DNA from: Giardia intestinalis
Taxonomy: Eukaryota
Length of the DNA: 64,000 bases
Strand: one strand, 5' to 3'
Assembly (NCBI GenBank): GCA_000002435.2
Contig: CM018793.1
Part shown: positions 1 to 64,000 of the stretch, in pieces
How positions within the stretch are numbered: position 1 is the stretch's first letter
Layout of the letters: each line of letters opens with the position of its first letter
The notes under the pieces: model-generated
Told to the model about the DNA's origin: nothing
Database searches by the model: none
What the model saw: only the letters and a program-made list of their open reading frames with translations
Translations under genes and position numbers: made by a program

Positions 1-1
1 T

Positions 2-3000
2 TCTACCTCGGTCTATTCGTACAGCAGTAGCTATTCCTCAACCAAATACTACGATGATTCAGACGCATATTCTACCTACTCTGATTCAGTAGTGGAAGAA
101 GCAGATGAAGAAAGGCGCACAACATCAAGAAAGAGATCTCACTCACAGGGGAGGATGTCAACAAGGACGAACCATAAAGTTAGCAGCTCACAACGAAGGT
201 CAAAGAGGGAGTCTACCAGTCACTCAAAAAGGTCTCGTGGCCAATCTGCCCGACACCGACGCAGGCCTTCCTCCGCCACAAGATCTAGGTCAGCAAAGTC
301 AAAACCTGCAGACAAGGTGCACAGTGATTCCTTTATTGCAAAGGACGCGCACCAAAGAAGCATTTATGAGCCCAAAGAAAAGCCTCTTTCTCCCAGAAAT
401 CTTAATGCATCGAATCAAGCTTCAGTCAATGTTCCGTCTGGACACCAAACCCTTAATACTGGCATGGATTCAAAAAGTCAAGAGGAATATATGTCAGATC
501 GTGAGCTACTTCTTCAATTGGGCAGAGCCACAGCCAAAAAGTATGTGACTTCCGGCGGAGAATTCTACGACACGACTAGGCAAACACCCACTTCCTTGCA
601 GCAAATGTCTGAGTTTCCTGCCTCAAACTCTGACCCTACTCAGTTGCATGTAGATCTATCGCGTTACTCTGTTAAAGACAAGAGTATTCTTGCAAACACA
701 GCAATTGATAATGCAGATCTTCAGATCAATCATCTCAATGCCGTTCCGCTGCCACCGCGCGCTGGGCCCTTCTCTGCCGGTCCGCCAACTCTTCCTGCAG
801 TCCCGGTAACCAGCTCCTATCCACCGAGCTGCCATCCGTCCATTAATCCGGTATATAATGAACCTTCCTATAACATACAAGCAGCGTGTCCTGCCACACC
901 TCTTTACATTAATCCTCAAAGAGAAACTGGAGCAGAATCTGTTGGAACGAGCGCTGCTAATATGCCCACGTATAATTTCCCGAAGGATGGAGTATACGTC
1001 CCTGGATATCCTTATATTGTTCCGACTGAATTTGGTGATGCGCCCTCAAGAGAGCCCTACAGTGATGCAGAAGCTTCTGCTCTGCCAGCGTCGTTTGTTA
1101 TGGCACAGAGACATGTCGAAAGCACCCCAATCATGAGTAACGGACAAGACCTGAGGCCACTCCTAGATAAGCACCCAGACCCTATGATGGAGTACATGAT
1201 AGAAGCAGAGATCAGACGTGCAGAATCAGACCCGCGGCAATTAGAGGAAATAAACAATCTAGCACAAGAAGACAATTATCGGAAGAGCGTTACATCAAGA
1301 ACAACCACTCTTCCATTGCCCTCCACGTCGACATCAGTAGCTCTGAACAGCGACCATCCCACCTCAGTTCCTGCTACTTCTCTGCCAACACCATCCTATT
1401 CTGGCTCTGCGCACATGGGAAGGATAGATTCTCGCACCAATGAGCTTCTGCCAGCCCCATCAGTAACCAACAGCAACACTGTCGTTAGCGCTCGTGACGG
1501 AGCGTCCAGCCTGCCTCCGCCAACGACCACAAACTCAGGTATCTCCACAGCTCCCCTGAGATATCCTACGAGTACTACTGTTGAGACGCTCGATGATTAC
1601 ACTGGGCTCGTGAAGCATGCCCTCCAGAACACCCCATCCACTGCACCGTCACATCCAACCACCTCTGGATCCCACACTTCTCAGAGTTTTTATGACAACT
1701 TGACTAGCTATTCTGGGAAAGAGCTATCTAGTAGCTTTAGGGAGCGTATAAACAAACTAACCAGGGAATCCAGTTCAACGCCAGAGACGGCGTCCGTTTC
1801 AGCTAGAGAAGCGATTCCAACAAGAACAGTGGCCTCTTTGAATAACAGAATACTGGTAACCAATGGCCTCCCTGGAGTATCCTCCACTCCCACAGCGACA
1901 GCAGCAGTTCCATTAATGGTCAACAAATATGGACAGGTCCAGGTCAATCCAGATATAGTCTTTCCGGAGATACCGGCTTCAGAGCGCCACAAACCAGAGT
2001 ACAGAGCAGCTATTGAAGCAGAGGCCCTGCGACAAACACATGCTATCGTCCCAGATACAGCCAAGTATCACTCGGTAGGCGATCTTACTGAAGACGATCT
2101 TAAAAAGAGTGGCATTGCGTACATCAGGGAGTCGTCTACCACTTCTGGCTCTTCCAGTATCCCAGAGTGTGTGATTGGACACTTGGTAGGAGGAGGAAGT
2201 CGCTCTACCCTGTCGATGACCAAACCCACAGTTAACATAGAAGCTCCAGAGGTGGCTCTACAAGAGACGTTGACTGCTGGCGACAAATCATTCCACAAGA
2301 CCAGTAGACAAGATTATCCAGATCCTTACTCTGTGCCAAAACCGTTCAATAATCTACCCACTGCTAATGTCTCTGCTGTGCCGTCCACATCTCGCTCGTT
2401 GTACACACATAGTGTCAGCATTCCAGAGTCCATCCCGTTAGGTGGAAATATTAAGACTGCCATCGAAGCGATAACTGATCGAGTTGAACACGTACAGTCA
2501 GAGCTTACAGCGGCAACGGCGGCAACTGCAGCAATAATTGGATCACACAATGGTGTTGGTGGTAGCAGTAGTAGTAGTGCAAGCGTTGCCTCAATCCGAC
2601 AGCCTTATGACTTGTCCAAGACTAGCACTGGTGCACGGGGATCCAGACGTGATGATACACCAGTGACGAGTGGTCCGAGGGGAGATAGCGTGCTGAGTAG
2701 TATGAACACAATGTCCACAAAAAGCGTTCGCTTTGCTGGCCAGGACACAACGGACTCCCACGATTTATCAGAGCACTTGTCATCTGTCCGTGACGACTTT
2801 TTAAATTTAGAGCAGGTATCTAAGTCGCCATCTGACAGGGTATCTACATCTATGCACCAAATGACGAAAGAATCTAGTTCAACTACCCTGCCACTGCCCT
2901 CCACAAATACGACAAATCCAGAGAAGACACTAACATCCAACCTGCCTGTGGCGTCAAGCACTTCCCAAAACCACAGCTATGACATAGATAGTAAGCAGGC

Positions 3001-3931
3001 CCTCATAGAATCTGCTCAATCTCTTGGCAGAACAGCCAGTGCTCTGCAGAGACTCCAGGCCAGTGGGGTCTCCCACTCCACGCCAGCAACCTCATCTCCA
3101 AAGGAGTATATTGGACGCCGGTTCGACTCTACGCCCGAGACTACTGGTGGCTCTCTTCCTCCTCCCGAAAGCGCGTCATCAGTGTCCAACCCTATTGGTA
3201 CTGTGATGTCTGGAACCGGAAGCGTATTGATTCCCCCGTCTAGCACAACTAACACGGGTGCGACAGGATCAAGTGCTCGTCCAAATCTGTATCTTCCTAG
3301 CCTTGGTCAGTCTACTGAGATGATTTCCTCTGTGGAAAATCCCAATCTTGTACTGAATAATAGTACACTAGTTCTATCCGATGGCATAGCAAATTCCCTA
3401 GGACGACGACTTAATGCCGAGATGCACACAGAACCGAAGCATCATATTCCCCAGTATCCTCCTATGGGCCCTCCAGCCTCCAATGTTCCTCCAGCCATTG
3501 ATAAAGCAGCAGATGAACTAGGTGCCAAGCCAGGAGCCACGTCACAAACTAGTATCATATCCGGGTCTGCTGGGGGCTCCGGAACATCTAAGAGCTCTGG
3601 TGGATCAGGTAGCTCAACAAACACTATAAAACACTTATCTCACGGATTAAGCGATGATGCAAATGGCTTGGGAACCCTATCAGTTAATGCGCATCGAACA
3701 AGTACAGAAAGCCCCCCTAGTAATGGATTAGAAGCCAGTAGGATACCTTTGAGCGGAAGCCGCCTCCGAGAGCTTAAGGCGCAGGGAGAAAAGCTTATCA
3801 GGGCTGCAAATGAAATCGAGACAGCGTTTGTTCCTCCCTATCTTAATCAGGGGTCGTCTACAGGAACCACAGTGATTGGGCCAAGCAGCCTTGGAAGCAC
3901 GAGTGCAAATAATACGACATACTCCAGTTAG
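2..3931 (+). CDS. Ser/Thr/Pro-rich low-complexity hypothetical protein (5' partial; reading frame open to window start)
   Basis: The track ORF starts at a GTG at 92, but the same frame has no stop back to nt 2, so the gene starts upstream of the window. It is 1279+ codons with long S/T/P-rich tracts and a consistent frame. The stop is at 3929-3931. Confidence 0.6.
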   Translation, partial: STSVYSYSSSYSSTKYYDDSDAYSTYSDSVVEEADEERRTTSRKRSHSQGRMSTRTNHKVSSSQRRSKRESTSHSKRSRGQSARHRRRPSSATRSRSAKSKPADKVHSDSFIAKDAHQRSIYEPKEKPLSPRNLNASNQASVNVPSGHQTLNTGMDSKSQEEYMSDRELLLQLGRATAKKYVTSGGEFYDTTRQTPTSLQQMSEFPASNSDPTQLHVDLSRYSVKDKSILANTAIDNADLQINHLNAVPLPPRAGPFSAGPPTLPAVPVTSSYPPSCHPSINPVYNEPSYNIQAACPATPLYINPQRETGAESVGTSAANMPTYNFPKDGVYVPGYPYIVPTEFGDAPSREPYSDAEASALPASFVMAQRHVESTPIMSNGQDLRPLLDKHPDPMMEYMIEAEIRRAESDPRQLEEINNLAQEDNYRKSVTSRTTTLPLPSTSTSVALNSDHPTSVPATSLPTPSYSGSAHMGRIDSRTNELLPAPSVTNSNTVVSARDGASSLPPPTTTNSGISTAPLRYPTSTTVETLDDYTGLVKHALQNTPSTAPSHPTTSGSHTSQSFYDNLTSYSGKELSSSFRERINKLTRESSSTPETASVSAREAIPTRTVASLNNRILVTNGLPGVSSTPTATAAVPLMVNKYGQVQVNPDIVFPEIPASERHKPEYRAAIEAEALRQTHAIVPDTAKYHSVGDLTEDDLKKSGIAYIRESSTTSGSSSIPECVIGHLVGGGSRSTLSMTKPTVNIEAPEVALQETLTAGDKSFHKTSRQDYPDPYSVPKPFNNLPTANVSAVPSTSRSLYTHSVSIPESIPLGGNIKTAIEAITDRVEHVQSELTAATAATAAIIGSHNGVGGSSSSSASVASIRQPYDLSKTSTGARGSRRDDTPVTSGPRGDSVLSSMNTMSTKSVRFAGQDTTDSHDLSEHLSSVRDDFLNLEQVSKSPSDRVSTSMHQMTKESSSTTLPLPSTNTTNPEKTLTSNLPVASSTSQNHSYDIDSKQALIESAQSLGRTASALQRLQASGVSHSTPATSSPKEYIGRRFDSTPETTGGSLPPPESASSVSNPIGTVMSGTGSVLIPPSSTTNTGATGSSARPNLYLPSLGQSTEMISSVENPNLVLNNSTLVLSDGIANSLGRRLNAEMHTEPKHHIPQYPPMGPPASNVPPAIDKAADELGAKPGATSQTSIISGSAGGSGTSKSSGGSGSSTNTIKHLSHGLSDDANGLGTLSVNAHRTSTESPPSNGLEASRIPLSGSRLRELKAQGEKLIRAANEIETAFVPPYLNQGSSTGTTVIGPSSLGSTSANNTTYSS

Positions 3932-3956
3932 ATGCGCGACTTGTAAACTTAGAAAG

Positions 3957-5939
3957 CTACCATGTTTGTATCCTTCGCTCGTAAGAGCTACGTCGATCTG
4001 CTTCTTTAAGCCTCAGCCTATCTTGATAACAATCTATCCAACAACAAAAGGCGAGGTGTTGAATAAATTGATTGAGGCGAAGATCAAGCAGATTCTTATG
4101 TCTAGTCCACTTGTCCGTATAAAATTGTCCCGTCTCAAAGATTTCCTGCGCAAATTTTGCAACTAATCTGTTGCAGTCTCTAGCAGCCAGCGCCTCAGAC
4201 CATGCCCTGAATGCTCGCCGTTGAAGAAGATGGTTAACTAGCAAAAAGCCCGCATCATAGTAGGCATGTGCATACCGTGAAATAATATGCTGATTAGCTG
4301 CGCACGCAATAAGAGACTGCCGCTTGTAAATCCGCTGACCCTTGAACTTAAAATGAGGAGCTGTTGTGTCCTTGATTGTGTACCGAGACCAATCTATGTC
4401 CGACTGAGAGTCTGTATCGCCAAGTAGATTCAGGGATGTCTGTTCATAGTCTAAGTCCGATGTGGTAGGACTCGAAGGCGCCGAAGGCGGTGATGAGGGC
4501 CCTTCTTGTGAAGCAGGCATAAGCTGAGTGACAGTCTTTGGGGTCTTGAAGGCAGTAGGAGATGCTTTGGGTGGCTGAGAACCAGCCTGAGCAAGAGGTG
4601 AGAGAGGTAGTGTATTCGGTTTAGTTGAATCTGTGAGAATCGCAGACTGCACATTGGTATTTTGAGATGGGTTTGATGGTCCAGTAAGACTCACTTCCTG
4701 GGGTAAGACCGGCTTCCATGACACGTTTCGAGGTAGTTGACAAGATGCATAAGGGTACAAAATCTGCCAGGGAGAGCTCCTTTGAAAGAGGACCTCAATA
4801 CATGTGGTAATTAATTCCCGCTCTGCACCATTTGCGCCCCAGTCAGCCCCAGGAAGGACGGAGGCATAGTTGTCACACAAATCTACTGCTATAAGGAGAA
4901 ATGACAACTTCTTCTTTGCATTTTCATCCTTCGAACACCTTTCAACAATTGCCTTGTGCACGTGCCACGTTTCATTAAACTTTGAGATGAACTTCACGGA
5001 CTTCTTATGTGTCTCTAAAATTTCCTCCATGGACCTCAGCAGGTATACAAGTCTAGCGTGGTATCTGCTTTTGATAAAAAGGGCGTCAGCCAGATCAGTC
5101 AAGGGTACAGATCCATTGTCTTTTGGGACCTGAAATACTTTTTCTAGAATTCTATACCGGAGTAGCCCTAAGATTAGGCACGCGGAAGAAGCAAATAAAT
5201 GCCGTACATAGTCATTCCATGTCAGCGTTTGCTGCACCTCTGGAAAGTTATTGGACGTAAGCAAATTGTCCTGGATGAAGGACAGGCATTGCTCTAAATT
5301 GTTATCTTTGATCATCTGCTCTACTGCAGTATACATCTGCTGAATTTCTGCCCCTACAAGAGTCCTTCTTTTGCACTTTTTAGAAGGCACAACAGCATTT
5401 GTGAAGTAGCAGAGCAGATGAAATTCCCAGCCAAAGCTGCTTGCCTCACCTGATGCGTGTTTTAGAAGTTCAATGAAAAGCTTATCGTAGAAAGGAAACT
5501 CGATGGCTAGCGCGTTGCCTTTGGCTGCCTGAGATAGCAGATGCTTCGTATAGGCATAGATGGAGAAGGGCATCATGAGACAGTAAAACGAAAACAGCGC
5601 CATCGTGTGAGCAGAAATGATGGAAGCGTCTTCCTCCATGGAGCTTTGACGAAGCGTAGCGCATAGCTTCCGCGCACTGATGGGGATCACTTGTAGCCGT
5701 GGAACAAGATACTTAAGAATCTCCTCTATTCCATACGGCGCATATCTAAATAAATCAAGAATCAGATAGAAGTATGTGTGACAGATTTGGCTCTTGTTCT
5801 GTTCTGGAAGAGTAGTCGAGCTGTTAGCCCGTTGATAGGCAATTATTAGCCTCCAGTCGTTTGGCTTACCATTGAGCTGTTCGAATTTAGTGTCATAGTT
5901 GCGGTTAGGGTCGGGAGCTATTGAAAAGAAGATGTTCAT
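3957..5939 (-). CDS. hypothetical protein (~660 aa)
   Basis: Long uninterrupted minus-strand ORF. The track start is a TTG. The first in-frame ATG is at 5939, preceded on the sense strand by an A-rich tract ('gttttaaaaATG'). No recognisable domain. Confidence 0.55.
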   Translation of the reverse strand: MNIFFSIAPDPNRNYDTKFEQLNGKPNDWRLIIAYQRANSSTTLPEQNKSQICHTYFYLILDLFRYAPYGIEEILKYLVPRLQVIPISARKLCATLRQSSMEEDASIISAHTMALFSFYCLMMPFSIYAYTKHLLSQAAKGNALAIEFPFYDKLFIELLKHASGEASSFGWEFHLLCYFTNAVVPSKKCKRRTLVGAEIQQMYTAVEQMIKDNNLEQCLSFIQDNLLTSNNFPEVQQTLTWNDYVRHLFASSACLILGLLRYRILEKVFQVPKDNGSVPLTDLADALFIKSRYHARLVYLLRSMEEILETHKKSVKFISKFNETWHVHKAIVERCSKDENAKKKLSFLLIAVDLCDNYASVLPGADWGANGAERELITTCIEVLFQRSSPWQILYPYASCQLPRNVSWKPVLPQEVSLTGPSNPSQNTNVQSAILTDSTKPNTLPLSPLAQAGSQPPKASPTAFKTPKTVTQLMPASQEGPSSPPSAPSSPTTSDLDYEQTSLNLLGDTDSQSDIDWSRYTIKDTTAPHFKFKGQRIYKRQSLIACAANQHIISRYAHAYYDAGFLLVNHLLQRRAFRAWSEALAARDCNRLVAKFAQEIFETGQFYTDKWTRHKNLLDLRLNQFIQHLAFCCWIDCYQDRLRLKEADRRSSYERRIQTW

Positions 5940-6221
5940 TTTTAAAACAGTTTGGTCAGTTTTTAGCAAGGCACGGAATTGCAAGGCCAATATCTCAAGT
6001 TAATAGGAGTGCAACTTTCTAATACTGTAAGCTCCATTTAACTTTTTGAGCATGGATTCCCGGCTCAGGGAACTTTGCCGCCATAGAGATTTAATAATAA
6101 ATAACTGGGATTATAGAGGCATGCGCGGATTGCTAAACGTTATGTTGGTGAACGCCCTCGGTACCATGAGAGCCGAAACAGCAAGGATTTCAAAATTTGT
6201 TTACCTCACAACCGATAGCGA

Positions 6222-8777
6222 ATGGTTGCACCGACCTCTCAGGGCCAACAAGAGGCCGAGAGCTCCACTAGCGTGGTAGAAATAACAACCGGGACTACTG
6301 TTCATCATATTACCATCCCAGCCAGACCTAGGGCTGCCAAGTCGCCGCCTTTGAGATCGGCAGTTGAAAACTTGATGAAGGGGGGTATCTTTTCAACAGC
6401 CCAGCATACAGGCTCAGAAGAGGCAGCTACAAGGGGTCTATCTAGGGGATCGGGAGCTAAATCGTCCCTGGGAGACAATGGAAGATCTTGTACCAGGAAA
6501 AAGCGGTCCAGAAGCACGATCTTGAATATGAGGAAGGAGCTTGACGATATCCTAGCGCCACTAGGACCCCCTGAGGGCTCTTCTGTTGCAAGCCCGAGAT
6601 CAGGCCAAAATATACGATCGGTTTCTCCTCTGGTTGCAGTTAATAACATAGATGATACCGACACTGCAGCAATGGGTGGGAGGACTAAACTGATGATGGC
6701 TGCTATTGTAGATGACGTACTCGCTGTACAGAAATACATCACTGAACAAGGGCAGCGCACTCCAGACGGAAGGACAGCTCTCATGCTTGCAGCTGAACAT
6801 GGATCAATTGCGTGTATCGATCAGTTGATCCCCTGGGAGTCCGGTCTGGTTAGCAATAATGGGTGGACAGCAATAATGTATGCCATCGCGGCACAGAAGT
6901 TGCAGGCAGTGGAGCTCCTGGCTAGAAAGCCAAAGGAGCTGACCTCGACAACAGCAGACGGACGAACTCCGCTTATCCTGGCCGCTGAGATTGGCAGCGA
7001 GGAAGTTGTACAGCTATTTCTGGAGTCCAGACTCATTGGAATGACAACAGCTGACGGCAGAACAGCACTTATGCAAGCCGCGTGGAATAGGCATTTAGAT
7101 TGTGTTCGTTGGTTAGCAAAAAAGGAGGGTGGAATACAAGACTCAGAAGGGAAAACGGCTCTTATGCTGGCCATTGAGGGGAGATCTATCAATAGGCAAC
7201 AACACGATAAGGCCAGGACACAGGATTTCGTTAATCTGCTGGCTAGTGAAATGGGCAAAACCACAGCCGACGGAACTACGGCACTAATGTGTGCTGTGCT
7301 GAACAATGAAGAGGATAGTATCCCTCTGCTCAAGAGTGAGCTCATGAAGAGGCAAAGGAGTGGACGCACTGCATTGATTCTGGCCGCCAGACAAGGCACA
7401 CTTACAAGTCTTCATGATTTGCTGCCTGAAGCTGGAAGTAGGGACGGCTCTGGAAAACCAGCTTTATATTATGCACTGGAAGGGCGAAACATGACTCATG
7501 TGAGGGAGTTATCTGCAGAGTATAATATGACGATTGATGACGATGTGTCCATGCTCATGTCGGCAATAATTTTCGGCAATGAAGAGGCAGCCCTTCTCAT
7601 ACTGAAGGAGCTACAAAAGCAATCACTTACTACCCCAGCCAAAGGTCCTTTGCCCCCGTTGCATGTTCCAGTTACCGAAAGAGAGCAGAAGACAGCCCTG
7701 ATTCTTGCCGTCGAGGCAGGAAGTCTCGCACTGGTGAAGGAGTTATCCCTTACAGAGCATTCTTTTCAAGATGTTAAGGGGACCACGGCTCTGATGTACG
7801 CTGCAGAACGAGAGTTTTGTGATGCAATTAAGATTCTCTTGCCTTTGGAGGAGCACATGAAAAACGTTGCAGGCCACACAGCACTCATTCAGATGGCCAT
7901 GAATAACAACATCCTTGCCGTATCCTTCCTTCTCTCAGAGGCCTGTGACACTGACAATTCTGGAATGACAGCGCTTATGCACGCAGCACATTTGGGGCAC
8001 CATAATATAGTGAGCATTCTTCTCAGTAGCAACGAGGTCGGGATGGTCGACACCCATGGGATGACGGCCCTCATGCACGCTGCCATGAACGGCCATACAC
8101 AGTGCGTCTCTCTCTTGGCCCCGAAGGAGCACCATTACGCGCGGATGTACCGCTTATTGAAGGATAGCAATACTGGCATGACTGATGAGCAGGTGTGGTC
8201 CCACCAAAGTTTCTATTCCGGCCGGACGGCATTAATTATAGCGGCCATGTATAATTCGCTGGACTGTGTCAAGCAACTAATTCCTTGGGAAGCCTGGGTT
8301 CTCAATGAATACAATCGACTTCCCTCTACAGTGATAAATATAGGAACTTATTCTAACGACATTCAGGACGCTCTTACCATTCGAGGCATTCATAGATTAA
8401 TGAAAATGTATTATGCAAGACGGCGTAATGAGCTGGGGTCCTGCAACATCTGCCTCAACAAGATCTCTAGCATGAAGTGCTACCCGTGTAATCACACTGT
8501 TTGTTGCGAGGAGTGTGCTGAGAGGCTAATGACAACAAAAAAGCCATGTCCCCTTTGCAGACGGCCAATCCTGTTCTGGATCACAGAGTGTTATGATTTG
8601 GCCACTATGTCATTTACTCTAGCCCCAAATTTCGAATGGATCGACCTCCCAAGCGACGACGACGATGACGACAGTGATAGAAAACATTCCAAAGATGAGG
8701 ATACTGATGACGAGCTGTATGTCAATATACACTTGGACCACGAGATAGAAGTCTCATCGTATTCATGGTTTCACTAG
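6222..8777 (+). CDS. ankyrin-repeat protein with C-terminal C3HC4 RING finger (putative E3 ligase) and acidic tail
   Basis: There are at least 12 ankyrin-type repeats of the pattern 'TALM.AA..GH...V..LL'. The C-terminus carries the RING motif 'CNICLNKISSMKCYPCNHTVCCEECAERLMTTKKPCPLCRRPI', followed by a D/E-rich tail. Confidence 0.8.
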   Translation: MVAPTSQGQQEAESSTSVVEITTGTTVHHITIPARPRAAKSPPLRSAVENLMKGGIFSTAQHTGSEEAATRGLSRGSGAKSSLGDNGRSCTRKKRSRSTILNMRKELDDILAPLGPPEGSSVASPRSGQNIRSVSPLVAVNNIDDTDTAAMGGRTKLMMAAIVDDVLAVQKYITEQGQRTPDGRTALMLAAEHGSIACIDQLIPWESGLVSNNGWTAIMYAIAAQKLQAVELLARKPKELTSTTADGRTPLILAAEIGSEEVVQLFLESRLIGMTTADGRTALMQAAWNRHLDCVRWLAKKEGGIQDSEGKTALMLAIEGRSINRQQHDKARTQDFVNLLASEMGKTTADGTTALMCAVLNNEEDSIPLLKSELMKRQRSGRTALILAARQGTLTSLHDLLPEAGSRDGSGKPALYYALEGRNMTHVRELSAEYNMTIDDDVSMLMSAIIFGNEEAALLILKELQKQSLTTPAKGPLPPLHVPVTEREQKTALILAVEAGSLALVKELSLTEHSFQDVKGTTALMYAAEREFCDAIKILLPLEEHMKNVAGHTALIQMAMNNNILAVSFLLSEACDTDNSGMTALMHAAHLGHHNIVSILLSSNEVGMVDTHGMTALMHAAMNGHTQCVSLLAPKEHHYARMYRLLKDSNTGMTDEQVWSHQSFYSGRTALIIAAMYNSLDCVKQLIPWEAWVLNEYNRLPSTVINIGTYSNDIQDALTIRGIHRLMKMYYARRRNELGSCNICLNKISSMKCYPCNHTVCCEECAERLMTTKKPCPLCRRPILFWITECYDLATMSFTLAPNFEWIDLPSDDDDDDSDRKHSKDEDTDDELYVNIHLDHEIEVSSYSWFH

Positions 8778-9013
8778 ACTCTCTCAGCTCCAAGACATGG
8801 ATACAATGCTTAGAATATTTCAGCTAGAACCCCAAGATCGCTTCTTAAGTGTAGTAACAATTTCGGCCCTAAAAGTCTGAACCTGCTGAACATAGCTATC
8901 ATCTAATGGTAACAGCTCATTTTGAAATCTAGACACTTCTCCAAATACTCCAAACATTGAATATTTTACAACCAACGCAGAGAGTGTGTCATACCATGGC
9001 GGGTACAAAACCC

Positions 9014-12000
9014 TTACTTGCGAAGAAGAATGTTTGCCCAGAGCCTCCCAACGGACCGAAGGTCTTTGCTCAAGAACTCTATGTCTTTGAGCCACGAGTC
9101 CACCGGTACTTCTAGAACATTTCCAATAACTACTAGAGCCTGCTCGATTAGATCCAACGGGGGCGAGAATACATGTAGAGATTTGGCATATTCTGTTGGT
9201 GGAAGAAGATCCATATAGGGCGTAATGCGAATGAGGTACGACTCGTCTGTGTATAACGAGTACGTAAGAATTTGTTCCTCATGTCTCTTTTCTGCATAAT
9301 TGAGGAGGGACAAGTAGATAGCATTGGACTTATTCGACAGCTGATCAGATTGAGCCACAATTGCAGCATAGAGGAGGCACACCCGCATAGAAAAATCACA
9401 TACAGTGTCCTTCTTAATAGGATGCTCCATTTCAGACAGCAGATGGACATAGCTGCTCACAAGCGCCTTCTTACAGATGGCGCGCAAGAAGTTTATGTAG
9501 ACCGTACGGATTATCCTGCAAGTAGACTGTGGGATATTAATGAGAACACCGGATTCTCTCATCAGAATCCACCCAGAGGCAGCAGTGTAGTTCATTATCG
9601 GCGATCTGTCATTGTACACGCCTGCGAGCCACTGCTGGGACGAAATGACGCCATCCTCTGTGTATGCAACATGGTTGAAGTAGGAACAGGCTGCCCCTAA
9701 AAGCAGGCCTAGAATTTGTGCGTCTGACAACAGGCCGTGAGAGCCTTTTTGGAGCATGGCTAGAAAGATGAATACTTGCCTTAGAACCAGGATAGACCGT
9801 GAGCTGCAGTAGTAGGTGCTGGAAACCTCATTGGTCGTGAGCTTATAGCAAAGATCTGAGAGAGACTGGGGAGGTATCTTATAGTGCGACAACTCAAAGT
9901 ATTGAATACAGGAAAAAAGAAGCCTGAAGAGCTTTTTATGGTTTGACACGTTACTCCTAAACGTGTACAACGTATGTTCTAGCTTCTCGGGCCTCTCTGC
10001 CTCCAACTTTTCATCTGAGACACTTCCATTCAAAATGATATTAGCCCAATAAGAGGCCATAGCCTCGTTGGTCATCTTCTTGAAGTTCTTGCTTACCTTG
10101 GCTGGAAAAAGCGTTCCAGTTGTGTAATCCTGGTAATCTTCGCATCCTTGAGAAAAGAAGCTATGAGGGTACTGGCTATACACATCTTCATTGATTTTCA
10201 TTATAAAATGCTCTGTGTCGACTATTTTTGATCTAGAAATAATAATGGACTTTAAAAACGCCTTTTCACTGGCAGAAAGCTCCTCGATGGTCTTGTAATT
10301 CTTCTCCGGTATCTGAGGCGTTGGGCAGGCAAGATACTGTCCTCGTACCTTTACGCGCTGGCCTATCTTAGCTTGTCGGACCATGTCGTCTGCACTGAAG
10401 CTGTCACGAACGAGCGAGTAGGACAGATGCCCCCCATCGTCTGTTATAGAATCCCGCGCACAAAACGTACCGGACAAGAAGGCGTCGACGGCATTATCAA
10501 TACTCTGCTCTATATGAGTGACCGATGAACGAAGGTCTGACAAATAGTTGTTAATGTTCATCGTCTCCTTCCTGCTCCTGTCGTCATACTTGTTCAGCAA
10601 AGGATTTCTGAGAGATGCGTTGTTCCTCTTTCCTATTAGATGACCAAAGAAGTAGTGGATTGTCTCCAAATGAATATCCTGGTCTCGAACAAAGAGTTGG
10701 TGCTGTATCTGTCTCATGAACATTTCTTTCAGATACAGTCTGATCAGCTTTTTCTGCGAGTTCGTGATAGCATCTGTGTTCAGAAGATCGATGGACAGGG
10801 CCAGAAGCTGCTGATGGGTCTCTTGCACTAAAAACCTAGATTTATACTGTAGCGGTGGCTTTATATCACCAGAGGGGGTATAATTGATCTCGTGTGCTGG
10901 CAAATAGAGAGCTATAATGTTGGGTATGTGCATTATCGTGTATGGATTCGAAGTAACCGTGTCGACTATCTCCTTGGTCTCAACTGCGTCACGCTTCAAT
11001 GCAAACACATTTGTTATCAAGTCTTCTGCCATCTTGTCGCTCCGGCACGGCTTTGCAAGACAGAAAAAGGTGTTATAGACATATTCCATGAAGCCGATGC
11101 GCGAACGCTGGTACTTTTCCAAGAGGATATGTGATATGTAATGCGACACGCTTATCTCTGCGTCCCTTAGGCACCGGATGAATAGTTTTTTGTACCCCTG
11201 AAGATCTCCGTCAGAGTGGGGCAGAGACAGTAGGGAGATAACTGTTTCAGTCACCGAATTGTATATCTCTGTAGAGAAGATAGGCGTTTTTATAAACCAG
11301 GCGTAGTAGACACGAATCAGAATGTCTTTCATTTGAGTCGTATCTGTCGCCACTGCTACTTCATTTTGATATGCAGCTGCATCAGTAAGAAAGAATAACT
11401 GCTGATTGCCCGCTCCCGTCTGTGTGATGTATATATTAAAGAGGTGTCTTGAGCGCTTATTGAACAAGATCTCGCAAAACCTGGCCGCCATCTTGGGTCG
11501 CACAACGGGTTCAAATGTTATTGTGCAGGTCACCAAATTGGCTAGGGGAGCGAAAATCCATATCTTTTGATACACCTTAACCGGTAGAAATACATTGAGG
11601 AAGGTAAGGAAACGTGTCAGTAGCGTCACTGAAAGATATTTCACATTAAGGACAGTAATTACTTCCAGCAGATTTTCTGTCCACTTCGTAAAAGTTGATT
11701 CTTGGCACAGCATATATAAGCACTTCCGCGATGTCACAGTGGACTCCAGAACCTTGAGGAACCTGCTGCGCACGGTGCAATTGATGAAGATTGTCATGAT
11801 TATGTTGAACACAGCGACAACGGAAAGAGCATGTATAAGTACATTGCTGGTGTATCCGGAAGAGGTAGAGACGTAGTTTGGCTCGGAGTTAAACTCATAG
11901 ATGAGACCCAGCAAATAGATCACACAAAGTGGGGGAATGCAGAGCTTTGCGTAGAAGGTTGCATGTACGGGGGAAAAGGCAAATGAAGTAAACAGGAGGC

Positions 12001-12322
12001 AGAGAAAGATGGGCTGGAAAATGTCGATAAAAAGAAATATCGTTCTAATATAGTAGTAAAACATCTCGGAGATAAAGACCCCAGCATTCTGCAGTAAGTT
12101 TAGAAACATGTATGTAATAATTGGAAGGTAGCTCAGTGTCACGATCGCAAAGAGCAGGGCGCTAGAGTAGGGATAGTGCACGGAGTCTTCGGAGCGTCTT
12201 GTGCGAAAGCTTAAAATTTGTCTTATCACCCGCGCATACCCAGCGATGTAAAATGCTAATGAGATGAATATCCACTCCTCAACTACCAGGCGCGCTATGC
12301 CGTGCGGCTCCAGCTCTGCCAT
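9014..12322 (-). CDS. polytopic membrane protein with large cytoplasmic C-terminal domain (hypothetical)
   Basis: 1102 aa ORF with the ATG at 12322-12320. The N-terminal ~250 aa contain about 8 hydrophobic helices. The following ~800 aa are hydrophilic and have no recognisable domain. Confidence 0.6.
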   Translation of the reverse strand: MAELEPHGIARLVVEEWIFISLAFYIAGYARVIRQILSFRTRRSEDSVHYPYSSALLFAIVTLSYLPIITYMFLNLLQNAGVFISEMFYYYIRTIFLFIDIFQPIFLCLLFTSFAFSPVHATFYAKLCIPPLCVIYLLGLIYEFNSEPNYVSTSSGYTSNVLIHALSVVAVFNIIMTIFINCTVRSRFLKVLESTVTSRKCLYMLCQESTFTKWTENLLEVITVLNVKYLSVTLLTRFLTFLNVFLPVKVYQKIWIFAPLANLVTCTITFEPVVRPKMAARFCEILFNKRSRHLFNIYITQTGAGNQQLFFLTDAAAYQNEVAVATDTTQMKDILIRVYYAWFIKTPIFSTEIYNSVTETVISLLSLPHSDGDLQGYKKLFIRCLRDAEISVSHYISHILLEKYQRSRIGFMEYVYNTFFCLAKPCRSDKMAEDLITNVFALKRDAVETKEIVDTVTSNPYTIMHIPNIIALYLPAHEINYTPSGDIKPPLQYKSRFLVQETHQQLLALSIDLLNTDAITNSQKKLIRLYLKEMFMRQIQHQLFVRDQDIHLETIHYFFGHLIGKRNNASLRNPLLNKYDDRSRKETMNINNYLSDLRSSVTHIEQSIDNAVDAFLSGTFCARDSITDDGGHLSYSLVRDSFSADDMVRQAKIGQRVKVRGQYLACPTPQIPEKNYKTIEELSASEKAFLKSIIISRSKIVDTEHFIMKINEDVYSQYPHSFFSQGCEDYQDYTTGTLFPAKVSKNFKKMTNEAMASYWANIILNGSVSDEKLEAERPEKLEHTLYTFRSNVSNHKKLFRLLFSCIQYFELSHYKIPPQSLSDLCYKLTTNEVSSTYYCSSRSILVLRQVFIFLAMLQKGSHGLLSDAQILGLLLGAACSYFNHVAYTEDGVISSQQWLAGVYNDRSPIMNYTAASGWILMRESGVLINIPQSTCRIIRTVYINFLRAICKKALVSSYVHLLSEMEHPIKKDTVCDFSMRVCLLYAAIVAQSDQLSNKSNAIYLSLLNYAEKRHEEQILTYSLYTDESYLIRITPYMDLLPPTEYAKSLHVFSPPLDLIEQALVVIGNVLEVPVDSWLKDIEFLSKDLRSVGRLWANILLRK

Positions 12323-12489
12323 GCGCCTGCCAATAAATAATCGGCCAAAAAAGAGGACACAATAGATTAAAAAGTAATGTAAGTCAGGAAAAATGCATAA
12401 AAATTATGAAATGCCATGAACGCTAAAACATCATAGGCACCTTTCCGAGGAGCTAGAAGCTAGAGGAATGCACGGCTTGCACAGCCGGG

Positions 12490-13827
12490 TTATACGATGT
12501 TGCGCTTAAACTCCAAGCCATTGCGCAGCACCGAAATGAGATTGTTCAGCTTTCCTCGGTCAAATCTATTGTACTTATGTATAACATACTCGCTCTCTTT
12601 CACGGTGAGTACTCGCCCAGACACACCGTCTATGGTTGTTATATCTCCATATGTGGCGTCTATCAATTCAACAAAGTGGAATGCATACTCGCAAAGAGCT
12701 CTAGGGCTCACTTTTGCGAAATTTTTGGGCAGTAACGCACACTCCTCCAACGGCGCTTGTACCATTAGCGTGAACTCCCCAGCCTTCAGTTTGGCCACAA
12801 CAGTTTCTCGCTTGATTCTCTCGGCGGTTCTGGTGTTTCTTAAAACATTGGTAATGTGAAAGCATGAAAACGGCAACAGCATGCAACCAACAGCACCATG
12901 CATCAAGCAAGAGAGTACATGAATGGGGACGGAATTGATGAGCCAAAGTGCCATAAACTTAACAGATATCTTCTTAGACCAGGCTAGGCTCAGCACAGGG
13001 AGACCAGGAAGCGTTAGGACTCGATAAATGGTTAGAGCATTAATGAGCGCAGTGTTAATGAGTGCCACGGATGTAAAAAAGAGAAACCCGTTGAACCACA
13101 GAAGATTGTTTCTGCCTATGCAGCTATTAGTCCAGATGCAGTGGTGATCAAAGTCCAGCACACACCTTGAGCAAACGCCGCAGTGATGAGAACGAGGCGG
13201 TCGAGGAACCATGCATGTAGAGCATACTTTTCTGGGGTACAAAAAGGTGTCATATGCACTGTCGGACTCCAGGTCCGAAGCCTCCTTTCGGGCGTCAACC
13301 TCCGGGTCTGTCACACCAACAGAATTGTTAGCACCAGTGCTAGATTTATCTGGTGCCACGGTTCCAGGATCCAGCAGGCATGCCAGCGCAAAGGAGGTTG
13401 CTGATAAAATATTAAAGGCAGGTACACTGACCATACGAACCTTACCAACTATACTAACCTTACTAGGGCTAGACGAGTAGGGGGATAAATTTAAAAGCGC
13501 TCGGGTCCATTGATACGCGCCTTCCTCTCCACTTCTTTCTGGGATGATTACTGTTAGAGGTCCTAGAATAGTTTTGAAAAAAGAATACATGGACATGATG
13601 AAGAGCAGCCAATAGAAACATACGACAAAGCAGTTGCGTCGCTGAAATAAGAGCTGGTCAAGGTTCAGAACACACACACCCTTCCTATTTCTCTCTAAAC
13701 ACAAAAGACATTGCCTCAACCTATAGAGGCGCGACGTACGCGGTGCTGCAGCTGCAATGTTGCCAATAAGCACCCCGAACGCAAGAGATAACGGCGCTGC
13801 TATGACTAGAAAGACCAATATGGCCAT
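12490..13827 (-). CDS. DHHC-type protein S-palmitoyltransferase (zf-DHHC)
   Basis: The cysteine-rich domain 'CSTCMVPRPPRSHHCGVCSRCVLDFDHHCIWTNSCIGRNN' matches C-x2-C-x9-HC-x2-C-x4-DHHC-x5-C and is flanked by 4 or more TM helices. The ATG at 13827 has an AT-rich upstream region. Confidence 0.8.
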   Translation of the reverse strand: MAILVFLVIAAPLSLAFGVLIGNIAAAAPRTSRLYRLRQCLLCLERNRKGVCVLNLDQLLFQRRNCFVVCFYWLLFIMSMYSFFKTILGPLTVIIPERSGEEGAYQWTRALLNLSPYSSSPSKVSIVGKVRMVSVPAFNILSATSFALACLLDPGTVAPDKSSTGANNSVGVTDPEVDARKEASDLESDSAYDTFLYPRKVCSTCMVPRPPRSHHCGVCSRCVLDFDHHCIWTNSCIGRNNLLWFNGFLFFTSVALINTALINALTIYRVLTLPGLPVLSLAWSKKISVKFMALWLINSVPIHVLSCLMHGAVGCMLLPFSCFHITNVLRNTRTAERIKRETVVAKLKAGEFTLMVQAPLEECALLPKNFAKVSPRALCEYAFHFVELIDATYGDITTIDGVSGRVLTVKESEYVIHKYNRFDRGKLNNLISVLRNGLEFKRNIV

Positions 13828-13857
13828 CGAATTTTATACATTTATAAAAAGTAGAGA
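13828..13857. promoter_or_regulatory. 30 bp AT-rich bidirectional promoter between divergent DHHC gene (-) and coiled-coil gene (+)
   Basis: The sequence 'cgaattttatacatttataaaaagtagaga' is the whole interval between two divergent ATGs (13827 minus, 13858 plus). This matches Giardia's short AT-rich initiator promoters. Confidence 0.5.
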
Positions 13858-16800
13858 ATGCCTCCAGATCCGAGCATGATCACAAAGCTTTTGCAGCAGG
13901 CCGAAGTGGCCTCGGCCCAGCTAGGAAGCACACAATCAAAGCTAAGTCTCAATAAAGCCACTAAGGTCTCAAAGCGGGCCACAACCACGATCACAACCAC
14001 GGCCACAGCAGTCCCCCCACCGGTGCTTCCAGAAGAGGAGGAGCACGGCGATGTCATGACATCAACGATGGAGCACCTTCTGCGAAACCGGGGATATGAG
14101 TATCTCACTGAACAGAATGAGTTAGCCCAAAAGAGCAAAGAGGACGCCCGCATTCTAGTTGAGCAAGGGGCGAAGGAGTTTTTCTATGGCAAAGATCTTC
14201 CGCCGATCAGCTTAACGCAAGACCCGGAACGCTACGTCAACAAGGTTTTATCAGATAACTCAGCGTTTTACTCGAACATCAGAGAGTCGTCTATCACCAA
14301 CAAAGGCAACACTAAACCAGGCTGCACTTTAGAGAACACTGTAAGGAAATGCAGCTCTGTTTTATCTGATGCATCGAGCAACCCTGACACAGTCTCAGCG
14401 AGCGGCACAACAGGATCTACTCATACAGGAAGGGCTTCTAAAGAACCAGGCGCAGTCAGGCAACGCAATCATCGCACACTCGCTACGTCTCTTAATATCG
14501 TACAGAAACTGCTTAACGAACCAGTCACTCGAAAGCAGTCTATATTTACACTTTCTCAGCGCCACTTCCTCACAGCAGACTTCCTCATGGGCGACATAAT
14601 CGATGCTTTAGCATCTGACTCCCGTGAGATGCGAGGTGCAATGGAGATGGCCAGGAAGATCTACACCTCAGCTTATTCAGATAACAAGTGTGGAGACTTT
14701 CTGCTGTCGGCGGAAATAGTACGCCTGAAGCAGGAGTTACACGAAACAAAAATAGCATTAGAAAAGCAGAGACAACGGGCAATTGTCTTGCTCACAGCCA
14801 TGGATGACCGGCGCAAGCTGGACCAAAAGAGAGCAGAAGAAACCGTCAAGAAGGTGGAGGAGCAGAGGGCCATAGAGGTCAATGCTGCAATGCAGCGGAC
14901 TCGTGACTACGGTGAGCAGGTGCGTATACTGCGGGCTGTCATTGAAGCAATTAAAAATGACCAGCAAGTGAAGGAAGTAGAGACCCTCAAGCAGAACCTG
15001 GATTCCTCGCGTGCGCTTACCAGGGAGTTGGAAGGCAAAAACGTGCAGCTCATGGAATCTCTTCAAACACTGCAGGCAGCGTACAGCGATCTTCAGATGG
15101 AGCATCAAGAGGCTGGAGCTGTAATAATGCAGCTGAGAGCAGAGCTAAAGGCTGCTAACAACGAGAGGGAGTACTGTAAGGGTTGTTCGAGTAGGATCAT
15201 AGAGAGGTCCAAATACGTCGGTTCTGAGATAACTAATCGCGTAGAGAGGCTGGAAGCTGTCAGTGCCATACTCTCTGGACTGCAGGTCAATAAGGAAAAG
15301 CTTCAGATGTCTATTGATAACCCAGGAGTGTCAGAGTATCTCTACGAAAAAGAGAAAGTAGTGTCTTCCTTCTTCGATGATTTAAGGGCAGCGGAGAAAG
15401 AGAAGCTGCACCTCCTGCAGCAGGAGCCGCCTGATGCTCAAGCCGAGCATCCCGAAGGACAGAACAAAGGGGCCTCTGTCGTCGACAGAGTAGACGAGTC
15501 GTATTACCTTATTGATCTCAGCAAGTTGGCACGCTCACTCTGTCTTATAGAAATGCGCCTGGAAGCGGCGCCAAAGCTTCAGCAGTTAGACGATGAAATA
15601 ACTGCTCTGCGGTACGAAAACAACAGGCTCAAGAACGTTGAGCAAGAGCTCACCGAGCTAAGGAAGGTATACCGATCTGTTATTTCTCGCACCCAGGCTA
15701 TAGAGCCCAAGGCTTCGGGTGCTGACACAGAAGCGGACCCCAAGGGGGACTCTACAAAGGAAACTCAGGGCGCTTCAGCCGGAAAGATAGAGGGGTCGCA
15801 CTTAGCATCAGCTCAGAACCAAGGTATCTACGAGAACTCTGTGACTCTTCTGCGCGAGCAGCCCTTGCAACTGCTTATATCTAAAAATTTCAAGATACAG
15901 CTAGTAGAAAGAGAAGACAGAGACAAGGAGGGATCAGAGCTTACAACAACACCAAACTACGTCTCCGCGGTTATTTTGAGCTTTCTCCGACACCTCTGCA
16001 TGTCCTCTTTCACATCAGATACGTCGATGTGCCGCCAGCTGACCGGGCGGTGCATGCCAAAAGCCGATGGCACACCCTATCCAACGACTTATCCCATACA
16101 GGCACTCTTTACGGGCTGGGTTCATGCGCAGTATCACATCGTTCCAGAAGATAGGAGGCAGTTTGAGGTCGAGCTACTTGTCAACAAGGTTTCTTGCTGT
16201 CTACAAGCCTTTCAATCTCTCACATCAGACATCTTTATTGAAGACGAGTCAATGCTGCTCTCCCTCGGCTCCCTACTATTAAACACCTCCATCAGCGCAG
16301 ACGAGGTGAGTTTCTTGATATACATTACCATTCTAACACACGGTGGCCTTCCAGACGCCCACCCTGTGCTTCTCCCTCACCTGGAGAAAGACGTAAAGAT
16401 AACCACAGCGTACATCTCCCTAAAACGAGCAATTAATATTATTCTTGCTACTGTCTCCAAAACTATTCAGAAGGGCTTTATCGAGTTCTTTATCCATCAA
16501 GGCCGGTCGACATCGCTGATAAAAGACGTCACGCTGGCCGACATCTCCTCTGGGAGGGTCTTCGTGGTCGACGTATACGAAAACCTGGATGGGGATGACC
16601 TTTATGACGCGGACATTCGTGAGATTTTTGCAGCCAACAAGGACTACTTCAGCGATACTGGAGCGGCGTCCTCCGCTACCGTTGGACTTTCCTCAAGTGT
16701 GGCATCACCCATCAAGAACCTACGGAACCGTGACGATCTAACACGAGTCTCCATCATTAACGCAAACTTCTTTTTGCTGTCCATGCTCAAGGCCTACCGG

Positions 16801-17664
16801 ACAGAGGTTATGACGCGCCTTGAAGCTACCAGACTGATGTATGCGGGAAGTCTTCTGGAGACCTCTACATTGTTGCGCTCTTCTAAGATGACCGCTCTTC
16901 CGGACACCATGAAATTCAGGATTGTGAGGGAGATAATAAGGATGATTAACCCCATCTGTGACGATAGCATGATTGATGCTGCTTATTTGGATGTCATTTG
17001 GAGGAGCCCGAGCGCCAACTGGAGCATCCTTGTCGACGCGTGCAAAACACGTGGCGTGTTTGCAAGCGCATTGAAGTTCCCGCCCATCGAGGTCATGATG
17101 CCTTTGGTGGGAGGCTACTATACAGGTGCTACAAACCCTGGGCTGTCATCTAACCCGGGTGTTGCTCCAGCAAGCATAGCGGCGTATGCAAATGACTACG
17201 ATACTATACTAAGCCAAGCAAGAAGCCTTTTTGACAAAGCAAAAGTGGCCCTTCTGCACCTGTCCAGCGCAATGGGAACGGAATCGGCTGTTTGCACCAG
17301 GTCCATTATTCAGGAAGTATCAAACATAGAGAGGACAGCGCTTACGTTTGACAATTTAGGCCTTGTCATTAGTGCCCTCAAAGCAACCCTGCTCTATGCA
17401 GTAGAGCTATCCTTCTCCGTCATTTCTGCCTGTGGAAGAGACTATGGAATAGAGTCTCTGTCTGTGCGTAAATCCCTTGCAGAAGGCAAGGGCGTGTCTC
17501 TTCGCAAGGTGGCCCGACAGCCGACAGAGATATGGATCGACAGCCTTTATTACCTCACAGGGGCCCTTGCAGCCTCCTTGGGGTGGGAGACGGACTCCGG
17601 CATGTGCGTGGCGAGCATGTCTATGAAACGGAAGCTATCATCTCGTGGAGAGTCGCGGGCGTAG
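13858..17664 (+). CDS. large coiled-coil protein (hypothetical, 1268 aa)
   Basis: The ATG at 13858 has an A-rich context. There are extensive heptad-like segments (about aa 290-620) rich in E/K/R/L/Q, and the frame is consistent over 3.8 kb. Confidence 0.7.
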   Translation: MPPDPSMITKLLQQAEVASAQLGSTQSKLSLNKATKVSKRATTTITTTATAVPPPVLPEEEEHGDVMTSTMEHLLRNRGYEYLTEQNELAQKSKEDARILVEQGAKEFFYGKDLPPISLTQDPERYVNKVLSDNSAFYSNIRESSITNKGNTKPGCTLENTVRKCSSVLSDASSNPDTVSASGTTGSTHTGRASKEPGAVRQRNHRTLATSLNIVQKLLNEPVTRKQSIFTLSQRHFLTADFLMGDIIDALASDSREMRGAMEMARKIYTSAYSDNKCGDFLLSAEIVRLKQELHETKIALEKQRQRAIVLLTAMDDRRKLDQKRAEETVKKVEEQRAIEVNAAMQRTRDYGEQVRILRAVIEAIKNDQQVKEVETLKQNLDSSRALTRELEGKNVQLMESLQTLQAAYSDLQMEHQEAGAVIMQLRAELKAANNEREYCKGCSSRIIERSKYVGSEITNRVERLEAVSAILSGLQVNKEKLQMSIDNPGVSEYLYEKEKVVSSFFDDLRAAEKEKLHLLQQEPPDAQAEHPEGQNKGASVVDRVDESYYLIDLSKLARSLCLIEMRLEAAPKLQQLDDEITALRYENNRLKNVEQELTELRKVYRSVISRTQAIEPKASGADTEADPKGDSTKETQGASAGKIEGSHLASAQNQGIYENSVTLLREQPLQLLISKNFKIQLVEREDRDKEGSELTTTPNYVSAVILSFLRHLCMSSFTSDTSMCRQLTGRCMPKADGTPYPTTYPIQALFTGWVHAQYHIVPEDRRQFEVELLVNKVSCCLQAFQSLTSDIFIEDESMLLSLGSLLLNTSISADEVSFLIYITILTHGGLPDAHPVLLPHLEKDVKITTAYISLKRAINIILATVSKTIQKGFIEFFIHQGRSTSLIKDVTLADISSGRVFVVDVYENLDGDDLYDADIREIFAANKDYFSDTGAASSATVGLSSSVASPIKNLRNRDDLTRVSIINANFFLLSMLKAYRTEVMTRLEATRLMYAGSLLETSTLLRSSKMTALPDTMKFRIVREIIRMINPICDDSMIDAAYLDVIWRSPSANWSILVDACKTRGVFASALKFPPIEVMMPLVGGYYTGATNPGLSSNPGVAPASIAAYANDYDTILSQARSLFDKAKVALLHLSSAMGTESAVCTRSIIQEVSNIERTALTFDNLGLVISALKATLLYAVELSFSVISACGRDYGIESLSVRKSLAEGKGVSLRKVARQPTEIWIDSLYYLTGALAASLGWETDSGMCVASMSMKRKLSSRGESRA

Positions 17665-17672
17665 CGGGGACG

Positions 17673-17679
17673 GTTTACT
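17673..17679 (-). promoter_or_regulatory. Giardia polyadenylation signal AGTAAAC (RPS2)
   Basis: 'gtttact' on the plus strand equals AGTAAAC on the minus strand, immediately downstream of the RPS2 stop. Confidence 0.6.
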
Positions 17680-17682
17680 TGC

Positions 17683-18411
17683 CTAGTCAGCGAGGGACAT
17701 GGTACGGATGTCCTGGACATGGTCGAGCTGTTCTTTTTTCCACAGGTCAGGCGTAAGAATGGAGTAGGAGCTTTTCAGGGCGTTGTAAACGGCCCCCACC
17801 GAGTTCATCAGCGTTCTTGAGTGGCCACTCTGCCTCGTGAAGACATCGGATACGCCCGCGAACTCAAGGACTTTTGCAACCGTGGGGGACGCCACAATGC
17901 CTGCGCCGCGGGGCGCGGGAATAAGACGGACCCGGACGGAGCCGCACTTACCTGAGAGCTTCGACGACACCGTATGAGGATCTCCAAGCTTTCCGCCCCA
18001 GAAGCCGCGCCTGACGGGAACGATGTTGAGCCTGGCGTTCTTTGCCGCCTTCTTGATGGCATTCGCCACCTCCTTGGAGACACCTGCTCCATAGCCGATG
18101 AATCCGTCACGGTTCCCGACTATCACATGAGCACGGAACCTCGTACGCTGCCCGGCTGTGGTCTGCTTCTGGACAGACATGATATTGCACACCTCCTCCG
18201 CAAGCTCGCTCTTCGGAAAGAAGTAGTCAATGATCTCTGTCTCCTTGATGGGGAGAGAATACTTGAAAATGTCATAAAGGGACTCTATCTTTCCTGCCTT
18301 CACCAAGCGGCCGAGTTTCGTGGACGGATGCCACTCTTCCTCCTCCATCTGACGAGGTCCGCGCTCACCGCGCTCTGGTCGTTCTGGCCTGGGAGCACTT
18401 TCAGCCTGCAT
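17683..18411 (-). CDS. RPS2: 40S ribosomal protein S2 (uS5)
   Basis: The motifs 'GKIESLYDIFKYSLPIKETEIIDYF', 'FRAHVIVGNRDGFIGYGAGVSKEVANAIKKA' and 'VRLIPAPRGAGIVASPTVAKVLEFAGV' are the conserved S5 N- and C-terminal domains. There is an R/E-rich N-terminal extension. AGTAAAC lies on the minus strand 4 nt 3' of the stop. Confidence 0.9.
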   Translation of the reverse strand: MQAESAPRPERPERGERGPRQMEEEEWHPSTKLGRLVKAGKIESLYDIFKYSLPIKETEIIDYFFPKSELAEEVCNIMSVQKQTTAGQRTRFRAHVIVGNRDGFIGYGAGVSKEVANAIKKAAKNARLNIVPVRRGFWGGKLGDPHTVSSKLSGKCGSVRVRLIPAPRGAGIVASPTVAKVLEFAGVSDVFTRQSGHSRTLMNSVGAVYNALKSSYSILTPDLWKKEQLDHVQDIRTMSLAD

Positions 18412-18539
18412 GCTACGCCATGGACGTTAGTTTTGGGCTACAAAGTCAAATCAAAATTAGAACGTTTTTTTAATCGCTGGTCAGAAAAGTGGACGAAATT
18501 TGAAAAGTGTGCACCTCTAATTTCAGTGTAATAATTGCA

Positions 18540-20177
18540 ATGAGCACAAGGGACCGAGAGGCGGAGGAGGCTCTTTACAAGGACGTGTTTGGGGAGTCTG
18601 AGCTCCTGGACTTGTGCTCGGACAACAGGGCTCTGCAGGAGGGGTCTGTGCACGCGTCTCCCGGGGCATCTCCTCAATCTGGGGACGGGCGATCCGAAGC
18701 GTCTGGTTCAGTCCTCTCCGACGACTCCTTTTTTGATGACGAAGATGTCGATAAGACGGAAGAACAGAATATTCGCAATCAAAAGGCACGAGGTCTTTCC
18801 TGGGCCGTTGAACGGGCAGAGGACGATGAGTTTCGAAAAAGACTGGATGAGCTAGCCCGGGAAGAAGCTATCAATGTATTATCTTTGGGGACAGAACCCA
18901 ATCTAAAAAGGACCGTATTAAGCCAATTGGGTCCTTCTAGTCAACTGGAGTTAAAGCGGCTCTCACCACTCACAGTTTCTGATTGTCCTATGCACAAGGT
19001 AACGTCGATTCACGTGCACCCCAATGGAAGACTAGCGATTGTCTCTTCGCTGGACAATAGGCTCCGTCTCTTCGAGATAGACGACCCTACAAACCCACTT
19101 GTCAGCTCCTTCCTATTCACGCAGGTTACCCCCACATCTGCCTTCTTTTCAGACAACTACCGGTGGCTGGTGATTACTGGCAATACAAACTTTTATCACC
19201 TTTTTGATTTAGAGACGGGGACTGATGTCAAGCGCAGGCTTCCCTTGCGAAAGCGGCACCTCAAAGATGCTAGCTTGGACTATTATCTCAAAGGGAGGAA
19301 CCGTGAAGTCCTAGTTCTCTCCATGCAGAGCTCCATTCCAGGATGGCCAGGGAGTTCGCTTATATTTTTCAGCGAGTGCAGTGGTGCTGCAAATTATAGC
19401 AGGGTGAACAATTTGGCACACAGAAATGTTGACCCTGGGAAAACAAACGGCATAAAGGCAGGCTATGGGCCCCCAGACGCACAATCGGAGACCAGAGAGA
19501 CAGACAGATACACCTTTGTTTATGGCTTACACTTAGAGACCAACTCATATGCCTATAAGCTGCAATTCCCCTTTGCTACAACGGGTCTTATACGACTCAT
19601 AAGTCCGTCTAACATGTCCCTGGCGCGGATATCGGGCCACACAAATGAGCACCCTATCCTGGTGGTTTCGGGGCGGGGACATGGTAACATTGCCTTGGTC
19701 GAGTTCGATGCATCGAATTTCTACTCGGTGAAGGATCCTATAATCTTCGGTGACGACTCCTTCAATATCACGGCTATGGCGGCCAGCCAAGTGCATATTG
19801 CTACGGGCGATGAGCACGGCTTCATCAACATCTATCGCATCTCAGACGTTTACTCAGCTAGTTCCACCAATAGTTCCTTAGAGCAGGACGCCTCCTCCAT
19901 CTATCGGCGGCCTCTGCGCGTTGCCCCATTATACGTCATTAAGAACATCGTCACTGAGATTATTTCCATGGAATTCAATCCGACCGGAGAAATACTAGTG
20001 GTGGCTTCTCAAGCCAACGAGACTCGCTTTATCAATCTTCACACTGGCAAGGTCTTCGACATTCAAAAGCCCCCCAGTGGTGCGTGCACGTTCGCCTTCA
20101 CTCCGGATCTCAGTAGGGTCTTTTGCGGGAGCCGACGGGGTGTGGTGGACACTTATGAACTAGTGGCTTCAAGTTGA
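18540..20177 (+). CDS. WD40-repeat protein with acidic N-terminus (possibly a UTP18-like U3 snoRNP component)
   Basis: The ATG at 18540 is preceded by 'taataattgca'. The N-terminal region is acidic and Ser-rich. It is followed by WD-like blades ('VHPNGRLAIVSSLDNRLRLFEI', 'HIATGDEHGFINIYRI', 'ILVVASQANETRFINLHTG'). The UTP18 assignment is inference only. Confidence 0.7.
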   Translation: MSTRDREAEEALYKDVFGESELLDLCSDNRALQEGSVHASPGASPQSGDGRSEASGSVLSDDSFFDDEDVDKTEEQNIRNQKARGLSWAVERAEDDEFRKRLDELAREEAINVLSLGTEPNLKRTVLSQLGPSSQLELKRLSPLTVSDCPMHKVTSIHVHPNGRLAIVSSLDNRLRLFEIDDPTNPLVSSFLFTQVTPTSAFFSDNYRWLVITGNTNFYHLFDLETGTDVKRRLPLRKRHLKDASLDYYLKGRNREVLVLSMQSSIPGWPGSSLIFFSECSGAANYSRVNNLAHRNVDPGKTNGIKAGYGPPDAQSETRETDRYTFVYGLHLETNSYAYKLQFPFATTGLIRLISPSNMSLARISGHTNEHPILVVSGRGHGNIALVEFDASNFYSVKDPIIFGDDSFNITAMAASQVHIATGDEHGFINIYRISDVYSASSTNSSLEQDASSIYRRPLRVAPLYVIKNIVTEIISMEFNPTGEILVVASQANETRFINLHTGKVFDIQKPPSGACTFAFTPDLSRVFCGSRRGVVDTYELVASS

Positions 20178-20264
20178 TTTTCTTAGAGAGGTGACAGAGA
20201 AGGTGAATCTAACAGTGGTTTTACAGAGCGAAAAGACAGACGAGTAAATAGGTACACAAGTGAA

Positions 20265-20699
20265 TTAGAGGAGAGTGAGCGTGGCCCCGGCAAAGCCGAT
20301 TAGCATGTTGAGCAGCGCCTCGTTGACACTATATGGCCTGTCTGCAATGAAAAGGGAGGCTTGCTTGGCGAGTCCAACAATGAAGATGAATGCACCCGTG
20401 AGGCGCATAAAATTATGTGGGCCAAGGGCAGGCTTGCGAGGGATGATACAAGCTCGCAGAAGAGTCCAGACAAAAAGAAGAATAGTTGCTGAAAGAAACA
20501 GAGTCGTTAGTAATGGATTGGGGAAGCTGTGAATCATCAGGCTGTTGCGTAGTATCTTTGGGAAGAGCGGCACCTCCTCTCCACGAGCAAAGTAGTCAAT
20601 GCGAAGGTTAGTCACCATAAGTGCGTATGGGTTCGCTGTTTGCTTTTTTCCAGGAAAACAAACCAATTTACAATGAAAGCTGGGGTGCATGCCACACAC
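20265..20699 (-). CDS. small hydrophobic protein (hypothetical; 2-3 predicted TM helices)
   Basis: 144 codon ORF in the gap between flanking genes, with hydrophobic helices 'LLTTLFLSATILLFVWTLL' and 'LTGAFIFIVGLA'. No homology recognised. A plus-strand ORF overlaps it. Confidence 0.35.
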   Translation of the reverse strand: MCGMHPSFHCKLVCFPGKKQTANPYALMVTNLRIDYFARGEEVPLFPKILRNSLMIHSFPNPLLTTLFLSATILLFVWTLLRACIIPRKPALGPHNFMRLTGAFIFIVGLAKQASLFIADRPYSVNEALLNMLIGFAGATLTLL

Positions 20700-20732
20700 A
20701 AGCCATACGAGACACGGTGGAAGGCAGCATAA

Positions 20733-21074
20733 TTAGACATGCTTATAGCGTAGATATTCTGTTAAGAAAACCATAAGACGCTTTGTGAAGAGTAAGCACA
20801 CACAGAAAACTGCCAAAACTACTAGAAGGACCATATTCCGCTTATCGGACCGCCGCTTGGCCGCTGTATCTTCGAAGTATTTCTCTAGTTCAGTAAGATC
20901 CTTCTCCCTCCTATCCATGAGCCGCTTTACAGTGTAGATACTCATCGTGAGATATTCCTTAAGATCCGAGTTCTCGGCCAGGACATTGAAAGAGCGCGTA
21001 GCTTGGCGATGAACATTTGCGTACAGCTGAGTGTTCGTCAGCTCCGACGGGACATCGCGCTTCTGTTGTTGCAT
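20733..21074 (-). CDS. tail-anchored coiled-coil protein (possible SNARE-like)
   Basis: 113 aa with an N-terminal heptad region and a single C-terminal TM 'MVLLVVLAVFCVCLLF' followed by a short tail. This is the tail-anchored topology typical of SNAREs. SNARE identity is not established. Confidence 0.45.
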   Translation of the reverse strand: MQQQKRDVPSELTNTQLYANVHRQATRSFNVLAENSDLKEYLTMSIYTVKRLMDRREKDLTELEKYFEDTAAKRRSDKRNMVLLVVLAVFCVCLLFTKRLMVFLTEYLRYKHV

Positions 21075-21099
21075 TTGTAAATTTTGTCCTCATTAAAAA

Positions 21100-22038
21100 A
21101 TGTTCGAAGAATTGAAGGAAGAGCGGGAAAAGTTCGCAGCGAAGATACAGTCTTTACAGAGGGCCAGACATGAAAGCTTAGTCCGCTCGTTCTATTCTCT
21201 CCAGCCTCAAAAGTCCCAATCCCTATCGCGACTTTATAGCCAGACAATTGAGCCGGTATTATGCAGTAAAAGCGGTGATGAGACAAGAGCAACCAACCAG
21301 GTCGATCTCCTTGCCGAGTCAATTACTGATCCAGAGAAGATATATGGTGAGAAGCTCGATAGCATTGCTAATATTACTAATGTATCACAGGATAAAGCGA
21401 GCAGCACAGTGCCTCCGGCGACCACAGCCGATAATTCATCAGAAACATATTGTTCCCCTACCACATACAATGTAATACGTAGCGGATACCAGCTGTGTGA
21501 CAGCGATAGCTCTTTCGGCAACTACAACACGATTGATGTTCTCAACCATTTAGCTGTTCACAGCCAGGCGACAAACGAAGAAAGAGACGAAGAAGTAAGT
21601 ATCCCGGCGGCTGTGCACACCCCAGTGACGCGGCACACAGAAACTGTAGCTCACCGTGTGAACGTGACCAAGAATGCCGTATCTGCGAACAAGATAGACT
21701 ATCGGCAGGCTGGGACACACACCCCTAGCAGAGATCCATCAACACAAAGTCACAAGCAAGCTAACAAGGGAACAATGACGCACAGCCTGTGTCTCAAGTC
21801 AGTCGCTATACAGGTCCATAGCCAGCCACCAAAGGCCTCCGACCACAGACAAGATGTTAAAAAGAAATTAACAGTTTCAGCCTTCGTGCACCCCATTAGA
21901 AAACAGCCCAAAATAGAGTACCACCCCGGTGCCATATCAAGCCTGGTGCATCCTGCGTATAGCTCTTCTGTGCTCCAATCATACACAGAAATATATAAAA
22001 GCCTCAGCAACACTAGCAAAGCGATACTGAGCAGCTAG
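21100..22038 (+). CDS. hypothetical protein (312 aa, Ser/Thr/His-rich)
   Basis: The ATG at 21100 follows 'cattaaaaaa' (an A-rich Giardia initiator context). The 3' end overlaps the convergent minus gene by 4 nt. Confidence 0.55.
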   Translation: MFEELKEEREKFAAKIQSLQRARHESLVRSFYSLQPQKSQSLSRLYSQTIEPVLCSKSGDETRATNQVDLLAESITDPEKIYGEKLDSIANITNVSQDKASSTVPPATTADNSSETYCSPTTYNVIRSGYQLCDSDSSFGNYNTIDVLNHLAVHSQATNEERDEEVSIPAAVHTPVTRHTETVAHRVNVTKNAVSANKIDYRQAGTHTPSRDPSTQSHKQANKGTMTHSLCLKSVAIQVHSQPPKASDHRQDVKKKLTVSAFVHPIRKQPKIEYHPGAISSLVHPAYSSSVLQSYTEIYKSLSNTSKAILSS

Positions 22039-24812
22039 TAGTCCATATTCGTCAGTACATCCTCCAGGGCATTGATGAGTTGCCGTGCACCAAGGCTTGC
22101 CAGGCCAAGTGGGGTTCTGTGAGTTTCCATGTATGATATCGCCTCATTCACCATCTTCTCTATCTGCTCACTAGATTGGCACAGCGTCGTTCCTAGCAAG
22201 GCGTGATGTTGTATTAACGGGTTTGTTAGCTTAGTCTCGCTATAGTTAACGACTGTCTGCCTGTGTACCTGCTGAGTCGTGGAGACGTCCAGAGAGCCGG
22301 GATTCAGAGACACCTCTTTGGCAGTTGAGTCTCTTGCACTGTACCCGACCCCTGGTGCAAAGATCAACGAGCTCAACGGCATAGCGCTTTCTGTGTTATA
22401 ATTGATAAGCCCCTCCTGCACCACAAACTTATAGATCTTATGGATTGTGTCAACTGGTACAGGAAGGATGTCATACAGTACAAAACATTTGAACGGACGC
22501 TTCTGCGTGGTTAGATAGTAATGTATTATCGTATTTCTAAACAGGATATAGTCTTGTTCTCGTAACTTCCCATTAGACAGCTCCGATGCGAAGTAGCCCT
22601 TTTCTAGCGGATACATGATAGTTACATCTTCGAACCACTTGTTCGGTGTCACCTGGAACAAGCTTGAATAGCTAGAATGAGTACGGGGGGCTGGGCTTTT
22701 AAAGTCAAGCATGCACTCTATCTCTCCATCCAGTACCTGTCTGGCCACAATAAGCCCTGACCCGGTGTGTCCATACGCCCTACCGTCATCGGCAACCCCC
22801 GTGAATTGCGGACCAAACAAGAGGGTGTCTAGGACAGGTGGGTACTTATATTTATGGCACTTAAACTCGTCCATTATCTGTGAAACAGGGACCAGATTTC
22901 CCTGTTCATCGGGTATCTTCAAATATTTGCGCAACTCTAGCTGATTATCACTACACCGAATTATGGATAACAGTATCTTTTCGGTATCACTGTCAAAATT
23001 ACTATTATAAATATAGCTAAATGCTGTCAATAGAAAGTGCTCTTTCAAGACCTCACACTTTCGTCCCAAGAAGCGCGGGTTGCTCAAAGTCATAGTGCAC
23101 TGAGCATCGTCTAGTGCTGCCTTTGTCTGATGATCTATTAACTGGCTCAGCACTGGCGAGTCCTCCTTAGCACCTGCCAAGAGAGCATGTGGCAGGTGTC
23201 CGTTCTGCCACTTAGATGGGTCTGAGGTTGGACTGAACAGAATATCGACAACATCCTTGGTCGAAAGGACACCGTGAAATGATAACATCCTATGTTCGTT
23301 TGGAGCATCTCTAAAAGATAATGTGCCAAAAGAGAGTGTGACATTTATTTTTTCATAGTTATATGTCTCTGCATCTCTCTCGTTTATGCCTGATTGACTG
23401 TCAGCTGGACTAAGGGTATATCCTATGTTTTTCTTTAAAAGATTCAAGGAGGACTCGTACTTCTCAGGATGGGCTCGCATGTTAGTGTAGAAGTAACTAA
23501 GATTGGGGCTCGTAAACTCAATATCTCGAAAAACAAATCTACATCCTCCACAGTGGCATTCGTAGTATTTGCAAGAATTATCTGAGGGCTGTGATAAGGG
23601 CGCAGCCGCCACATTCGCTGACTCCTCGAGGGCAGCTATGGGAACGTAGGTTATGTTTTGCTCGGTATAGTCTGATAGCTCACATAGCTCATTGTAGTTT
23701 AACGAATCCAAAAGCCACTGGAGCGACAGAAAGACAACTTCAAGACACACAGACCTGGGTGAAACAGATTCATGGGTGTCTGATTGTGCGGAGGCATCTG
23801 AAGAGAAGGTGTCCAGAGCATCTATAAAGTTCTGTGCATCAATGGAGTTGTCAAAAGAGAGTAGGGCGCGGGACCCTAGAAGGGGGACTACCTCACTTGC
23901 AGTAGGCTTTACCCCCTTGGCCTCTGCAACAAGCTGCTTCTGTTCCACTGTGTCGTACGAAGGAGGAGACCGTAACATGTGCACCAAGTACTGGTCTTCT
24001 ACAAATTCCAATATGCGGAAGGAGATTCGTGAAATGGCGAGATTGTCCTGCAATCGTCCTCGTCTAGGCTGAACAATTACTTTTCGCAGCTTATCGTCGC
24101 CACTCGGAAACCATGGAGCACACAACACAAGTGGGACAGCTGAGGTAAATACTTTGCCGAGCTGGTTGCAGGAACTAAGTGAGTCATCATCCTGCTTTTG
24201 TGTCGTATCCCGATCCTCATCGTGATAGTAAATTTCGTCAGCGTGAACTGAAAAGGAATGCTTGCCTACTACTGCTACTGAAGATGGCGCAAAATAGGAC
24301 GAGATTTTGAACTTGTTACACGCCTCCCCAAGCAATCTTTTTAACTCTACTGGCATGTGAGGATCAAAGATCAAGATATATTGCTTGCCAATCCTCTCTT
24401 CATTAATAGCTGCATAACACTTCGCATAGAGCGATAGGAACTCGTCAGTTGCCATGGAGGAGATGTGCTGGTAAACAGCGTCATACCTGAGCATGATCGA
24501 TGCCTCCGATGAATGAGAGATAATCATCCGCAGAATAAGGTGAAGCGTCTTATTGCGTGTTTTAGTATTGCTTAGGAGATAATGGGGGATCTTTGTTTGA
24601 GGCTGCACCCCTGCCTTCAACCCAAGAAGGGTGTCTGCACGCTCAAAAAAACACGAAAAGATACCTGAGAGCTTGTTGGAACAGTAAGCGTCCGTAAGTT
24701 TCCGACCGTCTTCAAAGAATGAGTGCGGAAGTTGCTGAATAAATGAATGAATATATGGCTGTAATAGCGTCTCCAGATAATCTTGAGACCAAGTGGCCTT
24801 GAGAAAAACCAT
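22035..24812 (-). CDS. hypothetical protein (925 aa)
   Basis: Long ORF. The ATG at 24812 has an AT-rich sense-strand upstream ('aattaaaataaattatcATG'). No domain recognised. Confidence 0.7.
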   Translation of the reverse strand: MVFLKATWSQDYLETLLQPYIHSFIQQLPHSFFEDGRKLTDAYCSNKLSGIFSCFFERADTLLGLKAGVQPQTKIPHYLLSNTKTRNKTLHLILRMIISHSSEASIMLRYDAVYQHISSMATDEFLSLYAKCYAAINEERIGKQYILIFDPHMPVELKRLLGEACNKFKISSYFAPSSVAVVGKHSFSVHADEIYYHDEDRDTTQKQDDDSLSSCNQLGKVFTSAVPLVLCAPWFPSGDDKLRKVIVQPRRGRLQDNLAISRISFRILEFVEDQYLVHMLRSPPSYDTVEQKQLVAEAKGVKPTASEVVPLLGSRALLSFDNSIDAQNFIDALDTFSSDASAQSDTHESVSPRSVCLEVVFLSLQWLLDSLNYNELCELSDYTEQNITYVPIAALEESANVAAAPLSQPSDNSCKYYECHCGGCRFVFRDIEFTSPNLSYFYTNMRAHPEKYESSLNLLKKNIGYTLSPADSQSGINERDAETYNYEKINVTLSFGTLSFRDAPNEHRMLSFHGVLSTKDVVDILFSPTSDPSKWQNGHLPHALLAGAKEDSPVLSQLIDHQTKAALDDAQCTMTLSNPRFLGRKCEVLKEHFLLTAFSYIYNSNFDSDTEKILLSIIRCSDNQLELRKYLKIPDEQGNLVPVSQIMDEFKCHKYKYPPVLDTLLFGPQFTGVADDGRAYGHTGSGLIVARQVLDGEIECMLDFKSPAPRTHSSYSSLFQVTPNKWFEDVTIMYPLEKGYFASELSNGKLREQDYILFRNTIIHYYLTTQKRPFKCFVLYDILPVPVDTIHKIYKFVVQEGLINYNTESAMPLSSLIFAPGVGYSARDSTAKEVSLNPGSLDVSTTQQVHRQTVVNYSETKLTNPLIQHHALLGTTLCQSSEQIEKMVNEAISYMETHRTPLGLASLGARQLINALEDVLTNMDY

Positions 24813-25051
24813 GATAATTTATTTTAATTTCAGTAAGCCAACGGTGATTGCTACATGCCCCTCTGTTGCACAAATGCAGGCCGAAACAGTGTTCCTCGGG
24901 CAATGGACACGAAGAGCCCTTTTAATTTTAAAGTAATCTTCTGTGAGCACTCTGAATCATAGTCAAAGTGTGCTGGCATACAGATCCTACGAGATAAAGT
25001 GTGTTGAGAACCAATATTATTGATATTAGATTACTTAACTTAAAAAGCCGA

Positions 25052-25411
25052 ATGGAGGCCTTTGTTGATGTTCGAATGCTCGGTTTGTGGGCGTCGTCTA
25101 AGGCGGCTACATGTACTAACGAGATCTCAGAGTGCCAGGATGTCATGCACTTCCTGCTGGCAGCAGAGGAGCTACTGCTATCAGGAAAGAGTGAGCGGAA
25201 GGTTCTCGTGCACTTAGGTTGCGACGTCTACGAGCCTGGTCTTTGCGACTTAAATGGGTGGATAAAGATCCACCTCGGCGCAGGGATTGTGGTTGAGATG
25301 ACCTATGCAGAGGCCAAGAAGTATTTGACACGGCGGATTCGTGATCTTACCGATGAGATAGACGAACTTCATAAGACCATGGCTGATTGCGCAGCTTTAT
25401 GTTCTAATTGA
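25052..25411 (+). CDS. prefoldin alpha-type subunit-like protein (~120 aa)
   Basis: Two beta-hairpin-like motifs ('VLVHLGCDVYEPG' and 'IKIHLGAGIVVEMTYAEAKKYLTRRIRDLTDEIDELHK') followed by a coiled coil resemble PFD3/PFD5 ('VLV.LG...YV', 'V.LG.G..VE....EA..F...R'). The start is moved to the first ATG at 25052, which has the context 'aaaaagccgaATG'. Confidence 0.5.
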   Translation: MEAFVDVRMLGLWASSKAATCTNEISECQDVMHFLLAAEELLLSGKSERKVLVHLGCDVYEPGLCDLNGWIKIHLGAGIVVEMTYAEAKKYLTRRIRDLTDEIDELHKTMADCAALCSN

Positions 25412-26017
25412 GACCTATCCTGTCTTATTCACTGTCTACACCTCAAGATAGCCACTTATCATTCTAGCAGCTAGAGTTCTCAACTCTCCAGTGTTATGTC
25501 CTTGTTGGATCGCCCATAACTATCTGGTGCGTTGTACCGTAGTTTTCGATGCACGTATGCAATGCAGTATCCGATTGTATCTCTATTCGGCAAACGTGAG
25601 ATGTACTTGGATTTACCCTTGAGGCAGAGTATTCATCTTATTAGACGCAACAGTGCTGCCGACCAAGCCACTGCTAGGCAGAGCACACGGCCTGTATCTG
25701 CTCATCTCGTGCTCTAGCCAGCCACCCTGCGTGAGCATCTGGAGACATGCCTGGACATATGTGTGGTATTCTGCGGTGTGTACGGTCCCGTGTCCACGCA
25801 GTAGGCCAGCCAGAGAGCGTGTGCAGGCACGCCATGTGGCACCACGTCCTTTGTGGAGCGCTGGAGGAATACACAGGTGAGGGTCTACCATCAAGATGCG
25901 GACACGTTGCTTCCTGACATGGAAGGTCAATGAGGCTATCCAGATGGCCCAGCTATGGTAGAAGGCTAGCAGATGTGATCGTATTGGCCATCAGCACTGT
26001 CACTAACACCAACATGC

Positions 26018-27610
26018 ATGACTAATGGACCTAGCAGGGCCGCAATGTTGCTACTAGTTCTCTGCTTTTTGATGAGCGCCCTCGCCGCGCAACGCACTAA
26101 ACAACCCACATCCGACTGCGGAGTCGCAAACTGCGCCCAGTGCAACGCGGACGGCAGGACGTGTGATCAGTGCAGCGAGGGGTACAACCTCAACCAGGAG
26201 AAGACCCAGTGCACCAAGGCGTGCGCGGTCGCAAACTGCGCCCAGTGCAACGCGGACGGCAGGACGTGTGATCAGTGCAGCGAGGGGTACAACCTCAACC
26301 AGGAGAAGACCCAGTGCACCAAGGCGTGCGCGGTCGCAAACTGCGCCCAGTGCAACGCGGACGGCAGGACGTGTGATCAGTGCAGCGAGGGGTACAACCT
26401 CAACCAGGAGAAGACCCAGTGCACCAAGGCGTGCGCGGTCGCAAACTGCGCCCAGTGCAACGCGGACGGCAGGACGTGTGATCAGTGCAGCGAGGGGTAC
26501 AACCTCAACCAGGAGAAGACCCAGTGCACCAAGGCGTGCGCGGTCGCAAACTGCGCCCAGTGCAACGCGGACGGCAGGACGTGTGATCAGTGCAGCGAGG
26601 GGTACAACCTCAACCAGGAGAAGACCCAGTGCACCAAGAACCCAGAAGCGCGATGCAATACTCCCAACTGTAAGACCTGTGACAGCCCCAAAACAGACAG
26701 TGAAATCTGCACTGAATGTAATAATGGCAACTACCTCACCCCGACAAAGCAGTGCACGCAGAGCTGCGGAACAATAGGAAGCTACTACAACGGAGACAAA
26801 GTGTGCGAGCCCTGTGATCCTAGCTGTGCTGCGTGCATCACAAAGGGACCAGCGAAGTGCACGCTGTGTCCTCCCGGGAAGAGGCTCCAGTACACAGATG
26901 AAGGAGCCACTCAGAACGGCGGATCCTGCGTAGATGAGTGCAAGCCTGAAGGAGGAGCTAGCGGATGCGAGACCTGCGGAGCCACCATCGGAGGGACAAA
27001 GTATTGCTCGAAGTGCAGCACATCCACGGAGGTCCCCGTCAACGGGGTCTGTACAGCAGACAATGCCCGCGCAGCTGCGTGCAAGGTGAAAGATGGCAAG
27101 GGAGGGTGCACTACGTGTGAGAGTGGATACTTCCTCCAAGACGGCGGTTGCTACAAACTCGGTAGACAGCCCGGTGAGCAGATATGCACAGCAGCCAGTA
27201 GCGCTGGTAAGTGCGAGACGTGCGCCAATAGTCTTCAGCCCAATAATGGAGCATGCCCCTCGTGTCACTCGACCTGTAAGACATGTCGTGATGCTAATTC
27301 TGCAAATGCTTGTACAACGTGTGCAGCTGGGTACTATATGGTCGGATCAGCAGCTGGACCATGCACTTCGTGTGACAGCAACAGTGGAAGTGTCAAGGGA
27401 GTTGCTGGCTGCATGAGCTGCGCTCCTCCATCGTCTAGTACTGGCTCCGTCCTTTGCTACCTCATGAACGGTGACAGTGCCGGCGGAAGCACGAACAAGA
27501 GCGGCCTTAGCACAGGCGCCATCGCAGGCATTTCTGTCGCAGTCATCGTTGTCGTGGGGGGTCTTGTCGGCTTCCTCTGCTGGTGGTTCCTCTGCAGGGG
27601 CAAGGCGTAG
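26018..27610 (+). CDS. variant-specific surface protein (VSP) with five tandem 35 aa repeats
   Basis: There is a signal peptide, pervasive CxxC motifs, and a C-terminal TM 'GLSTGAIAGISVAVIVVVGGLVGFLCWWF' followed by the invariant 'CRGKA' and a stop. AGTAAAC lies 14 nt after the stop. An alternative start at the second ATG (26045) gives the typical 'MLLL' VSP N-terminus. Confidence 0.9.
   Translation: MTNGPSRAAMLLLVLCFLMSALAAQRTKQPTSDCGVANCAQCNADGRTCDQCSEGYNLNQEKTQCTKACAVANCAQCNADGRTCDQCSEGYNLNQEKTQCTKACAVANCAQCNADGRTCDQCSEGYNLNQEKTQCTKACAVANCAQCNADGRTCDQCSEGYNLNQEKTQCTKACAVANCAQCNADGRTCDQCSEGYNLNQEKTQCTKNPEARCNTPNCKTCDSPKTDSEICTECNNGNYLTPTKQCTQSCGTIGSYYNGDKVCEPCDPSCAACITKGPAKCTLCPPGKRLQYTDEGATQNGGSCVDECKPEGGASGCETCGATIGGTKYCSKCSTSTEVPVNGVCTADNARAAACKVKDGKGGCTTCESGYFLQDGGCYKLGRQPGEQICTAASSAGKCETCANSLQPNNGACPSCHSTCKTCRDANSANACTTCAAGYYMVGSAAGPCTSCDSNSGSVKGVAGCMSCAPPSSSTGSVLCYLMNGDSAGGSTNKSGLSTGAIAGISVAVIVVVGGLVGFLCWWFLCRGKA
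26116..26640 (+). repeat. 5 x 105 bp perfect tandem repeat inside VSP coding region
   Basis: The unit encodes 'CAVANCAQCNADGRTCDQCSEGYNLNQEKTQCTKA'. Copies 2-5 are nucleotide-identical in the visible sequence, for example 'gtgtgatcag' recurs every 105 nt. Confidence 0.9.
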
Positions 27611-27624
27611 ATGTGTACTTAGGT

Positions 27625-27631
27625 AGTAAAC
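27625..27631 (+). promoter_or_regulatory. Giardia polyadenylation signal AGTAAAC (VSP)
   Basis: 'aggtagtaaacgcg' lies directly 3' of the VSP stop codon TAG (27608-27610). Confidence 0.7.
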
Positions 27632-28664
27632 GCGTCATTGTGTGTGGCTTATATAAATGTGCTGCTGGGGCTATCTGAGCGTGGCCCAGAGGTCGTGCGG
27701 GTGAGCCCGCTCCTTCCTGGCCAGTCCAGGAACGATGGCTGGTTTTGGATGATATAATAGGGATCTCCCTTCACTTGTATACCAGGAGTCTTTTGCGTCC
27801 CTCAGTTGTTCCGCAGAGGTGTGCTCAGTTCGAGTGTGCGCGTCGCTCAGCCCAGGATTCAACTTACTTGTCCATCTGCATTGTCCACCATTGGTGCCAC
27901 TTCTTGGTCTACCGCTCTGATGCCGGAGGGTCCCAGTAGTTGATGACCCTGGACTGACGCCTCGACAGACCGAAGCATCAGCCCAAGTGTGCTGTGCAGT
28001 GCAGATGGACCAGCCCACACGTCACTGAGCCAGACGCACTGCACAGGGTGAGCGTCGACACGGTCTCGTACTGGATGACGGACCACCTGCAAGAGCGCAC
28101 TGCGATCCATGAGCAGAGGACCATACTTCTCCCCCGATACCAACGCATAGGAGCTGTCCGCCGGCATCCACGAACGCGTACTATGACTCCAAGATAGAGG
28201 CGCACGGGGAGCATACCCTCCGATCATACTCGGAACCGATGATCGCTTCATGGGGAGACAAAGAGGTGCCCCGAGGAACGGGATAGGCACCCGAGGTCGT
28301 GGCGTGCGATCTTCGTCACGGAGCACCAGGGCCACGTGGAGGCCAGGCTGCTGTGACCGACGGTAGCCCCGAGACAACAGGTGCTCACTAGATATCAGAC
28401 GATGGTTGACCCCGACGGGCCAGAGGATGGGAGGAATCTAGAGGCACCGCGAGGAGCGGCAGGTCCCGGGGGAGACAGGATATAGGAGTTCTCCCGCCGG
28501 GATCGAGGGCATCCGACTCTCGGATTTCTGATCTCAGCTATTGTATGAGCGAGAGGCTTGCCCAGGGCGGCAATGGCTCGCATGAAAAGACCACTCCGGT
28601 AGCAGGCGACAACCCCGCCTCATTAAAATTTACTCTTCCCTAACCTCGTCTCTCTAGATATCTG

Positions 28665-29219
28665 ATGGTAGGCCCATTTGACAGTCTTGCAGATGCATTA
28701 ATACGACAGATGAACCTCCAGTTGGAGGACATGCGGCACAATGGAGAATACTCTCTCCTTCTAAGGATCATTCGGGGCCAGACCTCATTAACAGACAGAG
28801 TTGCCAAGAACCAAGAAGCACTATCTGTTGCCCGGAAGAAAGCAGGGGCAATTTTGACTGTATCACGACCTAAGCCACAAACTGACCCTGGATTTATTCA
28901 GAGAACGCAAAAAGCCCTTGAAGAAACACAGGACGCTATCCAGGAGACTCAGCGAAATATAGAGCGTCTCGAAGCCCAGCTAAAAGATGTTACTGCCAAG
29001 ACTGCAAACAAGGATGAATTACGACGTGCTGCATTGACTCTAGCAGACAGAGAAAATGCGGGTAGGGAGGAGCTCGTTGAACTTTATCACAGCATATCGG
29101 GAGTACACTGGGATCAGCCCGACTTGGGATATGTGCTTAGCGAGGAGATTGCAAAACCCATCCGTTTCAGCTCCTGTGTCGATGCCACCAACCAGCTCTG
29201 GGAAATGATTAACATGTAG
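28665..29219 (+). CDS. small coiled-coil + C-terminal globular protein (hypothetical; Spc24/Spc25-like architecture is speculative)
   Basis: The ATG is at 28665. Residues 60-130 are heptad-rich ('TQKALEETQDAIQETQRNIERLEAQLKDV') and are followed by a compact C-terminal domain. The gene is convergent with the helicase gene. Confidence 0.5.
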   Translation: MVGPFDSLADALIRQMNLQLEDMRHNGEYSLLLRIIRGQTSLTDRVAKNQEALSVARKKAGAILTVSRPKPQTDPGFIQRTQKALEETQDAIQETQRNIERLEAQLKDVTAKTANKDELRRAALTLADRENAGREELVELYHSISGVHWDQPDLGYVLSEEIAKPIRFSSCVDATNQLWEMINM

Positions 29220-29250
29220 TGACTACATTCACTTCTTACTATGGCTCCGG

Positions 29251-31101
29251 TCATCTTGCCTTTTTCCATCTACTATCTTTGGTAGGAATGCGTACGGGTT
29301 CTGCTAGTTTCCCTTTGCCACGCCCCTTTCCGATTCCTCTGCGAGGCATCATGGGCTTTCTCACTGGGCCCAGCCCTTGTTTCATTGCCCTTGCTGCCCG
29401 TGCATCCGCTCTTCGCATCCGCTCTGTCTTGTGTGACCCGATTGCAAAACTTCCCTGGTAAGTAGAGCGTATTCCCTCTGCATTGGGAAGTAAATAAGAG
29501 GGGACGAATTTCAGGTGCATTGTCATCTGACGTTGTCTTTCTATGAGGGGGTTCGTTTTGATCCGTTTAATCAGGGCCATATCTTTGCTCTGCTGGCTGA
29601 AGTACTTTCGTAAGGAATCTGAAGCCAAAATCTCTGCCTTTATCTCAGAAAGCCGATATTCCTTAATGGCGGAGGGTGTTAGTCCATGCAGCACATCCAC
29701 AACACGGTAGCGGAAGCTCTCCAGGGCTTGGATATTGAACTGAAATGGTGCGAGGAGCTCTTTTCCAAACTCTTCGCGCTGCGCCCGCAATACGTCAAGG
29801 ACGACATCACGATTATCCTTACTATCTTCATGGATAATAGTTATAGCGTGCCCGCAAGGATTGGCGCCACGCGCTGTGCGGCCTATTCTATGGATATAGT
29901 TTATGCTAGACACTGGGCAGTCGAAGTTTAGCACTACATCGACTCTCGTGAAGTCCAGCCCTCTGAAAATTCCGGCCTCCTTTGAGGCTGATGGCGCTGA
30001 TGCTTGCTTCTCTGCTGGGGTGCTAGGGTCATGCTCGGCAGCTTTTGTTGCCATGCTCGAACTATCTGCCTCTTGCACACCTTCAGTTTCCTTATTATCA
30101 GAAGCTTTAGTACCATCTTTGGTATCACTTTTGGTATCATCCTTGGCACTATCCCTGATACTGTCATCAACCGCAATAAGAACATACTCTGCTCCAAGGT
30201 TGTAGCCTTCAATGACTGCTTGCCGAGTCGAGACAGGAAGCTCTGGATTATAAAGAAATGCCTTCTGGCCGAATCGGTACAAGAACAATTTAAGCTTGTA
30301 CGCTGTAGTGACAGAGTTGACAAAGATCACAATGTATCCGCGAAGAATTTGCAGCTTGACAAGGGCATATATTAGCATGTATTTTTTCTCTGTTGTGTCT
30401 AGAGATATTAGATGTTGGACTGGCTGTGTAAGGAGCTTTTGCTCCGTCTCCTCTAGCTTGATAAGCTTTGGCGATCGTAAATGTAGATTGACTATGTTCT
30501 CCAGTTTTTGGTCAAGGGTTGCTGAAAGAAAGAACTTCTGAGCTGACGCGGGCAAATATTCGAGGAGAGCCTCTAGATCGGGACCGTAGTCCATGTCAAA
30601 GATCAAGTCTGCCTCATCGCATACAAACTGGACGATGTTCTTGAGAGAGATCTTGCTGTCTTTGATAAGGTTCATAACCAAAGATGGAGTGGAGATGAGG
30701 ATCTCTGGCATAGACCGCAGAGTAATTGCTTCTGCAGAAGAATTTTCTCCAAGATAAATCGCTGCGCAGGTGACAGTAAATGCGTTGCTTGAAAACTCCT
30801 TTATTATGGCAAGTAGGACCTCCTCGAGCTGGCGACAGAGCTCACGTGTGGGGACCACTATGAGGGCCGTTATGGCGGCCATTGGCTTAACACTCCTAGA
30901 GCGCCCCTGAAGAATGCGATGAAGAATGGCGGTGAGATATATGACAGTCTTCCCGCTACCCGTAAAACTCTGGCAGAGGATATCATTGTGTGCTAAGGCC
31001 TCGGGTATTGCAAGTTTTTGTATAGGTAGTGCCTCATATAAGCCAAGGTTTCGCAGTGCATCGCAGAGTCTAGGATCAATACCGAAGCTCTCCCAATCCA
31101 T
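29251..31101 (-). CDS. ATP-dependent DEAD-box RNA helicase
   Basis: Q-motif region 'ALPIQKLAIPEAL'; motif I 'TGSGKTVIYL'; Ia 'VVPTRELCRQ'; II 'VCDEADLIFD' (DEAD); III 'SATL'; VI 'HRIGRTARG'. A K/R-rich C-terminal tail suggests a ribosome-biogenesis-type helicase. An acidic Ser-rich insertion lies in the C-terminal RecA domain. Confidence 0.85.
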   Translation of the reverse strand: MDWESFGIDPRLCDALRNLGLYEALPIQKLAIPEALAHNDILCQSFTGSGKTVIYLTAILHRILQGRSRSVKPMAAITALIVVPTRELCRQLEEVLLAIIKEFSSNAFTVTCAAIYLGENSSAEAITLRSMPEILISTPSLVMNLIKDSKISLKNIVQFVCDEADLIFDMDYGPDLEALLEYLPASAQKFFLSATLDQKLENIVNLHLRSPKLIKLEETEQKLLTQPVQHLISLDTTEKKYMLIYALVKLQILRGYIVIFVNSVTTAYKLKLFLYRFGQKAFLYNPELPVSTRQAVIEGYNLGAEYVLIAVDDSIRDSAKDDTKSDTKDGTKASDNKETEGVQEADSSSMATKAAEHDPSTPAEKQASAPSASKEAGIFRGLDFTRVDVVLNFDCPVSSINYIHRIGRTARGANPCGHAITIIHEDSKDNRDVVLDVLRAQREEFGKELLAPFQFNIQALESFRYRVVDVLHGLTPSAIKEYRLSEIKAEILASDSLRKYFSQQSKDMALIKRIKTNPLIERQRQMTMHLKFVPSYLLPNAEGIRSTYQGSFAIGSHKTERMRRADARAARAMKQGLGPVRKPMMPRRGIGKGRGKGKLAEPVRIPTKDSRWKKAR

Positions 31102-31383
31102 TTTTTAAATTTCAATTATTACAAACTCATACTCATTAGAAAGCTTCTGAATGTAGGAGTCTGCGCTTTCTCCGGCCAATATATTTATGTTCCGCCAGTC
31201 TAAAAAGCAGCTCGCATGCAGTTTCTGATGGATAGGATGTGGCTTTCTGTGATCGGGGCCACAGAATCGAAACGACAATCAAGAGTGTCATACAGTATTA
31301 CCATTCGCTCATCATTATGTTGGATTAATTGGCCTGTAGAGAAGCATTATCACGAATGAATCACCTTGCTTCATCATTTGGAA

Positions 31384-33771
31384 TTACTTTACAGGGCCAC
31401 TTGCATCATCCTTGTTGCTCATTTTCTTTTCAAAAAGTGCATATAAATTGCTTATGCTTTCAATCTGTTTCATCAATATAGAATTTCTAATAAGAATGTT
31501 ATCATATCTTGATAACTCGGCTGTAAGCTTATTAAAGACCATCACATCCTCTGGTATTAGTGGATCCGGTGATATCAGTGAAGCAGATTTATCGGCGGTC
31601 TCTGCCTCTACCTCCAGGGTGTCATGTAAAAGAGCTACAGAACCAGTGGCTCTTGAGCAGTTTTCAGCGTTCTGGATCGTATCCTTTGGCGGCTTCCTGC
31701 ACAGCTGATAGCTAGATTTGCATGGCTTACAGCAGCACATAAAGCACCTGACACACAGTGGGCAAAGCCTCACAAAAAGGGGGACAAAAATGATGAGTAG
31801 GATGATTGACATGATAAGCAAAAGAATTCGCCCAACCCTCGTCGTAAAAAACAGCCTTACAATTTCAAAGAAGCCCTTCCCCTTCAGCTTTTCAAAGAAC
31901 TCTATTACGTCCCGGAAAACTGTGTTTTTCCACGACGGAACTTCAGGATCAGCAAAAACAAAGTCGTCGAGACACATGTAAAGCTTGTTATCTTCACGCG
32001 TTTCATAGCGTGTTGCTCCCTCTGGGCAGACGCATGGAACTGCCAAAATGTTGGTGCTATTATTTTTCTTTCCCTTTCCACAATCTACAGAAATATTAGT
32101 AAATGGTATGTACTGAGGGATGAAGAGATCGTCTGCGCTTACCCCATCTTCCGCTGCCTTCTCCTCTGTGGATATGCACACGCCTCTTATGGACGAGAAG
32201 TATGGACGAGAATGTCCATACTTAGCTAGGCAGTCGACCGGCCTGCATGACGGAATATCACCCATTTCCATGGTCTGATCACATGAGCAGGCGACTAGGC
32301 ATACAAGGGTGGATGTTTGTGGAGCTGTAAATCGTATGTCTGGGTCTACACACTGTACAGGAGAGTCTATCCTCACGTAGGTTCCTGGCGCATATCCAGA
32401 TACTGTCCCTAGCCAAGAGATAGTGGCTTCGCTAGTAGCCGCCTGGGACTCGCTTTCGGGCCCCGCGGCTTGGAGAAATTGTATACTACACCTTCCTGGG
32501 CTCAAAGCAAGAGATTCGGCAACGATGACATTTGCCGGGCTCGTCAGCAAAAAGCTGTAGATGGCTGTCTTATCCACGTCAATGAAGTGCTTGATAGGCT
32601 TTCCTGTATAAGTAAAGGACCCAACGATTGGAGAGCTCGAAATGCACCGAAGAAGCTTGACTGTCACTACTCCCGGCATCATGCCTTCGTTCCCAACTGT
32701 AATGTTCAAGATGGCCTGCCTGCGGACGAGACTCACTACCGATTGAAGCACAACCGGCTTGCCTATGAGTTGTGTGAGCGTGACACTGTCTGCTGAAATG
32801 TGTAGACTAAATGCCAATAGAAGAATATCATCGCTGCATGCATACTTTACGGTTTGTGCTGAATCGCCACTCATGTTACACCCCTCTACACAGTTGCAAT
32901 TGCTTGGCAAATAAGGTGAATCATCCCTGTAGTTTAGTAGCTGATCGGCAGGAAACACGTCAGGGGTTGGCGGACTGCCTATGAATGTCAGCTCATTCGT
33001 CCTGGTGCTAGAGTCTGAAGCTATAACGGCTCTCTTCCAGACGCTCGGGAGCATGCCCAGTAAGTTTGTGCCACCAAACCCGACAACATCAAAAGGCACT
33101 GCCATGCTATTGAGCACTCCCTCGTTTTCCCTGTGTATCACGTAGCAGCCAAAGCAGAACATGTTATTTGTGGAGCCTGTGGAAACAACCACGGTCTGCA
33201 TGTATGAATTTCCATCTATGACAGGTCCCTTCTTGTTGTGCTCGTTGAAGATGACGTCATACTTGTTAACCGTTCCGTCTTCCTCCTCAATGGTTATGAC
33301 AGCAGTCACTGTGTATGATAAACGTGGGAGACCTGGCTTCCACACTTTGTGTGGGTCGACCTGCTGCAGTTTGCGAACCTTGTTCCCATAGGGCGTTCTT
33401 TTGCAGTGGCCGATATTTGTATCCGTGAAGTCTGGGCATCGAAGGGTAGTGATTTCTAAGGTCTCTGCAGCATTATACGCATCGAAGCGCTTGGCATAAT
33501 CTATGACTGCGCGCGCTTCCATCTTGATGAGGACCTTCACCAGGGACTTAAGCTCCCATCGACTGACAACGTGCCCATCCTTATCGACGATCTGGTAAAT
33601 CTTAGACGTGGTATAGGAAAGCTGCTTGTCGTAAGCATCTGACTTAATCTCGCCATAGATGGAGACGTACTGCTTTCCGTCAGACGTTATGATCTCACTA
33701 TTGATGCCTTGAGTCGGCTCGGTAGCAAGCGCTGACCACAAGCAAACAGCCCAAATGCACGATCTAATCAT
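31384..33771 (-). CDS. type-I membrane glycoprotein with Cys-rich membrane-proximal region and poly-Cys/basic cytoplasmic juxtamembrane segment (hypothetical)
   Basis: Signal peptide 'MIRSCIWAVCLWSALA'. The ectodomain is ~640 aa with many N-x-S/T sites. There is a single TM 'ILLLIMSIILLIIFVPLFV', followed by 'RLCPLCVRCFMCCCKPCK' and a ~110 aa tail. Confidence 0.65.
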   Translation of the reverse strand: MIRSCIWAVCLWSALATEPTQGINSEIITSDGKQYVSIYGEIKSDAYDKQLSYTTSKIYQIVDKDGHVVSRWELKSLVKVLIKMEARAVIDYAKRFDAYNAAETLEITTLRCPDFTDTNIGHCKRTPYGNKVRKLQQVDPHKVWKPGLPRLSYTVTAVITIEEEDGTVNKYDVIFNEHNKKGPVIDGNSYMQTVVVSTGSTNNMFCFGCYVIHRENEGVLNSMAVPFDVVGFGGTNLLGMLPSVWKRAVIASDSSTRTNELTFIGSPPTPDVFPADQLLNYRDDSPYLPSNCNCVEGCNMSGDSAQTVKYACSDDILLLAFSLHISADSVTLTQLIGKPVVLQSVVSLVRRQAILNITVGNEGMMPGVVTVKLLRCISSSPIVGSFTYTGKPIKHFIDVDKTAIYSFLLTSPANVIVAESLALSPGRCSIQFLQAAGPESESQAATSEATISWLGTVSGYAPGTYVRIDSPVQCVDPDIRFTAPQTSTLVCLVACSCDQTMEMGDIPSCRPVDCLAKYGHSRPYFSSIRGVCISTEEKAAEDGVSADDLFIPQYIPFTNISVDCGKGKKNNSTNILAVPCVCPEGATRYETREDNKLYMCLDDFVFADPEVPSWKNTVFRDVIEFFEKLKGKGFFEIVRLFFTTRVGRILLLIMSIILLIIFVPLFVRLCPLCVRCFMCCCKPCKSSYQLCRKPPKDTIQNAENCSRATGSVALLHDTLEVEAETADKSASLISPDPLIPEDVMVFNKLTAELSRYDNILIRNSILMKQIESISNLYALFEKKMSNKDDASGPVK

Positions 33772-34051
33772 ATAGTAACTATTTGCAGATCCACACGCTC
33801 ACCCGTCCATAGCGGTTCGTTTCCGGATTGCTCGTTTCCAGTTGTAAATTAATTTAAAGTGAATTCTTCTCAAGTTTTTACGCGGTGTCGAGAATGATGA
33901 GACGTGTTCCTCTCTCCTACAGACTCCCTGGGGATGCTATGTACACCTTACTGATTTACTTTCCTTTTCTCAAGGGCCATTGTGTCGTGCCATTGTGTTT
34001 TTGCGGGGCTTAGTGGTTCCCAGTGCAGTCGCCCGGATCCGGCAGGACCTA

Positions 34052-35251
34052 CTACTCTCTATCATCGTGCTTGAACCCAAACTCAGAGAGAGCAATCTCG
34101 AGAGCCTTGATCCCTTCGATGTATTCTTTCACTGCCTCGGAGTCAAGGAAGTAGCGGCGGGGGGTCATGACCTCCGTTGCGAGGATTTCTGCGGTGGCAG
34201 TCGCGCTGCGTGTGTCGTATTCTTTGCCGCGCAGAAGTTCGTCGCGCCTCATAGTGAAGAATTTGATGATGTTCGTGGCCTTGTAGAGGGCCAGCTTGTA
34301 CTCACTGGTGCCACTGTTGGTCCCGTGCTTGGCGGGGAGTGATTGCATACTTGTAGACCCATCGACACCGTCTACCTGCTCAAGAACAGCTCCGAGCCCG
34401 GTGCTTTGCTGAAGTTTCTGGGTTGTTTCTTGTATCAAGCTCCGAATTCCTGTGTGTGCAGCGCGTATTATCTGTGTCTTATCGTGCAAATCTCGAGATT
34501 GCTCGATTTTAAAACGCTCTATGTTGTCCAAGAGATCAGCCTCTCTTTCGTTAAGGATCTTCCGGAGGCGCTCAAAGCCTTCTCGAGTGCGGGATCGGAC
34601 AAGCTCAACGCTCTCGTTAAGCTCATCTGTAGACACTTTTAGGCTTTCGAGGGCCTGCTCCAAGTCAGAGCTCTTCTGCTGAAGAAGATCGAGGGCAGAA
34701 GACATTTCCAAGCGAACCACGGACAGCCCCTTGGCGACACTCTGAACAATGTGGTCCGGCCCAGGTGGATGGGAGCCGCTGACAATGCAATAAATACAGC
34801 ACAGCTCTTGGCACGTGGCGCAAATGTGCGTCGTCACTTCTGCTTCATGGTACTTGCACATGACAGGAGGCATGTAGTCCAATGCACTGACGCGCTCATG
34901 CCTTACAAAGAGTTTGTTATGGTGGATATTAGCTTCGCATCGACTACAAAGCCAGCCTTGGCAGTTCAAGCAGAACACGGATGCCCCTGCCTCTTGACAG
35001 CTGTCGCAGAGGTGCTGCTTTCCCACAGACCTCTGTGATGTTGCGCCAGATATTAAATTACCAAAGCCCGATGCTGAAATATGCGGTTCAGCAAGATCCT
35101 CGGGCATTTTTGCCTTGGATGCCACGCGCTTCTGGGTCGGTCTGGGCGGCGAACCCTTAGTCTGCGCAAGGGGCATGATGCTCTCATAGCTTTCAGAGTG
35201 GCTTCCAGGAGACTGCCGATCAACAGACGAACGCGTCCTCGCGGCTTGCAT
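34052..35251 (-). CDS. tandem B-box zinc-finger / coiled-coil protein (TRIM-like, no RING)
   Basis: B-box 1 is 'CDSCQEAGASVFCLNCQGWLCSRCEANIHHNKLFVRHERV' and B-box 2 is 'CKYHEAEVTTHICATCQELCCIYCIVSGSHPPGPDH'. These are followed by a ~150 aa heptad coiled coil. Confidence 0.7.
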   Translation of the reverse strand: MQAARTRSSVDRQSPGSHSESYESIMPLAQTKGSPPRPTQKRVASKAKMPEDLAEPHISASGFGNLISGATSQRSVGKQHLCDSCQEAGASVFCLNCQGWLCSRCEANIHHNKLFVRHERVSALDYMPPVMCKYHEAEVTTHICATCQELCCIYCIVSGSHPPGPDHIVQSVAKGLSVVRLEMSSALDLLQQKSSDLEQALESLKVSTDELNESVELVRSRTREGFERLRKILNEREADLLDNIERFKIEQSRDLHDKTQIIRAAHTGIRSLIQETTQKLQQSTGLGAVLEQVDGVDGSTSMQSLPAKHGTNSGTSEYKLALYKATNIIKFFTMRRDELLRGKEYDTRSATATAEILATEVMTPRRYFLDSEAVKEYIEGIKALEIALSEFGFKHDDRE

Positions 35252-35285
35252 TAAAATTCAAAATTCTTGGTTAAATGAAGTTAGA

Positions 35286-35672
35286 ATGAAGTTTGTACCT
35301 CATGAACGAGGCGGCCTGGGGCCAGATCTAGACCGTGAATGCACACGTGAAGCTCGCGAGAAGCGGACAAAACAACAGGAGTATGCAAGGCGTCTCCGCG
35401 AAACGATCCAGGATCTTCCCAAGCGGGTGGAGAAGCCTCCACGCAAAACGGAGGCCGAGTTGAAACGCGAGAGGCAGCAGGAGTATGCGAAGAACATACC
35501 AAGACCAGCTGTACGTCCTCAAACTGACAGAGAAACCATTTCCCTCCCTCCTCTTAGAAAGTCTACAACACAGGAAGAGAGGCCCATTGTAAAGCTGATG
35601 GACATGCTTGAGCAGCACGACAAGATGCTGAAAGAGTGCGCAGAAATCTACGCATACTTCGGCCTGCAGTGA
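35286..35672 (+). CDS. small highly charged (K/R/E-rich) protein, hypothetical
   Basis: The 128 aa ORF exactly fills the 35252-35689 gap between two minus-strand genes. The ATG at 35286 is preceded by 'aatgaagttagaATG'. Composition resembles nuclear or ribosome-associated basic proteins. There is no homology evidence. Confidence 0.4.
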   Translation: MKFVPHERGGLGPDLDRECTREAREKRTKQQEYARRLRETIQDLPKRVEKPPRKTEAELKRERQQEYAKNIPRPAVRPQTDRETISLPPLRKSTTQEERPIVKLMDMLEQHDKMLKECAEIYAYFGLQ

Positions 35673-35689
35673 GGCTACAGCTCGGTCAA

Positions 35690-37537
35690 CTAGGGCTCCA
35701 TTATATACCCTTTAGTGTACGTCATTGTGAGAACTATAATCCCGCAAATCAATACTGTTGCAGCAATACTCGCAGAAATAAGTCCACTTTCAAAGTAACT
35801 TTCTTTTATAAATATGTATTGATACTCCTTGTGAATATCCGCAGCGGGCGCTCCAGAGTCAGTGGGGCGGAAGGAAGTCTCGGCATATACGCCGGTACCG
35901 TTTTTGTAAGCTTCCAGGACACTTTTCAGCTTGCTAGAACAGCTTCCTGTCACGTAGTACTCGATATCCTGCTTAGGAACGTTTTCAGACGAGTATACTC
36001 CCCGCTGATACATTGTATCGCAAGTAAATACTAGTTCTTTGCCCCTCTTGTACTCTGTCTCCCCAGACATTCGCACAAAAAGCCTTTCCAAAGTGATTGC
36101 TGAAATGCTAGTGCCAGAGTGGATGTAGATGTCTAAAGTAACTTCTGTCATGCCCTCAGCAACGGGGCATTCCGCCGGGGATCTTCCGATGGGTCGTAAT
36201 ATGGCCAAATTAGTTGCCACGACAAGGGTAGCCCTGGAAAAGCATGTTCGCTGAACACTCCCAGGATAGGGAATAATGGTCTCGGGAAGAGCTTTTCCTG
36301 AAAAGTACTGTAAGGTGAATGAACCTGTCAACGACAGATTGCCAGCCAGCAGCCTATTCATATCTCTGAGGCATGTAACAGTGGTGCATGGAAGGAACTG
36401 CTTTGTCCGTTTGAATGTAAAGTTTGAATTTTCGAGGGATATCCTAATAGTAGGTGCAAGTAACGAGGTGTCCTGTGCAGTTGTAAGCTCTCCGCAGACG
36501 ATGATTTTATGGTAGTCTATTAGGTCGTTGCAGATTGAAGCGGAATCACGTTCAAGAAGCACAGCGAGGACCCCAAAGTAGACCTGCACTATAACAGACT
36601 TATAGCACTTAGAGTACCCTGCGCTGGCCTTGACAGCAGAGACAATCCCTGCTTGAGCAACTGTGCTTGGGGTCACCACTTCTACCTGAGGATCTGAAGA
36701 TGAGACCGCTGTGGGGGTCTTCGACTTTGTCGTACCAGGAATGGGCACATAGACAATCAAGGTTGCAGACCACGCTGTCTCCACCTTGAGGATATCAATA
36801 AGCTCTATGCATCTATCGTATTTGTTTGAATTAGTAAGCCAGTCGTTACCAGGGTAGCGAACCCCGTTGCATGAGTAGCAAAATTGAGTTACTAAATTAT
36901 GGGTATACGGTCTGATAAAGTTGGGTAGTTGAGCATTTGTGCCATGGGATGATAATGTTATGTTTAGATAAGCATCCGGTAGTGTATCCAGATGAATCAA
37001 CATGAAGGCCTCATAAGTATTCTGCAAATTAGTGTCCTTGGGCAGGTCGCAGTCCGAAGGAGTCACTAAAAAGCATATCTCCTTATTGAAATAATCCACC
37101 GAGACCCTAGGATCCGTCCAGCAAGCAGAGTTATTCGTGAGAGTGTAGTAGACATTGGTTGTTACTAACGAGACCTTCGAGCTAGCGTAGTTGAGTTCCA
37201 CCTGGACCACTGTAGACCCAGTGAGATTTGTCTGGCAATCTGAAGTGGCTGTTTTATCTGTTGGACAGGTAAATGTTAGTAAGTTAGGCTGCTCCATACT
37301 CCAAAACGGAACACTTATCGATGAAAATGTGTACGACCCTACCATGGCAGTGGCCGTCATCCCTGTTGTGCCCTGGAGGATGGAGCAGTCGGCGGTCTGG
37401 TGATTTAGTGGCAGCGGCCAGACTGTAATTGCTAATGAATGCTTGTTAAGCAAAATATTAACGGTGGTGTTGGGGGAAAAGCAGCTTAGAGCACTTATGG
37501 TGGCAAACAGGCCCTTTAAAGCCAAGAAGATGAGCAT
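35690..37537 (-). CDS. type-I membrane glycoprotein (hypothetical, 615 aa)
   Basis: N-terminal hydrophobic signal 'MLIFLALKGLFATISALS', a ~560 aa ectodomain with many NxS/T sites, a C-terminal TM 'ISASIAATVLICGIIVLTM' and an 8 aa tail. Confidence 0.6.
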   Translation of the reverse strand: MLIFLALKGLFATISALSCFSPNTTVNILLNKHSLAITVWPLPLNHQTADCSILQGTTGMTATAMVGSYTFSSISVPFWSMEQPNLLTFTCPTDKTATSDCQTNLTGSTVVQVELNYASSKVSLVTTNVYYTLTNNSACWTDPRVSVDYFNKEICFLVTPSDCDLPKDTNLQNTYEAFMLIHLDTLPDAYLNITLSSHGTNAQLPNFIRPYTHNLVTQFCYSCNGVRYPGNDWLTNSNKYDRCIELIDILKVETAWSATLIVYVPIPGTTKSKTPTAVSSSDPQVEVVTPSTVAQAGIVSAVKASAGYSKCYKSVIVQVYFGVLAVLLERDSASICNDLIDYHKIIVCGELTTAQDTSLLAPTIRISLENSNFTFKRTKQFLPCTTVTCLRDMNRLLAGNLSLTGSFTLQYFSGKALPETIIPYPGSVQRTCFSRATLVVATNLAILRPIGRSPAECPVAEGMTEVTLDIYIHSGTSISAITLERLFVRMSGETEYKRGKELVFTCDTMYQRGVYSSENVPKQDIEYYVTGSCSSKLKSVLEAYKNGTGVYAETSFRPTDSGAPAADIHKEYQYIFIKESYFESGLISASIAATVLICGIIVLTMTYTKGYIMEP

Positions 37538-37860
37538 AAGAGGGGTTTTTTGAAATCACTTATGCCAAGTAAACGGTCTCCGGAGGAGTGGAAGCAAACA
37601 GATTGATGCGTTGCTCTACAAGGCAGGCACTTCTGTGGTACTTTTGTAGCGGCACTTAAGGCCACATTCCTCGGCTATTGCCTGCTACTTTTTGGAAAAA
37701 ATCATTATCCCCTCCCCTCAGTCATCTGGGCACACGCACCTCAGAGCAACATGAAGAAAGCGAAATACTAGGAACGCCATTCAACATGCAATTAGGTATT
37801 TTAAAAACCTTATCGAAATTAAATTAAAATTTGGGAATACAAAGCCAAATCGCAAAAGCC

Positions 37861-40635
37861 ATGTTCTCCCATGAGGTTGCCCTTAGCAGCAAGCCGCCAA
37901 TTTCCCCTCAGAAGCCCGTGAACCCCCGTGTAGCTGCGCTCCTCGTTGAGCAGGACTCAATCGGGCACGGCAAGGCTATCGCGAATACGCTACTGGCTGA
38001 TAACAGCCAGGCCATGGGGACGTGCATCGGGTCGTTGCAGTTTCACAACATGTTCCAGGTACCCTCTAAGATAAAGGAGGACACCATTCAGAGCAACATC
38101 ATCAGCTTCATAAAGTATCACCTGGGGCGTGACTCCACCACTATAGACACCTTTGGAATGTTCCAGGCTACCTCGATATCGATTCGCAACACCCTTATTG
38201 ACAACTGGCGCAAGACTCTACAGCACCAGACCGCTACAAAGGCGCGCACGGTTAACTATCTCAGCTTGGAGTTTCTGATGGGCCGCGCTCTGACCAACAC
38301 GCTCTACAATTTGGAGTTGGGCCATGTTTATAAAAATGCCCTCAAGGACCTCGGCTTTACCATCGAGGCTCTCCAGCAGGAGGAGTCCGACGCGGCCCTT
38401 GGAAACGGTGGTCTTGGCCGTCTAGCAGCGTGCTTTATCGATTCCATGGCGTCTATGGACATTGCTTCGTACGGGTATGGCATCCGCTACAGTTATGGAA
38501 TGTTCAAGCAAACCATTAGAGATGGGTGTCAAGAGGAGTTCCCAGACTATTGGCTGACACACGGCAGCGAACCGTTCCCCATAATCGAGCGTCTCGACAA
38601 GGACTACACCGTGCGCTTCTACGGTTATTCTAGCAGTGAGCCAGATGTCAAGAACCCTAAGCGCAAGCTTTTCAGATGGGAAGGGGGCGAAACTGTCCGC
38701 GCCATAGCTCACGATTGCCTTTGCCCTGGGCATCACACAACCAACGTATCTAACATCAGGCTTTGGAGTGCCCAGGCTAGCTGTGACTTCAATCTGGCCG
38801 CCCATAGTAGCGGGGACTATTACTCCTCCATCCGCGAGCGCATGGAGAGCGAAAACATCTCCTTTGTACTGTATCCGTCTGACAGTACGGACAGCGGAAA
38901 ACTCTTGCGACTTAAGCAGGAGTACTTCTTCGTCTCTGCCTCTCTGCAGGATATGATCTACCGCTGCAAGAATATGGGCTGCAGTGTTCATGACTTCCAC
39001 AAATACTTCGCGATCCAGCTGAACGATACACATCCTGCTCTGGGCATTCCCGAGCTCATGCGCTTGTTGATGGACGAGGAACGTCTCGAATGGTCGGAAG
39101 CCTGGACAATCGTCAGCAACACCTTCTGTTACACAAACCACACAGTTCTTCCTGAGGCTCTCGAAAAGTGGAATCTCGGAATCATTGCAAAGCTCCTCCC
39201 CAGACATACAGAGATCATATTTGAAATCAACCGTCGCTTTATTGATGAGTTGAGAAAGATCCACAAATGTCCAGACGATGTTATCTCGAAGCTCTCGATA
39301 TTTGAAGAATGCGGAGGATCCAAGAAGGTGCGCATGGCCAACCTTAGCATTATAGGCTCATACAAAGTTAATGGAGTGGCGGCTCTCCACACGGAGATCA
39401 TCCGGAACACGCTCTTCAAGGAGTTCAATGATCTCTATCCCAACAAGATTGTCAATGTCACTAACGGAGTCACACCGCGTAGATGGGTTGCGCAGGCGAA
39501 CCCGCTTCTGTCTCACTATCTCACCAAGCACCTGAAGGAGCATAAGATAGCGGAGTCTGAGCACGAGTGGCTCAGTAATATGCAGCTGCTCACCTCGCTT
39601 GTGGAGCCTCTATCTAAGGATTCTCATGCAATAGCTGAGCTTTTGGAGATCAAGAGGCATAACAAGCAACGCCTGGCAAACTACATCCAGAGGCATGTGA
39701 GCTCTGAGTATACGTTCGACCGTCCGATTCCCACCACAATGATCTTCGATACCCAAGTGAAGCGTATCCATGAGTACAAGCGCCAGCTTCTGAACATTCT
39801 TCAAGCCATCCATTTCTATTTGACCCTCAAGCAGATGCACACGCACGAGGAGAAGGAGGCGTTCATGGGATCAGGGGTTTGCAAGATATTTGCTGGTAAG
39901 GCTGCATCGGCCTATGTGACTGCAAAGCGCATCATCAAACTCATAAACAATGTGTCGAAGCGCATAAATAACGATCCGGATACATGCAATTACTTGCAAG
40001 TCTACTTTTTACCGAACTATAACGTGTCATCGGCGGAGATAATATTCCCGGGCACAGACCTTTCCGAGCAAATCTCTACAGCAGGCGCTGAGGCTTCGGG
40101 CACAGGAAATATGAAGGCCTGCATGAACGGCGGAGTTATTGTCGGCACGATGGATGGCGCCAATGTCGAGATCTACAACCATGTGGGCGAGGAGAACATC
40201 TTTATCTTTGGTGCAGACACTAATACCGTTACGGAAGTGAGAGAGCAGTACTCGCAGGGCCGTCGCTTGCAGATATCTACGAGCTTGAATGAGGTCCTTG
40301 ACTGCATTGAGTCTGGCTTCTTCGGTGGCCTAGACGACTACAACACGCACTTCAAGCCCCTCGTAGACATGATCAGAGCGGGCAATGACTGGTATCTTGT
40401 GAGCGTCGACTTCGAAAGCTACAACGAGTGCTACCAGACTCAGATTGTGCCTCTGTTCCGTGATAAGAAGACCTGGGGGAAGATGGCACTAAACAACTGC
40501 CTCCGCATGTCATACTTCAGCAGTGACCGCTCCATCCGCGACTACTGCGAGAAGATTTGGAATGTGGAGCCCTGCAACCCGGACAGCAGTGTTGGTTCCT
40601 GCCTGGCTGGGGTGCCCTTGAACAGAAGTGCCTAG
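37861..40635 (+). CDS. glycogen (alpha-1,4-glucan) phosphorylase
   Basis: Diagnostic blocks 'NGGLGRLAACFIDSMASM', 'TNHTVLPEALEKW' and 'EISTAGAEASGTGNMKACMNGGVIVGTMDGANVEI' (the PLP-lysine region) are present. The protein is ~925 aa. The track start (37831) is a TTG, so the first ATG at 37861 is used. Confidence 0.9.
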   Translation: MFSHEVALSSKPPISPQKPVNPRVAALLVEQDSIGHGKAIANTLLADNSQAMGTCIGSLQFHNMFQVPSKIKEDTIQSNIISFIKYHLGRDSTTIDTFGMFQATSISIRNTLIDNWRKTLQHQTATKARTVNYLSLEFLMGRALTNTLYNLELGHVYKNALKDLGFTIEALQQEESDAALGNGGLGRLAACFIDSMASMDIASYGYGIRYSYGMFKQTIRDGCQEEFPDYWLTHGSEPFPIIERLDKDYTVRFYGYSSSEPDVKNPKRKLFRWEGGETVRAIAHDCLCPGHHTTNVSNIRLWSAQASCDFNLAAHSSGDYYSSIRERMESENISFVLYPSDSTDSGKLLRLKQEYFFVSASLQDMIYRCKNMGCSVHDFHKYFAIQLNDTHPALGIPELMRLLMDEERLEWSEAWTIVSNTFCYTNHTVLPEALEKWNLGIIAKLLPRHTEIIFEINRRFIDELRKIHKCPDDVISKLSIFEECGGSKKVRMANLSIIGSYKVNGVAALHTEIIRNTLFKEFNDLYPNKIVNVTNGVTPRRWVAQANPLLSHYLTKHLKEHKIAESEHEWLSNMQLLTSLVEPLSKDSHAIAELLEIKRHNKQRLANYIQRHVSSEYTFDRPIPTTMIFDTQVKRIHEYKRQLLNILQAIHFYLTLKQMHTHEEKEAFMGSGVCKIFAGKAASAYVTAKRIIKLINNVSKRINNDPDTCNYLQVYFLPNYNVSSAEIIFPGTDLSEQISTAGAEASGTGNMKACMNGGVIVGTMDGANVEIYNHVGEENIFIFGADTNTVTEVREQYSQGRRLQISTSLNEVLDCIESGFFGGLDDYNTHFKPLVDMIRAGNDWYLVSVDFESYNECYQTQIVPLFRDKKTWGKMALNNCLRMSYFSSDRSIRDYCEKIWNVEPCNPDSSVGSCLAGVPLNRSA

Positions 40636-40780
40636 GTGCGTTTGAAGTTTGCGCGTATAGGCGGGGCAGACGTAAATACTTTTGTTAGCACTCTTTATTT
40701 ATATATGCCTCCAAGTCTGCGAAGTTTCTGCGCGTTGGGCTCGCATTGCGAAAGATGTCGTGGTATAAAAATAATTACAC

Positions 40781-41593
40781 ATGCCAACCCCCGATGTGGT
40801 GCAAGTTGACATCCCCGCAGAAGCCAATCCCGACGGCTACAGTGAGCTGATGTGGTTCCGAGCGCGGATCAATGCAATCTCCGGAGTCCACTTCTTAAAT
40901 CTCATCCTGATTGTTATTGGATTTGCAGTGAGCATAGCATCTCTTGCTTTAGGAGTACAGTTCACCACGGTGCTACCCTTGCTGGCATTCGCAGGGGGCT
41001 TCTTTTGCAATATCTTTATTAATTATATAACACTATTCCTATCCACGCCTCTATTTCTTATTGTCGTTATCTACGGAATCTATAGTCTAAGCCTCTTTAT
41101 CTTGTTTGCTATCTCATCTGGCATAGGATCCTTTTCGTCGAAAGAGCTCGCTGCATTTGTGTTGGACATATGCTTGCTTCCGTTGGGCATTACCTTAGTT
41201 GTGTTAAACTTAGTGGTGCGCCGGCTGATTATCAAGACCATGGAGCACGTAATGCCCAATGCGCCTTTGCCAGGCACTGCCCTTCGGTACTCCTACACGA
41301 AGGCATACACGAAGATGAAGTCGATGAACGATGAAGCATACATTATTCTGGGGCATAGCGACATTGGAGAACAGTGTCAGCCCTTAGTAATAGCTGCCCC
41401 CGAAGAAAGCCATAAGCCAGTATTGCGAGAATTTGAAAAAGACCGGCGCAAGGGAATAATTCGCTCTGGAGGCATAGGGATTTTAAGGGGCTCACACAAA
41501 AATATAAACCCGGAGGCAATATCGTACCGCTATATGGCAAAGACGTTTCTGCCTCTAGGCTCTGACTTTGTCCCATCAGGTGTTATAAAATAA
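40781..41593 (+). CDS. four-TM membrane protein (hypothetical, 270 aa)
   Basis: The ATG at 40781 follows 'aaaaataattacac'. There are four long hydrophobic helices in the N-terminal 150 aa and a hydrophilic C-terminus. Confidence 0.55.
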   Translation: MPTPDVVQVDIPAEANPDGYSELMWFRARINAISGVHFLNLILIVIGFAVSIASLALGVQFTTVLPLLAFAGGFFCNIFINYITLFLSTPLFLIVVIYGIYSLSLFILFAISSGIGSFSSKELAAFVLDICLLPLGITLVVLNLVVRRLIIKTMEHVMPNAPLPGTALRYSYTKAYTKMKSMNDEAYIILGHSDIGEQCQPLVIAAPEESHKPVLREFEKDRRKGIIRSGGIGILRGSHKNINPEAISYRYMAKTFLPLGSDFVPSGVIK

Positions 41594-41613
41594 GCAAAAA
41601 CGTCAAAGATAGC

Positions 41614-44600
41614 ATGTTTCCTGGCTTACCGAATCCCAGTAAGCCGGTGACTGACAACGATATTATGGACGCGTACCTCCAACTGAGGAAGCAGACGGGA
41701 TCCCGGTCCTCTTCGCCAGCTAAGTCCTTATCGAAGCCGGCCGCCCTTCCCAAGACTCTTAAGCCTATACAAGTTTCGCATCAAATGAAGATAGATACTG
41801 AAACGGCTTCTCTAGCGGTAGAGCATCGGTTTACAGATCACATGTACGACCTCTTTGGAGAGCTTGAAAACGATCCTATTTTTGGGGAAGATGGGCTACT
41901 GAGGAGCAATGGTTCACTTCTACATGTCTCTTCTTCTCTCAAAGTCCCTTTCGGCAAAGAGGTTGGCATTACTGACCTTTCGCCCTCCAGATTCTCGACC
42001 GTGTCTAGCCCTTCCCCGCACTCAACCAGCTCAGGTAGCCTCAAGACAAAGGATCCTTTGGATATTTACCTAGAGTCGGCATATTCTGCTTTAGACACCG
42101 TAAACACCTTTGACCCTTCCGCCGCAGATGTGCTCTATAGGGTGATTAAGTGGCTAGTAACCGACGCTCGAGTCAAGCCTGAGGAGGTAGCGCGCCACAA
42201 GGAAGCATCTGCCCATGCTCTCGCTCTGGTCGCAGACAGAGAAAAAGTGATCGAATCCCTTACAAAGGAGAAGAACTCTGCTGTGGCCGAGTTTGAGGAC
42301 CTACGAAGACAAATAAAAGACTCAGAAAGCGCTGCTGCTAGACTCCAGTTCGACCTAGACTCATCTAGAGCGGAGATTCGCATGCATCTGGAGAAGATCT
42401 CTCTTCTCCAAGCAGATTTACTTGAAGAGGAAAAAAAGTTTTATGACATGAAGATGGAGAGAAATAAGTTAGCTTACCGGAACACGGAGCTGGTCACCAC
42501 TGGTGTTGAGTTACGCACGCAGATAGAGGAGTTTATTAAAGTCCAGAAGGAGTGCACGTCTCACGACGAGGAGTACACTATGGAGATTAAAAGGCTGAAG
42601 AGTGAGCTTGACAATCTGAAGGAGCAGTATGACGATGACATTGTGGCGTATCAGCAAATAGTGGGCTCAAAGACAGAGTTGATTGCAGATTTAACAATGC
42701 AATGCAACACGGCTCAGAATGAAGTTATGATATTAAAGGACAAACTAGCGTACATGCAGAATTGTATTATGGCCAACAAAACGGTCTCAAGCCAAAGAGT
42801 CAAAGATGGGAGCCTTGAGGGCAGCCTTGTCGGGATTGTCGATCAATCAACAAAGAATACTAAAGGCAGTGGTGATCAATCTGATACCGCGTCACAAGCT
42901 AGAGCGGCTGTAAAAAAATCTAAGCCAACTCGTGGTATCGCTGTCCAGATAGGAGGTGACAAAGATGGCCTCTGCACAGTTGCAGGAGAAGATCTAGAGG
43001 ACTCTGAGGCTAGCTCATTTATCCAGTTCAGACTAGGAGATGCAGGAGCCGGTTCTCAGCTACTGGACTTGCCCTCTCTGGCAGCCTTCCTATCTGCCCA
43101 AGTGAGCGCGGAGGCATCGAAGGTGAATGCCCTGCTGGATATATGCTCTACTGGTTCGCCTTCTAAGCAGTCCAATGTTGCTTCCAATGTAATCAGGCGG
43201 AAGATGCAGCTATTCAACAATCAGGTTTCAAAATATAAAGAGCTCTTGATCAAACTTGCTAACTCTGAGGACGTGGCTGTCGATCTGGACGTAGACTCAG
43301 ATATAGACTTTCAGGCCAGCCCACATACCCACTCGGCAAAGAATCCAAACGAGAACCCTTCCAAGAAGACTCTGCATGGAGTAAGCTCCTCTTCTGATGC
43401 CCAATTGAAGACCGATGACATTAGGACGTTGCAGACTATACAAGCAGTGCTTGGTGAGACGTTTACACTGGATGATCTCATCACTAACGAGGAGCTTTTA
43501 CGCATCGTGGGAGAAGCGAAACTGAACTTGCTTCTAGGTAAACTCAAGCAGAGAGGGTGCTCAACCTTTAACGCGAGCAACCTACTCAGCGAGGCTAGCA
43601 CTAAAGACGCCGATGATTCTAAGCTAAGCGTGGCACAGCATTCTCTACCACTCAGGGAGCCAGGAAAAGAACAGCTATTTGCAGCTACGAGTCCTCATGT
43701 TAAAGCACCCAAAAAAGGAGGACAAAAGAATGCACTAGGAACAGAGTCCTTAACCCGCAAAAAAGCTCCATCATTTCCGCAAAAGGTGTTGAATCACACT
43801 GGAGTTAGAACTGCACAGAAAACCATGCCTAATCGTGCAGCAGTACGTGATGGCAAACTTCCACAGGATGAGGCTTCACAGCTTGTCATGGACGGCCGCT
43901 TAGAGGGCCAAATGCTGCAGAAGATCACTGATATTTCGCAAATTGATGTCAACCTTAATCCAGAAAACGACTCACTGATAGAGGAAAATGGGCCAAGCAA
44001 TCTCCTACCTTCCGATATGACTGAAGAGACGCCTATCTACGGATATGTGTCACCGGCTCTCACCTCAGATATATTTGGTGCTGACCCTAAAGGATCACGC
44101 GAGTACCCAACCAAGGTTATCACTGACAAGAACACTGTGGAGAACAAGCCCGAATCAGTTGTGCATAATAGACTCTCTACTGAAACGAGTGTCTCCCAGA
44201 AAAAGCCTGTAACAGCTATTGCTATGACAGGAACGCGAACTGCGACCCAAGAGTCAGCAGAAGAGACACACCAAGCTATGAAGGAAATTCTTGAGCCTCC
44301 TGCTCGCCTGCAAACGCCGCAAGATCAACAGAGGCAGAGAATGCCTCCTGACACGAAGCAACAGGCCATGTACACTGTCACCACCAAGCAAGACTCTCAA
44401 TTGTTAACTGGAATGGTTGTTAAAGCAACAGGTCCTCTAGTTTCTGAAACGCCAGTGCGCATAAAAGGCACACCATCCGTTCAGGTAGGGAAAGCCACGC
44501 CACACATTTATAAGTCCAGTGTACGGCAGCCTAATGACCAGATGGTATTTCTACCAGGTAACCCAGTTAAGAGCATAGGCAAATTGAATGACCATCAGGA

Positions 44601-47600
44601 CAGCGACGATGAATCGGAGTCCAGTTCATCTTCGTCTCTTTCACTAAGTTCACACTTTGAAGATGGCAAGCTCCTAGAGAAGGATGTTGCTGGCGGAGTG
44701 ACCAATGAACCGGCTGCATCTCCAACCCAAATAGGTCTTACTGAAGATCGTAAACATAAAAAGAAGAAGCATAACGCTAAAGCACATATTAAATCTGATA
44801 AGGAACAAGGCATATTGATACAGCTCCAAGGAAAAGATGCTAAGAAGGGCTACTACACGTATCTACAGACAAAGAACGACAAGGCATTGCAGTATGAACC
44901 TCTCCTCGAGGGCAGCCGTGCATTTTCTGATGTTATTCTCACGGCGTCACATATTTATGATCCACATTTTGAGAATGCCCTTCTGGCGAAAAGTAAGCAG
45001 GCGCTGGAGCGCATTAAGACCAGGGCCCTGTCGGACCGCACAAAGCTACAGATGGCAGACCTTGATTATAACTACAAAATGCCGGCAAACAGCATCTTGC
45101 AAGGATCCCAACTTCTCAAACGTCAGCAATCAGAGCCGGATCTGTCCAGGGGCTCCGAGAAGCTGGGCGGCCCTATCGTTACGGCCTTGTTTGATGGAAC
45201 AATTCCTCATGTAGATGGAGTTACATCAGTTGCAAAGAAACTGATAGAAAATAAAGCTATTGATCACACTCCTAGAGGAGATGCTTCTGTGAGTGACCTA
45301 GATCTTTCGGGCCTTAGAACATATGACACAGGAAGCTTTGCGTCAAGCAAGTCGGTATTGGACAATGACGATCCACTAATTGACATGGCACAACGCGCAG
45401 TGAGACATTTCCGCTTGGTTGGTAAAAGCATGCAAGCGGACGACACTCCACCCTTCACTACTGAAGCAGCTACCAGTACACCCATGCGGGAAGAACTGCC
45501 CACAAATCCTAAGCCTTTACTCTCCTTGCATCAATCACCTCCAATAGAGCTGCAAGAGCATAAGACTGCGGCTGGGGAAGTGTGCCAATCCAGTCACGAT
45601 ATGTCTGCGTCGAAGCCTGAACCTACCCTAGCGTCTGCAAAACGTGAGAATTTAGTCTCACAGGCGAGCTCCTTGTTGAAGAAAACAGCCCCCATCCTGG
45701 TTCGTACATTTGAACCTGATCCGCTTTTATCGGACCGAGCCACTGATGAAGAAGGTAGCACTAATAAGTGTTGTTATGATATTGAGTCTATCTTTTCACT
45801 GGGAATGCCTAGCGACGAGAAGTCCTTTGAATTGCTAAGAACTGCTGTTTCGGCGCTAGCTGCTAAAAATATGGCATTGCATGATGAGATAGAAATGCTT
45901 AAGCAGAAGCTTGCAAGCGCTAAATCCACTAGCATCGCTCATCCGACTCCGTCAATATCTATGGCATGTCAATCAGATCCCAATCCAGCGGCAATGGCGT
46001 CACCAGCAAAGACAGATACTGAGGCATTTACTGTTGCCGCGGATTCATCTCACCCGAAGCGGCAAGAATTGCGATCTTTTTATCCCCCAAAGGCATTGAA
46101 TGTTCCTGCGCAGTGTTCTTCTAATGACCTCGTGGACCAGCAGCCTAATGCTTCTTTTGTGTCGCCTCCAACAAACTCCTTTGTAGAAATTAAGTCACAG
46201 GAGGGACTGATAGATACACGCTCTCCATGTCAATTTGAGACTGATCAAAGGACTATCAATTTGGAGTTTTCCAACGAGGAGAGAGTAGGTTCAGCGGTCG
46301 TAAAGCGAAAGCTAGGATATGAGGTGTTGACACACGTTGCCCAGGTAGCTCACGAGCCGCTTCTCAAGCCAAATAAGGACATAGTCCACCAATCAGAACT
46401 TTATGCCTATCCTCTTGTTGATCCAGCAGCTGAGAATACAGCGGATGGTGGCTTTGGAGCTTCACTTACCTATGATACTGCCTTAAATCTGGCGAAGTCT
46501 TCTATTAGCAAGTCGATAATAGTTAAGAACAAGGCCATAGATCATCCAACCCAGTCAGCAGAGCTCGACAATCTAATGCAGATAGACCCTAACAGTGAGC
46601 ATGTTCTTGCCCTGTCTGATGGCTCCGAAGATGAATTCCATCAGTTGGCAAGTACCAACACTGCTGATACTTTTAGACCCAGTGCTACAGAACAGCACAT
46701 AAATAGAATTCTGTTTCGCAATCACGCAAAGCCTCTGCTAGATGAGTACACGTCCATCAAGCATGCCAATGGACTCACTACTAATGCAAATTCACGCGAC
46801 GAAAATATTCCTAGTGCTCGATCCGCAGCACTACCTGTTTTGGTTACTGATCTAAAAGCTGCAGGTCTCAAAGGGAGGCCTCATCGCTCTGCAAGCGCAT
46901 CAACCAGTGTCCAGGGTACTGCTTTGCAACTGTTCCCCGCGGAAGATATTGACACGCAAAATCAGTATCTGGTAAGAACAGGATCATGCAAGGCAATCTT
47001 GATAACTACGCAAAATGAAGAGCCCCTGGGTAGCAAGGAATTAGAAAATTCTAATGGCAACATTGCTAGCAGTACTGATAATCAAAAACCTCCTTCAACG
47101 TCTGATAGGTTTTTACAGGGGCTGCAACCTCCCACCAATGGAAGAATCCAGCTAGATGGAGATGAAGATAAGACCACTGTTGTTGGCGCATCTCAGTACA
47201 ATCCATATATGCAGAAAAGAGTTGTGCCTTATGGAGACTTGCAGACGAGTAGAATCCACGTCCAGGATAACTGCGAAGTGGTCCCTGCTGATCTTTTATA
47301 CAAGGAGCCAACCGATGAAGAGGTAATAAGGCAGCACATACACCAGTCTGCACAGGCAGACCTAGATGCTTCGGCTGAAAGGCTTGGCAGTCTGGTGCGT
47401 AATCGGTGCAACGCTATCACAGAGCGCCCTATCAACTTAAAGTCACAACGCTCTTCTCCAAAACAATCGCCATCTAGATCTATCTCCCCAACCGTTACAG
47501 CTATGGGCAAGGGCGAGGTTTCTGCGGAGCCTCACCTCTATACTAGCGCACCTCTGAGTCCTATGCGGATGCTTCCACAGCAAAATGACGGGGCCGTTCA

Positions 47601-49803
47601 TCAGGGCTTGCAATCCAAACGTATGTCATATCCAAACACGTTCACTTGGAGAGAAGAAAAGCACCATGATTTTCAGGTTCTGTCTCCACGACGGCACACA
47701 TCAAACAAGAAGACAGGGTCATCGTTCAGCTTAGCGCTAAAGAAGGAAGAGCTGCGGCAACGGAATGAATTAGCTAAGCACATTCACATCCTAGAGGCAG
47801 AACTAGCGCTTGAGCGACAGCGCGTTGAAATGGCGCAGACAAATCCCATGATGATATCGTGCAACTACAATCCAAGCTCTTACCCCTCTGCATTTTTTCA
47901 GGTGAGCGACGGGTTCAAGACTATAATGATCAAAAATCTCAAGAGCAAGCCAGCTGCCCGTCTCCTTTTGCGTGTAGGATCAGATTCTTTAGAGCGGAAC
48001 GATGCTTCTTCCGTGAGGGCGCCTGTAGCAACCCGCTCGCATAGATCTGTTCACCTTCCTTCTGCTCCAGTGGCTATTCCATTATTTGAGCCAACTGAAG
48101 TCCATCAAGGGCTGGCGATAAGCGTTAAGAAAGAGCAGAACCCGGATATCAATGAGCATGTTACCTTCAATGACTCTCTCACCTATGCCACTGCACTAGA
48201 CTGTTTACTGAATGAGATTTTTCCGCTCCCGCCTTCTATCTATAACAACACGCTGACATCATCAGCATTCCTTCAGTCCTATGTTGCAAAGTTTCCAGAA
48301 CTAGCTGAACTACGCAGAGCTCGGACAGCTGCAGCAGATATTCTTCTTTTAGTTCCAGCATCCTGTCCTGCAGCAGAATTGGGAAAATACATTTGTGACT
48401 ACCGTGCGACTAATCCACAAACACATACCTATCCATTGGCTATCGGGGACAAGGTGACCATGGTCTTTTATAAACAAGAGCTTACCAAAGGGGATGGGCG
48501 CGTCATAGAGTCCACACCTGATCCTGCTATCCAGTTCCTGGTCACTAACTCACCAGATCTACAACTGTTACGATATAACACTACAGCAATATATGCATTA
48601 CTTCCATGCCATGTTAAGATTAAATCCATCTCTTGGTTGACACGATTGATCCGACTTCTGATTGAAGAGATTACAAGTCAGGGCCCAGTATCTGCTTTGC
48701 TAGATAGGAACATGGCTATTAAGCGCGTCCATTTATGGGCAAAGAAAAAGTATGGTCTTCAACAATTGGTTACGAATCTTCTCTGGCATCTGTATTGCTC
48801 TCTACTTTTTCATCGACGCACTGATGTAGAGGTGGATTTCTTTGCACGTATTCTGTGCGGAGACTATGATGCCGACCAGCTAAACTTTTATTTGAGCCTC
48901 CGCGATCTGCTTATGCTATCTGCAGGTGCTCAAGATAAGGATAAAGATAAAAGTAGAGACAACTGTGATAGCGGAGATTCTTCTGCAGCTTCCGATAAAA
49001 GTCAACACATAATCGCCTTGAGCGCAGCATTCTCAGTGACAGACAAGCTTTTCCCGATGCTAAACTCCGCTGACGCCTATGAGGTGTTTGGGGCCATCCT
49101 GGACAATTCTACCTTAATGACAGACTCCAGGGATGTTTTCAGAACCGATCTCCGTGCGCATATTAGCACTGTAAAAGACAATCCTGACAAGTGCTCCTCC
49201 ATACGGTCTCTTTCCGTGCCTGTAGGAACTCTGGAAACGTATGTGCTCGTACACATATTACTTAGCATATACACATCTAGAAGAACGGTATTTAACATGC
49301 ATCTCATAGATTTGTTTGAAGCAAGTGCTAGCAGTGCCGGTCCCAAAGCAGGACTGAGCTTAGAAATTGGTCTCGAGATTCTGCGGAAAGCGTGGCCGTA
49401 CCTGCACCGCGAGACCATACTCTCGTTAGTTCATAGAAAGAACCCCAACTCCGCGGTAACTCAGGTGCTGCATTTCGAGGAGTTCGTGGAGCTGTTGGCA
49501 GGTCTTGTTATTGCACCCCCTACTACGATAGACCCTCTCCTTCTACAAGCAAAGGCCGGATTTGCTGCTGCGGAGCAGCAAGCGGTGAAGTTGATACCTC
49601 TTTTGGACAAGGATGTGCCGGACGATGCAGCGCTTTTGCAGGCGCTGGATTCTTTGCGGCAAGATGCCATTGCTGCGCTGCAAAGGCAGTGTTCGCTCAA
49701 GGCAAATGTTGTGGTCGCTGAGTACCTTCGGGTGGCAGAGTTTGAAGGAATGAGGAGAGGCCTTGTGGAAGAAACTCCCGATACTCCAAACGAAATAGAA
49801 TGA
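41614..49803 (+). CDS. giant 2729 aa protein: N-terminal coiled coil then long low-complexity/disordered region and a C-terminal globular part (hypothetical)
   Basis: A single 8.19 kb ORF. The ATG at 41614 follows 'cgtcaaagatagc'. Residues ~190-390 have heptad periodicity ('EEEKKFYDMKMERNKLAYRNTELVTTGVELRTQIEEFIKVQKE'). Confidence 0.75.
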   Translation: MFPGLPNPSKPVTDNDIMDAYLQLRKQTGSRSSSPAKSLSKPAALPKTLKPIQVSHQMKIDTETASLAVEHRFTDHMYDLFGELENDPIFGEDGLLRSNGSLLHVSSSLKVPFGKEVGITDLSPSRFSTVSSPSPHSTSSGSLKTKDPLDIYLESAYSALDTVNTFDPSAADVLYRVIKWLVTDARVKPEEVARHKEASAHALALVADREKVIESLTKEKNSAVAEFEDLRRQIKDSESAAARLQFDLDSSRAEIRMHLEKISLLQADLLEEEKKFYDMKMERNKLAYRNTELVTTGVELRTQIEEFIKVQKECTSHDEEYTMEIKRLKSELDNLKEQYDDDIVAYQQIVGSKTELIADLTMQCNTAQNEVMILKDKLAYMQNCIMANKTVSSQRVKDGSLEGSLVGIVDQSTKNTKGSGDQSDTASQARAAVKKSKPTRGIAVQIGGDKDGLCTVAGEDLEDSEASSFIQFRLGDAGAGSQLLDLPSLAAFLSAQVSAEASKVNALLDICSTGSPSKQSNVASNVIRRKMQLFNNQVSKYKELLIKLANSEDVAVDLDVDSDIDFQASPHTHSAKNPNENPSKKTLHGVSSSSDAQLKTDDIRTLQTIQAVLGETFTLDDLITNEELLRIVGEAKLNLLLGKLKQRGCSTFNASNLLSEASTKDADDSKLSVAQHSLPLREPGKEQLFAATSPHVKAPKKGGQKNALGTESLTRKKAPSFPQKVLNHTGVRTAQKTMPNRAAVRDGKLPQDEASQLVMDGRLEGQMLQKITDISQIDVNLNPENDSLIEENGPSNLLPSDMTEETPIYGYVSPALTSDIFGADPKGSREYPTKVITDKNTVENKPESVVHNRLSTETSVSQKKPVTAIAMTGTRTATQESAEETHQAMKEILEPPARLQTPQDQQRQRMPPDTKQQAMYTVTTKQDSQLLTGMVVKATGPLVSETPVRIKGTPSVQVGKATPHIYKSSVRQPNDQMVFLPGNPVKSIGKLNDHQDSDDESESSSSSSLSLSSHFEDGKLLEKDVAGGVTNEPAASPTQIGLTEDRKHKKKKHNAKAHIKSDKEQGILIQLQGKDAKKGYYTYLQTKNDKALQYEPLLEGSRAFSDVILTASHIYDPHFENALLAKSKQALERIKTRALSDRTKLQMADLDYNYKMPANSILQGSQLLKRQQSEPDLSRGSEKLGGPIVTALFDGTIPHVDGVTSVAKKLIENKAIDHTPRGDASVSDLDLSGLRTYDTGSFASSKSVLDNDDPLIDMAQRAVRHFRLVGKSMQADDTPPFTTEAATSTPMREELPTNPKPLLSLHQSPPIELQEHKTAAGEVCQSSHDMSASKPEPTLASAKRENLVSQASSLLKKTAPILVRTFEPDPLLSDRATDEEGSTNKCCYDIESIFSLGMPSDEKSFELLRTAVSALAAKNMALHDEIEMLKQKLASAKSTSIAHPTPSISMACQSDPNPAAMASPAKTDTEAFTVAADSSHPKRQELRSFYPPKALNVPAQCSSNDLVDQQPNASFVSPPTNSFVEIKSQEGLIDTRSPCQFETDQRTINLEFSNEERVGSAVVKRKLGYEVLTHVAQVAHEPLLKPNKDIVHQSELYAYPLVDPAAENTADGGFGASLTYDTALNLAKSSISKSIIVKNKAIDHPTQSAELDNLMQIDPNSEHVLALSDGSEDEFHQLASTNTADTFRPSATEQHINRILFRNHAKPLLDEYTSIKHANGLTTNANSRDENIPSARSAALPVLVTDLKAAGLKGRPHRSASASTSVQGTALQLFPAEDIDTQNQYLVRTGSCKAILITTQNEEPLGSKELENSNGNIASSTDNQKPPSTSDRFLQGLQPPTNGRIQLDGDEDKTTVVGASQYNPYMQKRVVPYGDLQTSRIHVQDNCEVVPADLLYKEPTDEEVIRQHIHQSAQADLDASAERLGSLVRNRCNAITERPINLKSQRSSPKQSPSRSISPTVTAMGKGEVSAEPHLYTSAPLSPMRMLPQQNDGAVHQGLQSKRMSYPNTFTWREEKHHDFQVLSPRRHTSNKKTGSSFSLALKKEELRQRNELAKHIHILEAELALERQRVEMAQTNPMMISCNYNPSSYPSAFFQVSDGFKTIMIKNLKSKPAARLLLRVGSDSLERNDASSVRAPVATRSHRSVHLPSAPVAIPLFEPTEVHQGLAISVKKEQNPDINEHVTFNDSLTYATALDCLLNEIFPLPPSIYNNTLTSSAFLQSYVAKFPELAELRRARTAAADILLLVPASCPAAELGKYICDYRATNPQTHTYPLAIGDKVTMVFYKQELTKGDGRVIESTPDPAIQFLVTNSPDLQLLRYNTTAIYALLPCHVKIKSISWLTRLIRLLIEEITSQGPVSALLDRNMAIKRVHLWAKKKYGLQQLVTNLLWHLYCSLLFHRRTDVEVDFFARILCGDYDADQLNFYLSLRDLLMLSAGAQDKDKDKSRDNCDSGDSSAASDKSQHIIALSAAFSVTDKLFPMLNSADAYEVFGAILDNSTLMTDSRDVFRTDLRAHISTVKDNPDKCSSIRSLSVPVGTLETYVLVHILLSIYTSRRTVFNMHLIDLFEASASSAGPKAGLSLEIGLEILRKAWPYLHRETILSLVHRKNPNSAVTQVLHFEEFVELLAGLVIAPPTTIDPLLLQAKAGFAAAEQQAVKLIPLLDKDVPDDAALLQALDSLRQDAIAALQRQCSLKANVVVAEYLRVAEFEGMRRGLVEETPDTPNEIE

Positions 49804-49867
49804 ACTCCTTCCCCATAAAGCCAACTATACTTATGTAAAAGTGTGTGTTGTCGCTTTGAATAAAAGT

Positions 49868-50374
49868 ATGGAGCGTGAAGAGGTTCCTGTTTTTGACCCT
49901 GAAACGCTCGAGATAATAGGGAAGAGGTATCGCGATGAACTTACGAAAGAGGACATCCATGGAATTGTCTGCGTTGTCGTCGAGAATTCCGTTGGACAGA
50001 TATTTATGCAAGTTCGCTCTCACACGAAGAAGCTCTATCCTGGAGCCTTTGATCTGTCTGCAAGCGGGTTTGTGCGTGCAGGCGAGCGCTTTGAGGAGTC
50101 TGCATCTCGTGAGCTTGCAGAGGAAATTGGACTGATCGTCGACCCCTCAGCGTTGTCTGAGAGATTGATTTTCCGGGGGATGCTAGCGCCTTCAGAGTAC
50201 CCCTGCTATACACATGTTTACAAGGTACAGACGGATGAGCCGCCTTTGACGTCGACTGATGAGGTCGAGGATGGAAAGTGGTTTGCTCTAGACGAACTGC
50301 GGACAGCAATGCAGACCCAGCCAAAGCGTTTCACACGACTTGCACCTTTGGTTCTGAACCGAGTTTATCCATGA
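49868..50374 (+). CDS. Nudix hydrolase
   Basis: The Nudix box 'GFVRAGERFEESASRELAEEIGL' matches G-x5-E-x7-REuxEExGu. The start is set at the ATG at 49868 ('aataaaagtATG'), because the track start is a GTG. Confidence 0.75.
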   Translation: MEREEVPVFDPETLEIIGKRYRDELTKEDIHGIVCVVVENSVGQIFMQVRSHTKKLYPGAFDLSASGFVRAGERFEESASRELAEEIGLIVDPSALSERLIFRGMLAPSEYPCYTHVYKVQTDEPPLTSTDEVEDGKWFALDELRTAMQTQPKRFTRLAPLVLNRVYP

Positions 50375-50381
50375 TTAGAGC

Positions 50382-51524
50382 TTAACAGCCATTAAGGACG
50401 CTCATGATTATTCCCCTCTCTGCTTCGTCAGGACACATTTCGTATGGCTGTGTCTGCTTCTTGACGTCTTGTGCTGGAGATACGCAGTAGAGCGTGCTAT
50501 AATACTGTGCATAGTCATGAACTGTCAGACCTCCTTCAACGCCATTCCGTTTTGCATATCCCAGAAGTGAGTTAGATAAGCACCTGATCTTGTTGAACCA
50601 CAGTGGCTTGTTCTTCTTAATCCAGTAGTGCAGTGTTTCGACCTCATTAAGCTCATTGATGAATCCTGTTTCGACTGCGAACTCCATCGCTCTCGTGCTA
50701 TCTTCATCTGGAAATGCTCTGCGCAAACTGTCCACTGCTTGCTTTCCAATCTTAATGGATGTCTCGGTGTTATTACTGTAGGCCATTACAATAGACTTCG
50801 GGGCTATCCTGAGGATTAGATCGCTGAATGTAGAGTTTTCTACAGGCACATAGTCTTGTAGTGCACCTATCTCGTCTATTACACTTTCCAATTTGAACTG
50901 GGCGGTGATACTGGATAGTTTTTCACGGACCCACTGTGGCTTTAAGGATACACCTATATCAATGTATTGTGATGCTATACTTAGCATTCGCAATAGATCT
51001 GCGTACCTATTTTGTTTAGATGGTTCTTGATCTATATGGAGAACATTCAATGGGACGCCTTCATCTCGTAAGCGTCGTGCAATGCGAGCGACTGCTTCTA
51101 TATGGCGATAGTCCGTCATGTTGTTGGGATCATCGTTGAGATATATCATCAAATCAGTTGTTATTCCTTTGCTCGCTAAGTACTGGATGTCATAAACATA
51201 ATCTTCCTCGTACGGGAGGACTCCCTTGCTATAGTAATCTTCATACTCCCACTCCACAGACCCTGCGAAGAGAATTACGTTATTAAAGCCATGGAGTGAG
51301 CAAAAGTCTGCTAACTTTTCTATTTCTCCCTGTCTGTTTTTGATCAGGAGGATCCAGGCAGGCGTGCCGTCAATACGGTTGGTTGTGGAGTGAGACCACA
51401 CATAGAGGGACTTCTTTTGTTCTTTATATGCAGTAAATTCCGGATATAGCGCGTCTACATCACTTGAAGAAGTGAATGCGTATGTTGTTACTGCAAGCTC
51501 AAGGATCAGTCCCAGTGTGAGCAT
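50382..51524 (-). CDS. secreted hypothetical protein, possibly a (beta/alpha)8 glycoside-hydrolase-like enzyme
   Basis: Signal peptide 'MLTLGLILELAVTTYAFTSS'. Hydrophobic beta-strand-like segments alternate with helices and end in acidic residues ('NVLHIDQEP', 'DLMIYLNDDP'). The fold assignment is inference only. Confidence 0.6.
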   Translation of the reverse strand: MLTLGLILELAVTTYAFTSSSDVDALYPEFTAYKEQKKSLYVWSHSTTNRIDGTPAWILLIKNRQGEIEKLADFCSLHGFNNVILFAGSVEWEYEDYYSKGVLPYEEDYVYDIQYLASKGITTDLMIYLNDDPNNMTDYRHIEAVARIARRLRDEGVPLNVLHIDQEPSKQNRYADLLRMLSIASQYIDIGVSLKPQWVREKLSSITAQFKLESVIDEIGALQDYVPVENSTFSDLILRIAPKSIVMAYSNNTETSIKIGKQAVDSLRRAFPDEDSTRAMEFAVETGFINELNEVETLHYWIKKNKPLWFNKIRCLSNSLLGYAKRNGVEGGLTVHDYAQYYSTLYCVSPAQDVKKQTQPYEMCPDEAERGIIMSVLNGC

Positions 51525-52458
51525 TTTATTTCCCGGGCCAGAGCATAGCTTATTAAGCCATCATTCGATTGGGTACACATATGAACAATGAGTTCCTAGT
51601 GTTCATATACTTTGGCTGAGACTTTCCTCTTCAGATACGATTACAAAAGTCTAAGATCACCTTTCTAACTATTATCTGAACAAGTTTCTTGGTAAGAAGC
51701 ATTGTTCAGATTCACACCCCAATACTTTATATCAATAATTTAGAAAGTTTCTGTAGACTGCTTGTATTATGCTGATATGTCTTTGAATAACTTGCCAACC
51801 ATATCTGCATTATCTACAAGTAAAAAGGAGAGTGCCGTATATTGCTGACTGGTGATGCATCGCACAGAAAGCATACCACAAGACAGTTTAGATAATAATT
51901 CACTCCACCTTAGTTATTTTCATCGTCGGCTCTTTGGGACTGACTAATGGCTGCCTCTGTCGTCTCTTGGTGTCCGTCCAGTTCGTGGCCTCAGAGATAC
52001 TTGAGATCTCCGGGTAGCTGGCGGTTCTTCCTTTCCAATCGCTTTGGAGACAGACTCTCGGAGCCTGTTAACTAGCCCCATCGGGTGCTCACTTTGCTGC
52101 CATGCCAAATCTCTCAAGATGTTTCTGGACATAGAATGGAGAAGTCATCTGCTCCATGTGTAATTGAGAGCATCCTATCCTTGTATCTTTGCTGCTTCCT
52201 CGTCGTAGTCAGTATGGCTATTGAATGATGCACACGTCAACTGCCTTTCACTTGCCGATAATCCAGATATCCAGCTGTTGAGTATGCGCCAGCTCCCCTA
52301 CAGCTAAGGATTGTGTGAGTGACCATGTCTGGCTTTTAGTCCTTTCTTTGTGCAGCCTTGGGGACCCTCCTCCATGGTCAAGGATTGAGCAGTCTATAAT
52401 GGCAGGATTGCGCTCGCCAGGGGCCCTTTTCCTGTCTCCTGGTGATCTAATAGTCTTT

Positions 52459-54588
52459 TTAACAGCAGCACTCCAACCTTTGTAGTACTTCGTTCGAGAG
52501 GAGGGAGACTATCTCGTGGCATCCCCATAGCTTGGCCATACAAAGAGCATCTCCTCCCGTACTGTCTCTCAGACTCTTCTCTCTCACGAGGAGCTTTACA
52601 CAGTCAATACTACCAATTTTCATAGCAAACATAAGAGCGGTCCATCCCGTTTTCTCCTTCATGCCAGCTTCCTTGTCTACGAGTAGCCTAACACAATCTA
52701 CGTGACGATTCTGCGCAGCCCACATGAGAGCGGTCATCCCGTCAGTCCTCTGCATACCACCCTCCAGCTCCACAAGTAATTTGACGCAGTCTGTGCGGCC
52801 GAGCTCTGCAGCGCACATGAGAGCGGTCCATCCATTGCCATCTTGCATGCGGCTTTCCTTTTTCATGAGTAGCTTAACACAGTCTGTATAACCACGACCT
52901 GCTGCAGCCATGAGAGCTGTAGTTCCGTTATTATCTTGCATACATATCTCCTTCCTTAGTAAACTCCTGGCGCAGTTCGAGTAGCCATTACCTACTGTGG
53001 CCATAAGAGCCGTTCCTCCATTGTTATCTCTCATACCTCCTTCCCTTTCCAGCAAAAGCTCGAGACAGTCTATGTGACCAGTTCTTGCAGCCCATATGAG
53101 GGCCGTCCACCCGCTATTATCTCTTATGCCCCCTTCCTTCTCCAGTAGCAGCCCCACAAGTTCTGTGTGACCGTGTATCGCTGCTCTCATCAGGGCGGTC
53201 CCTCCGCATATCTTCCATCTGTCCACATGTGTGCATCCCTTCATCTGCATGCCTCCCTGGAGCGGTATGAGGGTCTTCACTGCCTCCACGTCGTTTCTGT
53301 CAACGGCCCTCATGAGGTCGGTGGAGTCGTCCTCTTCGAGATGCTCCTCCTCTGTGTCCTCTATATTGTCTGTCTCGTCTGTCGTATCTATTGCATCTAC
53401 TGTGTCTGTCGTATCTGTCGTATCCGCTGTATCCGTTGCATTCCACGCGTCCCCCATGCCTATCTTCATCCATATCTCCTTTACCTTCTCAAGCGTCTTG
53501 GAGGTCTCACCAAACTGCTCCTTAGGGATATCTGCCCCTGCGGATTTAGCAGCAAGCTCCTTCTCAAGAGATAGGATCTTGTTGTTGGCATCATTCAGAG
53601 CAGCCTCCAAAGATGCGCATCTGTTCCTCAGTGCTTTATCTTTGGCTTCCTGTTCATCAGGAGGGCCGTTGAGCATCTGAAGCAGACGGACAAGCCCTCT
53701 GGCTGTCGGCCTCCTCTCTGGATCCAGCACGAATATCCGCTCCAGAACACTCTTTATGAAGCCGTCGGTGATGCCACTCAGATCGGGCCTCCACCCATCG
53801 ACGAAGACATCCTCTGGTTCTCTGCCCCCCAAGAAGTCCGGCTTCCTCAGGGTGGCGAGCTCGTATGCTATGGCCCCAATGCTCCAGATGTTGGACGCGG
53901 GAGTTATGATACCGCGGAGGAGCGTCTCGGGGGCCATGTATGCGGGGTCGCCGGTCTTCGTAGCCCAGCTCGACATGCCCATGCAGAGTTCGAAATTCGC
54001 AAGAACAATGTGCCTCCTATTTTCTGTGAATAAAATATTGTCAGGCTTGAAGATAACACCAGGAAACAGGCTGCCGTGGACACCATTGATGGGATCATGC
54101 AAGTAGATAAGGCAATTAGCAAGGTCTCTTACAAGGGAAAGTACCAACCTCTTAGGAATAGGCTTATGAGTTTCTCTGTAATTAGTGATCAACTGCTGAA
54201 GGTCTCCGCAGCGGCGGTCCATGATAATAAAAATCGTATTGCGACTCTTAATTATCTTGCCGCAGCTGAGAACATCCGGATAAGAGGTGTTTGGAAGAGC
54301 GACTAGCTTGAGTTTGGCAGCATCTACACTATACTGGTCTGGATCATCAGGCCGGATCTCCTTCGCGGCAAGGTGAGGGTATCCTTTAAGAGAGTAGATA
54401 GTACTGTAGGCATCCTTGCTGAGCACGTCACCCAGGCACCTGCGCAGCTTCTCGGGACTGAACATGGGGACGTCATCTGTATCCACCAGCCCCGCAAAAC
54501 CACTAGCTGACCCCTCAGTAGGACTCCTTAGAGTGCTATGTGCGGCGGATGAGGTAAGGGGGTAAGACCGGCAGTCAACAGCCATCAT
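52459..54588 (-). CDS. NEK-family ankyrin-repeat pseudokinase (degenerate kinase domain + coiled coil + TD-repeat + 8 or more ankyrin repeats)
   Basis: The N-terminal kinase-like domain has 'APE' ('DPAYMAPE') but the catalytic motifs are degenerate: 'VHGSLFPGVIFKPDNILF' replaces HRDLKPxN, 'LANFE' replaces DFG, and there is no GxGxxG loop. Next come the coiled coil 'LRNRCASLEAALNDANNKILSLEKELAAK' and the acidic repeat 'DTADTTDTTDTVDAIDTTDETD'. The C-terminus has ankyrin repeats of the form 'GWTALMxAAxxGHxDCVxLLVEKEGGMQ'. The start is moved to the ATG at 54588, whose upstream sense strand reads 'aaaattaaaagtaATGATG'. Confidence 0.8.
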   Translation of the reverse strand: MMAVDCRSYPLTSSAAHSTLRSPTEGSASGFAGLVDTDDVPMFSPEKLRRCLGDVLSKDAYSTIYSLKGYPHLAAKEIRPDDPDQYSVDAAKLKLVALPNTSYPDVLSCGKIIKSRNTIFIIMDRRCGDLQQLITNYRETHKPIPKRLVLSLVRDLANCLIYLHDPINGVHGSLFPGVIFKPDNILFTENRRHIVLANFELCMGMSSWATKTGDPAYMAPETLLRGIITPASNIWSIGAIAYELATLRKPDFLGGREPEDVFVDGWRPDLSGITDGFIKSVLERIFVLDPERRPTARGLVRLLQMLNGPPDEQEAKDKALRNRCASLEAALNDANNKILSLEKELAAKSAGADIPKEQFGETSKTLEKVKEIWMKIGMGDAWNATDTADTTDTTDTVDAIDTTDETDNIEDTEEEHLEEDDSTDLMRAVDRNDVEAVKTLIPLQGGMQMKGCTHVDRWKICGGTALMRAAIHGHTELVGLLLEKEGGIRDNSGWTALIWAARTGHIDCLELLLEREGGMRDNNGGTALMATVGNGYSNCARSLLRKEICMQDNNGTTALMAAAGRGYTDCVKLLMKKESRMQDGNGWTALMCAAELGRTDCVKLLVELEGGMQRTDGMTALMWAAQNRHVDCVRLLVDKEAGMKEKTGWTALMFAMKIGSIDCVKLLVREKSLRDSTGGDALCMAKLWGCHEIVSLLSNEVLQRLECCC

Positions 54589-55182
54589 TACTTTTAATTT
54601 TACAGTACAGTTTACTCTCCGTTTCACTGGGTAAATCTCCCATGCGAGCCAGCGCCGCCCTGGGCAGGTCTCTTGCTTACTCACTAACCGAAATCCAAAT
54701 CCAGACTTCGCAAGTCAAACGTCGTCCACTTCAGCGGGAGAAGAAGCCCAAATGGGGAAGTCGGTGGTCCAACGCCTAGCCCTCTGCGTCCCCAGTAGAC
54801 AACAAACCCGCGGCTGCTCCCACGAGTGAGCCGCTGAGGAAGGCCTGCGGGGACTCGAAGAAAAGAGTCTAGAGAGCATCCAATAGAATGAGCAGGAGGG
54901 CCAGGAGACAGGAACAAGAGAGCTCTAGCATCTTCCTCTAGCGAACCTCCCTGTCATGGAGAAGGGTGTATGGTGGCTGAGTGTGGGGGTTGTAAACCTA
55001 GAGCAATCGCCGGGTCGATGGCTTCAGCATGGCTTTCAGCAAGATGTAGCAGGGAATCCGAACCAGCTGAGCATTGGACCAGGTCCTGGATAGGAGCTAA
55101 GGGCTCCTGTGCACGGCTGGGCTGCTCTCTAGATGGGACAGGGCACGGTGAGCTGGACGGGTGTGATACTATAAGGTATCTA

Positions 55183-55202
55183 TAGTTGTATCGATACAAC
55201 TA
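55183..55202. repeat. 20 bp perfect palindrome tagttgtatcgatacaacta
   Basis: Seen directly in the sequence. The 18 bp core 'agttgtatcgatacaact' is centred on a ClaI-like 'atcgat' site. Confidence 0.8.
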
Positions 55203-58200
55203 GTAGGCCCACACTGGACTCTGAGAAGTACACTGCTAGACAGGCTGGAGAAGCCTGAGGGGCGATAGCACCATCTTGTTATCGCTATGCAGTGCTCTGT
55301 GGGCATGCATTCAAGACATCATCCCCTGGTAGCCGGGGAGGGGACAGAGTCAGGCGGTAGTGAGCATGCCCATCAGAATGCCTCTAGGTACTGACCAGCC
55401 ACTCCCTAGAAGCGCAGATGTCTCGGCTAGGTTGCATCACATCCAGAGCAAAAGAGGAAGCTGTACTGTCCTATTTGTTTCTCAGAACAATGTGCGAATA
55501 GAAGGCGGCCCAGCGACTGATACTCTGCACCGTCCTCTTCATCCACAGCCTGAGCAGCCAGATGCCAGGCTCAATATGAAGACGGAGGCTGCGAAGAGTA
55601 AACTCACCACGGGGCCGATTGTCTGACACCAAAAAATCCGAAAGGACGACAGTAGCTGCTGTCTCCTTGAAGAGTGCATCACACACAGTATCGACCTTGG
55701 TCTCCTAGACGAACACTCTAGAACATTCTACACTAGCCCTGACTTCTGAGGCATTAAACCCTATAACTAGCACAGAGTGAGGCAACAGCATGCAGACGGT
55801 GCGTTATCTTCATAGATGTGTACTACAGCTTCCGACTGCATATGGATGTACCGAGATGGGCAGTTTGACCGGCTTACATTGGCGACTTGTCCGTCACCGT
55901 GTTTGCTGCGATGAGAAGCTGCGTCTGCCCGGCAGACTGAGCATAGATTACAGCAGCTTCTCTGCTGATGCATGTATGGCCATGCGCCGCCCTAGTAGGT
56001 GGCGTAAATACCATAATGCCTAACCTGTCTGTTGTTAGCGGAAAATAGCAGTTAGTCGTGTTAGAGATGCCTCTAAGTAAGCCTCTAGTCTTTGTGCCTA
56101 CTCCTCTACCAATTATAGTGACGACCGTATATTCAGAAAGACTACGGAACTCTCCACCGTCTCTCAAGGAGACTAACGGCTCATGCATGGGCTAGCGACG
56201 GAGGCCCATGAACTACCTACTACGAGCCTAGCTTACTGAGCAGTCTGGATCACAGTGCACTTGATAAGCATCTATGCACTCATTTGGATGCTCACTACTA
56301 ATACTGACAAGACTACAAGGAGGTTTGCTTTTGGTCACACTCCCCTCATAATGCTTAGCCCTTGGCACCACATTTCAACGAAGGAAGATGTTAGGTAGGT
56401 ACGCAAAAGGCTATTTGTGCACGGTGGTTCCTGGAGAGCAAGTTTGCACAAAGACTGTAAAGGCGACTAGCAGATCAGTGAGGTAAGCCTGACGTTATAG
56501 AGACAAGCTGTAGATCCGGATTGCAATGGGGACGCCTGTGGTGTCTCTCTGGCCTTCGAGTGTAGAAAAATCGCGAGGTCTGCAGACAGGTGAAGCTAGT
56601 TTTTGATTTATGCGCTTATAGCAGTGTAATATTTATTGGGACCTGTTTCGTCTGAGGCCGAAGACGTTTATCTTTTCTCCGTATACAAGCAAGGATCTAC
56701 TGTAGAGATATACTGTGCAGGCCAGTACCAATCGACGTGGTTGCTATTAGCAGGTGTCTCACTTGCACCTTCTCATAACGGGTAGCCATCAGCAGCGTCC
56801 TCGGCCCACGTGACATTCTAGATGCATCTCTGCCTTTGACCAAAGATTGACACACGCGTTGTGTAGTTTAGATTGCTCATCAGCCAGAGTGGCGTGGCTA
56901 CCCCTTATCCTCTACTTGTCTATCTCGTACAACCATTGCTGATGGCCTTTCCAGATTAGCATGCAAATGCTCTTATCGGTCCCACAAAGGCATACGTCAT
57001 ACAAATAATCACTACAGTCTAGGGTCCTGTCTACCAAAGAAAAGGCCAACCAGTTTACCACGTAGGCATTCATTGTGCATCTCATATAGTCTGGCAAGTC
57101 TTGTGCTCCCCAACATTCCCTCGCAAGCCCTCAGCTAAAGCCCGTATGCATATCGTTATTGACAAGCGCCTTAGCTTCATCTGGCCACTTAGGGCGTTAG
57201 ACCCTTTGCCTTGTACAATGAGTATACTCGGCGTGGGAGGTATACAATCAGCATCGGCCTTTTCTGCTCGTTGTCCGTATGATACTGTTGTTGCTTCTTG
57301 ATTCAACCAGCAACCTAGTTAATGGCTCAAGAGTAGGTGATAGCCCGCCAACGGGCAGTCAATAGTGGCCATAACGCATACCTTCACCAAGGCACAGCCT
57401 CCCTGAGCAGAGCACAAAAGTGGACCCTGCCATTCTGCGGCCCTACTATTCTCTTGAATAACAGGATCAGAGCAGCTCATGGTTAGTATTAGCTGTCTTC
57501 GGGTCTCCACCTGTCCTTATTGTCTGAGGTATGCTTGACTCCGTAGATTCGAAAGATGCTGTACTGTACTCGTACCTGCAAGCCTCAGCCAAGCAAGGCT
57601 ACCATCTTGAAGGCTTGGCAGTGATGAGCCACACAGTCGGCGGGATCTGCAGAGAGCATTCATCCCAATGAGCCTTTTACTTGTCGTATACAGGTTGTGG
57701 CTGTGACCTCATAGGCGCAGGACTTTCTGGAATAACCGGTCAACTACAGAGTCTGTCCACTCATGTAAAGCCACCTGATAGAGGGCGATATCAATCTCGT
57801 CACTCGTCTACAACATACACCAGTCGAATCTCACAGATGAACAAGGGCCACCCAGCCCGCAGCACTAGACATTAACAGATATCCTTCACGACAAAGGGGG
57901 TGAGCGACTAGTAGACCACAGCAGTCGCCTGCCCATTGAAGATCTTCCAGTCACTGACCTAGGTCAGCTTCCTACAAGATCTTGAGAGCTTTATTAGAGG
58001 TGCATGCTTATAGAATCCCCAACTCAAGGTGCATGCTGTCGGACCCTGCTATTTTTCACATCAGCTCGTAGACATCGGTTCTTTTGATCTCTAGTGGGGT
58101 CACGGGGGATCGCAAGATATGGTTCCCTCAGTAAGGCTTTATCTGACTCCTGTAGCTATATGACAGGAGGATACCGGTCTTCTATGGATTATTTAACGCA

Positions 58201-59357
58201 TGCTAAGGTGCACCAGTACAAGTCCTACAGTGTGGCATGATTCGTGAGTCAAAAGGTAGGATGCTTGGGCTGATTGGCGTGTCTCCTCGGGACCAAATAC
58301 AGCTAGGACCAAAGGTCATGAACGAATGCTATTCGATTCCCTTATCAGCAGATGGGGGTCAACTGCTCTAGTATCCACAAGAGGCTATAGAGGGTACTGG
58401 ACCAGGCATCCGGCCAATTGCTGGCAAATCAACACAACCTCCTTGGATCTCCATTCTTTCCTCACAGGCATCTACATGTAGGAAGCTCTGAGGACCTAGA
58501 GCCCTACACTAACAGGCTCAAGGTATTGCACTCCTAGGTGCTTCCATTAGTGGTGGTAGTGATAGCACCAGGATGATCCAGAAGGGGGATAGAAATCCTG
58601 CCCCGTTAGCTCAAGAAATGGCACAGTTTGAGCAGGGTTTCCTCCTTGTTTAAATTTGGGAGTACTAGCCTACGCCCTCTGACCATCTGACGCCTTATCA
58701 TGCGATGGGGAATCTTAATAGTATCCACTACAAAAAGCCAGAAATAGCACCATGCACACCCAACAAACCAGAGCGTCTCATAGGCTAATCTACACTGATT
58801 CGCACTTCCACGGACCCTAGCGACCACTGTAACCGTCTCTCGGGATCTTGCAAGGGACTGTCCTTGAGCGCGATTCCTCCATGACAACCAGAAGTCGCAG
58901 ACATAGTCCAAAGGGATGAGAATACTATAGAGGCGGAGAAGAGATCATCTGCGCACGGGGGTCCGCAGGGGCCCGACCCGCACAGGGAAGGCGTAAGAGG
59001 CCAATTCCCCAGGAATGCAGAGACATTAAGAGAGGAACCAGCAGTGGGCCCATAACACAGGGAGGTCACCCGGGCCGCCCCCTGATTGGCCACAGGGTAG
59101 AGGAGCAGCATGCGCGCGGGACAGCATTGCTACTTATTTTTGAATTTTCTGTTTCCCTGCATGTTGTGCAGGGGTCCGCGGTGGGTGCTAGACTATAGTT
59201 AGTAGATGCTTTCGGCATTAACAACTATCTCTTGTACAACAATATTATCAAAAAGGGATTTCTTTAAGCTGGCAGCATAGCAATAACCGAATGGAGCTTT
59301 TTAGCTTTGGGTATCTTTGCTAGTAGGATTCTTGATAGTGGATTAAGAAGAATCTCA

Positions 59358-60617
59358 ATGTTGCTGATAGCTTTCTATCTTGGGCTGAGCGCCCTTGCGG
59401 CACAATGTAAGCAAGTACAAAATTGTGCAGCAGGTAAGTGTGAGATGGTTGGCGGCACTGAAATTTGTACAGAATGCGCGACAAATGGAAACGTTCCTAT
59501 CAATGGGGAGTGTACACCAAAAGGTAATGCGGCTGATAAATGCAAGAAAGTTAACGGTAATGAGCTTGTTGACGATAAGACATGTGGAAAATGTGAGAAC
59601 ACATACTTCATGTACAAGGGTGGATGCTATCAACTTGGCAGTGATGTCGCACTCCTCATCTGCAACGATCAAGCTGCTTCACCTGGAGGGCGTAATGCTG
59701 TTGCTGGCGTTTGCACAGAATGTAATGCTACTGGGGGATTCTTCAAAAGCCCAGAGGCGGCCGACACGACAGATTCCTGCATATCGTGCAGTGATACAAC
59801 TGGAGTGCAGGTTAATGGCGGTAACACGTATAAAGGTATCGAGAATTGTGTAGTATGTGCAGCTCCAGAAAGAGGAACAGGTAACGAAAATAAGATTGCT
59901 GCATGTGAGTCATGTCTTGAAGGATTCTTCGTTGCATCTAACAAGGCAGTATGCACACGTTGTACTGATAATGATAATTGCGCTAAGTGTGATGCAGGCG
60001 AAAACAAGTGCACAAAATGTAAGGCAACAGCCAGCAAACCATATCTAAAAAAGGGCGAAACCGAGGACTCTAATACATGTGTTAATAGTAACGAATGTAC
60101 TACTGATAAAACTTACTTCACTGATGATACTGACGACCCTACTCATGGAAAGATGTGCAAGAAATGCTCAGAAGGGATAGCAGACTGTAAGAAATGCGCT
60201 CCATCATCACCTTCTGCTTTAGCTACAGTATCCGCAATTGTGTGCACAGAATGTACAACACAGACCAACAAACCCAATGTTGCCGGAACAGGGTGCTTCA
60301 CATGCTCCGTAGACGGATGTAGTAACTGTAGCGAGAATGACGTATGTGAAAAGTGTGGACCTAACAAGAAGGTGAGCCCCGGGAGGAAGTCATGCGTGGA
60401 TAGCTGTCCCGAGAACTCCATTGACGATAACTCTGTCTGTACATGCAGCAGTGGGTACAGCCCTGACAGCAGTGGGGCCTCCTGTGTGTCCACTGGCAGT
60501 AATAGGAGCGGGCTCTCCACGGGGGCCATAGCGGGGATCTCCGTCGCAGTCATCGTCGTCGTCGGGGGTCTCATAGGGTTCCTCTGCTGGTGGTTCGTGT
60601 GTAGGGGGAAGGCGTGA
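59358..60617 (+). CDS. variant-specific surface protein (VSP), left copy of inverted pair
   Basis: Signal peptide 'MLLIAFYLGLSALAA'. There are many CxxC motifs. The C-terminal TM 'GLSTGAIAGISVAVIVVVGGLIGFLCWWF' is followed by 'CRGKA' and a stop. AGTAAAC lies 8 nt after the stop. The track start at 59307 is a TTG, so the first ATG at 59358 is used. Confidence 0.9.
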   Translation: MLLIAFYLGLSALAAQCKQVQNCAAGKCEMVGGTEICTECATNGNVPINGECTPKGNAADKCKKVNGNELVDDKTCGKCENTYFMYKGGCYQLGSDVALLICNDQAASPGGRNAVAGVCTECNATGGFFKSPEAADTTDSCISCSDTTGVQVNGGNTYKGIENCVVCAAPERGTGNENKIAACESCLEGFFVASNKAVCTRCTDNDNCAKCDAGENKCTKCKATASKPYLKKGETEDSNTCVNSNECTTDKTYFTDDTDDPTHGKMCKKCSEGIADCKKCAPSSPSALATVSAIVCTECTTQTNKPNVAGTGCFTCSVDGCSNCSENDVCEKCGPNKKVSPGRKSCVDSCPENSIDDNSVCTCSSGYSPDSSGASCVSTGSNRSGLSTGAIAGISVAVIVVVGGLIGFLCWWFVCRGKA

Positions 60618-61148
60618 CTTAGGTAGTAAACACGTCACTGTATATGGCTTATTACGCTATTCTGCCGGGGCTATCTGAGGATCGCCCAGAGGTCGTGCGA
60701 GTGATCCTCGCTCAAGCTCTGACCAGTCTAAGGACGAGGGTTGGTCATGAATAACATGACGGAGAGCCCTCTCCAGTGACACATCCAGAATCTGGGCATT
60801 CCTCGCCGCTCCATGAGGATATGCTCTGTCTGGATGTCCATGCCGATCTATCTTGGATTCAGGCCTTCTCGCAGGCTCTCTACTCTACCCGTGGCGCCTC
60901 TCCATGGTCTTCCTTCGTGGTGGGTGAAGCTCCGGTCGCTGTTTTTTAGATGCTCCTGTCTGTCAGGGGCTGCCACCGGGCTCTCCGCTGGCTGGGCCCT
61001 CGGTGTCCGTCCGGCTGTGGCCCGGGCAGCGCTCTACGGTCGCGGTCACTTGGGTCTCAGTGGGTTCGGATGGTGGGGAGGCGAGGGGAGTTAGGGCGGT
61101 GAGGCCGGAGGGGCTGGAGGGGCTGGAGGGGCTGAGGTTGGTGGTGGT
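59872..61148. repeat. left arm of large perfect inverted repeat (VSP 3' two-thirds + 530 bp 3' flank); probably extends further left
   Basis: Coordinates x and 123872-x are reverse complements. ORF pairs 60813-61094(+)/62778-63059(-) and 60390-60638(-)/63234-63482(+) translate identically. The arms diverge at about 61148/62724. Confidence 0.85.
60625..60631 (+). promoter_or_regulatory. Giardia polyadenylation signal AGTAAAC (VSP left copy)
   Basis: 'cttaggtagtaaacacg' lies immediately 3' of the TGA stop (60615-60617). Confidence 0.7.
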
Positions 61149-63240
61149 TGTATGCGCCTCTGGTCCCTCGATAGACTGGGGTGATCGCAGCTGTGGTGAC
61201 TGGGGGCTGTCCATCTGTGACTCACCCCTCTGTGTGCTCGTGGTCTGTGAGTGCCTCCACCCAGACAACCCTCAGGAGCCGTGCACACCAGGACAGAGAG
61301 GGTGACAGAGGAGAGTCAAGCAGCCCTGCCACGAGGGTGCACAGCAGCCAGCCTGGGCTGCAGGGCCCGCTCGAGCGATGGTAGTGACAGACGACTCCCT
61401 CTGACAGCAGCCCTGGTGACTGGCACTGGTCTGCTTTCGAGGCTGAGTGACAGTGTGCACAGATGGACATGAGTGCAGGAGGACCATCCACACACGGACA
61501 GACTGTGCCCCCATACGAGAGCGCCAGGCAACCACCCGAGCACCCGAGAGGCAGCAACAGACACGGGCACTAGAGATCCCCAGCCAGACAGCTGCCATGC
61601 TCATCCATAGGGGCATCAGAGGACCAGGGGAGTCACCCTCACAATCAGGGTATGATAGGAAGCCAGAGGACTCAAACACTACAGCATAGCAGATCCAAGG
61701 GAGGCACACTCCAGCAGGCGAGCAGTGGCAGAGCCCTGATAGCTGCCAGCCCCCCATGACACCCAGGCAGGCACCAGGCTCACCGAAGGCTCTGCTGGCC
61801 TCCACCGATGATCCGAGGGGGCAGCAACCAGAGGAGTGGGGAGGCCTTCGGACACCACAAGAGGCCCGGCTGTCCAGCAGGCGATGGAGCACAGGTGGCC
61901 TCTGAGCACCATACAGGCACAGAGCCGACCATCAGAGTGATGCCCGATCAGAGACGACCACGAGCACCCTCCACCGCACTCTGAGGGGCTGTCGATCATC
62001 CCACTGCCTCTCATAGCAGACCTCCTTGAGAGCAGTGCAGTGGGTCCCAGCTCATGCACGCCTCCCCTGGCATAGGACACCCCGGCTCTCCCCGAGGGGT
62101 CATCAGAGCCACGAGAGGTGTCAAGGTCCTGGTAGATCACACCGGGAACTCCCCGAGGGCACAGCAACTGAGATATGAGTGACCCTCAGTGTGCTCCTCT
62201 CTGATGGTAGAGCATCTTGAGACCAAGGGGGTCACCTCTGCCTACGGACGACACACAGCACTCCACAACAAGGACCCACTAGGAGCAGCACAGCTGACCA
62301 CGGGGACAGTGCAGTCACCAGTGCCCCACCGTGCCAGTTTTCTGGGCCATCATACTATAGGCATGAGAGAACCCCATCCCATCCACAGGGTCATCCATGC
62401 CCCTGCTGGCCCGAGGTGAACTCCCCGTCGAGGCGCTGGACAGGGCATGCCAGGGGCTCAGCAGACCCACAGAGAGAATCAGCGAGTAGCAGGAGGGGCT
62501 GCGATGGCCTGCCTCAGCCCTCACGTACCAGCCAGACAGAGAGACAGTACTGCCTGAGGCATGCAGGGGCCAAGGGAGGCGATCAGTCAGGGGACACGAC
62601 ACGATCGTCGGTGCCTGTGTCTCGGGAGTGCAACGAAGGCTGGAGATCAGACACAGCCACCTTAGCAAACAGAGTGGGGACAACCCACCACCCCAATAGC
62701 CCACCGAACCCAGAGGCACATACAACACCACCAACCTCAGCCCCTCCAGCCCCTCCAGCCCCTCCGGCCTCACCGCCCTAACTCCCCTCGCCTCCCCACC
62801 ATCCGAACCCACTGAGACCCAAGTGACCGCGACCGTAGAGCGCTGCCCGGGCCACAGCCGGACGGACACCGAGGGCCCAGCCAGCGGAGAGCCCGGTGGC
62901 AGCCCCTGACAGACAGGAGCATCTAAAAAACAGCGACCGGAGCTTCACCCACCACGAAGGAAGACCATGGAGAGGCGCCACGGGTAGAGTAGAGAGCCTG
63001 CGAGAAGGCCTGAATCCAAGATAGATCGGCATGGACATCCAGACAGAGCATATCCTCATGGAGCGGCGAGGAATGCCCAGATTCTGGATGTGTCACTGGA
63101 GAGGGCTCTCCGTCATGTTATTCATGACCAACCCTCGTCCTTAGACTGGTCAGAGCTTGAGCGAGGATCACTCGCACGACCTCTGGGCGATCCTCAGATA
63201 GCCCCGGCAGAATAGCGTAATAAGCCATATACAGTGACGT

Positions 63241-63247
63241 GTTTACT
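63241..63247 (-). promoter_or_regulatory. Giardia polyadenylation signal AGTAAAC (VSP right copy)
   Basis: 'gtttact' on the plus strand equals AGTAAAC on the minus strand, directly 3' of the minus-strand VSP stop. Confidence 0.7.
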
Positions 63248-63254
63248 ACCTAAG

Positions 63255-64000
63255 TCACGCCTTCCCCCTACACACGAACCACCAGCAGAGGAACCCTATG
63301 AGACCCCCGACGACGACGATGACTGCGACGGAGATCCCCGCTATGGCCCCCGTGGAGAGCCCGCTCCTATTACTGCCAGTGGACACACAGGAGGCCCCAC
63401 TGCTGTCAGGGCTGTACCCACTGCTGCATGTACAGACAGAGTTATCGTCAATGGAGTTCTCGGGACAGCTATCCACGCATGACTTCCTCCCGGGGCTCAC
63501 CTTCTTGTTAGGTCCACACTTTTCACATACGTCATTCTCGCTACAGTTACTACATCCGTCTACGGAGCATGTGAAGCACCCTGTTCCGGCAACATTGGGT
63601 TTGTTGGTCTGTGTTGTACATTCTGTGCACACAATTGCGGATACTGTAGCTAAAGCAGAAGGTGATGATGGAGCGCATTTCTTACAGTCTGCTATCCCTT
63701 CTGAGCATTTCTTGCACATCTTTCCATGAGTAGGGTCGTCAGTATCATCAGTGAAGTAAGTTTTATCAGTAGTACATTCGTTACTATTAACACATGTATT
63801 AGAGTCCTCGGTTTCGCCCTTTTTTAGATATGGTTTGCTGGCTGTTGCCTTACATTTTGTGCACTTGTTTTCGCCTGCATCACACTTAGCGCAATTATCA
63901 TTATCAGTACAACGTGTGCATACTGCCTTGTTAGATGCAACGAAGAATCCTTCAAGACATGACTCACATGCAGCAATCTTATTTTCGTTACCTGTTCCTC
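63255..64000 (-). CDS. variant-specific surface protein (VSP), right inverted copy, 5' part beyond window end
   Basis: The minus-strand ORF encodes the identical C-terminal 154 aa '...GLSTGAIAGISVAVIVVVGGLIGFLCWWFVCRGKA'. The reverse complement of the last 40 nt of the window exactly matches 59872-59911 of the left copy. Confidence 0.85.
   Translation of the reverse strand, partial: GTGNENKIAACESCLEGFFVASNKAVCTRCTDNDNCAKCDAGENKCTKCKATASKPYLKKGETEDSNTCVNSNECTTDKTYFTDDTDDPTHGKMCKKCSEGIADCKKCAPSSPSALATVSAIVCTECTTQTNKPNVAGTGCFTCSVDGCSNCSENDVCEKCGPNKKVSPGRKSCVDSCPENSIDDNSVCTCSSGYSPDSSGASCVSTGSNRSGLSTGAIAGISVAVIVVVGGLIGFLCWWFVCRGKA

What the first reader, a model, noticed from the sequence alone, without database searches (positions are those of the whole stretch)
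27608..27730. Conserved ~100 bp element downstream of the poly(A) signal shared by two different VSP loci
After the stop codons of VSP-1 (27608) and VSP-2 (60615, and its inverted twin) the sequences remain about 80% identical for roughly 100 nt beyond the AGTAAAC signal: 'cttaggtagtaaacgcgtcattgtgtgtggcttat...ggggctatctgagcgtggcccagaggtcgtgcgggtgagcccgctcc' versus 'cttaggtagtaaacacgtcactgtatatggcttat...ggggctatctgaggatcgcccagaggtcgtgcgagtgatcctcgctc'. The core blocks are 'GGGGCTATCTGAG' and 'CCCAGAGGTCGTGCG'. The ectodomains of the two VSPs are unrelated at nucleotide level, so this is not simple duplication of the gene body. Conservation downstream of the cleavage site suggests a shared cis element, such as a terminator, antisense promoter or recombination/gene-conversion signal, associated with the VSP family.
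Basis: seen in the sequence. Interest (0 to 1): 0.6.

Follow-up and report, generated by a model that had tools for sequence, protein, structure and literature searches.

The report
Shared 3' flank repeat of Giardia VSPs
The similarity downstream of two Giardia surface-antigen (VSP) genes is real, but it is the start of a 0.3-0.65 kb non-coding flank repeat that only some VSP genes carry and that is reshuffled by gene conversion, not a motif shared by the whole gene family.

Summary
The window is Giardia lamblia WB. The 3' flanks of VSP-1 (stop 27608-27610) and of the VSP-2 tail-to-tail pair are 78% identical over about 116 nt, and homology continues to about +300 nt (E 2.5e-30).

The first ~25-35 nt are the published VSP-specific extended poly(A) signal. 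The rest belongs to a paralogous, non-coding flank repeat. I found it at 3 of 7 assemblage-A VSP loci sampled. It was absent from all 4 assemblage B/E VSP ends.

Flank divergence is as high as third-codon-position divergence, so there is no sign of constraint.

Relationships among copies change segment by segment. The DH ortholog of VSP-2 is 95-100% identical in the gene body but only 57-78% identical across a ~490-nt patch. That patch covers the 3' coding end and the proximal flank, which marks it as a gene-conversion tract.

I found no conserved ORF and no Rfam match. Hairpin covariation is not significant.

Side finding: the untruncated flank copies end in a G-rich, G-quadruplex-type tract. 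That tract abuts the arm boundary of the inverted pair in both WB and DH.

Verdict: ordinary paralogous flank homology shaped by gene conversion. Modest interest.

The parts
26018..27610 (+). VSP-1 coding sequence. The likely true start is the Inr-type CAATGTT at about 26045. It contains 4.9 perfect 105-nt tandem repeats at 26123-26638 and ends CRGKA*.
   Evidence: Exact match to XP_001705986.1, VSP of G. lamblia ATCC 50803.
27617..27633 (+). Extended VSP poly(A) signal ACTTAGGTAGTAAACGC, with the AGTAAA hexamer at 27625-27630.
   Evidence: Matches the published consensus ACUUAGRUAGURAAYRY (bioRxiv 10.1101/2022.03.07.483299).
27611..27932 (+). VSP-1 copy of the 3'-flank repeat family. It is truncated at about +300-320 nt, just before a retroelement-associated repeat.
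   Evidence: blastn. nhmmer aligned 27652-27932, E 5e-71 (this copy was in the training set). Alignments A2 and A3.
27667..27699 (+). They are shared only by the WB VSP-1 and VSP-2 copies.
   Evidence: Other family members are 37-65% identical across this segment (columns 164-227 of A2).
27716..27742 (+). The best-conserved distal block, CCTGGCCAGTCCAGGAACGATGGCTGG. It can form a 10-bp hairpin, but the statistical support is inconclusive.
   Evidence: Alignments. Folding gives -9 to -14 kcal/mol with z from -0.25 to -3. Covariation is not significant: 77 of 500 shuffles reach the observed value.
59358..60617 (+). VSP-2 coding sequence, the left member of an identical tail-to-tail pair.
   Evidence: Exact match to KAE8305600.1 / KAE8305601.1.
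60617..60633 (+). Extended poly(A) signal of VSP-2. It overlaps the last base of the stop codon.
60618..61146 (+). VSP-2 copy of the flank repeat, which is also the non-coding part of the left palindrome arm (529 nt).
   Evidence: nhmmer aligned 60652-61240. The figures of 529 nt and 2637 nt between ORFs match vsp107 in Table 5 of PMC2996952.
61103..61134 (+). (GGCTGGAGG)x3.6 G-rich microsatellite at the distal end of the flank, 12 nt before the arm boundary. Its mirror copy lies at 62738-62769.
62602..63254 (-). Flank copy of the twin VSP-2. Its homology to the DH P0068 flank continues about 124 nt past the arm boundary, so this is probably the ancestral copy. It includes a canonical G4 motif at 62684-62711.
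   Evidence: DH P0068 flank 473-755 matches 62889-62602, 74%. (nhmmer 63220-62602)..
63255..64000 (-). Twin VSP-2 coding sequence. It runs off the window end.

Best explanation
The ~100-nt stretch is not a discrete element. It is the proximal part of a 0.3-0.65 kb non-coding 3'-flank repeat that travels with a subset of assemblage-A VSP genes as part of their duplication unit.

Its first ~25-35 nt are the functional, already published VSP-specific extended poly(A) signal and cleavage region.

The rest is kept patchily similar because gene conversion between paralogous VSP 3' ends runs on into the homologous flank. These events are seeded by the nearly invariant TM/CRGKA coding end and the poly(A) signal.

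Shown: homology of the flanks, their distribution among the sampled loci, lack of constraint, mosaicism, and a replaced patch between orthologs.

Inferred: that conversion starts in the conserved coding end, and that the flank sequence beyond the poly(A) region has no function of its own.
For: 1. Homology extends well beyond the reported 100 nt, to about +300 nt for VSP-1 and to +530-650 nt for the other copies.

2. Other members exist next to unrelated VSP bodies. These are the DH P0068 flank (L010 12125-12879), the DH ortholog of the VSP-2 pair (L004), and inverted relic copies at L010 9444-9912 and 12903-13017.

3. The family is absent, by blastn and by nhmmer, from the DH P0042 locus, two VSP ends in L011, L012, P15 L001 and three GS_B ends in L005.

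4. Flank divergence of 29-63% is not lower than third-codon-position divergence of 28-51% in the adjacent 39 codons.

5. The copies are mosaic. The nearest neighbour changes from segment to segment. The three quartet patterns are supported 21/20/18 and are clustered, P about 0.03.

6. WB versus DH at the colinear VSP-2 locus is 95-100% identical at 59078-60377. Identity is 87, 72, 78, 63 and 57% in the five consecutive ~100-nt windows from 60378 to 60868, then returns to 86-89%. Both palindrome arms in each genome carry their own version at 100% arm identity.

7. There is no frame-conserved ORF, no blastx similarity to 172 proteins that are mostly VSPs, and no Rfam match even at E<=1.

8. Literature. 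The extended PAS is known and VSP-specific. Swapping the 100-nt 3' region of VSP417 did not change episomal expression. Giardia lacks recognisable auxiliary poly(A) elements (PMC9014877).
Against: The sample is small: 7 assemblage-A loci, chosen as protein relatives of VSP-2, of which only two (three VSP 3' ends) are from WB itself. The true share of VSPs with this flank is therefore unknown.

In Table S6 of the preprint, 70 of the listed extended-PAS hits share the family's AAAC(G/A)CGT continuation. The family could therefore be large in WB. However, one DH VSP end with that same continuation (L011, PAS at 13965) lacks the flank.

One block (27716-27742) stays 85-95% conserved in the four VSP-attached copies and can form a hairpin with one compensatory change.

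The G-rich/G4 tract at the distal end is specifically associated with the family, which hints at some function.

Third codon positions are an imperfect neutral yardstick, because the coding end is itself subject to conversion and to codon bias.
Confidence: 0.7

Rival explanations
1. The flank is a functional recombination and termination module. It would consist of the poly(A) signal, about 450-550 nt of spacer, and a G-quadruplex-forming G-rich tract on the sense strand. The tract would stall polymerases, set the boundary of the tail-to-tail inverted duplications, and promote or limit gene conversion among VSP 3' ends.
For: All 5 canonical G4 motifs found in the ~225 kb of assemblage-A sequence held (including near-duplicate loci) lie at the distal ends of flank copies.

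The perfect palindrome arms end 12 nt after the G-rich microsatellite in WB and 19 nt before the G4 tract in DH.

In Table 5 of PMC2996952, 7 of 9 identical tail-to-tail pairs diverge 486-559 nt past the stop. This matches the distance from the stop codon to the G-tract.

DH P0068 is bracketed by inverted flank copies.
Against: Only three loci carry the tract. The VSP-1 copy is truncated and lacks it.

The WB left arm has six G-runs, but one 13-nt loop makes it fail the canonical G4 pattern.

A boundary next to a low-complexity tract could also be a passive limit on homology-dependent conversion.

No functional data exist, and I found no paper linking G4 motifs with Giardia VSP loci.
Confidence: 0.14
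2. The region encodes a structured non-coding RNA or RNA element. Candidates are the hairpins at 27697-27710 and 27716-27742, acting on read-through transcripts or as a small-RNA precursor.
For: RNAalifold places a 10-bp hairpin over the best-conserved block, with one G-C to A-U compensatory change and several G-U-compatible changes that fit the sense strand only. Single-sequence energies are -9 to -14 kcal/mol.
Against: The covariation term is only -0.75 kcal/mol, with many broken pairs. The shuffle control reaches the observed covariation in 63-77 of 500 trials. z-scores range from -0.25 to -3, and the hairpin is lost in the relic copy. There is no Rfam hit at E<=1. The element lies downstream of the mapped cleavage region.
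Confidence: 0.05
3. One reading: a cis-regulatory element (terminator, antisense promoter or recombination signal) common to the VSP family, with GGGGCTATCTGAG and CCCAGAGGTCGTGCG as its core.
For: Both blocks occur exactly, and only, at the three VSP ends in the window.
Against: Two of those three sites are one duplicated locus. The blocks are changed in the DH ortholog and in DH P0068. They are absent from all other VSP ends sampled in assemblages A, B and E. More than half of WB vsp genes lie in linear arrays whose intergenic regions average about 60 bp, which leaves no room for the element (PMC2996952).
Confidence: 0.03
4. The flank is a mobile or retroposed repeat (SINE-like or fragment of a transposon) that inserts next to VSP genes independently of them.
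For: Copies exist without an attached VSP 3' coding end (L010 9444-9912 and 12903-13017). The VSP-1 copy abuts a repeat that in P15 lies just downstream of a reverse-transcriptase gene.
Against: Every full copy starts exactly at a VSP stop/poly(A) signal. The detached copy still shows a decayed PAS-like sequence, so it looks like a relic of a VSP end. I saw no terminal repeats, poly(A) tail or ORF, though target-site duplications were not searched for specifically. The flank shows no similarity to the retroelement-associated repeat.
Confidence: 0.06

Closest known systems
VSP-specific extended polyadenylation signal ACUUAGRUAGURAAYRY (bioRxiv 10.1101/2022.03.07.483299). The general Giardia AGURAA signal is described in PMC9014877.
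   Same: It sits 6-9 nt after the stop of a CRGKA-ending ORF, as published.
   Different: That study scanned only stop + 50 nt and describes nothing further downstream. The homology here continues for 300-650 nt, but only in a subset of loci.
Identical inverted (tail-to-tail) vsp gene pairs with flanks identical up to an abrupt divergence point (Adam et al. 2010, PMC2996952; prototype vsp1267).
   Same: VSP-2 and its twin are such a pair. With 529 nt of identical 3' flank and 2637 nt between ORFs, they match vsp107 in Table 5 of that paper.
   Different: The paper treats flank identity within a pair only. Here the same flank is shared, in diverged and mosaic form, with non-identical VSPs at other loci (VSP-1, DH P0068), and the arm boundary abuts a G-rich tract.
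Conserved 3' homology blocks that delimit gene conversion in other antigen families, such as the Trypanosoma brucei VSG 3' end/3' UTR and the Neisseria Sma/Cla repeat downstream of pil loci. Recalled from general knowledge, not tested here.
   Same: A variable gene body is framed by conserved ends, and conversion tracts run through the conserved 3' end.
   Different: In those systems the block is present at essentially all family members and has been shown experimentally to matter. Here it is present in a minority of sampled loci and no requirement has been shown.
G-quadruplex motifs linked to antigen-gene recombination, such as the Neisseria pilE G4 and G4 motifs near Plasmodium var genes. 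Recalled from general knowledge.
   Same: A G4-type tract sits next to antigen genes at a recombination or duplication boundary.
   Different: There is only positional association, in three Giardia loci. The tract lies ~0.5 kb downstream of the gene, not upstream, and there is no functional evidence.

Membership tests
VSP extended poly(A) signal | Sequence ACUUAGRUAGURAAYRY | tested here: met
   27617-27633, 60617-60633 and 63239-63255(-). The core CTTAGRTAGTRAAY matches exactly at all three sites; 0.16 matches were expected by chance.
VSP extended poly(A) signal | Lies within ~28 nt downstream of the stop of an ORF ending CRGKA | tested here: met
   The motif starts 7 nt after the stop in VSP-1 and overlaps the stop in VSP-2.
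   Flank homology was found at 3 of 7 assemblage-A loci and at 0 of 4 B/E ends. The two core blocks occur only in WB VSP-1 and VSP-2.
   Columns 164-227 of A2 are 37-71% identical. The extended-PAS segment is 86-97% identical, and the next segment is 59-85%.
Identical inverted tail-to-tail VSP pair | Two identical ORFs, convergent, 2-4 kb apart, with flanks identical up to an abrupt divergence point | tested here: met
   The arms are 100% complementary over at least 1275 nt, the spacer is 1579 nt, 529 nt of flank lie within the arm, and there are 2637 nt between ORFs. This matches Table 5 of PMC2996952.
Paralogous flank repeat homogenised by gene conversion | Homology at several loci with unrelated gene bodies | tested here: met
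Paralogous flank repeat homogenised by gene conversion | Mosaic relationships (no single tree) and a replaced patch between orthologs | tested here: met
   Quartet patterns are 21/20/18 and clustered, P about 0.03. Nearest neighbours switch between segments. WB versus DH shows a diverged patch at 60378-60868.
Paralogous flank repeat homogenised by gene conversion | No stronger constraint than at silent sites | tested here: met
   Flank divergence is 29-63%, against 28-51% at third codon positions. This is a rough yardstick based on four sequences.
Structured RNA family | Significant covariation or a match to a curated model | tested here: inconclusive
   There is no Rfam hit. The alifold covariation term is -0.75 kcal/mol. 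77 of 500 shuffles equal the observed value. Only 4-5 sequences were available.
Small protein-coding ORF | An open frame conserved across copies, with indels in multiples of three | tested here: not met
   Stop-free segments fall in different frames in different copies. The alignments contain 1- and 2-nt indels.
G4-associated recombination site (pilE-like) | A canonical G4 motif at the site | tested here: met
   Motifs at window 62684-62711(-), L004 11777-11821 and 13495-13530(-), and L010 12692-12752 and 9452-9483(-). The WB left arm narrowly fails the canonical pattern.
G4-associated recombination site (pilE-like) | G4 formation is required for recombination | not testable with these tools
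   This needs mutagenesis or G4-ligand experiments.

The most novel reading that the evidence does not exclude
A subset of Giardia VSP genes carries a defined ~0.5 kb 3' module running from the extended poly(A) signal to a G-quadruplex-forming tract. The G-tract would set the boundary of the recurrent tail-to-tail inverted duplications (arms of about 490-560 nt in 7 of 9 published pairs). It would also channel gene conversion among VSP 3' ends. That would make it a G4-linked recombination device for diversifying surface antigens, analogous in logic to the Neisseria pilE G4.
Probability: 0.13. Interest if true: 0.6.

Novelty: new member of a known kind. Interest (0 to 1): 0.3.

Why it matters
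The result matters mostly as a correction. Sequence conserved beyond the VSP poly(A) signal should not be read as a family-wide regulatory motif.

For Giardia biology it adds two modest points. First, some VSP genes share a diverged 3' flank that has not been described in the papers I could search. Second, conversion tracts can run from the conserved coding end about 250 nt into that flank, which shows directly that VSP 3' ends are exchanged between loci.

The association of rare G4-type tracts with the ends of the flank and with the palindrome arm boundaries gives a concrete, cheaply testable lead on how the puzzling identical inverted VSP pairs arise and stay identical.

Tried and rejected
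**Fetching WB loci.** Look-ups of WB VSP loci failed because the chromosome-scale WB assembly is not indexed (VSP-1 itself, P0003, P0008, P0017). WB is therefore represented by the window only, and I used DH, other assemblage-A assemblies, P15 and GS_B instead.

**Public collections.** A scan of JGI metagenome contigs for the conserved VSP C-terminal coding pattern found nothing, so there was no extra sampling from that source.

**Flank ORFs as protein queries.** I used a flank ORF translation as a protein query to find further copies through called ORFs. It gave a single 77-aa ENA hit, so this was not a usable route.

**Synteny.** I looked for a syntenic P15 ortholog of VSP-1 to measure cross-assemblage constraint. 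The P15 site holds an ankyrin-repeat gene instead of a VSP.

**Preprint supplements.** Searching for flank motifs gave no hits. Table S6 holds only 20-nt matches.

**Ideas rejected.**
- Coding small ORFs: the paired 36-41 aa ORFs seen in both flanks are not in a conserved frame in the other copies.
- Decayed VSP array member: blastx gave no hit.
- Known RNA family: no match.
- Metazoan-type GU-rich downstream element for the TGTGTGTGG stretch: Giardia shows no such auxiliary elements genome-wide (PMC9014877).
- Alternative polyadenylation placing the flank in a long 3' UTR: there is no second AGTRAA within >1 kb of the WB flanks.
Full report
**Source and context.** The window is Giardia lamblia WB (ATCC 50803), from the 4.02-Mb chromosome. 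Seven window ORFs match WB proteins exactly, and the Giardia snoRNA GlsR10 lies at 33891-33958. VSP-1 (26018-27610, +) and VSP-2 (59358-60617, +) are variant-specific surface proteins that end in CRGKA. VSP-2 has an identical convergent twin. The inverted-repeat arms are 59872-61146 and 62726-64000, 100% complementary, with a 1579-nt spacer. With 529 nt of identical 3' flank and 2637 nt between the ORFs, the pair corresponds to vsp107 in Table 5 of Adam et al. 2010 (PMC2996952).

**Observation check.** The two blocks occur exactly three times each, only at the three VSP ends. The similarity is longer than reported. It begins about 120 nt upstream of the stop, in the conserved C-terminal coding region, and continues to about +300 nt (69% over 429 nt, E 5e-56; flank alone 66% over 300 nt, E 2.5e-30). 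The gene bodies are otherwise unrelated at the nucleotide level, apart from 79 nt around the start codon. Because the twin is a perfect copy, the window holds two independent loci, not three.

**What is already known.** The first part of the stretch, ACTTAGGTAGTAAAC(G/A)C, is the VSP-specific extended poly(A) signal ACUUAGRUAGURAAYRY. It has been reported for all 136 WB VSPs, but that study scanned only stop + 50 nt (bioRxiv 10.1101/2022.03.07.483299). VSP cleavage sites were reported 16-38 nt after the coding region. Everything beyond about +40 is therefore outside the usual mature mRNA. Giardia shows no recognisable upstream or downstream auxiliary poly(A) elements genome-wide (PMC9014877). 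For that reason I do not assign the conserved ACGCGTCAYTGTRTRTGGCTTAT to a known class of downstream element.

**Other loci.** The chromosome-scale WB assembly could not be reached through the look-up tool. I therefore sampled VSP loci from the following sources:
- DH (assemblage AII): L004, L008, L010, L011.
- ENA assemblies carrying assemblage-A-type VSPs: L006, L007, L009, L012.
- P15 (assemblage E): L001.
- GS_B (assemblage B): L005.

The flank is homologous at three places outside the window:
- The DH counterpart of the VSP-2 pair (L004).
- The 3' side of an unrelated 707-aa DH VSP, P0068 (L010 12125-12879).
- Two detached inverted copies next to that same gene, at L010 9444-9912 and 12903-13017.

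By blastn and by an nhmmer profile built from the five copies, the flank is absent from these loci:
- The DH P0042 locus.
- Two VSP ends in L011.
- L012.
- The P15 VSP closest to VSP-2.
- Three GS_B VSP ends.

The tally is 3 of 7 assemblage-A loci and 0 of 4 B/E ends. The sample was chosen as protein relatives of VSP-2, so it is biased if anything toward finding the flank.

**Conservation profile.** In the four-way alignment A2, pairwise identity by segment is as follows:

| Segment | Pairwise identity |
|---|---|
| Extended PAS plus ~20 nt | 86-97% |
| Following 73 columns | 59-85% |

The blocks are therefore a pair-specific patch, not a motif. Flank divergence (29-63%) is as high as or higher than divergence at third codon positions in the adjacent 39 codons (28-51%). 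This gives no sign of purifying selection beyond the poly(A) region.

**Mosaicism and gene conversion.** The closest relative changes from segment to segment:
- VSP-1 is nearest to the DH VSP-2-like copy in the coding end.
- VSP-1 is nearest to DH P0068 at the PAS.
- VSP-1 is nearest to VSP-2 in the block segment.
- The two DH copies are nearest each other in the next segment.
- VSP-2 is nearest to its DH ortholog further on.

The three possible quartet site patterns are supported almost equally (21, 20, 18), and like patterns are clustered along the alignment (26 adjacent like pairs against 18.7 expected, P about 0.03).

The clearest evidence is the colinear WB-DH comparison of the VSP-2 locus:

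| WB coordinates | WB-DH identity |
|---|---|
| 59078-60377 (VSP-2 body) | 95-100% |
| 60378-60868, five consecutive ~100-nt windows | 87, 72, 78, 63, 57% |
| 60869-61064 | 86-89% |

This ~490-nt patch covers the last ~240 nt of coding sequence, the poly(A) signal and the first ~250 nt of flank. One lineage has had this segment overwritten from another paralog. The two palindrome arms within each genome are 100% identical, so each genome's arms carry its own version. Arm-to-arm homogenisation must therefore have followed the overwriting.

**Not coding, not a known RNA.**
- Stop-free segments fall in different frames in different copies, and the alignments contain 1- and 2-nt indels.
- blastx against 172 proteins, mostly VSPs, gives nothing. 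The flank is therefore not a decayed array member.
- Rfam gives no match even at E<=1.
- RNAalifold finds a 10-bp hairpin over the best-conserved distal block (27716-27742) with one compensatory change. However, the covariation term is -0.75 kcal/mol, z-scores range from -0.25 to -3, and 77 of 500 shuffles match the observed covariation. This is inconclusive.

**Distal end of the flank.** The untruncated copies end in a G-rich tract. In WB this includes (GGCTGGAGG)x3.6 at 61103-61134, with a mirror copy at 62738-62769.

Canonical G4 motifs are rare in the sequence held here: 8 in about 262 kb. All 5 that lie in assemblage-A DNA sit at the distal ends of flank copies.

The perfect arms of the inverted pair end 12 nt after the tract in WB and 19 nt before it in DH. 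In Adam's Table 5, 7 of 9 identical tail-to-tail pairs diverge 486-559 nt past the stop. That is about the distance from the stop codon to the G-tract. This suggests, but does not show, that those pairs carry the same flank.

The twin's flank stays homologous to the DH P0068 flank for about 124 nt beyond the arm boundary. The minus-strand copy therefore looks ancestral, and the plus-strand copy looks like the inverted duplicate.

**Mechanism.** The best-supported reading has two parts.
- The extended poly(A) signal is the functional part, and it is already known.
- The rest is a paralogous flank that belongs to the duplication unit of a VSP subfamily. It is patch-wise homogenised by gene conversion seeded in the nearly invariant 3' coding end.

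Shown: homology, patchy distribution, neutral-like divergence, mosaicism, and the ortholog patch. Inferred: where conversion starts, and that the flank beyond the poly(A) region has no function of its own.

The main rival is that the flank with its G4 tract is a functional recombination or termination module. A published swap of the 100-nt 3' region of VSP417 had no effect on episomal expression. That argues weakly against a regulatory role for the proximal flank.

**Novelty and limits.** I found no description of 3'-flank homology between non-identical VSPs, or of G4 tracts at VSP loci, in the searchable literature. The phenomenon is nevertheless an ordinary property of recombining multigene families.

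The main limit is sampling. Only three WB VSP ends and nine other distinct VSP ends could be read. In Table S6 of the preprint, 70 extended-PAS hits share the family's AAAC(G/A)CGT continuation, so the family may be sizeable in WB. That tag is not sufficient for membership, because one DH end has it without the flank.

Noticed in passing
window 27951-28543 (also 28545-28628): The T-poor distal part of the VSP-1/Spc24 intergenic region is about 64% similar over ~720 nt to two P15 sites. One is L001 6858-7578, just downstream of an RVT_1 reverse-transcriptase gene. The other is L002 1203-1923. A related piece lies at L004 5467-5681, downstream of a weak RVT_1 ORF. This is probably a relic of a non-LTR retrotransposon, and it marks where the VSP-1 flank homology stops.
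   Followed up: partly
window 62684-62711(-); L004 11777-11821 and 13495-13530(-); L010 12692-12752 and 9452-9483(-): Canonical G-quadruplex motifs are very rare in the Giardia DNA held here (8 in ~262 kb). All five in assemblage-A sequence sit at the distal ends of copies of the VSP flank repeat. In both WB and DH they lie next to the boundary of the perfect palindrome arms.
   Followed up: partly
L010 9444-9912(-), 12125-12879(+), 12903-13017(-): The DH VSP P0068 is bracketed by inverted copies of the flank repeat. One copy lies ~90 nt upstream of the annotated ORF with only a decayed PAS-like sequence. A short inverted partial copy lies just beyond its own 3' flank. These look like remnants of earlier inverted-pair arrangements.
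   Followed up: partly
window 26123-26638: VSP-1 contains 4.9 perfectly identical 105-nt tandem repeats (35 aa each). This is the same period as the 105-bp repeat described for vspC5 in PMC2996952. The exact VSP-1 protein is on record only from the older WB annotation, which may reflect repeat-number differences between assemblies.
   Followed up: no
L006 vs L007/L008/L009, position 11290: Assemblies carrying the identical VSP P0042 are 100% identical for 11,290 nt, up to 57 nt past the stop codon and just after the poly(A) signal. Beyond that point they share no similarity, and different downstream genes follow. This is either a rearrangement breakpoint at the VSP 3' end or an assembly chimera.
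   Followed up: partly
window 26014-26092 vs 59328-59405: The 5' ends of VSP-1 and VSP-2 are also 68% similar over 79 nt. Both carry the Inr-type CAATGTT at the probable true start codon. Both gene ends are therefore conserved around unrelated bodies.
   Followed up: no
L002 2105-5176 vs window 26018-27610: At the position upstream of the Spc24-like gene, where WB has VSP-1, P15 (assemblage E) has a 1023-aa gene whose C-terminal sequence looks ankyrin-repeat-like (no Pfam hit is on record for it). This VSP locus is therefore not syntenic between assemblages.
   Followed up: partly
window 33891-33958: The box C/D snoRNA GlsR10 is present (Rfam RF02478, 105 bits).
   Followed up: no
L005 11202 and 17774: Two assemblage-B VSP ends share their own continuation after the poly(A) signal (AAACGTCGATGAGGGGTGTG) before diverging. 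Short subgroup-specific post-PAS similarity therefore also exists in assemblage B, with a different sequence.
   Followed up: no

Follow-up and report, generated by a model that had tools for sequence, protein, structure and literature searches.

HAP2 fuses the gametes of plants, algae and many protists and is the one widely conserved marker of plasmogamy; in Plasmodium it is a target for transmission-blocking vaccines. The features used for comparison here include the tip of domain II, where one or more hydrophobic fusion loops, or a helix, are stabilized by a conserved Glu-Arg salt bridge. Many but not all HAP2 orthologs also carry a Cys-rich polybasic stretch following the transmembrane helix (PMC8777248). 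In Giardia the existence of sex has been debated for some 20 years; there are homologs of meiosis genes, signs of recombination from population genetics, and fusion of nuclei within cysts, but cell fusion has never been observed and no gametes have been seen (PMC8700996). A survey of metamonads in 2021 did not find Hap2 in Giardia A, Giardia B, G. muris, Spironucleus, Trepomonas or Trichomonas. Records of Hap2 exist for Carpediemonas and Kipferlia, which are related fornicates, as well as for Monocercomonoides; for the diplomonads both loss and extreme divergence are thus possible. The initial annotation of the locus studied here had mentioned that Giardia is reported to retain meiosis and gamete-fusion genes. 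This holds for GEX1/KAR5 and the meiosis genes, but given the survey it does not extend to Hap2.

We have analyzed a gene lying in a 64-kb window of Giardia intestinalis DNA (64,000 nucleotides), whose product had been read as a candidate fusogen-like protein, perhaps of the HAP2/GCS1 type. That reading is supported by the predicted fold but not by sequence. We consider it probable that the protein, GL50803_16629, is a highly diverged fusexin, most likely the Giardia ortholog of HAP2/GCS1.

A conserved type-I membrane protein of Giardia

The open reading frame begins with ATG and encodes 795 amino acids plus stop, ending in ...DASGPVK. From end to end its translation is identical to XP_001705982.1, the product of GL50803_16629 in G. 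intestinalis WB C6, whose existing annotation is 'hypothetical protein'. Hydropathy analysis and the translation bear out the type-I layout described earlier, with a signal peptide, an ectodomain of 631 amino acids, one transmembrane segment, a poly-Cys/basic juxtamembrane stretch and a tail of ~110 amino acids. The sequence strings quoted with that description are found at residues 491-520 (CLVACSCDQTMEMGDIPSCRPVDCLAKYGH), 563-594 (DCGKGKKNNSTNILAVPCVCPEGATRYETRED) and 668-685 (RLCPLCVRCFMCCCKPCK). Residues 1-16 form a signal-like segment, and the single strong transmembrane segment at 648-668 has a mean Kyte-Doolittle value of 3.3. The protein has the membrane topology of HAP2, i.e., a signal peptide, a large ectodomain, a single C-terminal transmembrane segment and a cytoplasmic tail. 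The features are collected in Table 1.

Table 1. Features of the GL50803_16629 locus, with positions in the window
Feature	Position	Strand	Basis
Complete CDS, HAP2-like type-I membrane protein GL50803_16629	31384..33771	-	ORF list; XP_001705982.1 identity; dN/dS
Signal peptide, residues 1-16 (MIRSCIWAVCLWSALA)	33724..33771	-	Hydrophobic N-terminus then polar mature end, read from translation; cleavage site placed by inspection
Residues 17-339, beta-rich N-terminal ectodomain, assigned to class II domains I and II, approximate boundaries	32755..33723	-	
Residues 92-149, candidate domain II tip / fusion-loop region	33325..33498	-	Lowest dN/dS of gene; invariant residues
Residues 340-455, Ig-like domain III; invariant N361, C376, S378, C428	32407..32754	-	
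Residues 456-612, conserved Cys-rich membrane-proximal module in stem position	31936..32406	-	Alignment; dN/dS 0.04-0.06; pLDDT ~70-75 over much of it
Residues 613-647, helical membrane-proximal segment before the transmembrane helix	31831..31935	-	Helices at 615-649 (ectodomain 599-633) in AF2 model
Residues 648-668, single transmembrane helix (RILLLIMSIILLIIFVPLFVR)	31768..31830	-	Kyte-Doolittle 19-residue maximum 3.33 at residue 649
Residues 669-695, cytoplasmic poly-Cys / polybasic motif (LCPLCVRCFMCCCKPCKSSYQLCRKPP), candidate palmitoylation site	31687..31767	-	Cys and K/R counts
Residues 696-795, cytoplasmic tail, conserved C-terminal helix (ILIRNSILMKQIES..LY)	31387..31686	-	Alignments; low-confidence helices in first AF2 run
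Tandem GGAAAC elements (GGAAACGAGCAATCCGGAAAC), candidate promoter element	33819..33839	-	-48 and -63 from ATG

The ectodomain contains five NxS/T sequons and 23 cysteines. Alignment shows that 16 of the latter are kept in all seven family members; this is an even number, and eight disulfides are therefore possible. Ten invariant cysteines lie in the membrane-proximal module, together with the motifs KYGxxRPYFS, NxLAVPCxC and MCLxD; sequence searches gave no counterpart for this module.

The gene is intact in at least six lineages, and dN/dS is low (0.13 for assemblage A versus E and 0.065 for A versus B), which marks it as a genuine gene, not an open reading frame that arose by chance. Constraint is strongest in the ectodomain, where segment 92-149 has the lowest dN/dS (0.03-0.05), and is relaxed in the cytoplasmic tail (0.24-0.41). 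The order B-box / GL50803_16629 / DEAD-helicase / SWIRM / phosphorylase is shared by G. muris and the other assemblages, and the gene is single-copy, with a syntenic ortholog across species, and does not belong to a variable multigene family. GL50803_16629 is a maintained, vertically inherited gene. When 1.84e9 representatives were searched exhaustively with HMMER, all matches were Giardia-like, namely G. muris GMRT_13353 and one Logan protein; a word-indexed search with a seven-sequence profile yielded no further members, and a metagenome scan no additional relatives. By sequence, members of the family can be recognized in Giardia-like diplomonads only.

Residues 669-700 include eight cysteines and six K/R. 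The juxtamembrane stretch has six to eight cysteines in all lineages of G. intestinalis, seven in G. muris and one in P0035, the most distant family member, which is without the Cys cluster and has kept the basic character only. The initial annotation regarded such a segment as a hallmark of class II fusogens. A comparable motif does occur in many HAP2 proteins (PMC8777248), but it is not confined to class II fusogens. The juxtamembrane cysteines are probably S-palmitoylated. The gene for a DHHC palmitoyltransferase to which attention had been drawn is present 17.6 kb away (12490-13827, - strand), but it is located downstream, on the 3' side in the orientation of GL50803_16629, and not upstream. 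In G. muris it is not within 10 kb of the ortholog. Only in L001, a distant relative with a protein that has no Cys cluster, do the two genes lie side by side, and a functional link beyond synteny is unsupported.

Sequence searches and predicted fold

Profile comparison, proposed at the outset as a check, revealed no similarity to HAP2 by Pfam, HMMER or hhalign. The Pfam model PF10699.14 (515 positions, gathering score 27.4 bits) gave no match at E<=10 for GL50803_16629 or its six relatives; the positive controls, HAP2 of Arabidopsis and of T. cruzi, scored 513 and 373 bits, respectively. No HAP2 chain was retrieved from the PDB sequences by phmmer or by profile hmmsearch. With its filters off, a local HAP2 HMM gave ~0 bits on the family, lower than shuffled decoys, and hhalign against HAP2 profiles of 3 and 14 sequences gave E values of 0.1-0.3 that were not above decoys; among 60 shuffled decoys 13 scored at or over the real value, and among 60 block-shuffled ones 40 did.

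By eye, three collinear resemblances to HAP2 can be picked out, pairing AAETLEITTLRCPD with KPxE..TT.kCepD, PADQLLNYRDDS with CLADQLEDYRSSD, and HISADSV..IGKP..NITVGNEG..C.S with L.ADdi..SPGKI..NTG..CS. The same segments were chosen by hhalign. We have discounted them as evidence, because column- and block-shuffled decoys score as high. In UniProt the orthologs from P15 and GS_B bear the name 'Generative cell specific-1/HAP2 domain-containing protein'. This was rejected as independent evidence, since PF10699.14, the current model in Pfam, does not reproduce it. When the old domain was emulated as a model of 48 columns, it aligned only to CKSxxxSC on the cytoplasmic side and scored negatively, so that the name may reflect a fortuitous Cys-rich match. 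Neither GL50803_16629 nor HAP2 is mentioned in the available part of a structure-based annotation of Giardia (PMC6312909).

Does the protein nevertheless adopt the fold of a fusogen? A first AF2 run with five near-identical sequences gave a pLDDT of 31 and was discarded. The model built from seven sequences is of moderate confidence (mean pLDDT 58.5, pTM 0.35); two of the five models reached only ~40 pLDDT, and one third of the residues fall below 50. In this predicted structure the ectodomain matches the three-domain class II fold, with a central beta-sandwich domain I, an elongated domain II and an Ig-like domain III. Structure searches with two independent programs ranked HAP2 and fusexins first and viral class II fusion proteins next. 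The earlier reading had proposed modeling and structure search of the ectodomain as a check, and this outcome supports it. The fusexin alignments in Foldseek were full length and occupied ranks 1-11. Matches to hantavirus Gc, alphavirus E1 and bunyavirus Gc were significant in the PDB and BFVD libraries, and weaker than those to the cellular fusexins. The top PDB and viral matches were all class II fusogens, with no adhesin or cyst-wall family among them. The TM-scores of the model against HAP2 are 0.14-0.28, low because the relative placement of the domains is not reproduced in the model.

Confidence is low (pLDDT 25-35) at residues 92-149 and in the region where the classic ~50-aa HAP2 motif would lie, residues 199-289. 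Segment 92-149 contains a C112-C123 loop (PDFTDTNIGH) with hydrophobic residues, together with invariant E103, R133, D139 and H141. Since the modeling here is of such low confidence, the position of this segment at the domain II tip and its role as a fusion loop are putative.

Expression and promoter

Published RNA-seq data show that the GL50803_16629 transcript is low in trophozoites, rises from ~7-10 h of encystation to a maximum in late encystation and cysts, and is reset after excystation. Across three replicate series, log2 CPM is 5.0-5.4 in trophozoites, reaches 6.7-7.8 in cysts and returns to 5.3 in excysted cells, the induction from trophozoite to cyst being 2.6- to 7-fold. The expression timing, which the initial annotation had proposed to check, is that of a gene induced in late encystation and cysts, and it parallels the cascade of meiotic-related genes, which increase from 10.5 h until the cyst stage (PMC8700996). 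Induction in late encystation is common to hundreds of genes, 598 being up at 21 h (PMC8700996), and the timing is thus suggestive and not specific.

The tandem GGAAAC upstream of the gene is a candidate conserved promoter element. It is the only GGAAAC/GTTTCC pair within 40 nt in the whole window, compared with 22 single sites, and it is conserved in assemblages A, E and B and in P0005; G. muris has an inverted pair, and L001 a single copy. A Myb2 site (CWACAG) was considered as regulator and rejected. It occurs as one copy only, at -151 in A and E and at -142 in B, is found upstream of the gene in neither P0005 nor G. muris, and is no more frequent there than in the window background (1.4 per kb).

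The fusogen reading, its rivals and comparison with known systems

By analogy with the solved structures of HAP2, GL50803_16629 would be inserted as a type-I protein, displaying domains I, II and III on the cell surface anchored by one transmembrane helix, with a cytoplasmic Cys-rich/polybasic face that would probably carry S-palmitoyl groups. Upon meeting a partner membrane, the tip of domain II would insert a hydrophobic loop into it, the candidate being the disulfide-stapled C112-C123 loop in the ultra-conserved segment. Trimerization might follow, after which domain III and the stem would fold back, drawing the two bilayers together. On our interpretation the protein would act at a fusion step associated with the cyst, as part of a sexual or parasexual cycle that is cryptic in Giardia; the most plausible such step is the fusion of two cells (plasmogamy).

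Against this reading stand the absence of sequence-level support, the moderate confidence of the model, the lack of the Cys cluster in P0035, an induction shared with hundreds of genes, and the fact that cell fusion has never been observed in Giardia. The protein might instead be a lineage-specific surface or cyst-stage glycoprotein of class II-like beta-sandwich/Ig layout that does not fuse membranes and acts in adhesion, cyst-wall assembly or signaling, its kinship to HAP2 being remote or fusion having been lost. We regard this as unlikely, as the full-length fusexin alignments take the first 11 Foldseek ranks, the best PDB and viral matches are class II fusogens to the exclusion of adhesin and cyst-wall families, purifying selection is strongest on segment 92-149, which would occupy the expected position of the tip, and the juxtamembrane Cys/basic motif fits the description of HAP2.

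It is rather less probable that the class II likeness is spurious, produced by an AlphaFold model of low confidence from only seven sequences, and that the true fold is another, to which the modest pLDDT and pTM, the two poor models, the low score of the five-sequence run and the small TM-scores to HAP2 would all point. We give little credence to the idea that a viral class II envelope glycoprotein was taken up by an ancestor of Giardia and domesticated, in place of a vertically inherited HAP2. The significant matches to hantavirus Gc, alphavirus E1 and bunyavirus Gc are in its favor, as are the restriction of the detectable family to Giardia-like diplomonads and the surveys reporting no Hap2 in diplomonads.

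If we return to the reading as a diverged HAP2, a broader proposal is possible, which we put forward tentatively and with some doubt. Giardia, and diplomonads generally, may not have lost the ancestral gamete fusogen, an ultra-divergent HAP2 having been missed by sequence-based inventories. If true, induction in late encystation and cysts along with the meiotic cascade would mean genuine plasmogamy around the cyst/excyzoite stage. Giardia would then have a full sexual cycle that nobody has yet observed, with fusion of two cells, going beyond the intracellular nuclear exchange of diplomixis. A gene that is single-copy, strongly constrained, induced on encystation and HAP2-like in predicted fold provides a specific target for the question of sex in Giardia. 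The 'absence of HAP2' in fast-evolving lineages may be a limit of sequence searching, and this bears on how sex is reconstructed for early eukaryotes. If Giardia has a surface fusogen at the cyst stage, it could be considered, like Plasmodium HAP2, as a target for transmission-blocking vaccines.

Within Giardia, GL50803_16629 resembles the VSP/HCMP proteins in being a type-I membrane protein with a Cys-containing ectodomain, but it has only 23 Cys in 631 ectodomain residues and lacks the CRGKA tail. Identity as a VSP/HCMP protein is excluded by the lack of a PF03302 match; the two VSPs in the window (26018-27610 and 59307-60617) match this model at 2.9e-98 and 3.4e-26. The second type-I membrane protein noted nearby is present (35690-37537, 615 aa, transmembrane segment 584-606) and is unrelated to GL50803_16629.

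The HAP2/GCS1 gamete fusogens compared include those of Chlamydomonas (5MF1/6E18/6DBS), Arabidopsis (5OW3), T. cruzi (5OW4) and C. merolae (7S0K), and domain 3 of P. berghei (7LR3). GL50803_16629 differs from them in having no detectable sequence similarity or PF10699 match, and in its additional, strongly conserved Cys-rich membrane-proximal module of ~150 aa; moreover its fusion loops are candidates only, and Giardia has no known gametes or cell fusion. Archaeal Fusexin1 (Fsx1, PDB 7P4L) is found in mobile elements, whereas the Giardia gene occupies a conserved eukaryotic chromosomal neighborhood, and when structurally aligned the sequences are only 10-14% identical. With the viral class II glycoproteins (alphavirus E1, bunyavirus/hantavirus Gc, flavivirus E) the protein shares the overall fold class, but its matches to them score worse than those to cellular fusexins. 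Unlike them, it has no polyprotein, companion protein or viral context, and is vertically inherited under purifying selection in a cellular genome.

Identity, architecture and family of GL50803_16629

The window is from Giardia intestinalis assemblage A (WB), and its ORF at 31384-33771 is identical throughout to GL50803_16629 (XP_001705982.1), annotated in the database as 'hypothetical protein'. The initial annotation had described a signal-like segment, an ectodomain, one TM helix, a poly-Cys/basic stretch and a tail, and all are present. The ectodomain carries five N-glycosylation sequons, and in the alignment 16 of its cysteines, an even number, are identical across all family members.

Homology searches found orthologues confined to Giardia-like organisms, with identities of 86% (G. 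intestinalis assemblage E), 78% (assemblage B), 70-72% (two lineages from read-archive assemblies), 40% (G. muris GMRT_13353) and 29% (P0035, a protein of diplomonad type in a Logan assembly). When 1.84 billion representatives were scanned exhaustively with HMMER, no further members came up at E ≤ 1e-3. By this protein, the two G. intestinalis-like lineages (represented by P0004 and P0005), seen in read-archive assemblies only, lie farther from WB than does assemblage B and may be separate assemblages or species; their local gene order is that of the window (locus L005). The window and G. muris share the order B-box protein, GL50803_16629, DEAD-box helicase, SWIRM protein, glycogen phosphorylase, and the order around GL50803_16629 is kept in other assemblages; the orthologues are therefore positional. 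Over the whole gene, dN/dS is 0.13 between assemblages A and E and 0.065 between A and B.

Features of GL50803_16629, the window and loci L001 and L005
Feature	Position	Strand	Particulars
GL50803_16629	31384-33771	(-)	795 aa, ATG start
Signal-like segment	residues 1-16		hydrophobic N-terminus
Ectodomain			631 aa
Conserved segment	residues 92-149		dN/dS 0.03-0.05
Cys-rich membrane-proximal module	residues 456-612		dN/dS 0.04-0.06
TM helix	residues 648-668		one, strong
Cytoplasmic Cys/basic stretch			8 Cys + 6 Lys/Arg in 32 residues; poly-Cys dN/dS 0.29
Cytoplasmic tail			~110 aa; dN/dS 0.24-0.41
Tandem GGAAAC pair (GGAAACGAGCAATCCGGAAACGA)	33819-33839	(-)	-48 to -68 from GL50803_16629 ATG
DHHC palmitoyltransferase	12490-13827		17.6 kb from GL50803_16629
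1268-aa protein	13858-17664		
VSP	26018-27610	(+)	PF03302, E 2.9e-98
VSP	59307-60617	(+)	PF03302, E 3.4e-26
Small conserved flanking ORF	28665-29219	(+)	184 aa, coiled-coil
Small conserved flanking ORF	35286-35672	(+)	128 aa, basic
Second type-I membrane protein	35690-37537	(-)	615 aa, signal-like N-terminus, TM 584-606
L001 DHHC	8477-9868		
L001 HAP2-like	10001-12424		
L001 HORMA	12429-13034		
L001 Cdc20-like	13059-14189		
L005 615-aa gene	1204-3051		

Relationship to HAP2 by sequence and predicted fold

Does GL50803_16629 belong to HAP2/GCS1, as had been suggested? The current Pfam HAP2-GCS1 model, PF10699.14, spans the whole ectodomain and scores true HAP2s at 373-513 bits; it matched none of the seven proteins of the GL50803_16629 family at E ≤ 10. 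We took verified HAP2 ectodomains from PDB sequences (5OW3, 6E18, 5OW4) and gathered 120 more HAP2s. With every filter off, the HAP2 HMM gave ~0 bits against the Giardia proteins, under shuffled decoys, and hhalign of the family against HAP2 gave E = 0.11-0.28, with decoys scoring equally. Because neither the HMM nor hhalign separates the family from decoys, GL50803_16629 is not a HAP2/GCS1 member as defined by sequence, and the profile searches lend the earlier suggestion no support.

Two orthologues, P0002 (GLP15_2454) and P0017 (GSB_152581), are named 'Generative cell specific-1/HAP2 domain-containing protein' in UniProt, which labels those of WB and DHA2 'Uncharacterized'. This name could not be reproduced, as PF10699.14 matches none of these proteins. 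When the old HAP2 model was emulated with 48 columns, it aligned only to CKSxxxSC in the cytoplasmic part and scored negative. The name may thus come from a chance Cys-rich match to the old 50-aa model, and be right for the wrong reason.

AlphaFold2 gave a pLDDT of 31 with five near-identical sequences, and of 58.5 (240 residues at 70-90) for the ectodomain only with G. muris and P0035 added. When this ectodomain model was searched against the PDB with Foldseek, ranks 1-11 were all fusexins, including archaeal Fsx1 (3.7e-11) and the HAP2s of Arabidopsis (5.2e-10), C. merolae (8.5e-9) and Chlamydomonas (1.6e-7 to 2.4e-6), in alignments of 534-585 columns. The proposed likeness to HAP2 and class II proteins is thus recovered by structure.

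The next ranks were hantavirus Gc, alphavirus E1, La Crosse Gc and Rift Valley fever virus Gc. Among predicted viral structures the top matches were all class II Gc/E1, with E-values weaker than those of cellular fusexins; that the gene is a captured viral glycoprotein we consider very improbable. The TM-scores are low (0.14-0.28) because the model does not reproduce domain orientations, and the segments expected at the domain II tip are poorly modelled (pLDDT 25-35); the model was built without HAP2 sequences and without a template, and we think a modelling artefact quite unlikely. A non-fusogenic surface protein would present the same class II fold, and is a rather unlikely explanation. We assign the ectodomain a class II/fusexin fold with moderate-to-good confidence and, on this model, the closest known relative of GL50803_16629 is HAP2.

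Expression and genomic surroundings

Expression values come from Table S1 of Rojas-Lopez et al. 2021 (PMC8700996), who followed encystation over time by RNA-seq. In series 1 the log2 CPM of GL50803_16629 was 5.05 at 0 h, 5.01 (3.5 h), 5.30 (7 h), 5.59 (10.5 h), 6.19 (14 h), 6.33 (17.5 h), 6.73 (21 h), 7.17 (24.5 h), 7.29 (28 h), 7.73 (31.5 h), 7.84 in cysts and 5.28 in excysted trophozoites. Replicate series 2 and 3 climb monotonically too, reaching cyst values of 6.70 and 6.82, and the transcript is back down after excystation in all three. The expression check proposed initially is therefore positive, but the timing is not specific, because a late-encystation rise is common to hundreds of genes. 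Meiotic-related genes are on from 10.5 h with their maximum in cysts (PMC8700996), and the GEX1/KAR5 (nuclear fusion) homologue GL50803_5536 is among the encystation-upregulated genes in the Myb2-motif lists (PMC8700996 supplementary file 6).

The tandem GGAAAC pair is the sole pair of GGAAAC/GTTTCC sites ≤40 nt apart in the 64-kb window, where 22 single sites occur. Assemblages E and B keep it, as does P0005; G. muris has an inverted pair (TGGAAAC...GTTTCCA), and L001, a distant relative, has the element once, although these intergenic regions are otherwise unalignable. We take the pair as a candidate cis-element behind the induction late in encystation.

A DHHC palmitoyltransferase gene had been noted 18 kb upstream; the gene exists, but on the downstream side. 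L001 is a 14.4-kb stretch of contig (Logan SRR31929897) of a Giardia-like diplomonad (GC 54%; uS5 79% identical to that of Giardia). Its HAP2-like gene, whose product has one juxtamembrane Cys only, stands head-to-head across 132 bp with the orthologue of the window DHHC gene (34% identity over 438 aa), and is directly followed by HORMA-domain and Cdc20-like WD40 genes. Since L001 also bears uS5 and a counterpart of the 1268-aa protein, the 17.6-kb linkage of DHHC and HAP2-like genes in Giardia may be a remnant of ancestral adjacency.

The second type-I membrane protein, correctly noted initially, has a 9-aa tail and 20 Cys; it had no Pfam match at E ≤ 10, and its sequence shows no likeness to GL50803_16629, to which it is unrelated. 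Another Giardia lineage has a 615-aa gene at the matching position (L005, Logan ERR3333382). The 184-aa protein has a sub-threshold Spc24-like match (E 4e-4, 21 bits, cutoff 25.3), and the small genes at the position of the 128-aa ORF in G. muris (129 aa) and L005 (128 aa) match JHY (PF15261). GC is raised near 26-28 kb (0.574) and at 60-64 kb (0.56-0.58).

Proposed mechanism and comparison with known HAP2 proteins

We regard as established how the protein is built, which fold class it has (with HAP2 nearest), its conservation and constraint, and its cyst-stage induction. The mechanism is inferred from HAP2 structures already solved and from the way class II proteins work in general. GL50803_16629 would stand at the cell surface as a type-I membrane protein, and a hydrophobic domain II tip loop, for which the disulfide-stapled C112-C123 within ultra-conserved 92-149 is a candidate, would enter the target membrane. 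Trimerisation and fold-back of domain III and the stem would then fuse the bilayers. The juxtamembrane Cys/basic motif is a probable palmitoylation site and may modulate fusion or where the protein localises, a role that has been proposed for HAP2s elsewhere (PMC8777248). Most plausibly, the membrane event is the fusion of cells as part of a cryptic sexual cycle near the cyst stage.

No description of a HAP2 or fusexin from Giardia turned up in the literature that we searched. In the table of Salas-Leiva et al. (2021), Hap2 is entered for Carpediemonas, Kipferlia and Monocercomonoides and blank for Giardia A, Giardia B, G. muris, Spironucleus, Trepomonas and Trichomonas; Gex1/KAR5 is entered for Giardia. 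We rate GL50803_16629 as a new, highly divergent relative of known HAP2-type proteins, one that makes the old question of Giardia sex open to specific experiments. It resembles HAP2 in appearance and in its proposed working. By sequence it does not belong to PF10699; its predicted fold lies within the superfamily of fusexins and class II proteins. Two things set it apart from known HAP2s, an unrecognisable sequence and an added, conserved Cys-rich membrane-proximal module of ~150 aa.

Follow-up and report, generated by a model that had tools for sequence, protein, structure and literature searches.

The window analysed here is a stretch of 64,000 nucleotides from chromosome 5 of Giardia intestinalis WB. 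It is mostly coding, as the first-pass annotation stated, with a coding density of 78% over the whole window and 88% to the left of a large intergenic gap, which is referred to below as the desert. That annotation described an ORF-free interval at 54685-59306. The gap itself stands, but the ends given for it are those of the longest ORFs, and the flanking genes start at 54588 and 59355. The features of the locus are as follows.

52459-54588, minus strand: left flank gene, a NEK kinase with ankyrin repeats (Pfam Pkinase and Ank domains)
54589-59354, no strand: the intergenic desert, from the NEK ATG to the VSP ATG, 4766 bp, 50.0% GC
54596-54738, minus strand: element X, ~140 nt, conserved, directly upstream of the NEK ATG
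54603-54973, minus strand: segment conserved in assemblage E (P15 L021:9308-9668, ~63% identity, E 7.5e-16)
55183-55202, no strand: palindrome TAGTTGTATCGATACAACTA, perfect over 20 bp; no other palindrome in the window exceeds 14 bp
55874-56188, minus strand: GL50803_117618, a 104-codon ORF found by exact look-up, without an entry in the current NCBI protein set
57845-59354, no strand: VSP-proximal desert; contigs end at 57845, and paired VSPs share 5' flanks (PMC2996952)
59066-59218, minus strand: GL50803_115734, a 50-codon ORF found by exact look-up, in the 2007 annotation only
59200-59358, plus strand: A/T-rich VSP promoter region, 35% GC, terminating in a CAATGTT initiator that contains the start codon
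59355-60617, plus strand: VSP GL50803_d14331 (XP_001705960.1), 420 codons, C-terminal CRGKA, Pfam VSP 2e-26
59872-61163, no strand: the part of inverted-repeat arm 1 inside the window; 99.85% identical (self-blastn) to its partner, 62710-64000

The left flank kinase is most likely GL50803_30354 (XP_001705969.1), the accession number of which sits between those of GL50803_117618 and 16622. Its ATG, at 54588 on the minus strand, carries the A/T-rich initiator AAAATTAAAAGTAATG, and the gene is transcribed (logCPM ~6.5, supplement table). The coding sequence of GL50803_d14331 starts at the same position as in the supplement of 10.1101/2022.03.07.483299, and the desert places the NEK gene and this VSP head-to-head. 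The A/T-rich stretch that had been noticed 5' of the VSP ATG is confirmed by a measured 35% GC in 59200-59357; initiators are defined as PyAatgTT in PMC2996952. The second VSP, GL50803_14331, extends past the end of the window. The two genes form a tail-to-tail pair in which 2637 bp separate the ORFs, in agreement with Table 2 of PMC7000408 and S4 of 10.1101/2022.03.07.483299, and the loop between the inverted-repeat arms (61164-62709) is ~61% GC. The pair is probably vsp107 of Adam et al. 2010 (PMC2996952). The identity of the locus is now fixed as NEK GL50803_30354 beside the VSP pair d14331/14331 on chromosome 5.

No long ORF is found in 54685-59306, as had been claimed. The longest ORFs that start from ATG, GTG or TTG measure 108, 104 and 101 aa, and the longest stop-to-stop run in the desert is 114 codons. 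Within the left 3.2 kb the longest ATG-started ORF is GL50803_117618. In Markov simulations of first and second order the mean longest ORF is 128 and 135 codons (sd 25), and 35% and 21% of runs give a longest ORF that does not exceed the observed one. The ORF lengths match the simulations, and the desert therefore resembles random, unconstrained sequence and not sequence enriched in stops. Stops are indeed frequent, at ~48 per kb on the plus strand, but ~47 are expected, so that no special enrichment is left of the earlier remark. The mean hexamer coding score lies below zero in each of the six frames (-0.16 to -0.23), against +0.14 for NEK and +0.22 for VSP held-out controls. The six-frame translation of the desert matches no Pfam family at E<=1, a weak negative, as the inter-VSP spacer, called 'VSP like region' in a paper, also gave nothing. 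No signal of a supported protein-coding gene was detected in the desert.

Collinear protein-level similarity to an intact neighbouring or syntenic gene, as expected of a pseudogene, was not detected. The Pfam VSP, Pkinase and Ank families are without a match in the desert. A 350-aa gene at the syntenic site of assemblage E isolate P15 gives a best tblastn E of 0.26, with scattered matches. Matches in tblastx against the P15 and GS_B flanks are confined to VSP and ankyrin parts outside the desert.

A cluster of non-coding RNAs had been put forward for this region. Rfam returns no match in 54000-60000 at E<=1, no tRNA is found in the desert by a tRNA scan, and there is neither a 3' motif nor a structural signal; RNA folding z-scores across the desert are unremarkable. 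The sole Rfam match over the whole window is GlsR10 (33891-33958). The 12-nt 3' processing motif of Giardia ncRNAs (HCMTTYHHTHAA, [T/A/C]C[C/A]TT[T/C][A/T/C][C/T/A]T[C/T/A]AA; PMC3510501) has three matches in the window and none within the desert. A copy at 33962-33973, 4 nt past GlsR10, served as a positive control.

The base composition of the desert is balanced (A.258, C.251, G.251, T.240) and CTAG is common, both as first noticed. There are 36 copies, 7.55 per kb, against 2.97 in coding DNA and 0.8-4.2 in the other gaps. CTAG is at 1.94 times the expectation from base frequencies and at 1.08 times the expectation given the CTA and TAG trinucleotide frequencies, and no flanking consensus was found around the 36 copies. 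The CTAG excess follows from di- and trinucleotide composition. The desert has two to three times more CTAG than the other window gaps and no TA depletion, and its A/T runs are at about half the expected density (W6 7.4 per kb, 54589-57844). This composition, unlike that of the other gaps, could reflect a distinct origin or constraint. The reported palindrome at 55183-55202 is perfect over its 20 bp. About 0.06 perfect palindromes of this length are expected per 64 kb, and the folding energy of the hairpin is unremarkable; it is probably due to chance.

The desert is four times the size of the next-largest gap in the window (1205 bp), which also lies beside a VSP. The other gaps had been described as short, and most are, at 18-440 bp, but this does not hold for the largest. 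The window's other VSP (26018-27610) is flanked by gaps of 1.2 and 1.05 kb. Gene-poor surroundings of VSPs have been reported (Xu, Jex & Svärd 2020, PMC7000408), and 'an extended noncoding region upstream' is typical of vsp genes (Adam et al. 2010, PMC2996952). Intergenic regions at VSPs measure 1280 nt in the median and 2131 nt on average, compared with 79 and 392 genome-wide (Rodriguez-Walker et al. 2022, 10.1101/2022.03.07.483299), and hypothetical genes adjoining VSPs are without transcription in the same work. On these published genome-wide figures, the refuting case named in the first-pass annotation, that of comparable gaps being common beside VSPs, largely applies. Its length of 4.77 kb is nevertheless more than twice the published VSP-flank mean and falls in the upper tail, which counts against reading it as an ordinary flank. 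The 2 kb before the VSP have 49.5% GC, and the final 200 bp have 41%; the published mean for the 2 kb upstream of VSPs is 53.9%, against 45.2% for genes.

The suggestion that the region is assemblage-specific is upheld by comparison with other genomes. Of the desert, the syntenic site of P15 has no more than the first ~385 bp; the match of 54603-54973 was found by blastn and nhmmer, and the segment abuts a synteny block that terminates at window position 51779 (L021 9684). In GS_B (assemblage B) gene 16622 is neighboured by the 3' end of a VSP and an ankyrin fragment, and the desert is absent. Other genes occupy the corresponding position in G. muris. On these alignments the desert is shown to be lineage-specific and located at a synteny break. 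Element X has a second copy on the plus strand of the window (28494-28629) and three copies in P15. Its nhmmer E-values of 1e-32 to 1e-37 belong to the training copies only, and the alignment was also used. A convincing RNA structure was not found for element X. It recurs 5' of genes and in VSP flanks in assemblages A and E, and is a modest lead.

The desert has no internal, tandem, or terminal inverted or direct repeats and no A-rich tail, and no tandem or dispersed repeats were found within the window. All 13 short-read contigs that span 53839-57845 end at exactly 57845. This contig break is probably a repeat boundary. Paired VSPs have common 5' upstream sequence (PMC2996952; 10.1101/2022.03.07.483299), and 57845-59354 is probably repeated DNA that forms the outer end of the VSP-bearing inverted-duplication arm, the second arm of which would lie beyond the window.

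One segment of the desert, 55874-56188, was covered by a check for shared upstream sequence. In phmmer the relatives of GL50803_117618 are DHA2_153490 (86%), GL50803_107308 (56%) and GL50803_105640 (54%). The XP numbers of GL50803_107308 and GL50803_105640 adjoin those of VSPs 103992 and 115830, each of which is part of a tail-to-tail pair, and the spacer class of VSP 103992 (*5) is that of the d14331/14331 pair. The paralogs are diverged and low-copy, and their accession numbering suggests that they sit beside, and upstream of, these tail-to-tail pairs, which are on chromosomes 3 and 4. The flank appears to be one of a low-copy family that has spread along with VSP pairs. Three paralogs have the 104-codon frame open, most family members share its stop, and the one indel is in frame, all of which is mildly unexpected if the DNA is drifting.

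We consider it likely that the desert is a long non-coding upstream flank of the duplicated tail-to-tail VSP pair d14331/14331. Among the options first listed, the VSP-locus spacer and assemblage-specific DNA are supported, with the desert absent from the E and B syntenic sites bar the ~385 bp. Only the two ends look functional. At the NEK end ~150-400 bp would hold the A/T-rich initiator and the ~140 nt element X, and at the VSP end ~150 bp would form the A/T-rich promoter region closing in the CAATGTT initiator. The middle ~4.2 kb is most likely unconstrained DNA, which probably came by segmental duplication and rearrangement of a VSP cassette and its flank at the synteny breakpoint and would have drifted after its arrival. 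At least one segment appears to come from the low-copy diverged family upstream of other tail-to-tail VSP pairs, and the inverted duplication itself probably takes in the final ~1.5 kb. That the spacer is neutral, how the duplication came about and where the arm ends (57845) are inferred.

It is unlikely that the desert is instead an eroded mobile element, of the GilM/GilT/GilD non-LTR type or another transposon, once located next to the VSP, through which VSP pairs may have spread. Four head-to-head VSP pairs hold reverse-transcriptase remnants between their members (PMC7000408 Table 2), and CENSOR matches to transposable elements flank VSP pairs, tail-to-tail ones included, in a preprint (10.1101/2022.03.07.483299). 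The composition unlike that of the window's other non-coding DNA is consistent with such an element, as are the diverged low-copy paralogs of part of the desert beside VSP pairs on chromosomes 3 and 4. The paralogs, however, appear to be specifically upstream of VSP pairs, which co-duplication of the flank fits equally well. The specific proposal of a GilD-like dead retrotransposon found no backing: at E<=1, and within the limited sensitivity of Pfam, no reverse transcriptase, endonuclease, integrase or transposase domain is matched in six frames. The lack of terminal repeats, tandem structure and A-rich tail also argues against a mobile element, as do the fully random ORF statistics. The occurrence of 53839-57845 on a single contig in 13 isolates indicates that it is not a young multi-copy repeat.

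Less probable still is a functional spacer, either a boundary or nucleation region between the constitutive NEK gene and the epigenetically silenced VSP pair or a source of long or small non-coding RNA for VSP silencing. The position between a transcribed NEK gene and a VSP would suit this, VSP upstream regions are suspected in the control of mutually exclusive expression, and other VSP pairs also have members of the flank family. The low density of A/T runs, about half that expected from base composition, points the same way; such runs are said, from the work of Teodorovic et al. in 2007, to work as promiscuous promoters in Giardia. Against a functional spacer, neither assemblage E nor assemblage B keeps the sequence at its syntenic site, and no motif, repeat or structure resembles a binding array. 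Many VSPs have shorter flanks (published median 1.3 kb; linear-array members are ~60 bp apart), and 50-100 bp of upstream sequence is enough to drive Giardia genes on plasmids (10.1101/2022.03.07.483299).

We give similarly little credence to a conserved multi-kb module that travels with tail-to-tail VSP pairs and is retained for doing something for the pair. If so, the 14331 pair (chromosome 5), the 103992 pair (chromosome 4) and the 115830 pair (chromosome 3) would each have a copy upstream. Such a module might template or seed the inverted duplication, might serve mutually exclusive VSP expression as a buffer poor in promoters or a platform for silencing, or might encode a small 117618-family product.

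Very improbable is the last of the alternatives, a real small-protein gene or genes (the 117618/107308/105640/DHA2_153490 family) hidden in the desert and wrongly removed at re-annotation, which dropped small ORFs without RNA-seq or homolog support. In WB the 104-codon frame is open, as it is in the WB paralog of 56% identity, 97 codons are open in isolate DH, the stop position is common to three of the four members (the 56% paralog extends three codons more), and the single indel between that paralog and 117618 is of 4 codons and in frame; but the third paralog is cut to 46 codons, only copies with a called ORF could be found (an ascertainment bias), and the family accounts for 0.3 kb out of 4.8 kb. 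The 117618 frame is without a Pfam match, its hexamer score peaks at only 0.12, the AlphaFold model of its product averages a pLDDT of 35 and nowhere exceeds 50, and 117618 is missing from the current NCBI protein set.

Gene-poor extended VSP flanks are already published, and the desert, read as the upstream flank of the d14331/14331 pair, is one long example. New here are its absence from the E and B syntenic site, the 117618 paralogs by VSP pairs and the shared break at 57845. An over-interpretation is averted, as a hidden gene, an ncRNA cluster and a recognisable retroelement are all absent by the signals tested. The flank segment with diverged copies beside other tail-to-tail pairs is a modest lead for the expansion of the VSP repertoire. 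Should the flank family prove to be constrained, it would offer a way to study how inverted VSP pairs, so far unexplained, arise and are regulated.

The desert can be compared with four known systems. Giardia sno/snRNA genes (Hudson et al. 2012, PMC3510501) likewise occupy intergenic DNA; unlike them, the desert is without the motif, an Rfam match, or an A/T-rich start paired with the motif. The reverse-transcriptase remnants (pseudo-RT, GilD-like) between head-to-head VSPs are, like the desert, non-coding, stop-riddled and upstream of paired VSPs. In contrast to those pairs, no similarity to reverse transcriptase or endonuclease was detected, the VSPs here are arranged tail-to-tail, and the desert is to one side of them and not between them.

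The gene-poor VSP regions (PMC7000408; 10.1101/2022.03.07.483299) share with the desert a position adjacent to VSPs, no supported gene, and a length far above that of ordinary intergenic DNA. The small hypothetical ORFs of the old annotation, later dropped, are also shared, as is a location at a breakpoint of synteny where VSP and NEK genes abound. The desert differs in being longer than the median and mean, and the 2 kb before the VSP have a GC content below the VSP average, though above that of genes.

The inverted pairs of PMC2996952 have 5' divergence points, given for head-to-head pairs only, at 158-729 nt from the start codon, whereas the putative boundary here (57845) is ~1510 nt upstream, leaving most of the desert outside the duplicated arm. 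The identical 3' flanks are ~546 nt here and 529 in the table of that paper. As in those inverted pairs, the initiator is CAATGTT and short-read contigs terminate at the pair. Pair 107 is likewise tail-to-tail, with 2638 bp between the ORFs in Table 5 compared with 2637 bp here.

The window comes from Giardia intestinalis WB, assemblage AI. The gap, called the desert here, lies between a NEK kinase gene and a VSP gene, and these features define the locus:

50382-51524, minus strand: ORF in one 90%-identity protein cluster with GL50803_16622; the contig count of 41 agrees with the exact-sequence look-up of the ORF
52459-54588, minus strand: ORF with a protein-kinase domain followed by ankyrin repeats (Pfam), most likely the NEK kinase GL50803_30354 (XP_001705969.1), by accession number
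54589-59354: the desert, an intergenic span of 4766 bp from ATG to ATG
59355-60617, plus strand: ORF with a Pfam VSP match and CRGKA at its C-terminal end; the first bases of the listed CDS of GL50803_d14331 (XP_001705960.1, chromosome 5) are identical to it

The desert is most likely non-coding flank of a VSP cassette, which would have been carried along in duplication and rearrangement of the cassette and would then have drifted. The remaining gaps in the window measure 18-1205 bp, and the two largest adjoin its other VSP (26018-27610).

VSP d14331 is one half of an inverted pair (59872-61163 against 64000-62710, 99.85% identity) with a loop of 1546 bp and ~61% GC. The distance between the d14331 and 14331 ORFs, 2637 bp, is exactly the value tabulated for the '-> <-' pair d14331/14331 (PMC7000408 Table 2; S4 table of 10.1101/2022.03.07.483299). 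The pair probably corresponds to number 107 in Adam et al. 2010, where 2638 bp is listed. The 3' part of d14331 (60506-60745) matches 27499-27743 at 77% identity over the last ~110 bp of coding sequence and ~130 bp downstream. The two VSP loci compared are unrelated, and the match corresponds to the conserved 3' end and polyadenylation region of VSPs. The inter-VSP stretch (60618-63254, 2.6 kb, ~61% GC) is nearly without A/T runs (no W8) and low in TA and CTAG. In composition it is like a 5.3 kb gene-free stretch downstream of a VSP in P15, of assemblage E (contig L021 2864-8167, 58% GC), and unlike the desert; non-coding DNA at the VSP locus is thus of two distinct kinds.

The interior of the desert is specific to assemblage A at the syntenic site. 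Synteny between P15 and WB extends from the phosphorylase gene up to window position 51779 and not beyond, and the sole further match is P15 9308-9668 with window 54973-54603 (~63% identity, nhmmer E 7.5e-16), so that P15 shares no more of the desert than its first ~385 bp. Since synteny stops at 51779 and the match resumes at 54603, the WB NEK gene and its 3' flank (54602-51780, 2.8 kb) are an indel relative to P15. The indel is clean (51780-54602 against L021 9668-9684), comprises the whole NEK gene and 680 bp of 3' flank, and separates the conserved upstream block from the promoter region of 16622. All that assemblage B retains here is an 80-codon ankyrin fragment (GS_B contig L024 1016-1255). 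At the syntenic site in P15 lie a 350-aa gene, the 5.3 kb gene-free stretch and a VSP, none similar to the WB desert. In GS_B the ankyrin fragment and the 3' end of a VSP are found there, no more than 1.2 kb from gene 16622, and G. muris has unrelated genes. The first-pass annotation had offered assemblage-specific DNA and a spacer among its readings, and both descriptions hold. A decayed ortholog of the P15 350-aa gene as desert content was rejected by sequence comparison.

The P15 VSP beside gene 16622 and part of its downstream gap are 62-65% homologous to the window's other VSP locus (26018-28630), with window 27951-28628 aligned to L021 4561-5392 and 26654-27642 to L021 1910-2879; this VSP is not homologous to the d14331 pair. 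These alignments suggest that VSP cassettes and their flanks may have been relocated between assemblages. The desert lies at a break in synteny, as has been reported before for regions rich in VSP and NEK genes (PMC7000408).

In each of 13 short-read assemblies of assemblage A one contig covers 53839-57845 at 99.9-100% identity, which argues that the desert interior is not a young multi-copy repeat. All 13 contigs stop at exactly 57845, which is probably the edge of a repeat or duplication. The simplest reading would place the start of the inverted-duplication arm with the VSP at this point, ~1.5 kb upstream of the ATG. A JGI metagenome scan with the 30-mer at 57861-57890 gave no Giardia contigs. 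Exact-protein look-ups with the VSP (read from an ATG or a TTG start), the NEK and the 108-aa ORF of the desert likewise returned no contig. The desert contains one SNP, and because the isolates are nearly clonal SNP density has no power as a test of constraint. A further break, reached by contigs from either side, falls within the NEK kinase domain and leaves ~76 bp uncovered (53763-53839), and two isolates have four clustered mismatches at 53869-53880; both are probably due to k-mers common to NEK paralogs.

The lack of ORFs is real. Within 54685-59306, the stretch first described as free of ORFs longer than about 100 codons, the longest are 108, 104 and 101 aa, and the longest stop-free stretch of the desert is 114 codons. 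Simulated sequences had a mean longest ORF of 128 codons (Markov-1) or 135 codons (Markov-2), and in 35% and 21% of simulations, respectively, the longest ORF was no longer than that observed. Stop codons do occur in every frame, as had been remarked, at the level expected by chance and not above it. With a hexamer score trained on the window's own genes, NEK and VSP held out, all six frames of the desert average -0.16 to -0.23, against +0.22 for the held-out NEK and +0.14 for the VSP.

That the desert is an eroded mobile element, one of the origins first proposed, is unlikely. Six-frame translations of the desert match no Pfam family at E<=1 (models for reverse transcriptase, endonuclease, integrase, transposase, kinase, ankyrin and VSP were covered), and the retroelement proposal was not borne out. 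This negative carries limited weight because the same search of the inter-VSP spacer, labelled a 'VSP like region' (10.1101/2022.03.07.483299), was likewise negative and so uninformative as a sensitivity control. The desert has no notable tandem, direct or inverted repeats, and its similarity to the rest of the window is confined to its first ~150 bp.

This similarity falls at a conserved element of ~140 nt directly upstream of the NEK ATG, here called element X:

54596-54738, minus strand: WB copy 1, upstream of the NEK ATG
28494-28629, plus strand: WB copy 2, upstream of a 184-aa coiled-coil ORF (28665-29219)
L021 4560-4704 (minus), 6466-6611 (plus) and 9534-9672 (plus): three P15 copies in the VSP flank

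The core of the element is ...GAGCGAGAGG..CC.GCCCAGGGYGGCG.TGGCTCGCATGAG...CAGCAGGTGACAACCCCACCTCGGTGAAA, and in WB the element ends 8-35 nt before the ATG of the NEK gene and of the coiled-coil ORF. It has no Rfam match and a weak consensus structure; a structured RNA was rejected (RNAalifold -14 kcal/mol, covariation term unfavourable). Element X may be a common promoter or 5' element; a small dispersed repeat is the other possibility.

A/T tracts serve as promoters in Giardia. The A/T-rich stretch noted before the VSP ATG is present (59200-59357, 35% GC), and the ATG itself sits inside the published initiator CAATGTT. The desert interior is unusually poor in A/T tracts. Runs of at least six occur at 7.4 per kb in 54589-57844 against ~15.6 expected from base composition; coding DNA has 14 per kb and the ordinary gaps have 13-24. 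Function is probably limited to the two ends of the desert, which would comprise the NEK promoter with element X on one side and the A/T-rich VSP promoter with its initiator on the other. A functional boundary or silencing spacer is a doubtful reading of the desert, less probable than the mobile element.

Base composition is balanced and CTAG is common, as originally described; the 36 sites give a density of 7.55 per kb, compared with 2.97 in coding DNA. High AG/CT and a lack of TA depletion account for the CTAG excess, which is gone once trinucleotide frequencies are allowed for (observed/expected 1.08). CTAG as a piece of a longer motif was rejected, the flanks of the 36 sites having neither consensus nor information. 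An origin of the TAG excess in telomere-like TAGGG repeats was rejected too (2 copies on one strand and 6 on the other, 4.7 expected on each). No palindrome in the window is longer than the perfect 20 bp one at 55183-55202, of a kind expected ~0.06 times in 64 kb; its stability is not unusual.

A cluster of non-coding RNAs, also suggested at first, finds no support in the desert: there was no Rfam match at E<=1, no tRNA, no match to the Giardia ncRNA 3' processing motif (PMC3510501) and no robust structure in a folding scan. The positive control for the motif scan was snoRNA GlsR10 (33891-33958, plus strand, Rfam 105 bits), with the canonical motif TCCTTTTCTCAA 4 nt after it at 33962-33973. 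A candidate structured RNA at 55909-56028 was rejected when its z-score went from -4 (30 shuffles) to -1.85 (200 shuffles, 151 nt).

Two gene models of 2007 lie in the desert, and an exhaustive phmmer search with the 104-aa product of the first found three relatives:

55874-56188, minus strand: GL50803_117618
59066-59218, minus strand: GL50803_115734
DHA2_153490 (isolate DH): 86% identity to GL50803_117618
GL50803_107308 (WB): 56% identity to GL50803_117618
GL50803_105640 (WB): 54% identity over 46 aa to GL50803_117618

The current NCBI protein set contains neither model, in keeping with a published statement that over-annotated small ORFs were cleaned up. GL50803_117618 is unlikely to be a gene, given an AlphaFold pLDDT of 35, no Pfam match and the truncation of one paralog, and a missed small gene is a very unlikely account of the desert, the least probable of the alternatives. 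As a minor oddity, the frame persists and three of the four sequences have a common stop position. A JGI metagenome scan with the family alignment gave no Giardia contigs.

The family relates the desert to other VSP pairs. The accessions of the WB paralogs, XP_001709822 and XP_001709826, bracket VSPs 103992 (XP_001709823, chromosome 4) and 115830 (XP_001709824, chromosome 3), each in a tail-to-tail pair, and 103992 has spacer class *5, as in the d14331/14331 pair. Judging by accession numbering, the paralogs would lie upstream of other VSP pairs, and at least the desert segment 3.2-3.5 kb upstream of the VSP would thus be a member of a diverged flank family that goes with tail-to-tail VSP pairs.

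As a class the desert is already known. VSP surroundings tend to be gene-poor (Xu et al. 2020, PMC7000408), and 'an extended noncoding region upstream' is typical of vsp genes (Adam et al. 2010, PMC2996952). An S/MAR paper (PMC3017767) was set aside as having no bearing on the d14331 locus. Median and mean intergenic lengths are 79 and 392 nt over all regions, and 1280 and 2131 nt for VSPs (Rodriguez-Walker et al. 2022, 10.1101/2022.03.07.483299); hypothetical genes adjoining VSPs lack transcription in the same study, so true VSP gaps may be longer. By these figures the desert exemplifies a known pattern and falls in the upper part of the size range. Flank sharing between paired VSPs is also known (PMC2996952; 10.1101/2022.03.07.483299): upstream sequence is common to paired VSPs, and the 7 kb upstream of VSP1267 is similar to the upstream regions of other pairs (10.1101/2022.03.07.483299). 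The published 5' divergence points of identical VSP pairs fall at 158-729 nt, whereas 57845 lies farther out.

Follow-up and report, generated by a model that had tools for sequence, protein, structure and literature searches.

What kind of DNA lies between two identical, convergent VSP genes of Giardia intestinalis, and does its marked strand asymmetry serve a function of its own or reflect the history of the genes beside it? The question is raised by a window of 64,000 nt, the whole stretch of DNA that was analysed, which was placed on Giardia intestinalis WB chromosome 5 and in which a sequence-only reading had singled out 61149-62723 as a T-depleted, unique spacer between inverted VSP copies. 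By sequence and gene identifiers, the host of this spacer corresponds to the already published identical tail-to-tail VSP pair GL50803_00d14331/GL50803_0014331, both identifiers carrying one protein sequence in the supplementary tables of Rodriguez-Walker et al. 2022 (bioRxiv 10.1101/2022.03.07.483299). In the window the two convergent VSP ORFs are identical, the right copy being seen in part, and their stop-to-stop distance in the ORF list is 2,637 nt. Table S4 of the same preprint gives the pair as '-> <-' with a spacing of 2,637 nt and no intervening gene, which makes the current WB annotation gene-free between the two 14331 copies, and it describes their intergenic region as 'very similar' to that of other pairs; the preprint also tags the spacer region 'VSP like'. 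In Table 5 of Adam et al. 2010 (PMC2996952), row 107 ('vsp107') lists divergence at 529 nt and 2638 nt between the ORFs. That study places the end of identity between the 3' flanks of such pairs at 139-729 nt past the stop codon (at ~486-559 nt in 7 of the 9 tail-to-tail pairs) and calls identical inverted VSP pairs 'an interesting, but cryptic observation'. The flagged 1.5 kb is the middle of an already described 2.6-kb spacer and no new kind of element. The parts of the locus are as follows.

59358-60617, plus strand: left VSP gene GL50803_00d14331, 419 aa, CRGKA tail (ORF; identical sequence and gene IDs in the preprint supplement; PF03302 homologues)
60616-60635, plus strand: extended VSP poly(A) signal GACTTAGGTAGTAAACACGT, with AGTAAAC at 60625 (motif scan; preprint table S6 lists the same for the left VSP)
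60618-61146, plus strand: 3' flank of the left arm, 529 nt, perfect inverted copy of 62726-63254 (arm comparison, composition; Adam et al. 2010, Table 5)
61052-61134, plus strand: G-cluster element at the inner end of the left arm (G-content and repeat scan)
61147-61262, unstranded: decayed inner extension of the inverted repeat (alignment, skew, shuffle scores)
61164-62709, minus strand: non-coding, unique core of 1,546 nt, distal 3' flank of the right VSP (composition; seven homologues; periodicity; indels; Pfam/Rfam)
62710-63254, minus strand: 3' flank of the right arm with the imperfect junction (arm comparison, motif scan, G scan)
62741-62820, minus strand: mirror G-cluster (G scan)
63241-63247, minus strand: right poly(A) signal (motif scan)
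63255-64000, minus strand: 3' part of the right VSP gene GL50803_0014331, the window end truncating the rest (complementarity to the left copy; ORF; preprint supplement)

The inverted arms (59872-61146 and 62726-64000, the right one ending with the window) are 100% complementary over at least 1,275 nt. Past the stop codons the flanks diverge abruptly, being perfect to 529 nt and imperfect on to 546 nt, and the arm homology fades at 61163/62710, past a 1-nt indel and a mismatch. Further inwards the repeat is degenerate: 61147-61163 pairs imperfectly with 62710-62726 and 61222-61262 weakly with 62680-62638, the strictly asymmetric loop being ~61263-62637. This degenerate inner match also occurs in two homologous copies from other assemblies, L005 (p ~0.03) and L010 (a score that none of 300 shuffles attained). 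Each VSP stop codon is followed, 8 nt on, by a strong consensus poly(A) signal; on the plus strand of the intergenic region the AGTAAAC at 60625 is the sole AGTRAAY, and a motif scan of both strands of the 2.6-kb spacer found no poly(A) signals of this form beyond these. The left arm flank is A-poor on the sense strand of the left VSP (A.147), and its G-cluster element, which contains (GGCTGGAGG)x3.6 at 61103-61134, is matched by nothing but its mirror, in the whole 64 kb, in reaching 40% G or more per 150 nt. G-clusters of variable repeat number lie at the equivalent position in the copies L002, L004 and L005.

The T depletion is real. Over 61149-62723 the base content is A.243, C.318, G.297 and T.142, with 8 T in 61441-61500, and in the core T is.141, GC.616 and AT skew +0.266, A outnumbering T by 376:218 (binomial p 9e-11). 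In sliding windows the core has the lowest T and the highest GC of all 1.5-kb windows in the 64 kb, its AT skew (z ~2.5) being barely above the largest value elsewhere (0.26). On the sense (minus) strand of the right VSP the core has an A content of.141, and the flank of the right copy (62726-63254) has an AT skew of the same sign (+0.261), so the continuity proposed between spacer and right flank holds, as does the proposal of about 2.1 kb of A-poor sense flank of which the left copy keeps 530 bp (measured, 2,091-2,108 nt and 529 nt). Other parts of the first description did not survive measurement. The skew had been said to flip exactly at the arm boundary, 61148, whereas it turns at 61256, ~108 nt inside the 'unique' part, where the degenerate inverted repeat ends; the sign changes because the first ~0.53-0.64 kb of the flank is copied in inverted orientation. 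The supposed richness in CAG and ACAG dissolves against dinucleotide expectation (CAG 80 vs 84 expected, ACAG 25 vs 21, CAGACAG 2 vs 1.4), the recurrent CAG-type motifs being a by-product of composition. Nor is there a purine/pyrimidine bias, the purine fraction of the core being 0.54, its homopurine and homopyrimidine runs at most 9 nt long and its GC skew -0.03; the asymmetry of the core is confined to A versus T.

Seven homologous copies, a mixture of paralogues and orthologues, were recovered from Giardia assemblies in ENA, and their cores are 86-94% identical pairwise. Among the sequences compared, similarity to the spacer was found in these seven copies, at 81-93%, and in the WB paralogous ORF GL50803_118549. 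L002 aligns with the window from 63366 to 61501 (1,927 nt, 82%), its VSP upstream being just 52% protein-identical, and L005 to L010 show 81-87% overall identity by blastn. The skew is kept: L006, L007 and L010 have an A content of.127-.146 on the VSP-sense strand, L002 has an AT skew of -0.2 to -0.5, and throughout the 2.1-kb flank family the sense strand of every recovered copy is rich in GC and poor in A. All seven copies carry the skew of the window copy. Other loci have the same 1.8-2.1 kb after a single VSP, which bears out the view of the spacer as an oriented, unique extension of the right copy's flank. The inverted-repeat junction is likewise common to all seven copies; in L005, L008, L009 and L010 the homology runs across the left junction at an identical position, and these four, like WB, hold both the flank and its inverted copy. 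L005 is a solo locus, its module having a VSP on one side and a convergent Mec-17 acetyltransferase gene on the other, the second VSP being absent, and at least three distinct copies (L005, L006 and L010) occur in one sample, ERZ27317378. JGI metagenome contigs scanned with an invariant 19-mer yielded two chance matches with no wider similarity. The core is 88-93% identical to the window copy vs 68-87% for the VSP-proximal flank, a difference that could reflect either a sequence-specific function, which would count against a purely passive core, or concerted evolution. The family alignment further marks one change as peculiar to the WB copy.

61507-61508, unstranded: WB-copy-specific deletion of 45-47 nt between CACAGTC direct repeats (family alignment, columns 1828-1874)

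Three minus-strand ORFs of the ORF list fall wholly or partly in the core.

61272-61892, minus strand: spurious 206-aa ORF (frameshifts in every homologue)
61679-62167, minus strand: spurious 162-aa ORF (frameshifts in every homologue)
62315-62869, minus strand: spurious 184-aa ORF (frameshifts in every homologue)

The first two had already been judged unlikely to be coding, and the alignments agree: each ORF carries 2-15 frameshifting indels per copy in all homologues, 22 of the 26 indels between the core and L002 are not multiples of 3, and the predicted 'proteins' of other copies jump between reading frames of the window. The period-3 power of the core is 0.40, where shuffles average 0.66 and genes give 2.7-17, with no period-3 signal in the whole core or in 300-nt windows. 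It had also been suggested that the rarity of stop codons on the A-depleted minus strand creates these frames; the frames do exist, but the T-poor plus strand is just as short of stop codons, and at 219, 168 and 136 codons the observed frames are only mildly long (p 0.04, 0.01 and 0.02 in dinucleotide shuffles, which give for each strand a mean longest open frame of ~146 codons). An ancestral long ORF was looked for in the family consensus and is absent, its open frames reaching at most 257 codons. A six-frame Pfam search of the core gave nothing convincing, the one weak match (DUF4232, E 0.094) being under the family cut-off; a tblastn comparison of the window's whole protein set with the spacer gave a best E of 0.04 and left the window VSPs unmatched; and two protein searches with concatenated spacer ORFs gave weak negatives, with no match among the 8,000 candidates at which each was capped and, in the second, even the L002 ORF calls missed. 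An exhaustive HMMER search recovered eight homologous ORF calls. The core showed no trace of a structured RNA or miRNA source by Rfam, folding, covariation or small-RNA matching: Rfam returned 0 matches at E up to 1, sliding-window folding revealed no excess stability (mean z +0.06 to +0.23), a single local stem region at 61914-62140 (z ~-2.1) lacks covariation support, covariation scoring gave a term of +0.72, 1 of 67 pairs being compensatory, and none of 44 published Giardia Argonaute-bound small RNAs matches the window. Because the ORFs are frameshifted and codon periodicity, Pfam or Rfam matches and an RNA-structure signal are lacking, the core is non-coding, and the long ORFs, judged by these signals, are not genes; by periodicity, indels and domain searches the 2,637 nt between the VSP ORFs form a gene-free interval within the range of 2-4 kb. 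The core encodes no protein, has no detectable structured RNA and is not made of repeated motifs.

Taken together, the interval is probably the non-coding, single-orientation core of a conserved ~2.6-kb module that separates identical tail-to-tail VSP genes. The VSP-proximal 3' flank in this module comprises a poly(A) signal, ~430 nt and then a G-rich cluster and is present twice, in inverted orientation; between the two lies the core of ~1.4-1.55 kb, which simply extends the 3' flank of one of the VSPs. The skew changes sign for a geometric reason, at the end of the inverted copy, which comprises the first 0.53-0.64 kb of that flank. The inverted duplication of the flank appears to be old because its junction is common to copies that differ by 6-14%, and an old duplication with 100% identical arms points to continuing arm-to-arm gene conversion or to repeated re-copying primed from the flank repeat. 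Against an arm identity of 77-100% in the solo locus L005, the arms here are perfect over their whole measured length while core copies diverge, which supports the earlier proposal that recombination acts on the structure. The core may be passive in this process, serving as a heterologous loop that limits conversion tracts and would hold the long inverted repeat far enough apart for stable replication. As for the skew, it is better seen as an inherited trait of the flank family than as a product of the present mutation pattern. Singleton rates per consensus base in 8 copies are much alike on the two strands (.126 for C>T and.111 for G>A;.110 for T>C and.111 for A>G), with no sign of the unequal complementary substitution rates of transcription-associated mutational asymmetry, and the net flux erodes both the GC content and the A deficit (GC->AT 139 vs AT->GC 71; A gained 68, lost 26). 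Provisionally, the composition is away from mutational equilibrium, since some of the singletons could be assembly errors, or variants that selection or biased conversion would go on to remove.

An alternative that seems unlikely, while agreeing with several features of the locus, is that read-through past the poly(A) site yields a perfect hairpin RNA of >1.2 kb, with the core as its loop, from which Dicer would generate small RNAs that silence the 14331 VSP. The perfection of the inverted arms suits this proposal, as does the spacer's freedom from further AGTRAAY on either strand over 2.6 kb, although at such a composition that scarcity is expected by chance (an estimated <1 site per strand) and the signal past each stop is a strong one. 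In the literature antisense VSP transcripts are abundant, sense reads exceeding antisense reads in just 12-20% of VSPs, and transcript overlap is common at tail-to-tail gene pairs; the identical inverted VSP pairs with unrelated spacers in G. muris would fit selection for the arrangement itself. On the other hand, the tested Argonaute-bound small RNAs are all without a place in the window, and VSP1267, which comes from such a pair, can be the expressed VSP, so that such a pair is not constitutively silenced.

It is improbable that the module is a present or past mobile or duplicative foldback-like element, whose inverted flanks would prime inverted copying of the adjoining VSP and so give identical pairs. 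The multi-copy family with its divergence and its several copies in ERZ27317378 is what such an element would leave, and terminal inverted repeats of ~0.4-0.64 kb, as in a foldback-type transposon, are conserved in WB, L005, L008, L009 and L010; the narrow range of divergence points in the published pairs and the combination of different VSPs with similar spacers point the same way. The module nevertheless has no transposase or other ORF, one of its ends always runs into a VSP 3' end like an ordinary flank, and the solo locus L005, which would count in favour, is equally readable as a pair minus one VSP. The L005 repeat ends were inspected for target-site duplications, but in local alignment the homology stops ~90 nt from the stop-equivalent position, leaving boundaries too fuzzy to define any. 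A broader proposal, also improbable, makes the module a cis-acting 'twinning cassette' that primes the copying and homogenisation of VSPs, the twins' read-through hairpin RNA feeding an RNAi-type control of VSPs and the core being selected as hairpin loop or read-through tract. Inverted flank repeats with G-rich, break-prone inner ends would prime inverted copying repeatedly, and the core, A-poor and devoid of poly(A) signals, would join the twins into a read-through hairpin RNA.

The sequence-only reading had itself proposed that the skewed tract can adopt R-loop or triplex structures and in this way act as a transcription terminator or recombination hotspot, and for the core this is very improbable. 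Its high GC content (61.6%), its strand asymmetry and its position between convergent genes would suit the idea, and on each VSP sense strand an adjoining G-rich tract qualifies as R-loop-forming, defined by an initiation zone of G clusters and, after it, an elongation zone of 100 nt or more in which G makes up 40% or more of the non-template strand. In the 64 kb, however, only these arm ends qualify (60951-61250 on the plus strand and 62651-62900 on the minus strand), mostly outside the flagged interval, and the core does not: G makes up.298 of its plus strand and.318 of its minus strand, so never more than 32%, with GC skew near zero and an interior nearly without G-clusters. The arm ends pass the looser G-cluster criteria only, the one strict G-quadruplex motif (loops of at most 7 nt) in the whole window being at 62684-62711 on the minus strand. 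Triplex (H-DNA) formation calls for a long homopurine/homopyrimidine mirror repeat, which a core with a longest homopurine run of 9 nt, no purine bias and an asymmetry of A versus T only cannot supply. That the core is a decayed plus-strand protein gene, or that its minus-strand ORFs are live genes, is scarcely credible: the plus strand does resemble in composition (A>T, GC-rich) the sense strand of the VSP at 26018-27610 (GC.583, AT skew +.21), the 'VSP like' label and the ORF GL50803_118549 called by an older annotation in a paralogous spacer lean that way, and the minus-strand frames slightly exceed shuffle lengths, but periodicity, protein similarity and a long consensus ORF are all missing, as is a gene here in the current WB annotation, no copy conserves a reading frame, and the indel pattern, as read from the alignments, already refutes the live-gene version.

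The preferred reading, a passive core in a conserved module, adds an anatomy to the published pair. The spacer consists of one oriented flank and a copy of its first 0.5-0.6 kb that was inverted long ago, is a member of a multi-copy family of conserved non-coding DNA found also beside a single VSP, and has at its arm ends the sole G-rich tracts of the window, several spurious ORFs being dismissed. The examined passages of Adam et al. 2010 (PMC2996952) and Rodriguez-Walker et al. 2022 do not describe the skew, the flank continuity of the unique part or the G-rich arm ends, nor the decayed inner repeat, the solo module or the argument for arm-to-arm conversion. The wider question is how Giardia keeps ~20 identical pairs identical, WB having 13 tail-to-tail pairs, and whether they have a part in antigen switching, for which 61263-62637 offers a uniquely mappable target for RNA-seq, small-RNA and R-loop mapping.

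One related system is the vsp1267 pair, with which VSP duplication was first described (cited in Adam et al. 2010, PMC2996952), whose identical tail-to-tail ORFs lie ~3 kb apart (2,648 nt in table S4) and whose spacer is placed by that table in the same similarity group (group 5) as that of the 14331 pair (Rodriguez-Walker et al. 2022); it involves a different VSP on a different chromosome, and the likeness is drawn from the table entry rather than from sequence. Giardia muris has seven identical VSP pairs, 5 of the 7 tail to tail (Xu et al. 2020, PMC7641422). The inverted-twin arrangement thus recurs across the genus, whereas the G. muris spacers hold NEK, ankyrin or zinc-finger genes or pseudogenes in place of a non-coding skewed core. 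In other systems, G-rich pause or R-loop terminator elements occur downstream of poly(A) sites, and the sense-strand G-cluster that follows each VSP poly(A) signal at a distance of ~430-530 nt resembles them, although the Giardia clusters sit in the arms and not in the core and are known here from sequence alone. Human Y-chromosome palindromes have near-perfect gene-bearing arms around a unique spacer, their identity being kept by arm-to-arm gene conversion. They span tens to thousands of kilobases, where the 14331 pair spans kilobases and conversion in Giardia is deduced from the copies, and the two share gene-bearing arms, a unique spacer and an arm identity far above what the age of the structure would lead one to expect.

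The open reading frame at 59358-60617 encodes a 419-aa product that ends in ...CRGKA, has the Giardia VSP poly(A) signal just downstream, and is identical in sequence to GL50803_0014331/GL50803_00d14331 (Giardia intestinalis WB, chromosome 5). The inverted arms of this gene and its convergent twin, 59872-61146 and 62726-64000, show 100% complementarity, the right arm being cut by the window end, and their homology fades at 61163/62710, past an indel of 1 nt and a single mismatch. The distance between the two ORFs as measured here (60618-63254) is exactly 2,637 nt, as listed in table S4 of Rodriguez-Walker et al. (bioRxiv 10.1101/2022.03.07.483299), where the 14331 pair appears as '-> <-' with 0 genes between and its intergenic region is called 'very similar' to that of several other duplicated pairs. 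Row 107 of Table 5 in Adam et al. 2010 (PMC2996952) gives the same pair 2,638 nt between ORFs and 3' divergence at 529 nt, and identical VSP pairs are, in the words of those authors, a cryptic observation. Since both papers list the pair, the spacer structure is already in the literature; the compositional observation is real, and the structure it described was known.

The core of this spacer (61164-62709; A.243, C.318, G.298, T.141, GC.616) has the lowest T and the highest GC in the window, with an AT skew of +0.266 and a GC skew of -0.03. Its AT skew lies just above the largest value elsewhere in the window (0.26) and is extreme, not far outside the window distribution. The T-poor strand skew noticed in the sequence-only reading was thus borne out by base composition, as was its continuity with the right copy's 3' flank (+0.261 there; -0.261 in the left flank). 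The flip had been placed exactly at 61148; the cumulative A-T minimum was found instead at 61256, ~100 nt inside the 'unique' part. CAG, ACAG and CAGACAG, put forward as recurring motifs, occur as often as dinucleotide content predicts.

Homologues were drawn from ENA assemblies containing Giardia. A VSP homologue (P0005, 52% identical) pointed to contig L002, in which the 1.8 kb 3' of the VSP stop codon aligns to window 63366->61501 at 82%, and an exhaustive HMMER search with a 219-codon minus-strand frame of the spacer returned eight ORF calls, including the 'hypothetical protein' GL50803_118549 of the older WB annotation; the contigs bearing matched ORFs (L005-L010) are 81-87% identical to the spacer. 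In an eight-sequence alignment core identity between copies is 86-94%, and the core is better conserved relative to the window copy than the VSP-proximal flank (88-93% versus 68-87%). Every copy recovered is rich in GC and, on the VSP-sense strand, poor in A, and a single sample yielded at least three distinct ones (L005, L006, L010), which identifies a multi-copy family. GL50803_118549 (P0125, XP_001703840.1) is an ORF of a paralogous copy of the core and almost certainly not a real gene. The WB copy lacks, at 61507/61508, a 45-47 nt segment held by all seven homologous copies, and this deletion sits between CACAGTC direct repeats; L006:1-1841 carries a ~460-nt tandem duplication of the equivalent of window 62686-62227, which might also be a misassembly.

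The spacer core is conserved, and it neither codes for protein nor specifies a structured RNA. It is separated from L002 by 26 indels, of which 22 have a length not divisible by three; in every other copy each of the three long WB ORFs is interrupted 2-15 times by a frameshifting indel, ORFs called on the other copies jump between reading frames of the window, and period-3 power is 0.40 in the core, 0.66 in shuffles and 2.7-17 in window genes. No ORF in the family consensus exceeds 257 codons, six-frame Pfam comparison of the core gave only one weak match below cut-off (DUF4232, E 0.094), and neither tblastn of the window's proteins against the spacer nor comparison with Rfam gave a significant match. 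The long minus-strand ORFs ascribed earlier to stop rarity are indeed non-coding, but stops are equally scarce on the plus strand, because T-poverty removes them as A-poverty does; minus-strand open frames exceed those of dinucleotide shuffles by a small margin only. Folding of the core has a mean z of ~0 on both strands, and none of 44 published Argonaute-bound small RNAs maps to the window. An imperfect local hairpin at 61999-62043, CCCACTGCCTCTCATAG...TTGAGAGCAGTGCAGTGGG, occupies the one stretch where the core's folding z falls to ~-2; it is conserved, with no compensatory changes or covariation in support.

Substitutions were deduced from singletons across the eight copies. Complementary changes occur at similar per-base rates on the two strands (C>T.126 vs G>A.111; T>C.110 vs A>G.111), and the net flux moves the sequence away from its current make-up (GC->AT 139 vs AT->GC 71; A gained 68 and lost 26, T gained 76 and lost 50), so that the present mutation pattern does not create the skew, which is inherited or held by something other than present mutation. 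Biased gene conversion could keep GC high but could not hold the A/T asymmetry, and no coding relic is detectable. In L002 and L005 the core directly continues the 3' flank of one VSP, and the opposite end of the module repeats the initial 0.53 kb of that flank in inverted orientation. A degenerate inverted match (61222-61262 vs 62680-62638), present in WB, L005 and L010, lengthens this inverted copy to ~0.64 kb and ends at the flip, so the flip follows from inverting skewed sequence and marks no functional boundary. Taken as a whole, the description of a non-coding conserved spacer core, its skew a legacy of the VSP 3' flank family and its flip geometric, is probably correct; any function past spacer or loop is putative.

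Among the mechanisms proposed earlier, triplex formation in the core is excluded by sequence, as the purine/pyrimidine bias invoked for it amounts to 54% purine with no homopurine or homopyrimidine run above 9 nt. R-loops are not predicted in the core when judged by G clusters together with a G content of 40% or more; across the 64 kb this combination occurs only at the arms' inner ends, 60951-61250 (+) and 62651-62900 (-), which hold the sole tracts with at least 40% G per 150 nt in the window:

61052-61134, plus strand, G-cluster tract at the inner end of the left arm
62741-62820, minus strand, G-cluster tract at the inner end of the right arm

These tracts, on the sense strand of each VSP and 430-530 nt past its poly(A) signal, contain a 9-nt tandem repeat (GGCTGGAGG)x3.6; other copies also hold G clusters at the arm-end position, with variable repeat number. 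Should polymerase pausing or breakage occur at the locus, these tracts would be its site. A hairpin RNA produced by read-through is possible in principle, given the perfect arms and the abundant antisense VSP RNA in the literature; the spacer also lacks a second poly(A) signal, although at this composition none would be expected by chance anyway.

The left junction is also crossed at the WB position in L005, L008, L009 and L010, and because it is common to copies differing by 6-14%, the inverted duplication of the flank is older than their divergence. One locus carries the module alone:

L005:425-3697, solo module of VSP 3' end, flank, core and diverged inverted flank

Its flank copies are only 77-100% complementary, and the window arms pair without a mismatch for 1,275 nt or more. 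The simplest reading of the copy comparison is that in pairs continuing arm-to-arm gene conversion, or repeated re-copying, would keep the arms identical. In L005 the place of a second VSP is taken by a convergent gene for a Mec-17 acetyltransferase (PF05301, E 3e-30), and this solo form may be a precursor of pairs or a pair minus one copy; a further Cys-rich/VSP-like gene lies at L005 4266-6071. P0005 (L002:752-2629) is a mosaic VSP, 84% identical overall to P0008, a WB VSP on the 2.76-Mb chromosome, and nearly identical to it in the C-terminal half, with a middle block (…DDTDDPTHGKMCKKCSEGIADCKKCAP…) matching the window's VSP 14331, which suggests recombination between VSPs that have this flank family in common.

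The 5' flank is also part of a conserved cassette, since L002 1-559 is 75% identical to 58617-59174. The 4.7 kb upstream of the left VSP (54685-59357) has no long ORF, and 58700-59150 has a GC of.53-.57 and an AT skew of +0.27. A second, GC-rich VSP at 26018-27914 (530 aa, internal tandem repeats of ~35 aa) matches the 3' flank family at 72-82% identity through the initial ~300 nt alone, without the G-rich element and without the core. Identical inverted VSP pairs have also been described in G. muris (PMC7641422); their inverted-twin layout is like that of WB, whereas their spacers are unrelated and carry genes and the WB core is non-coding. This recurrence suggests that the arrangement matters more than this core, whether for the organism or for the mechanism of duplication.
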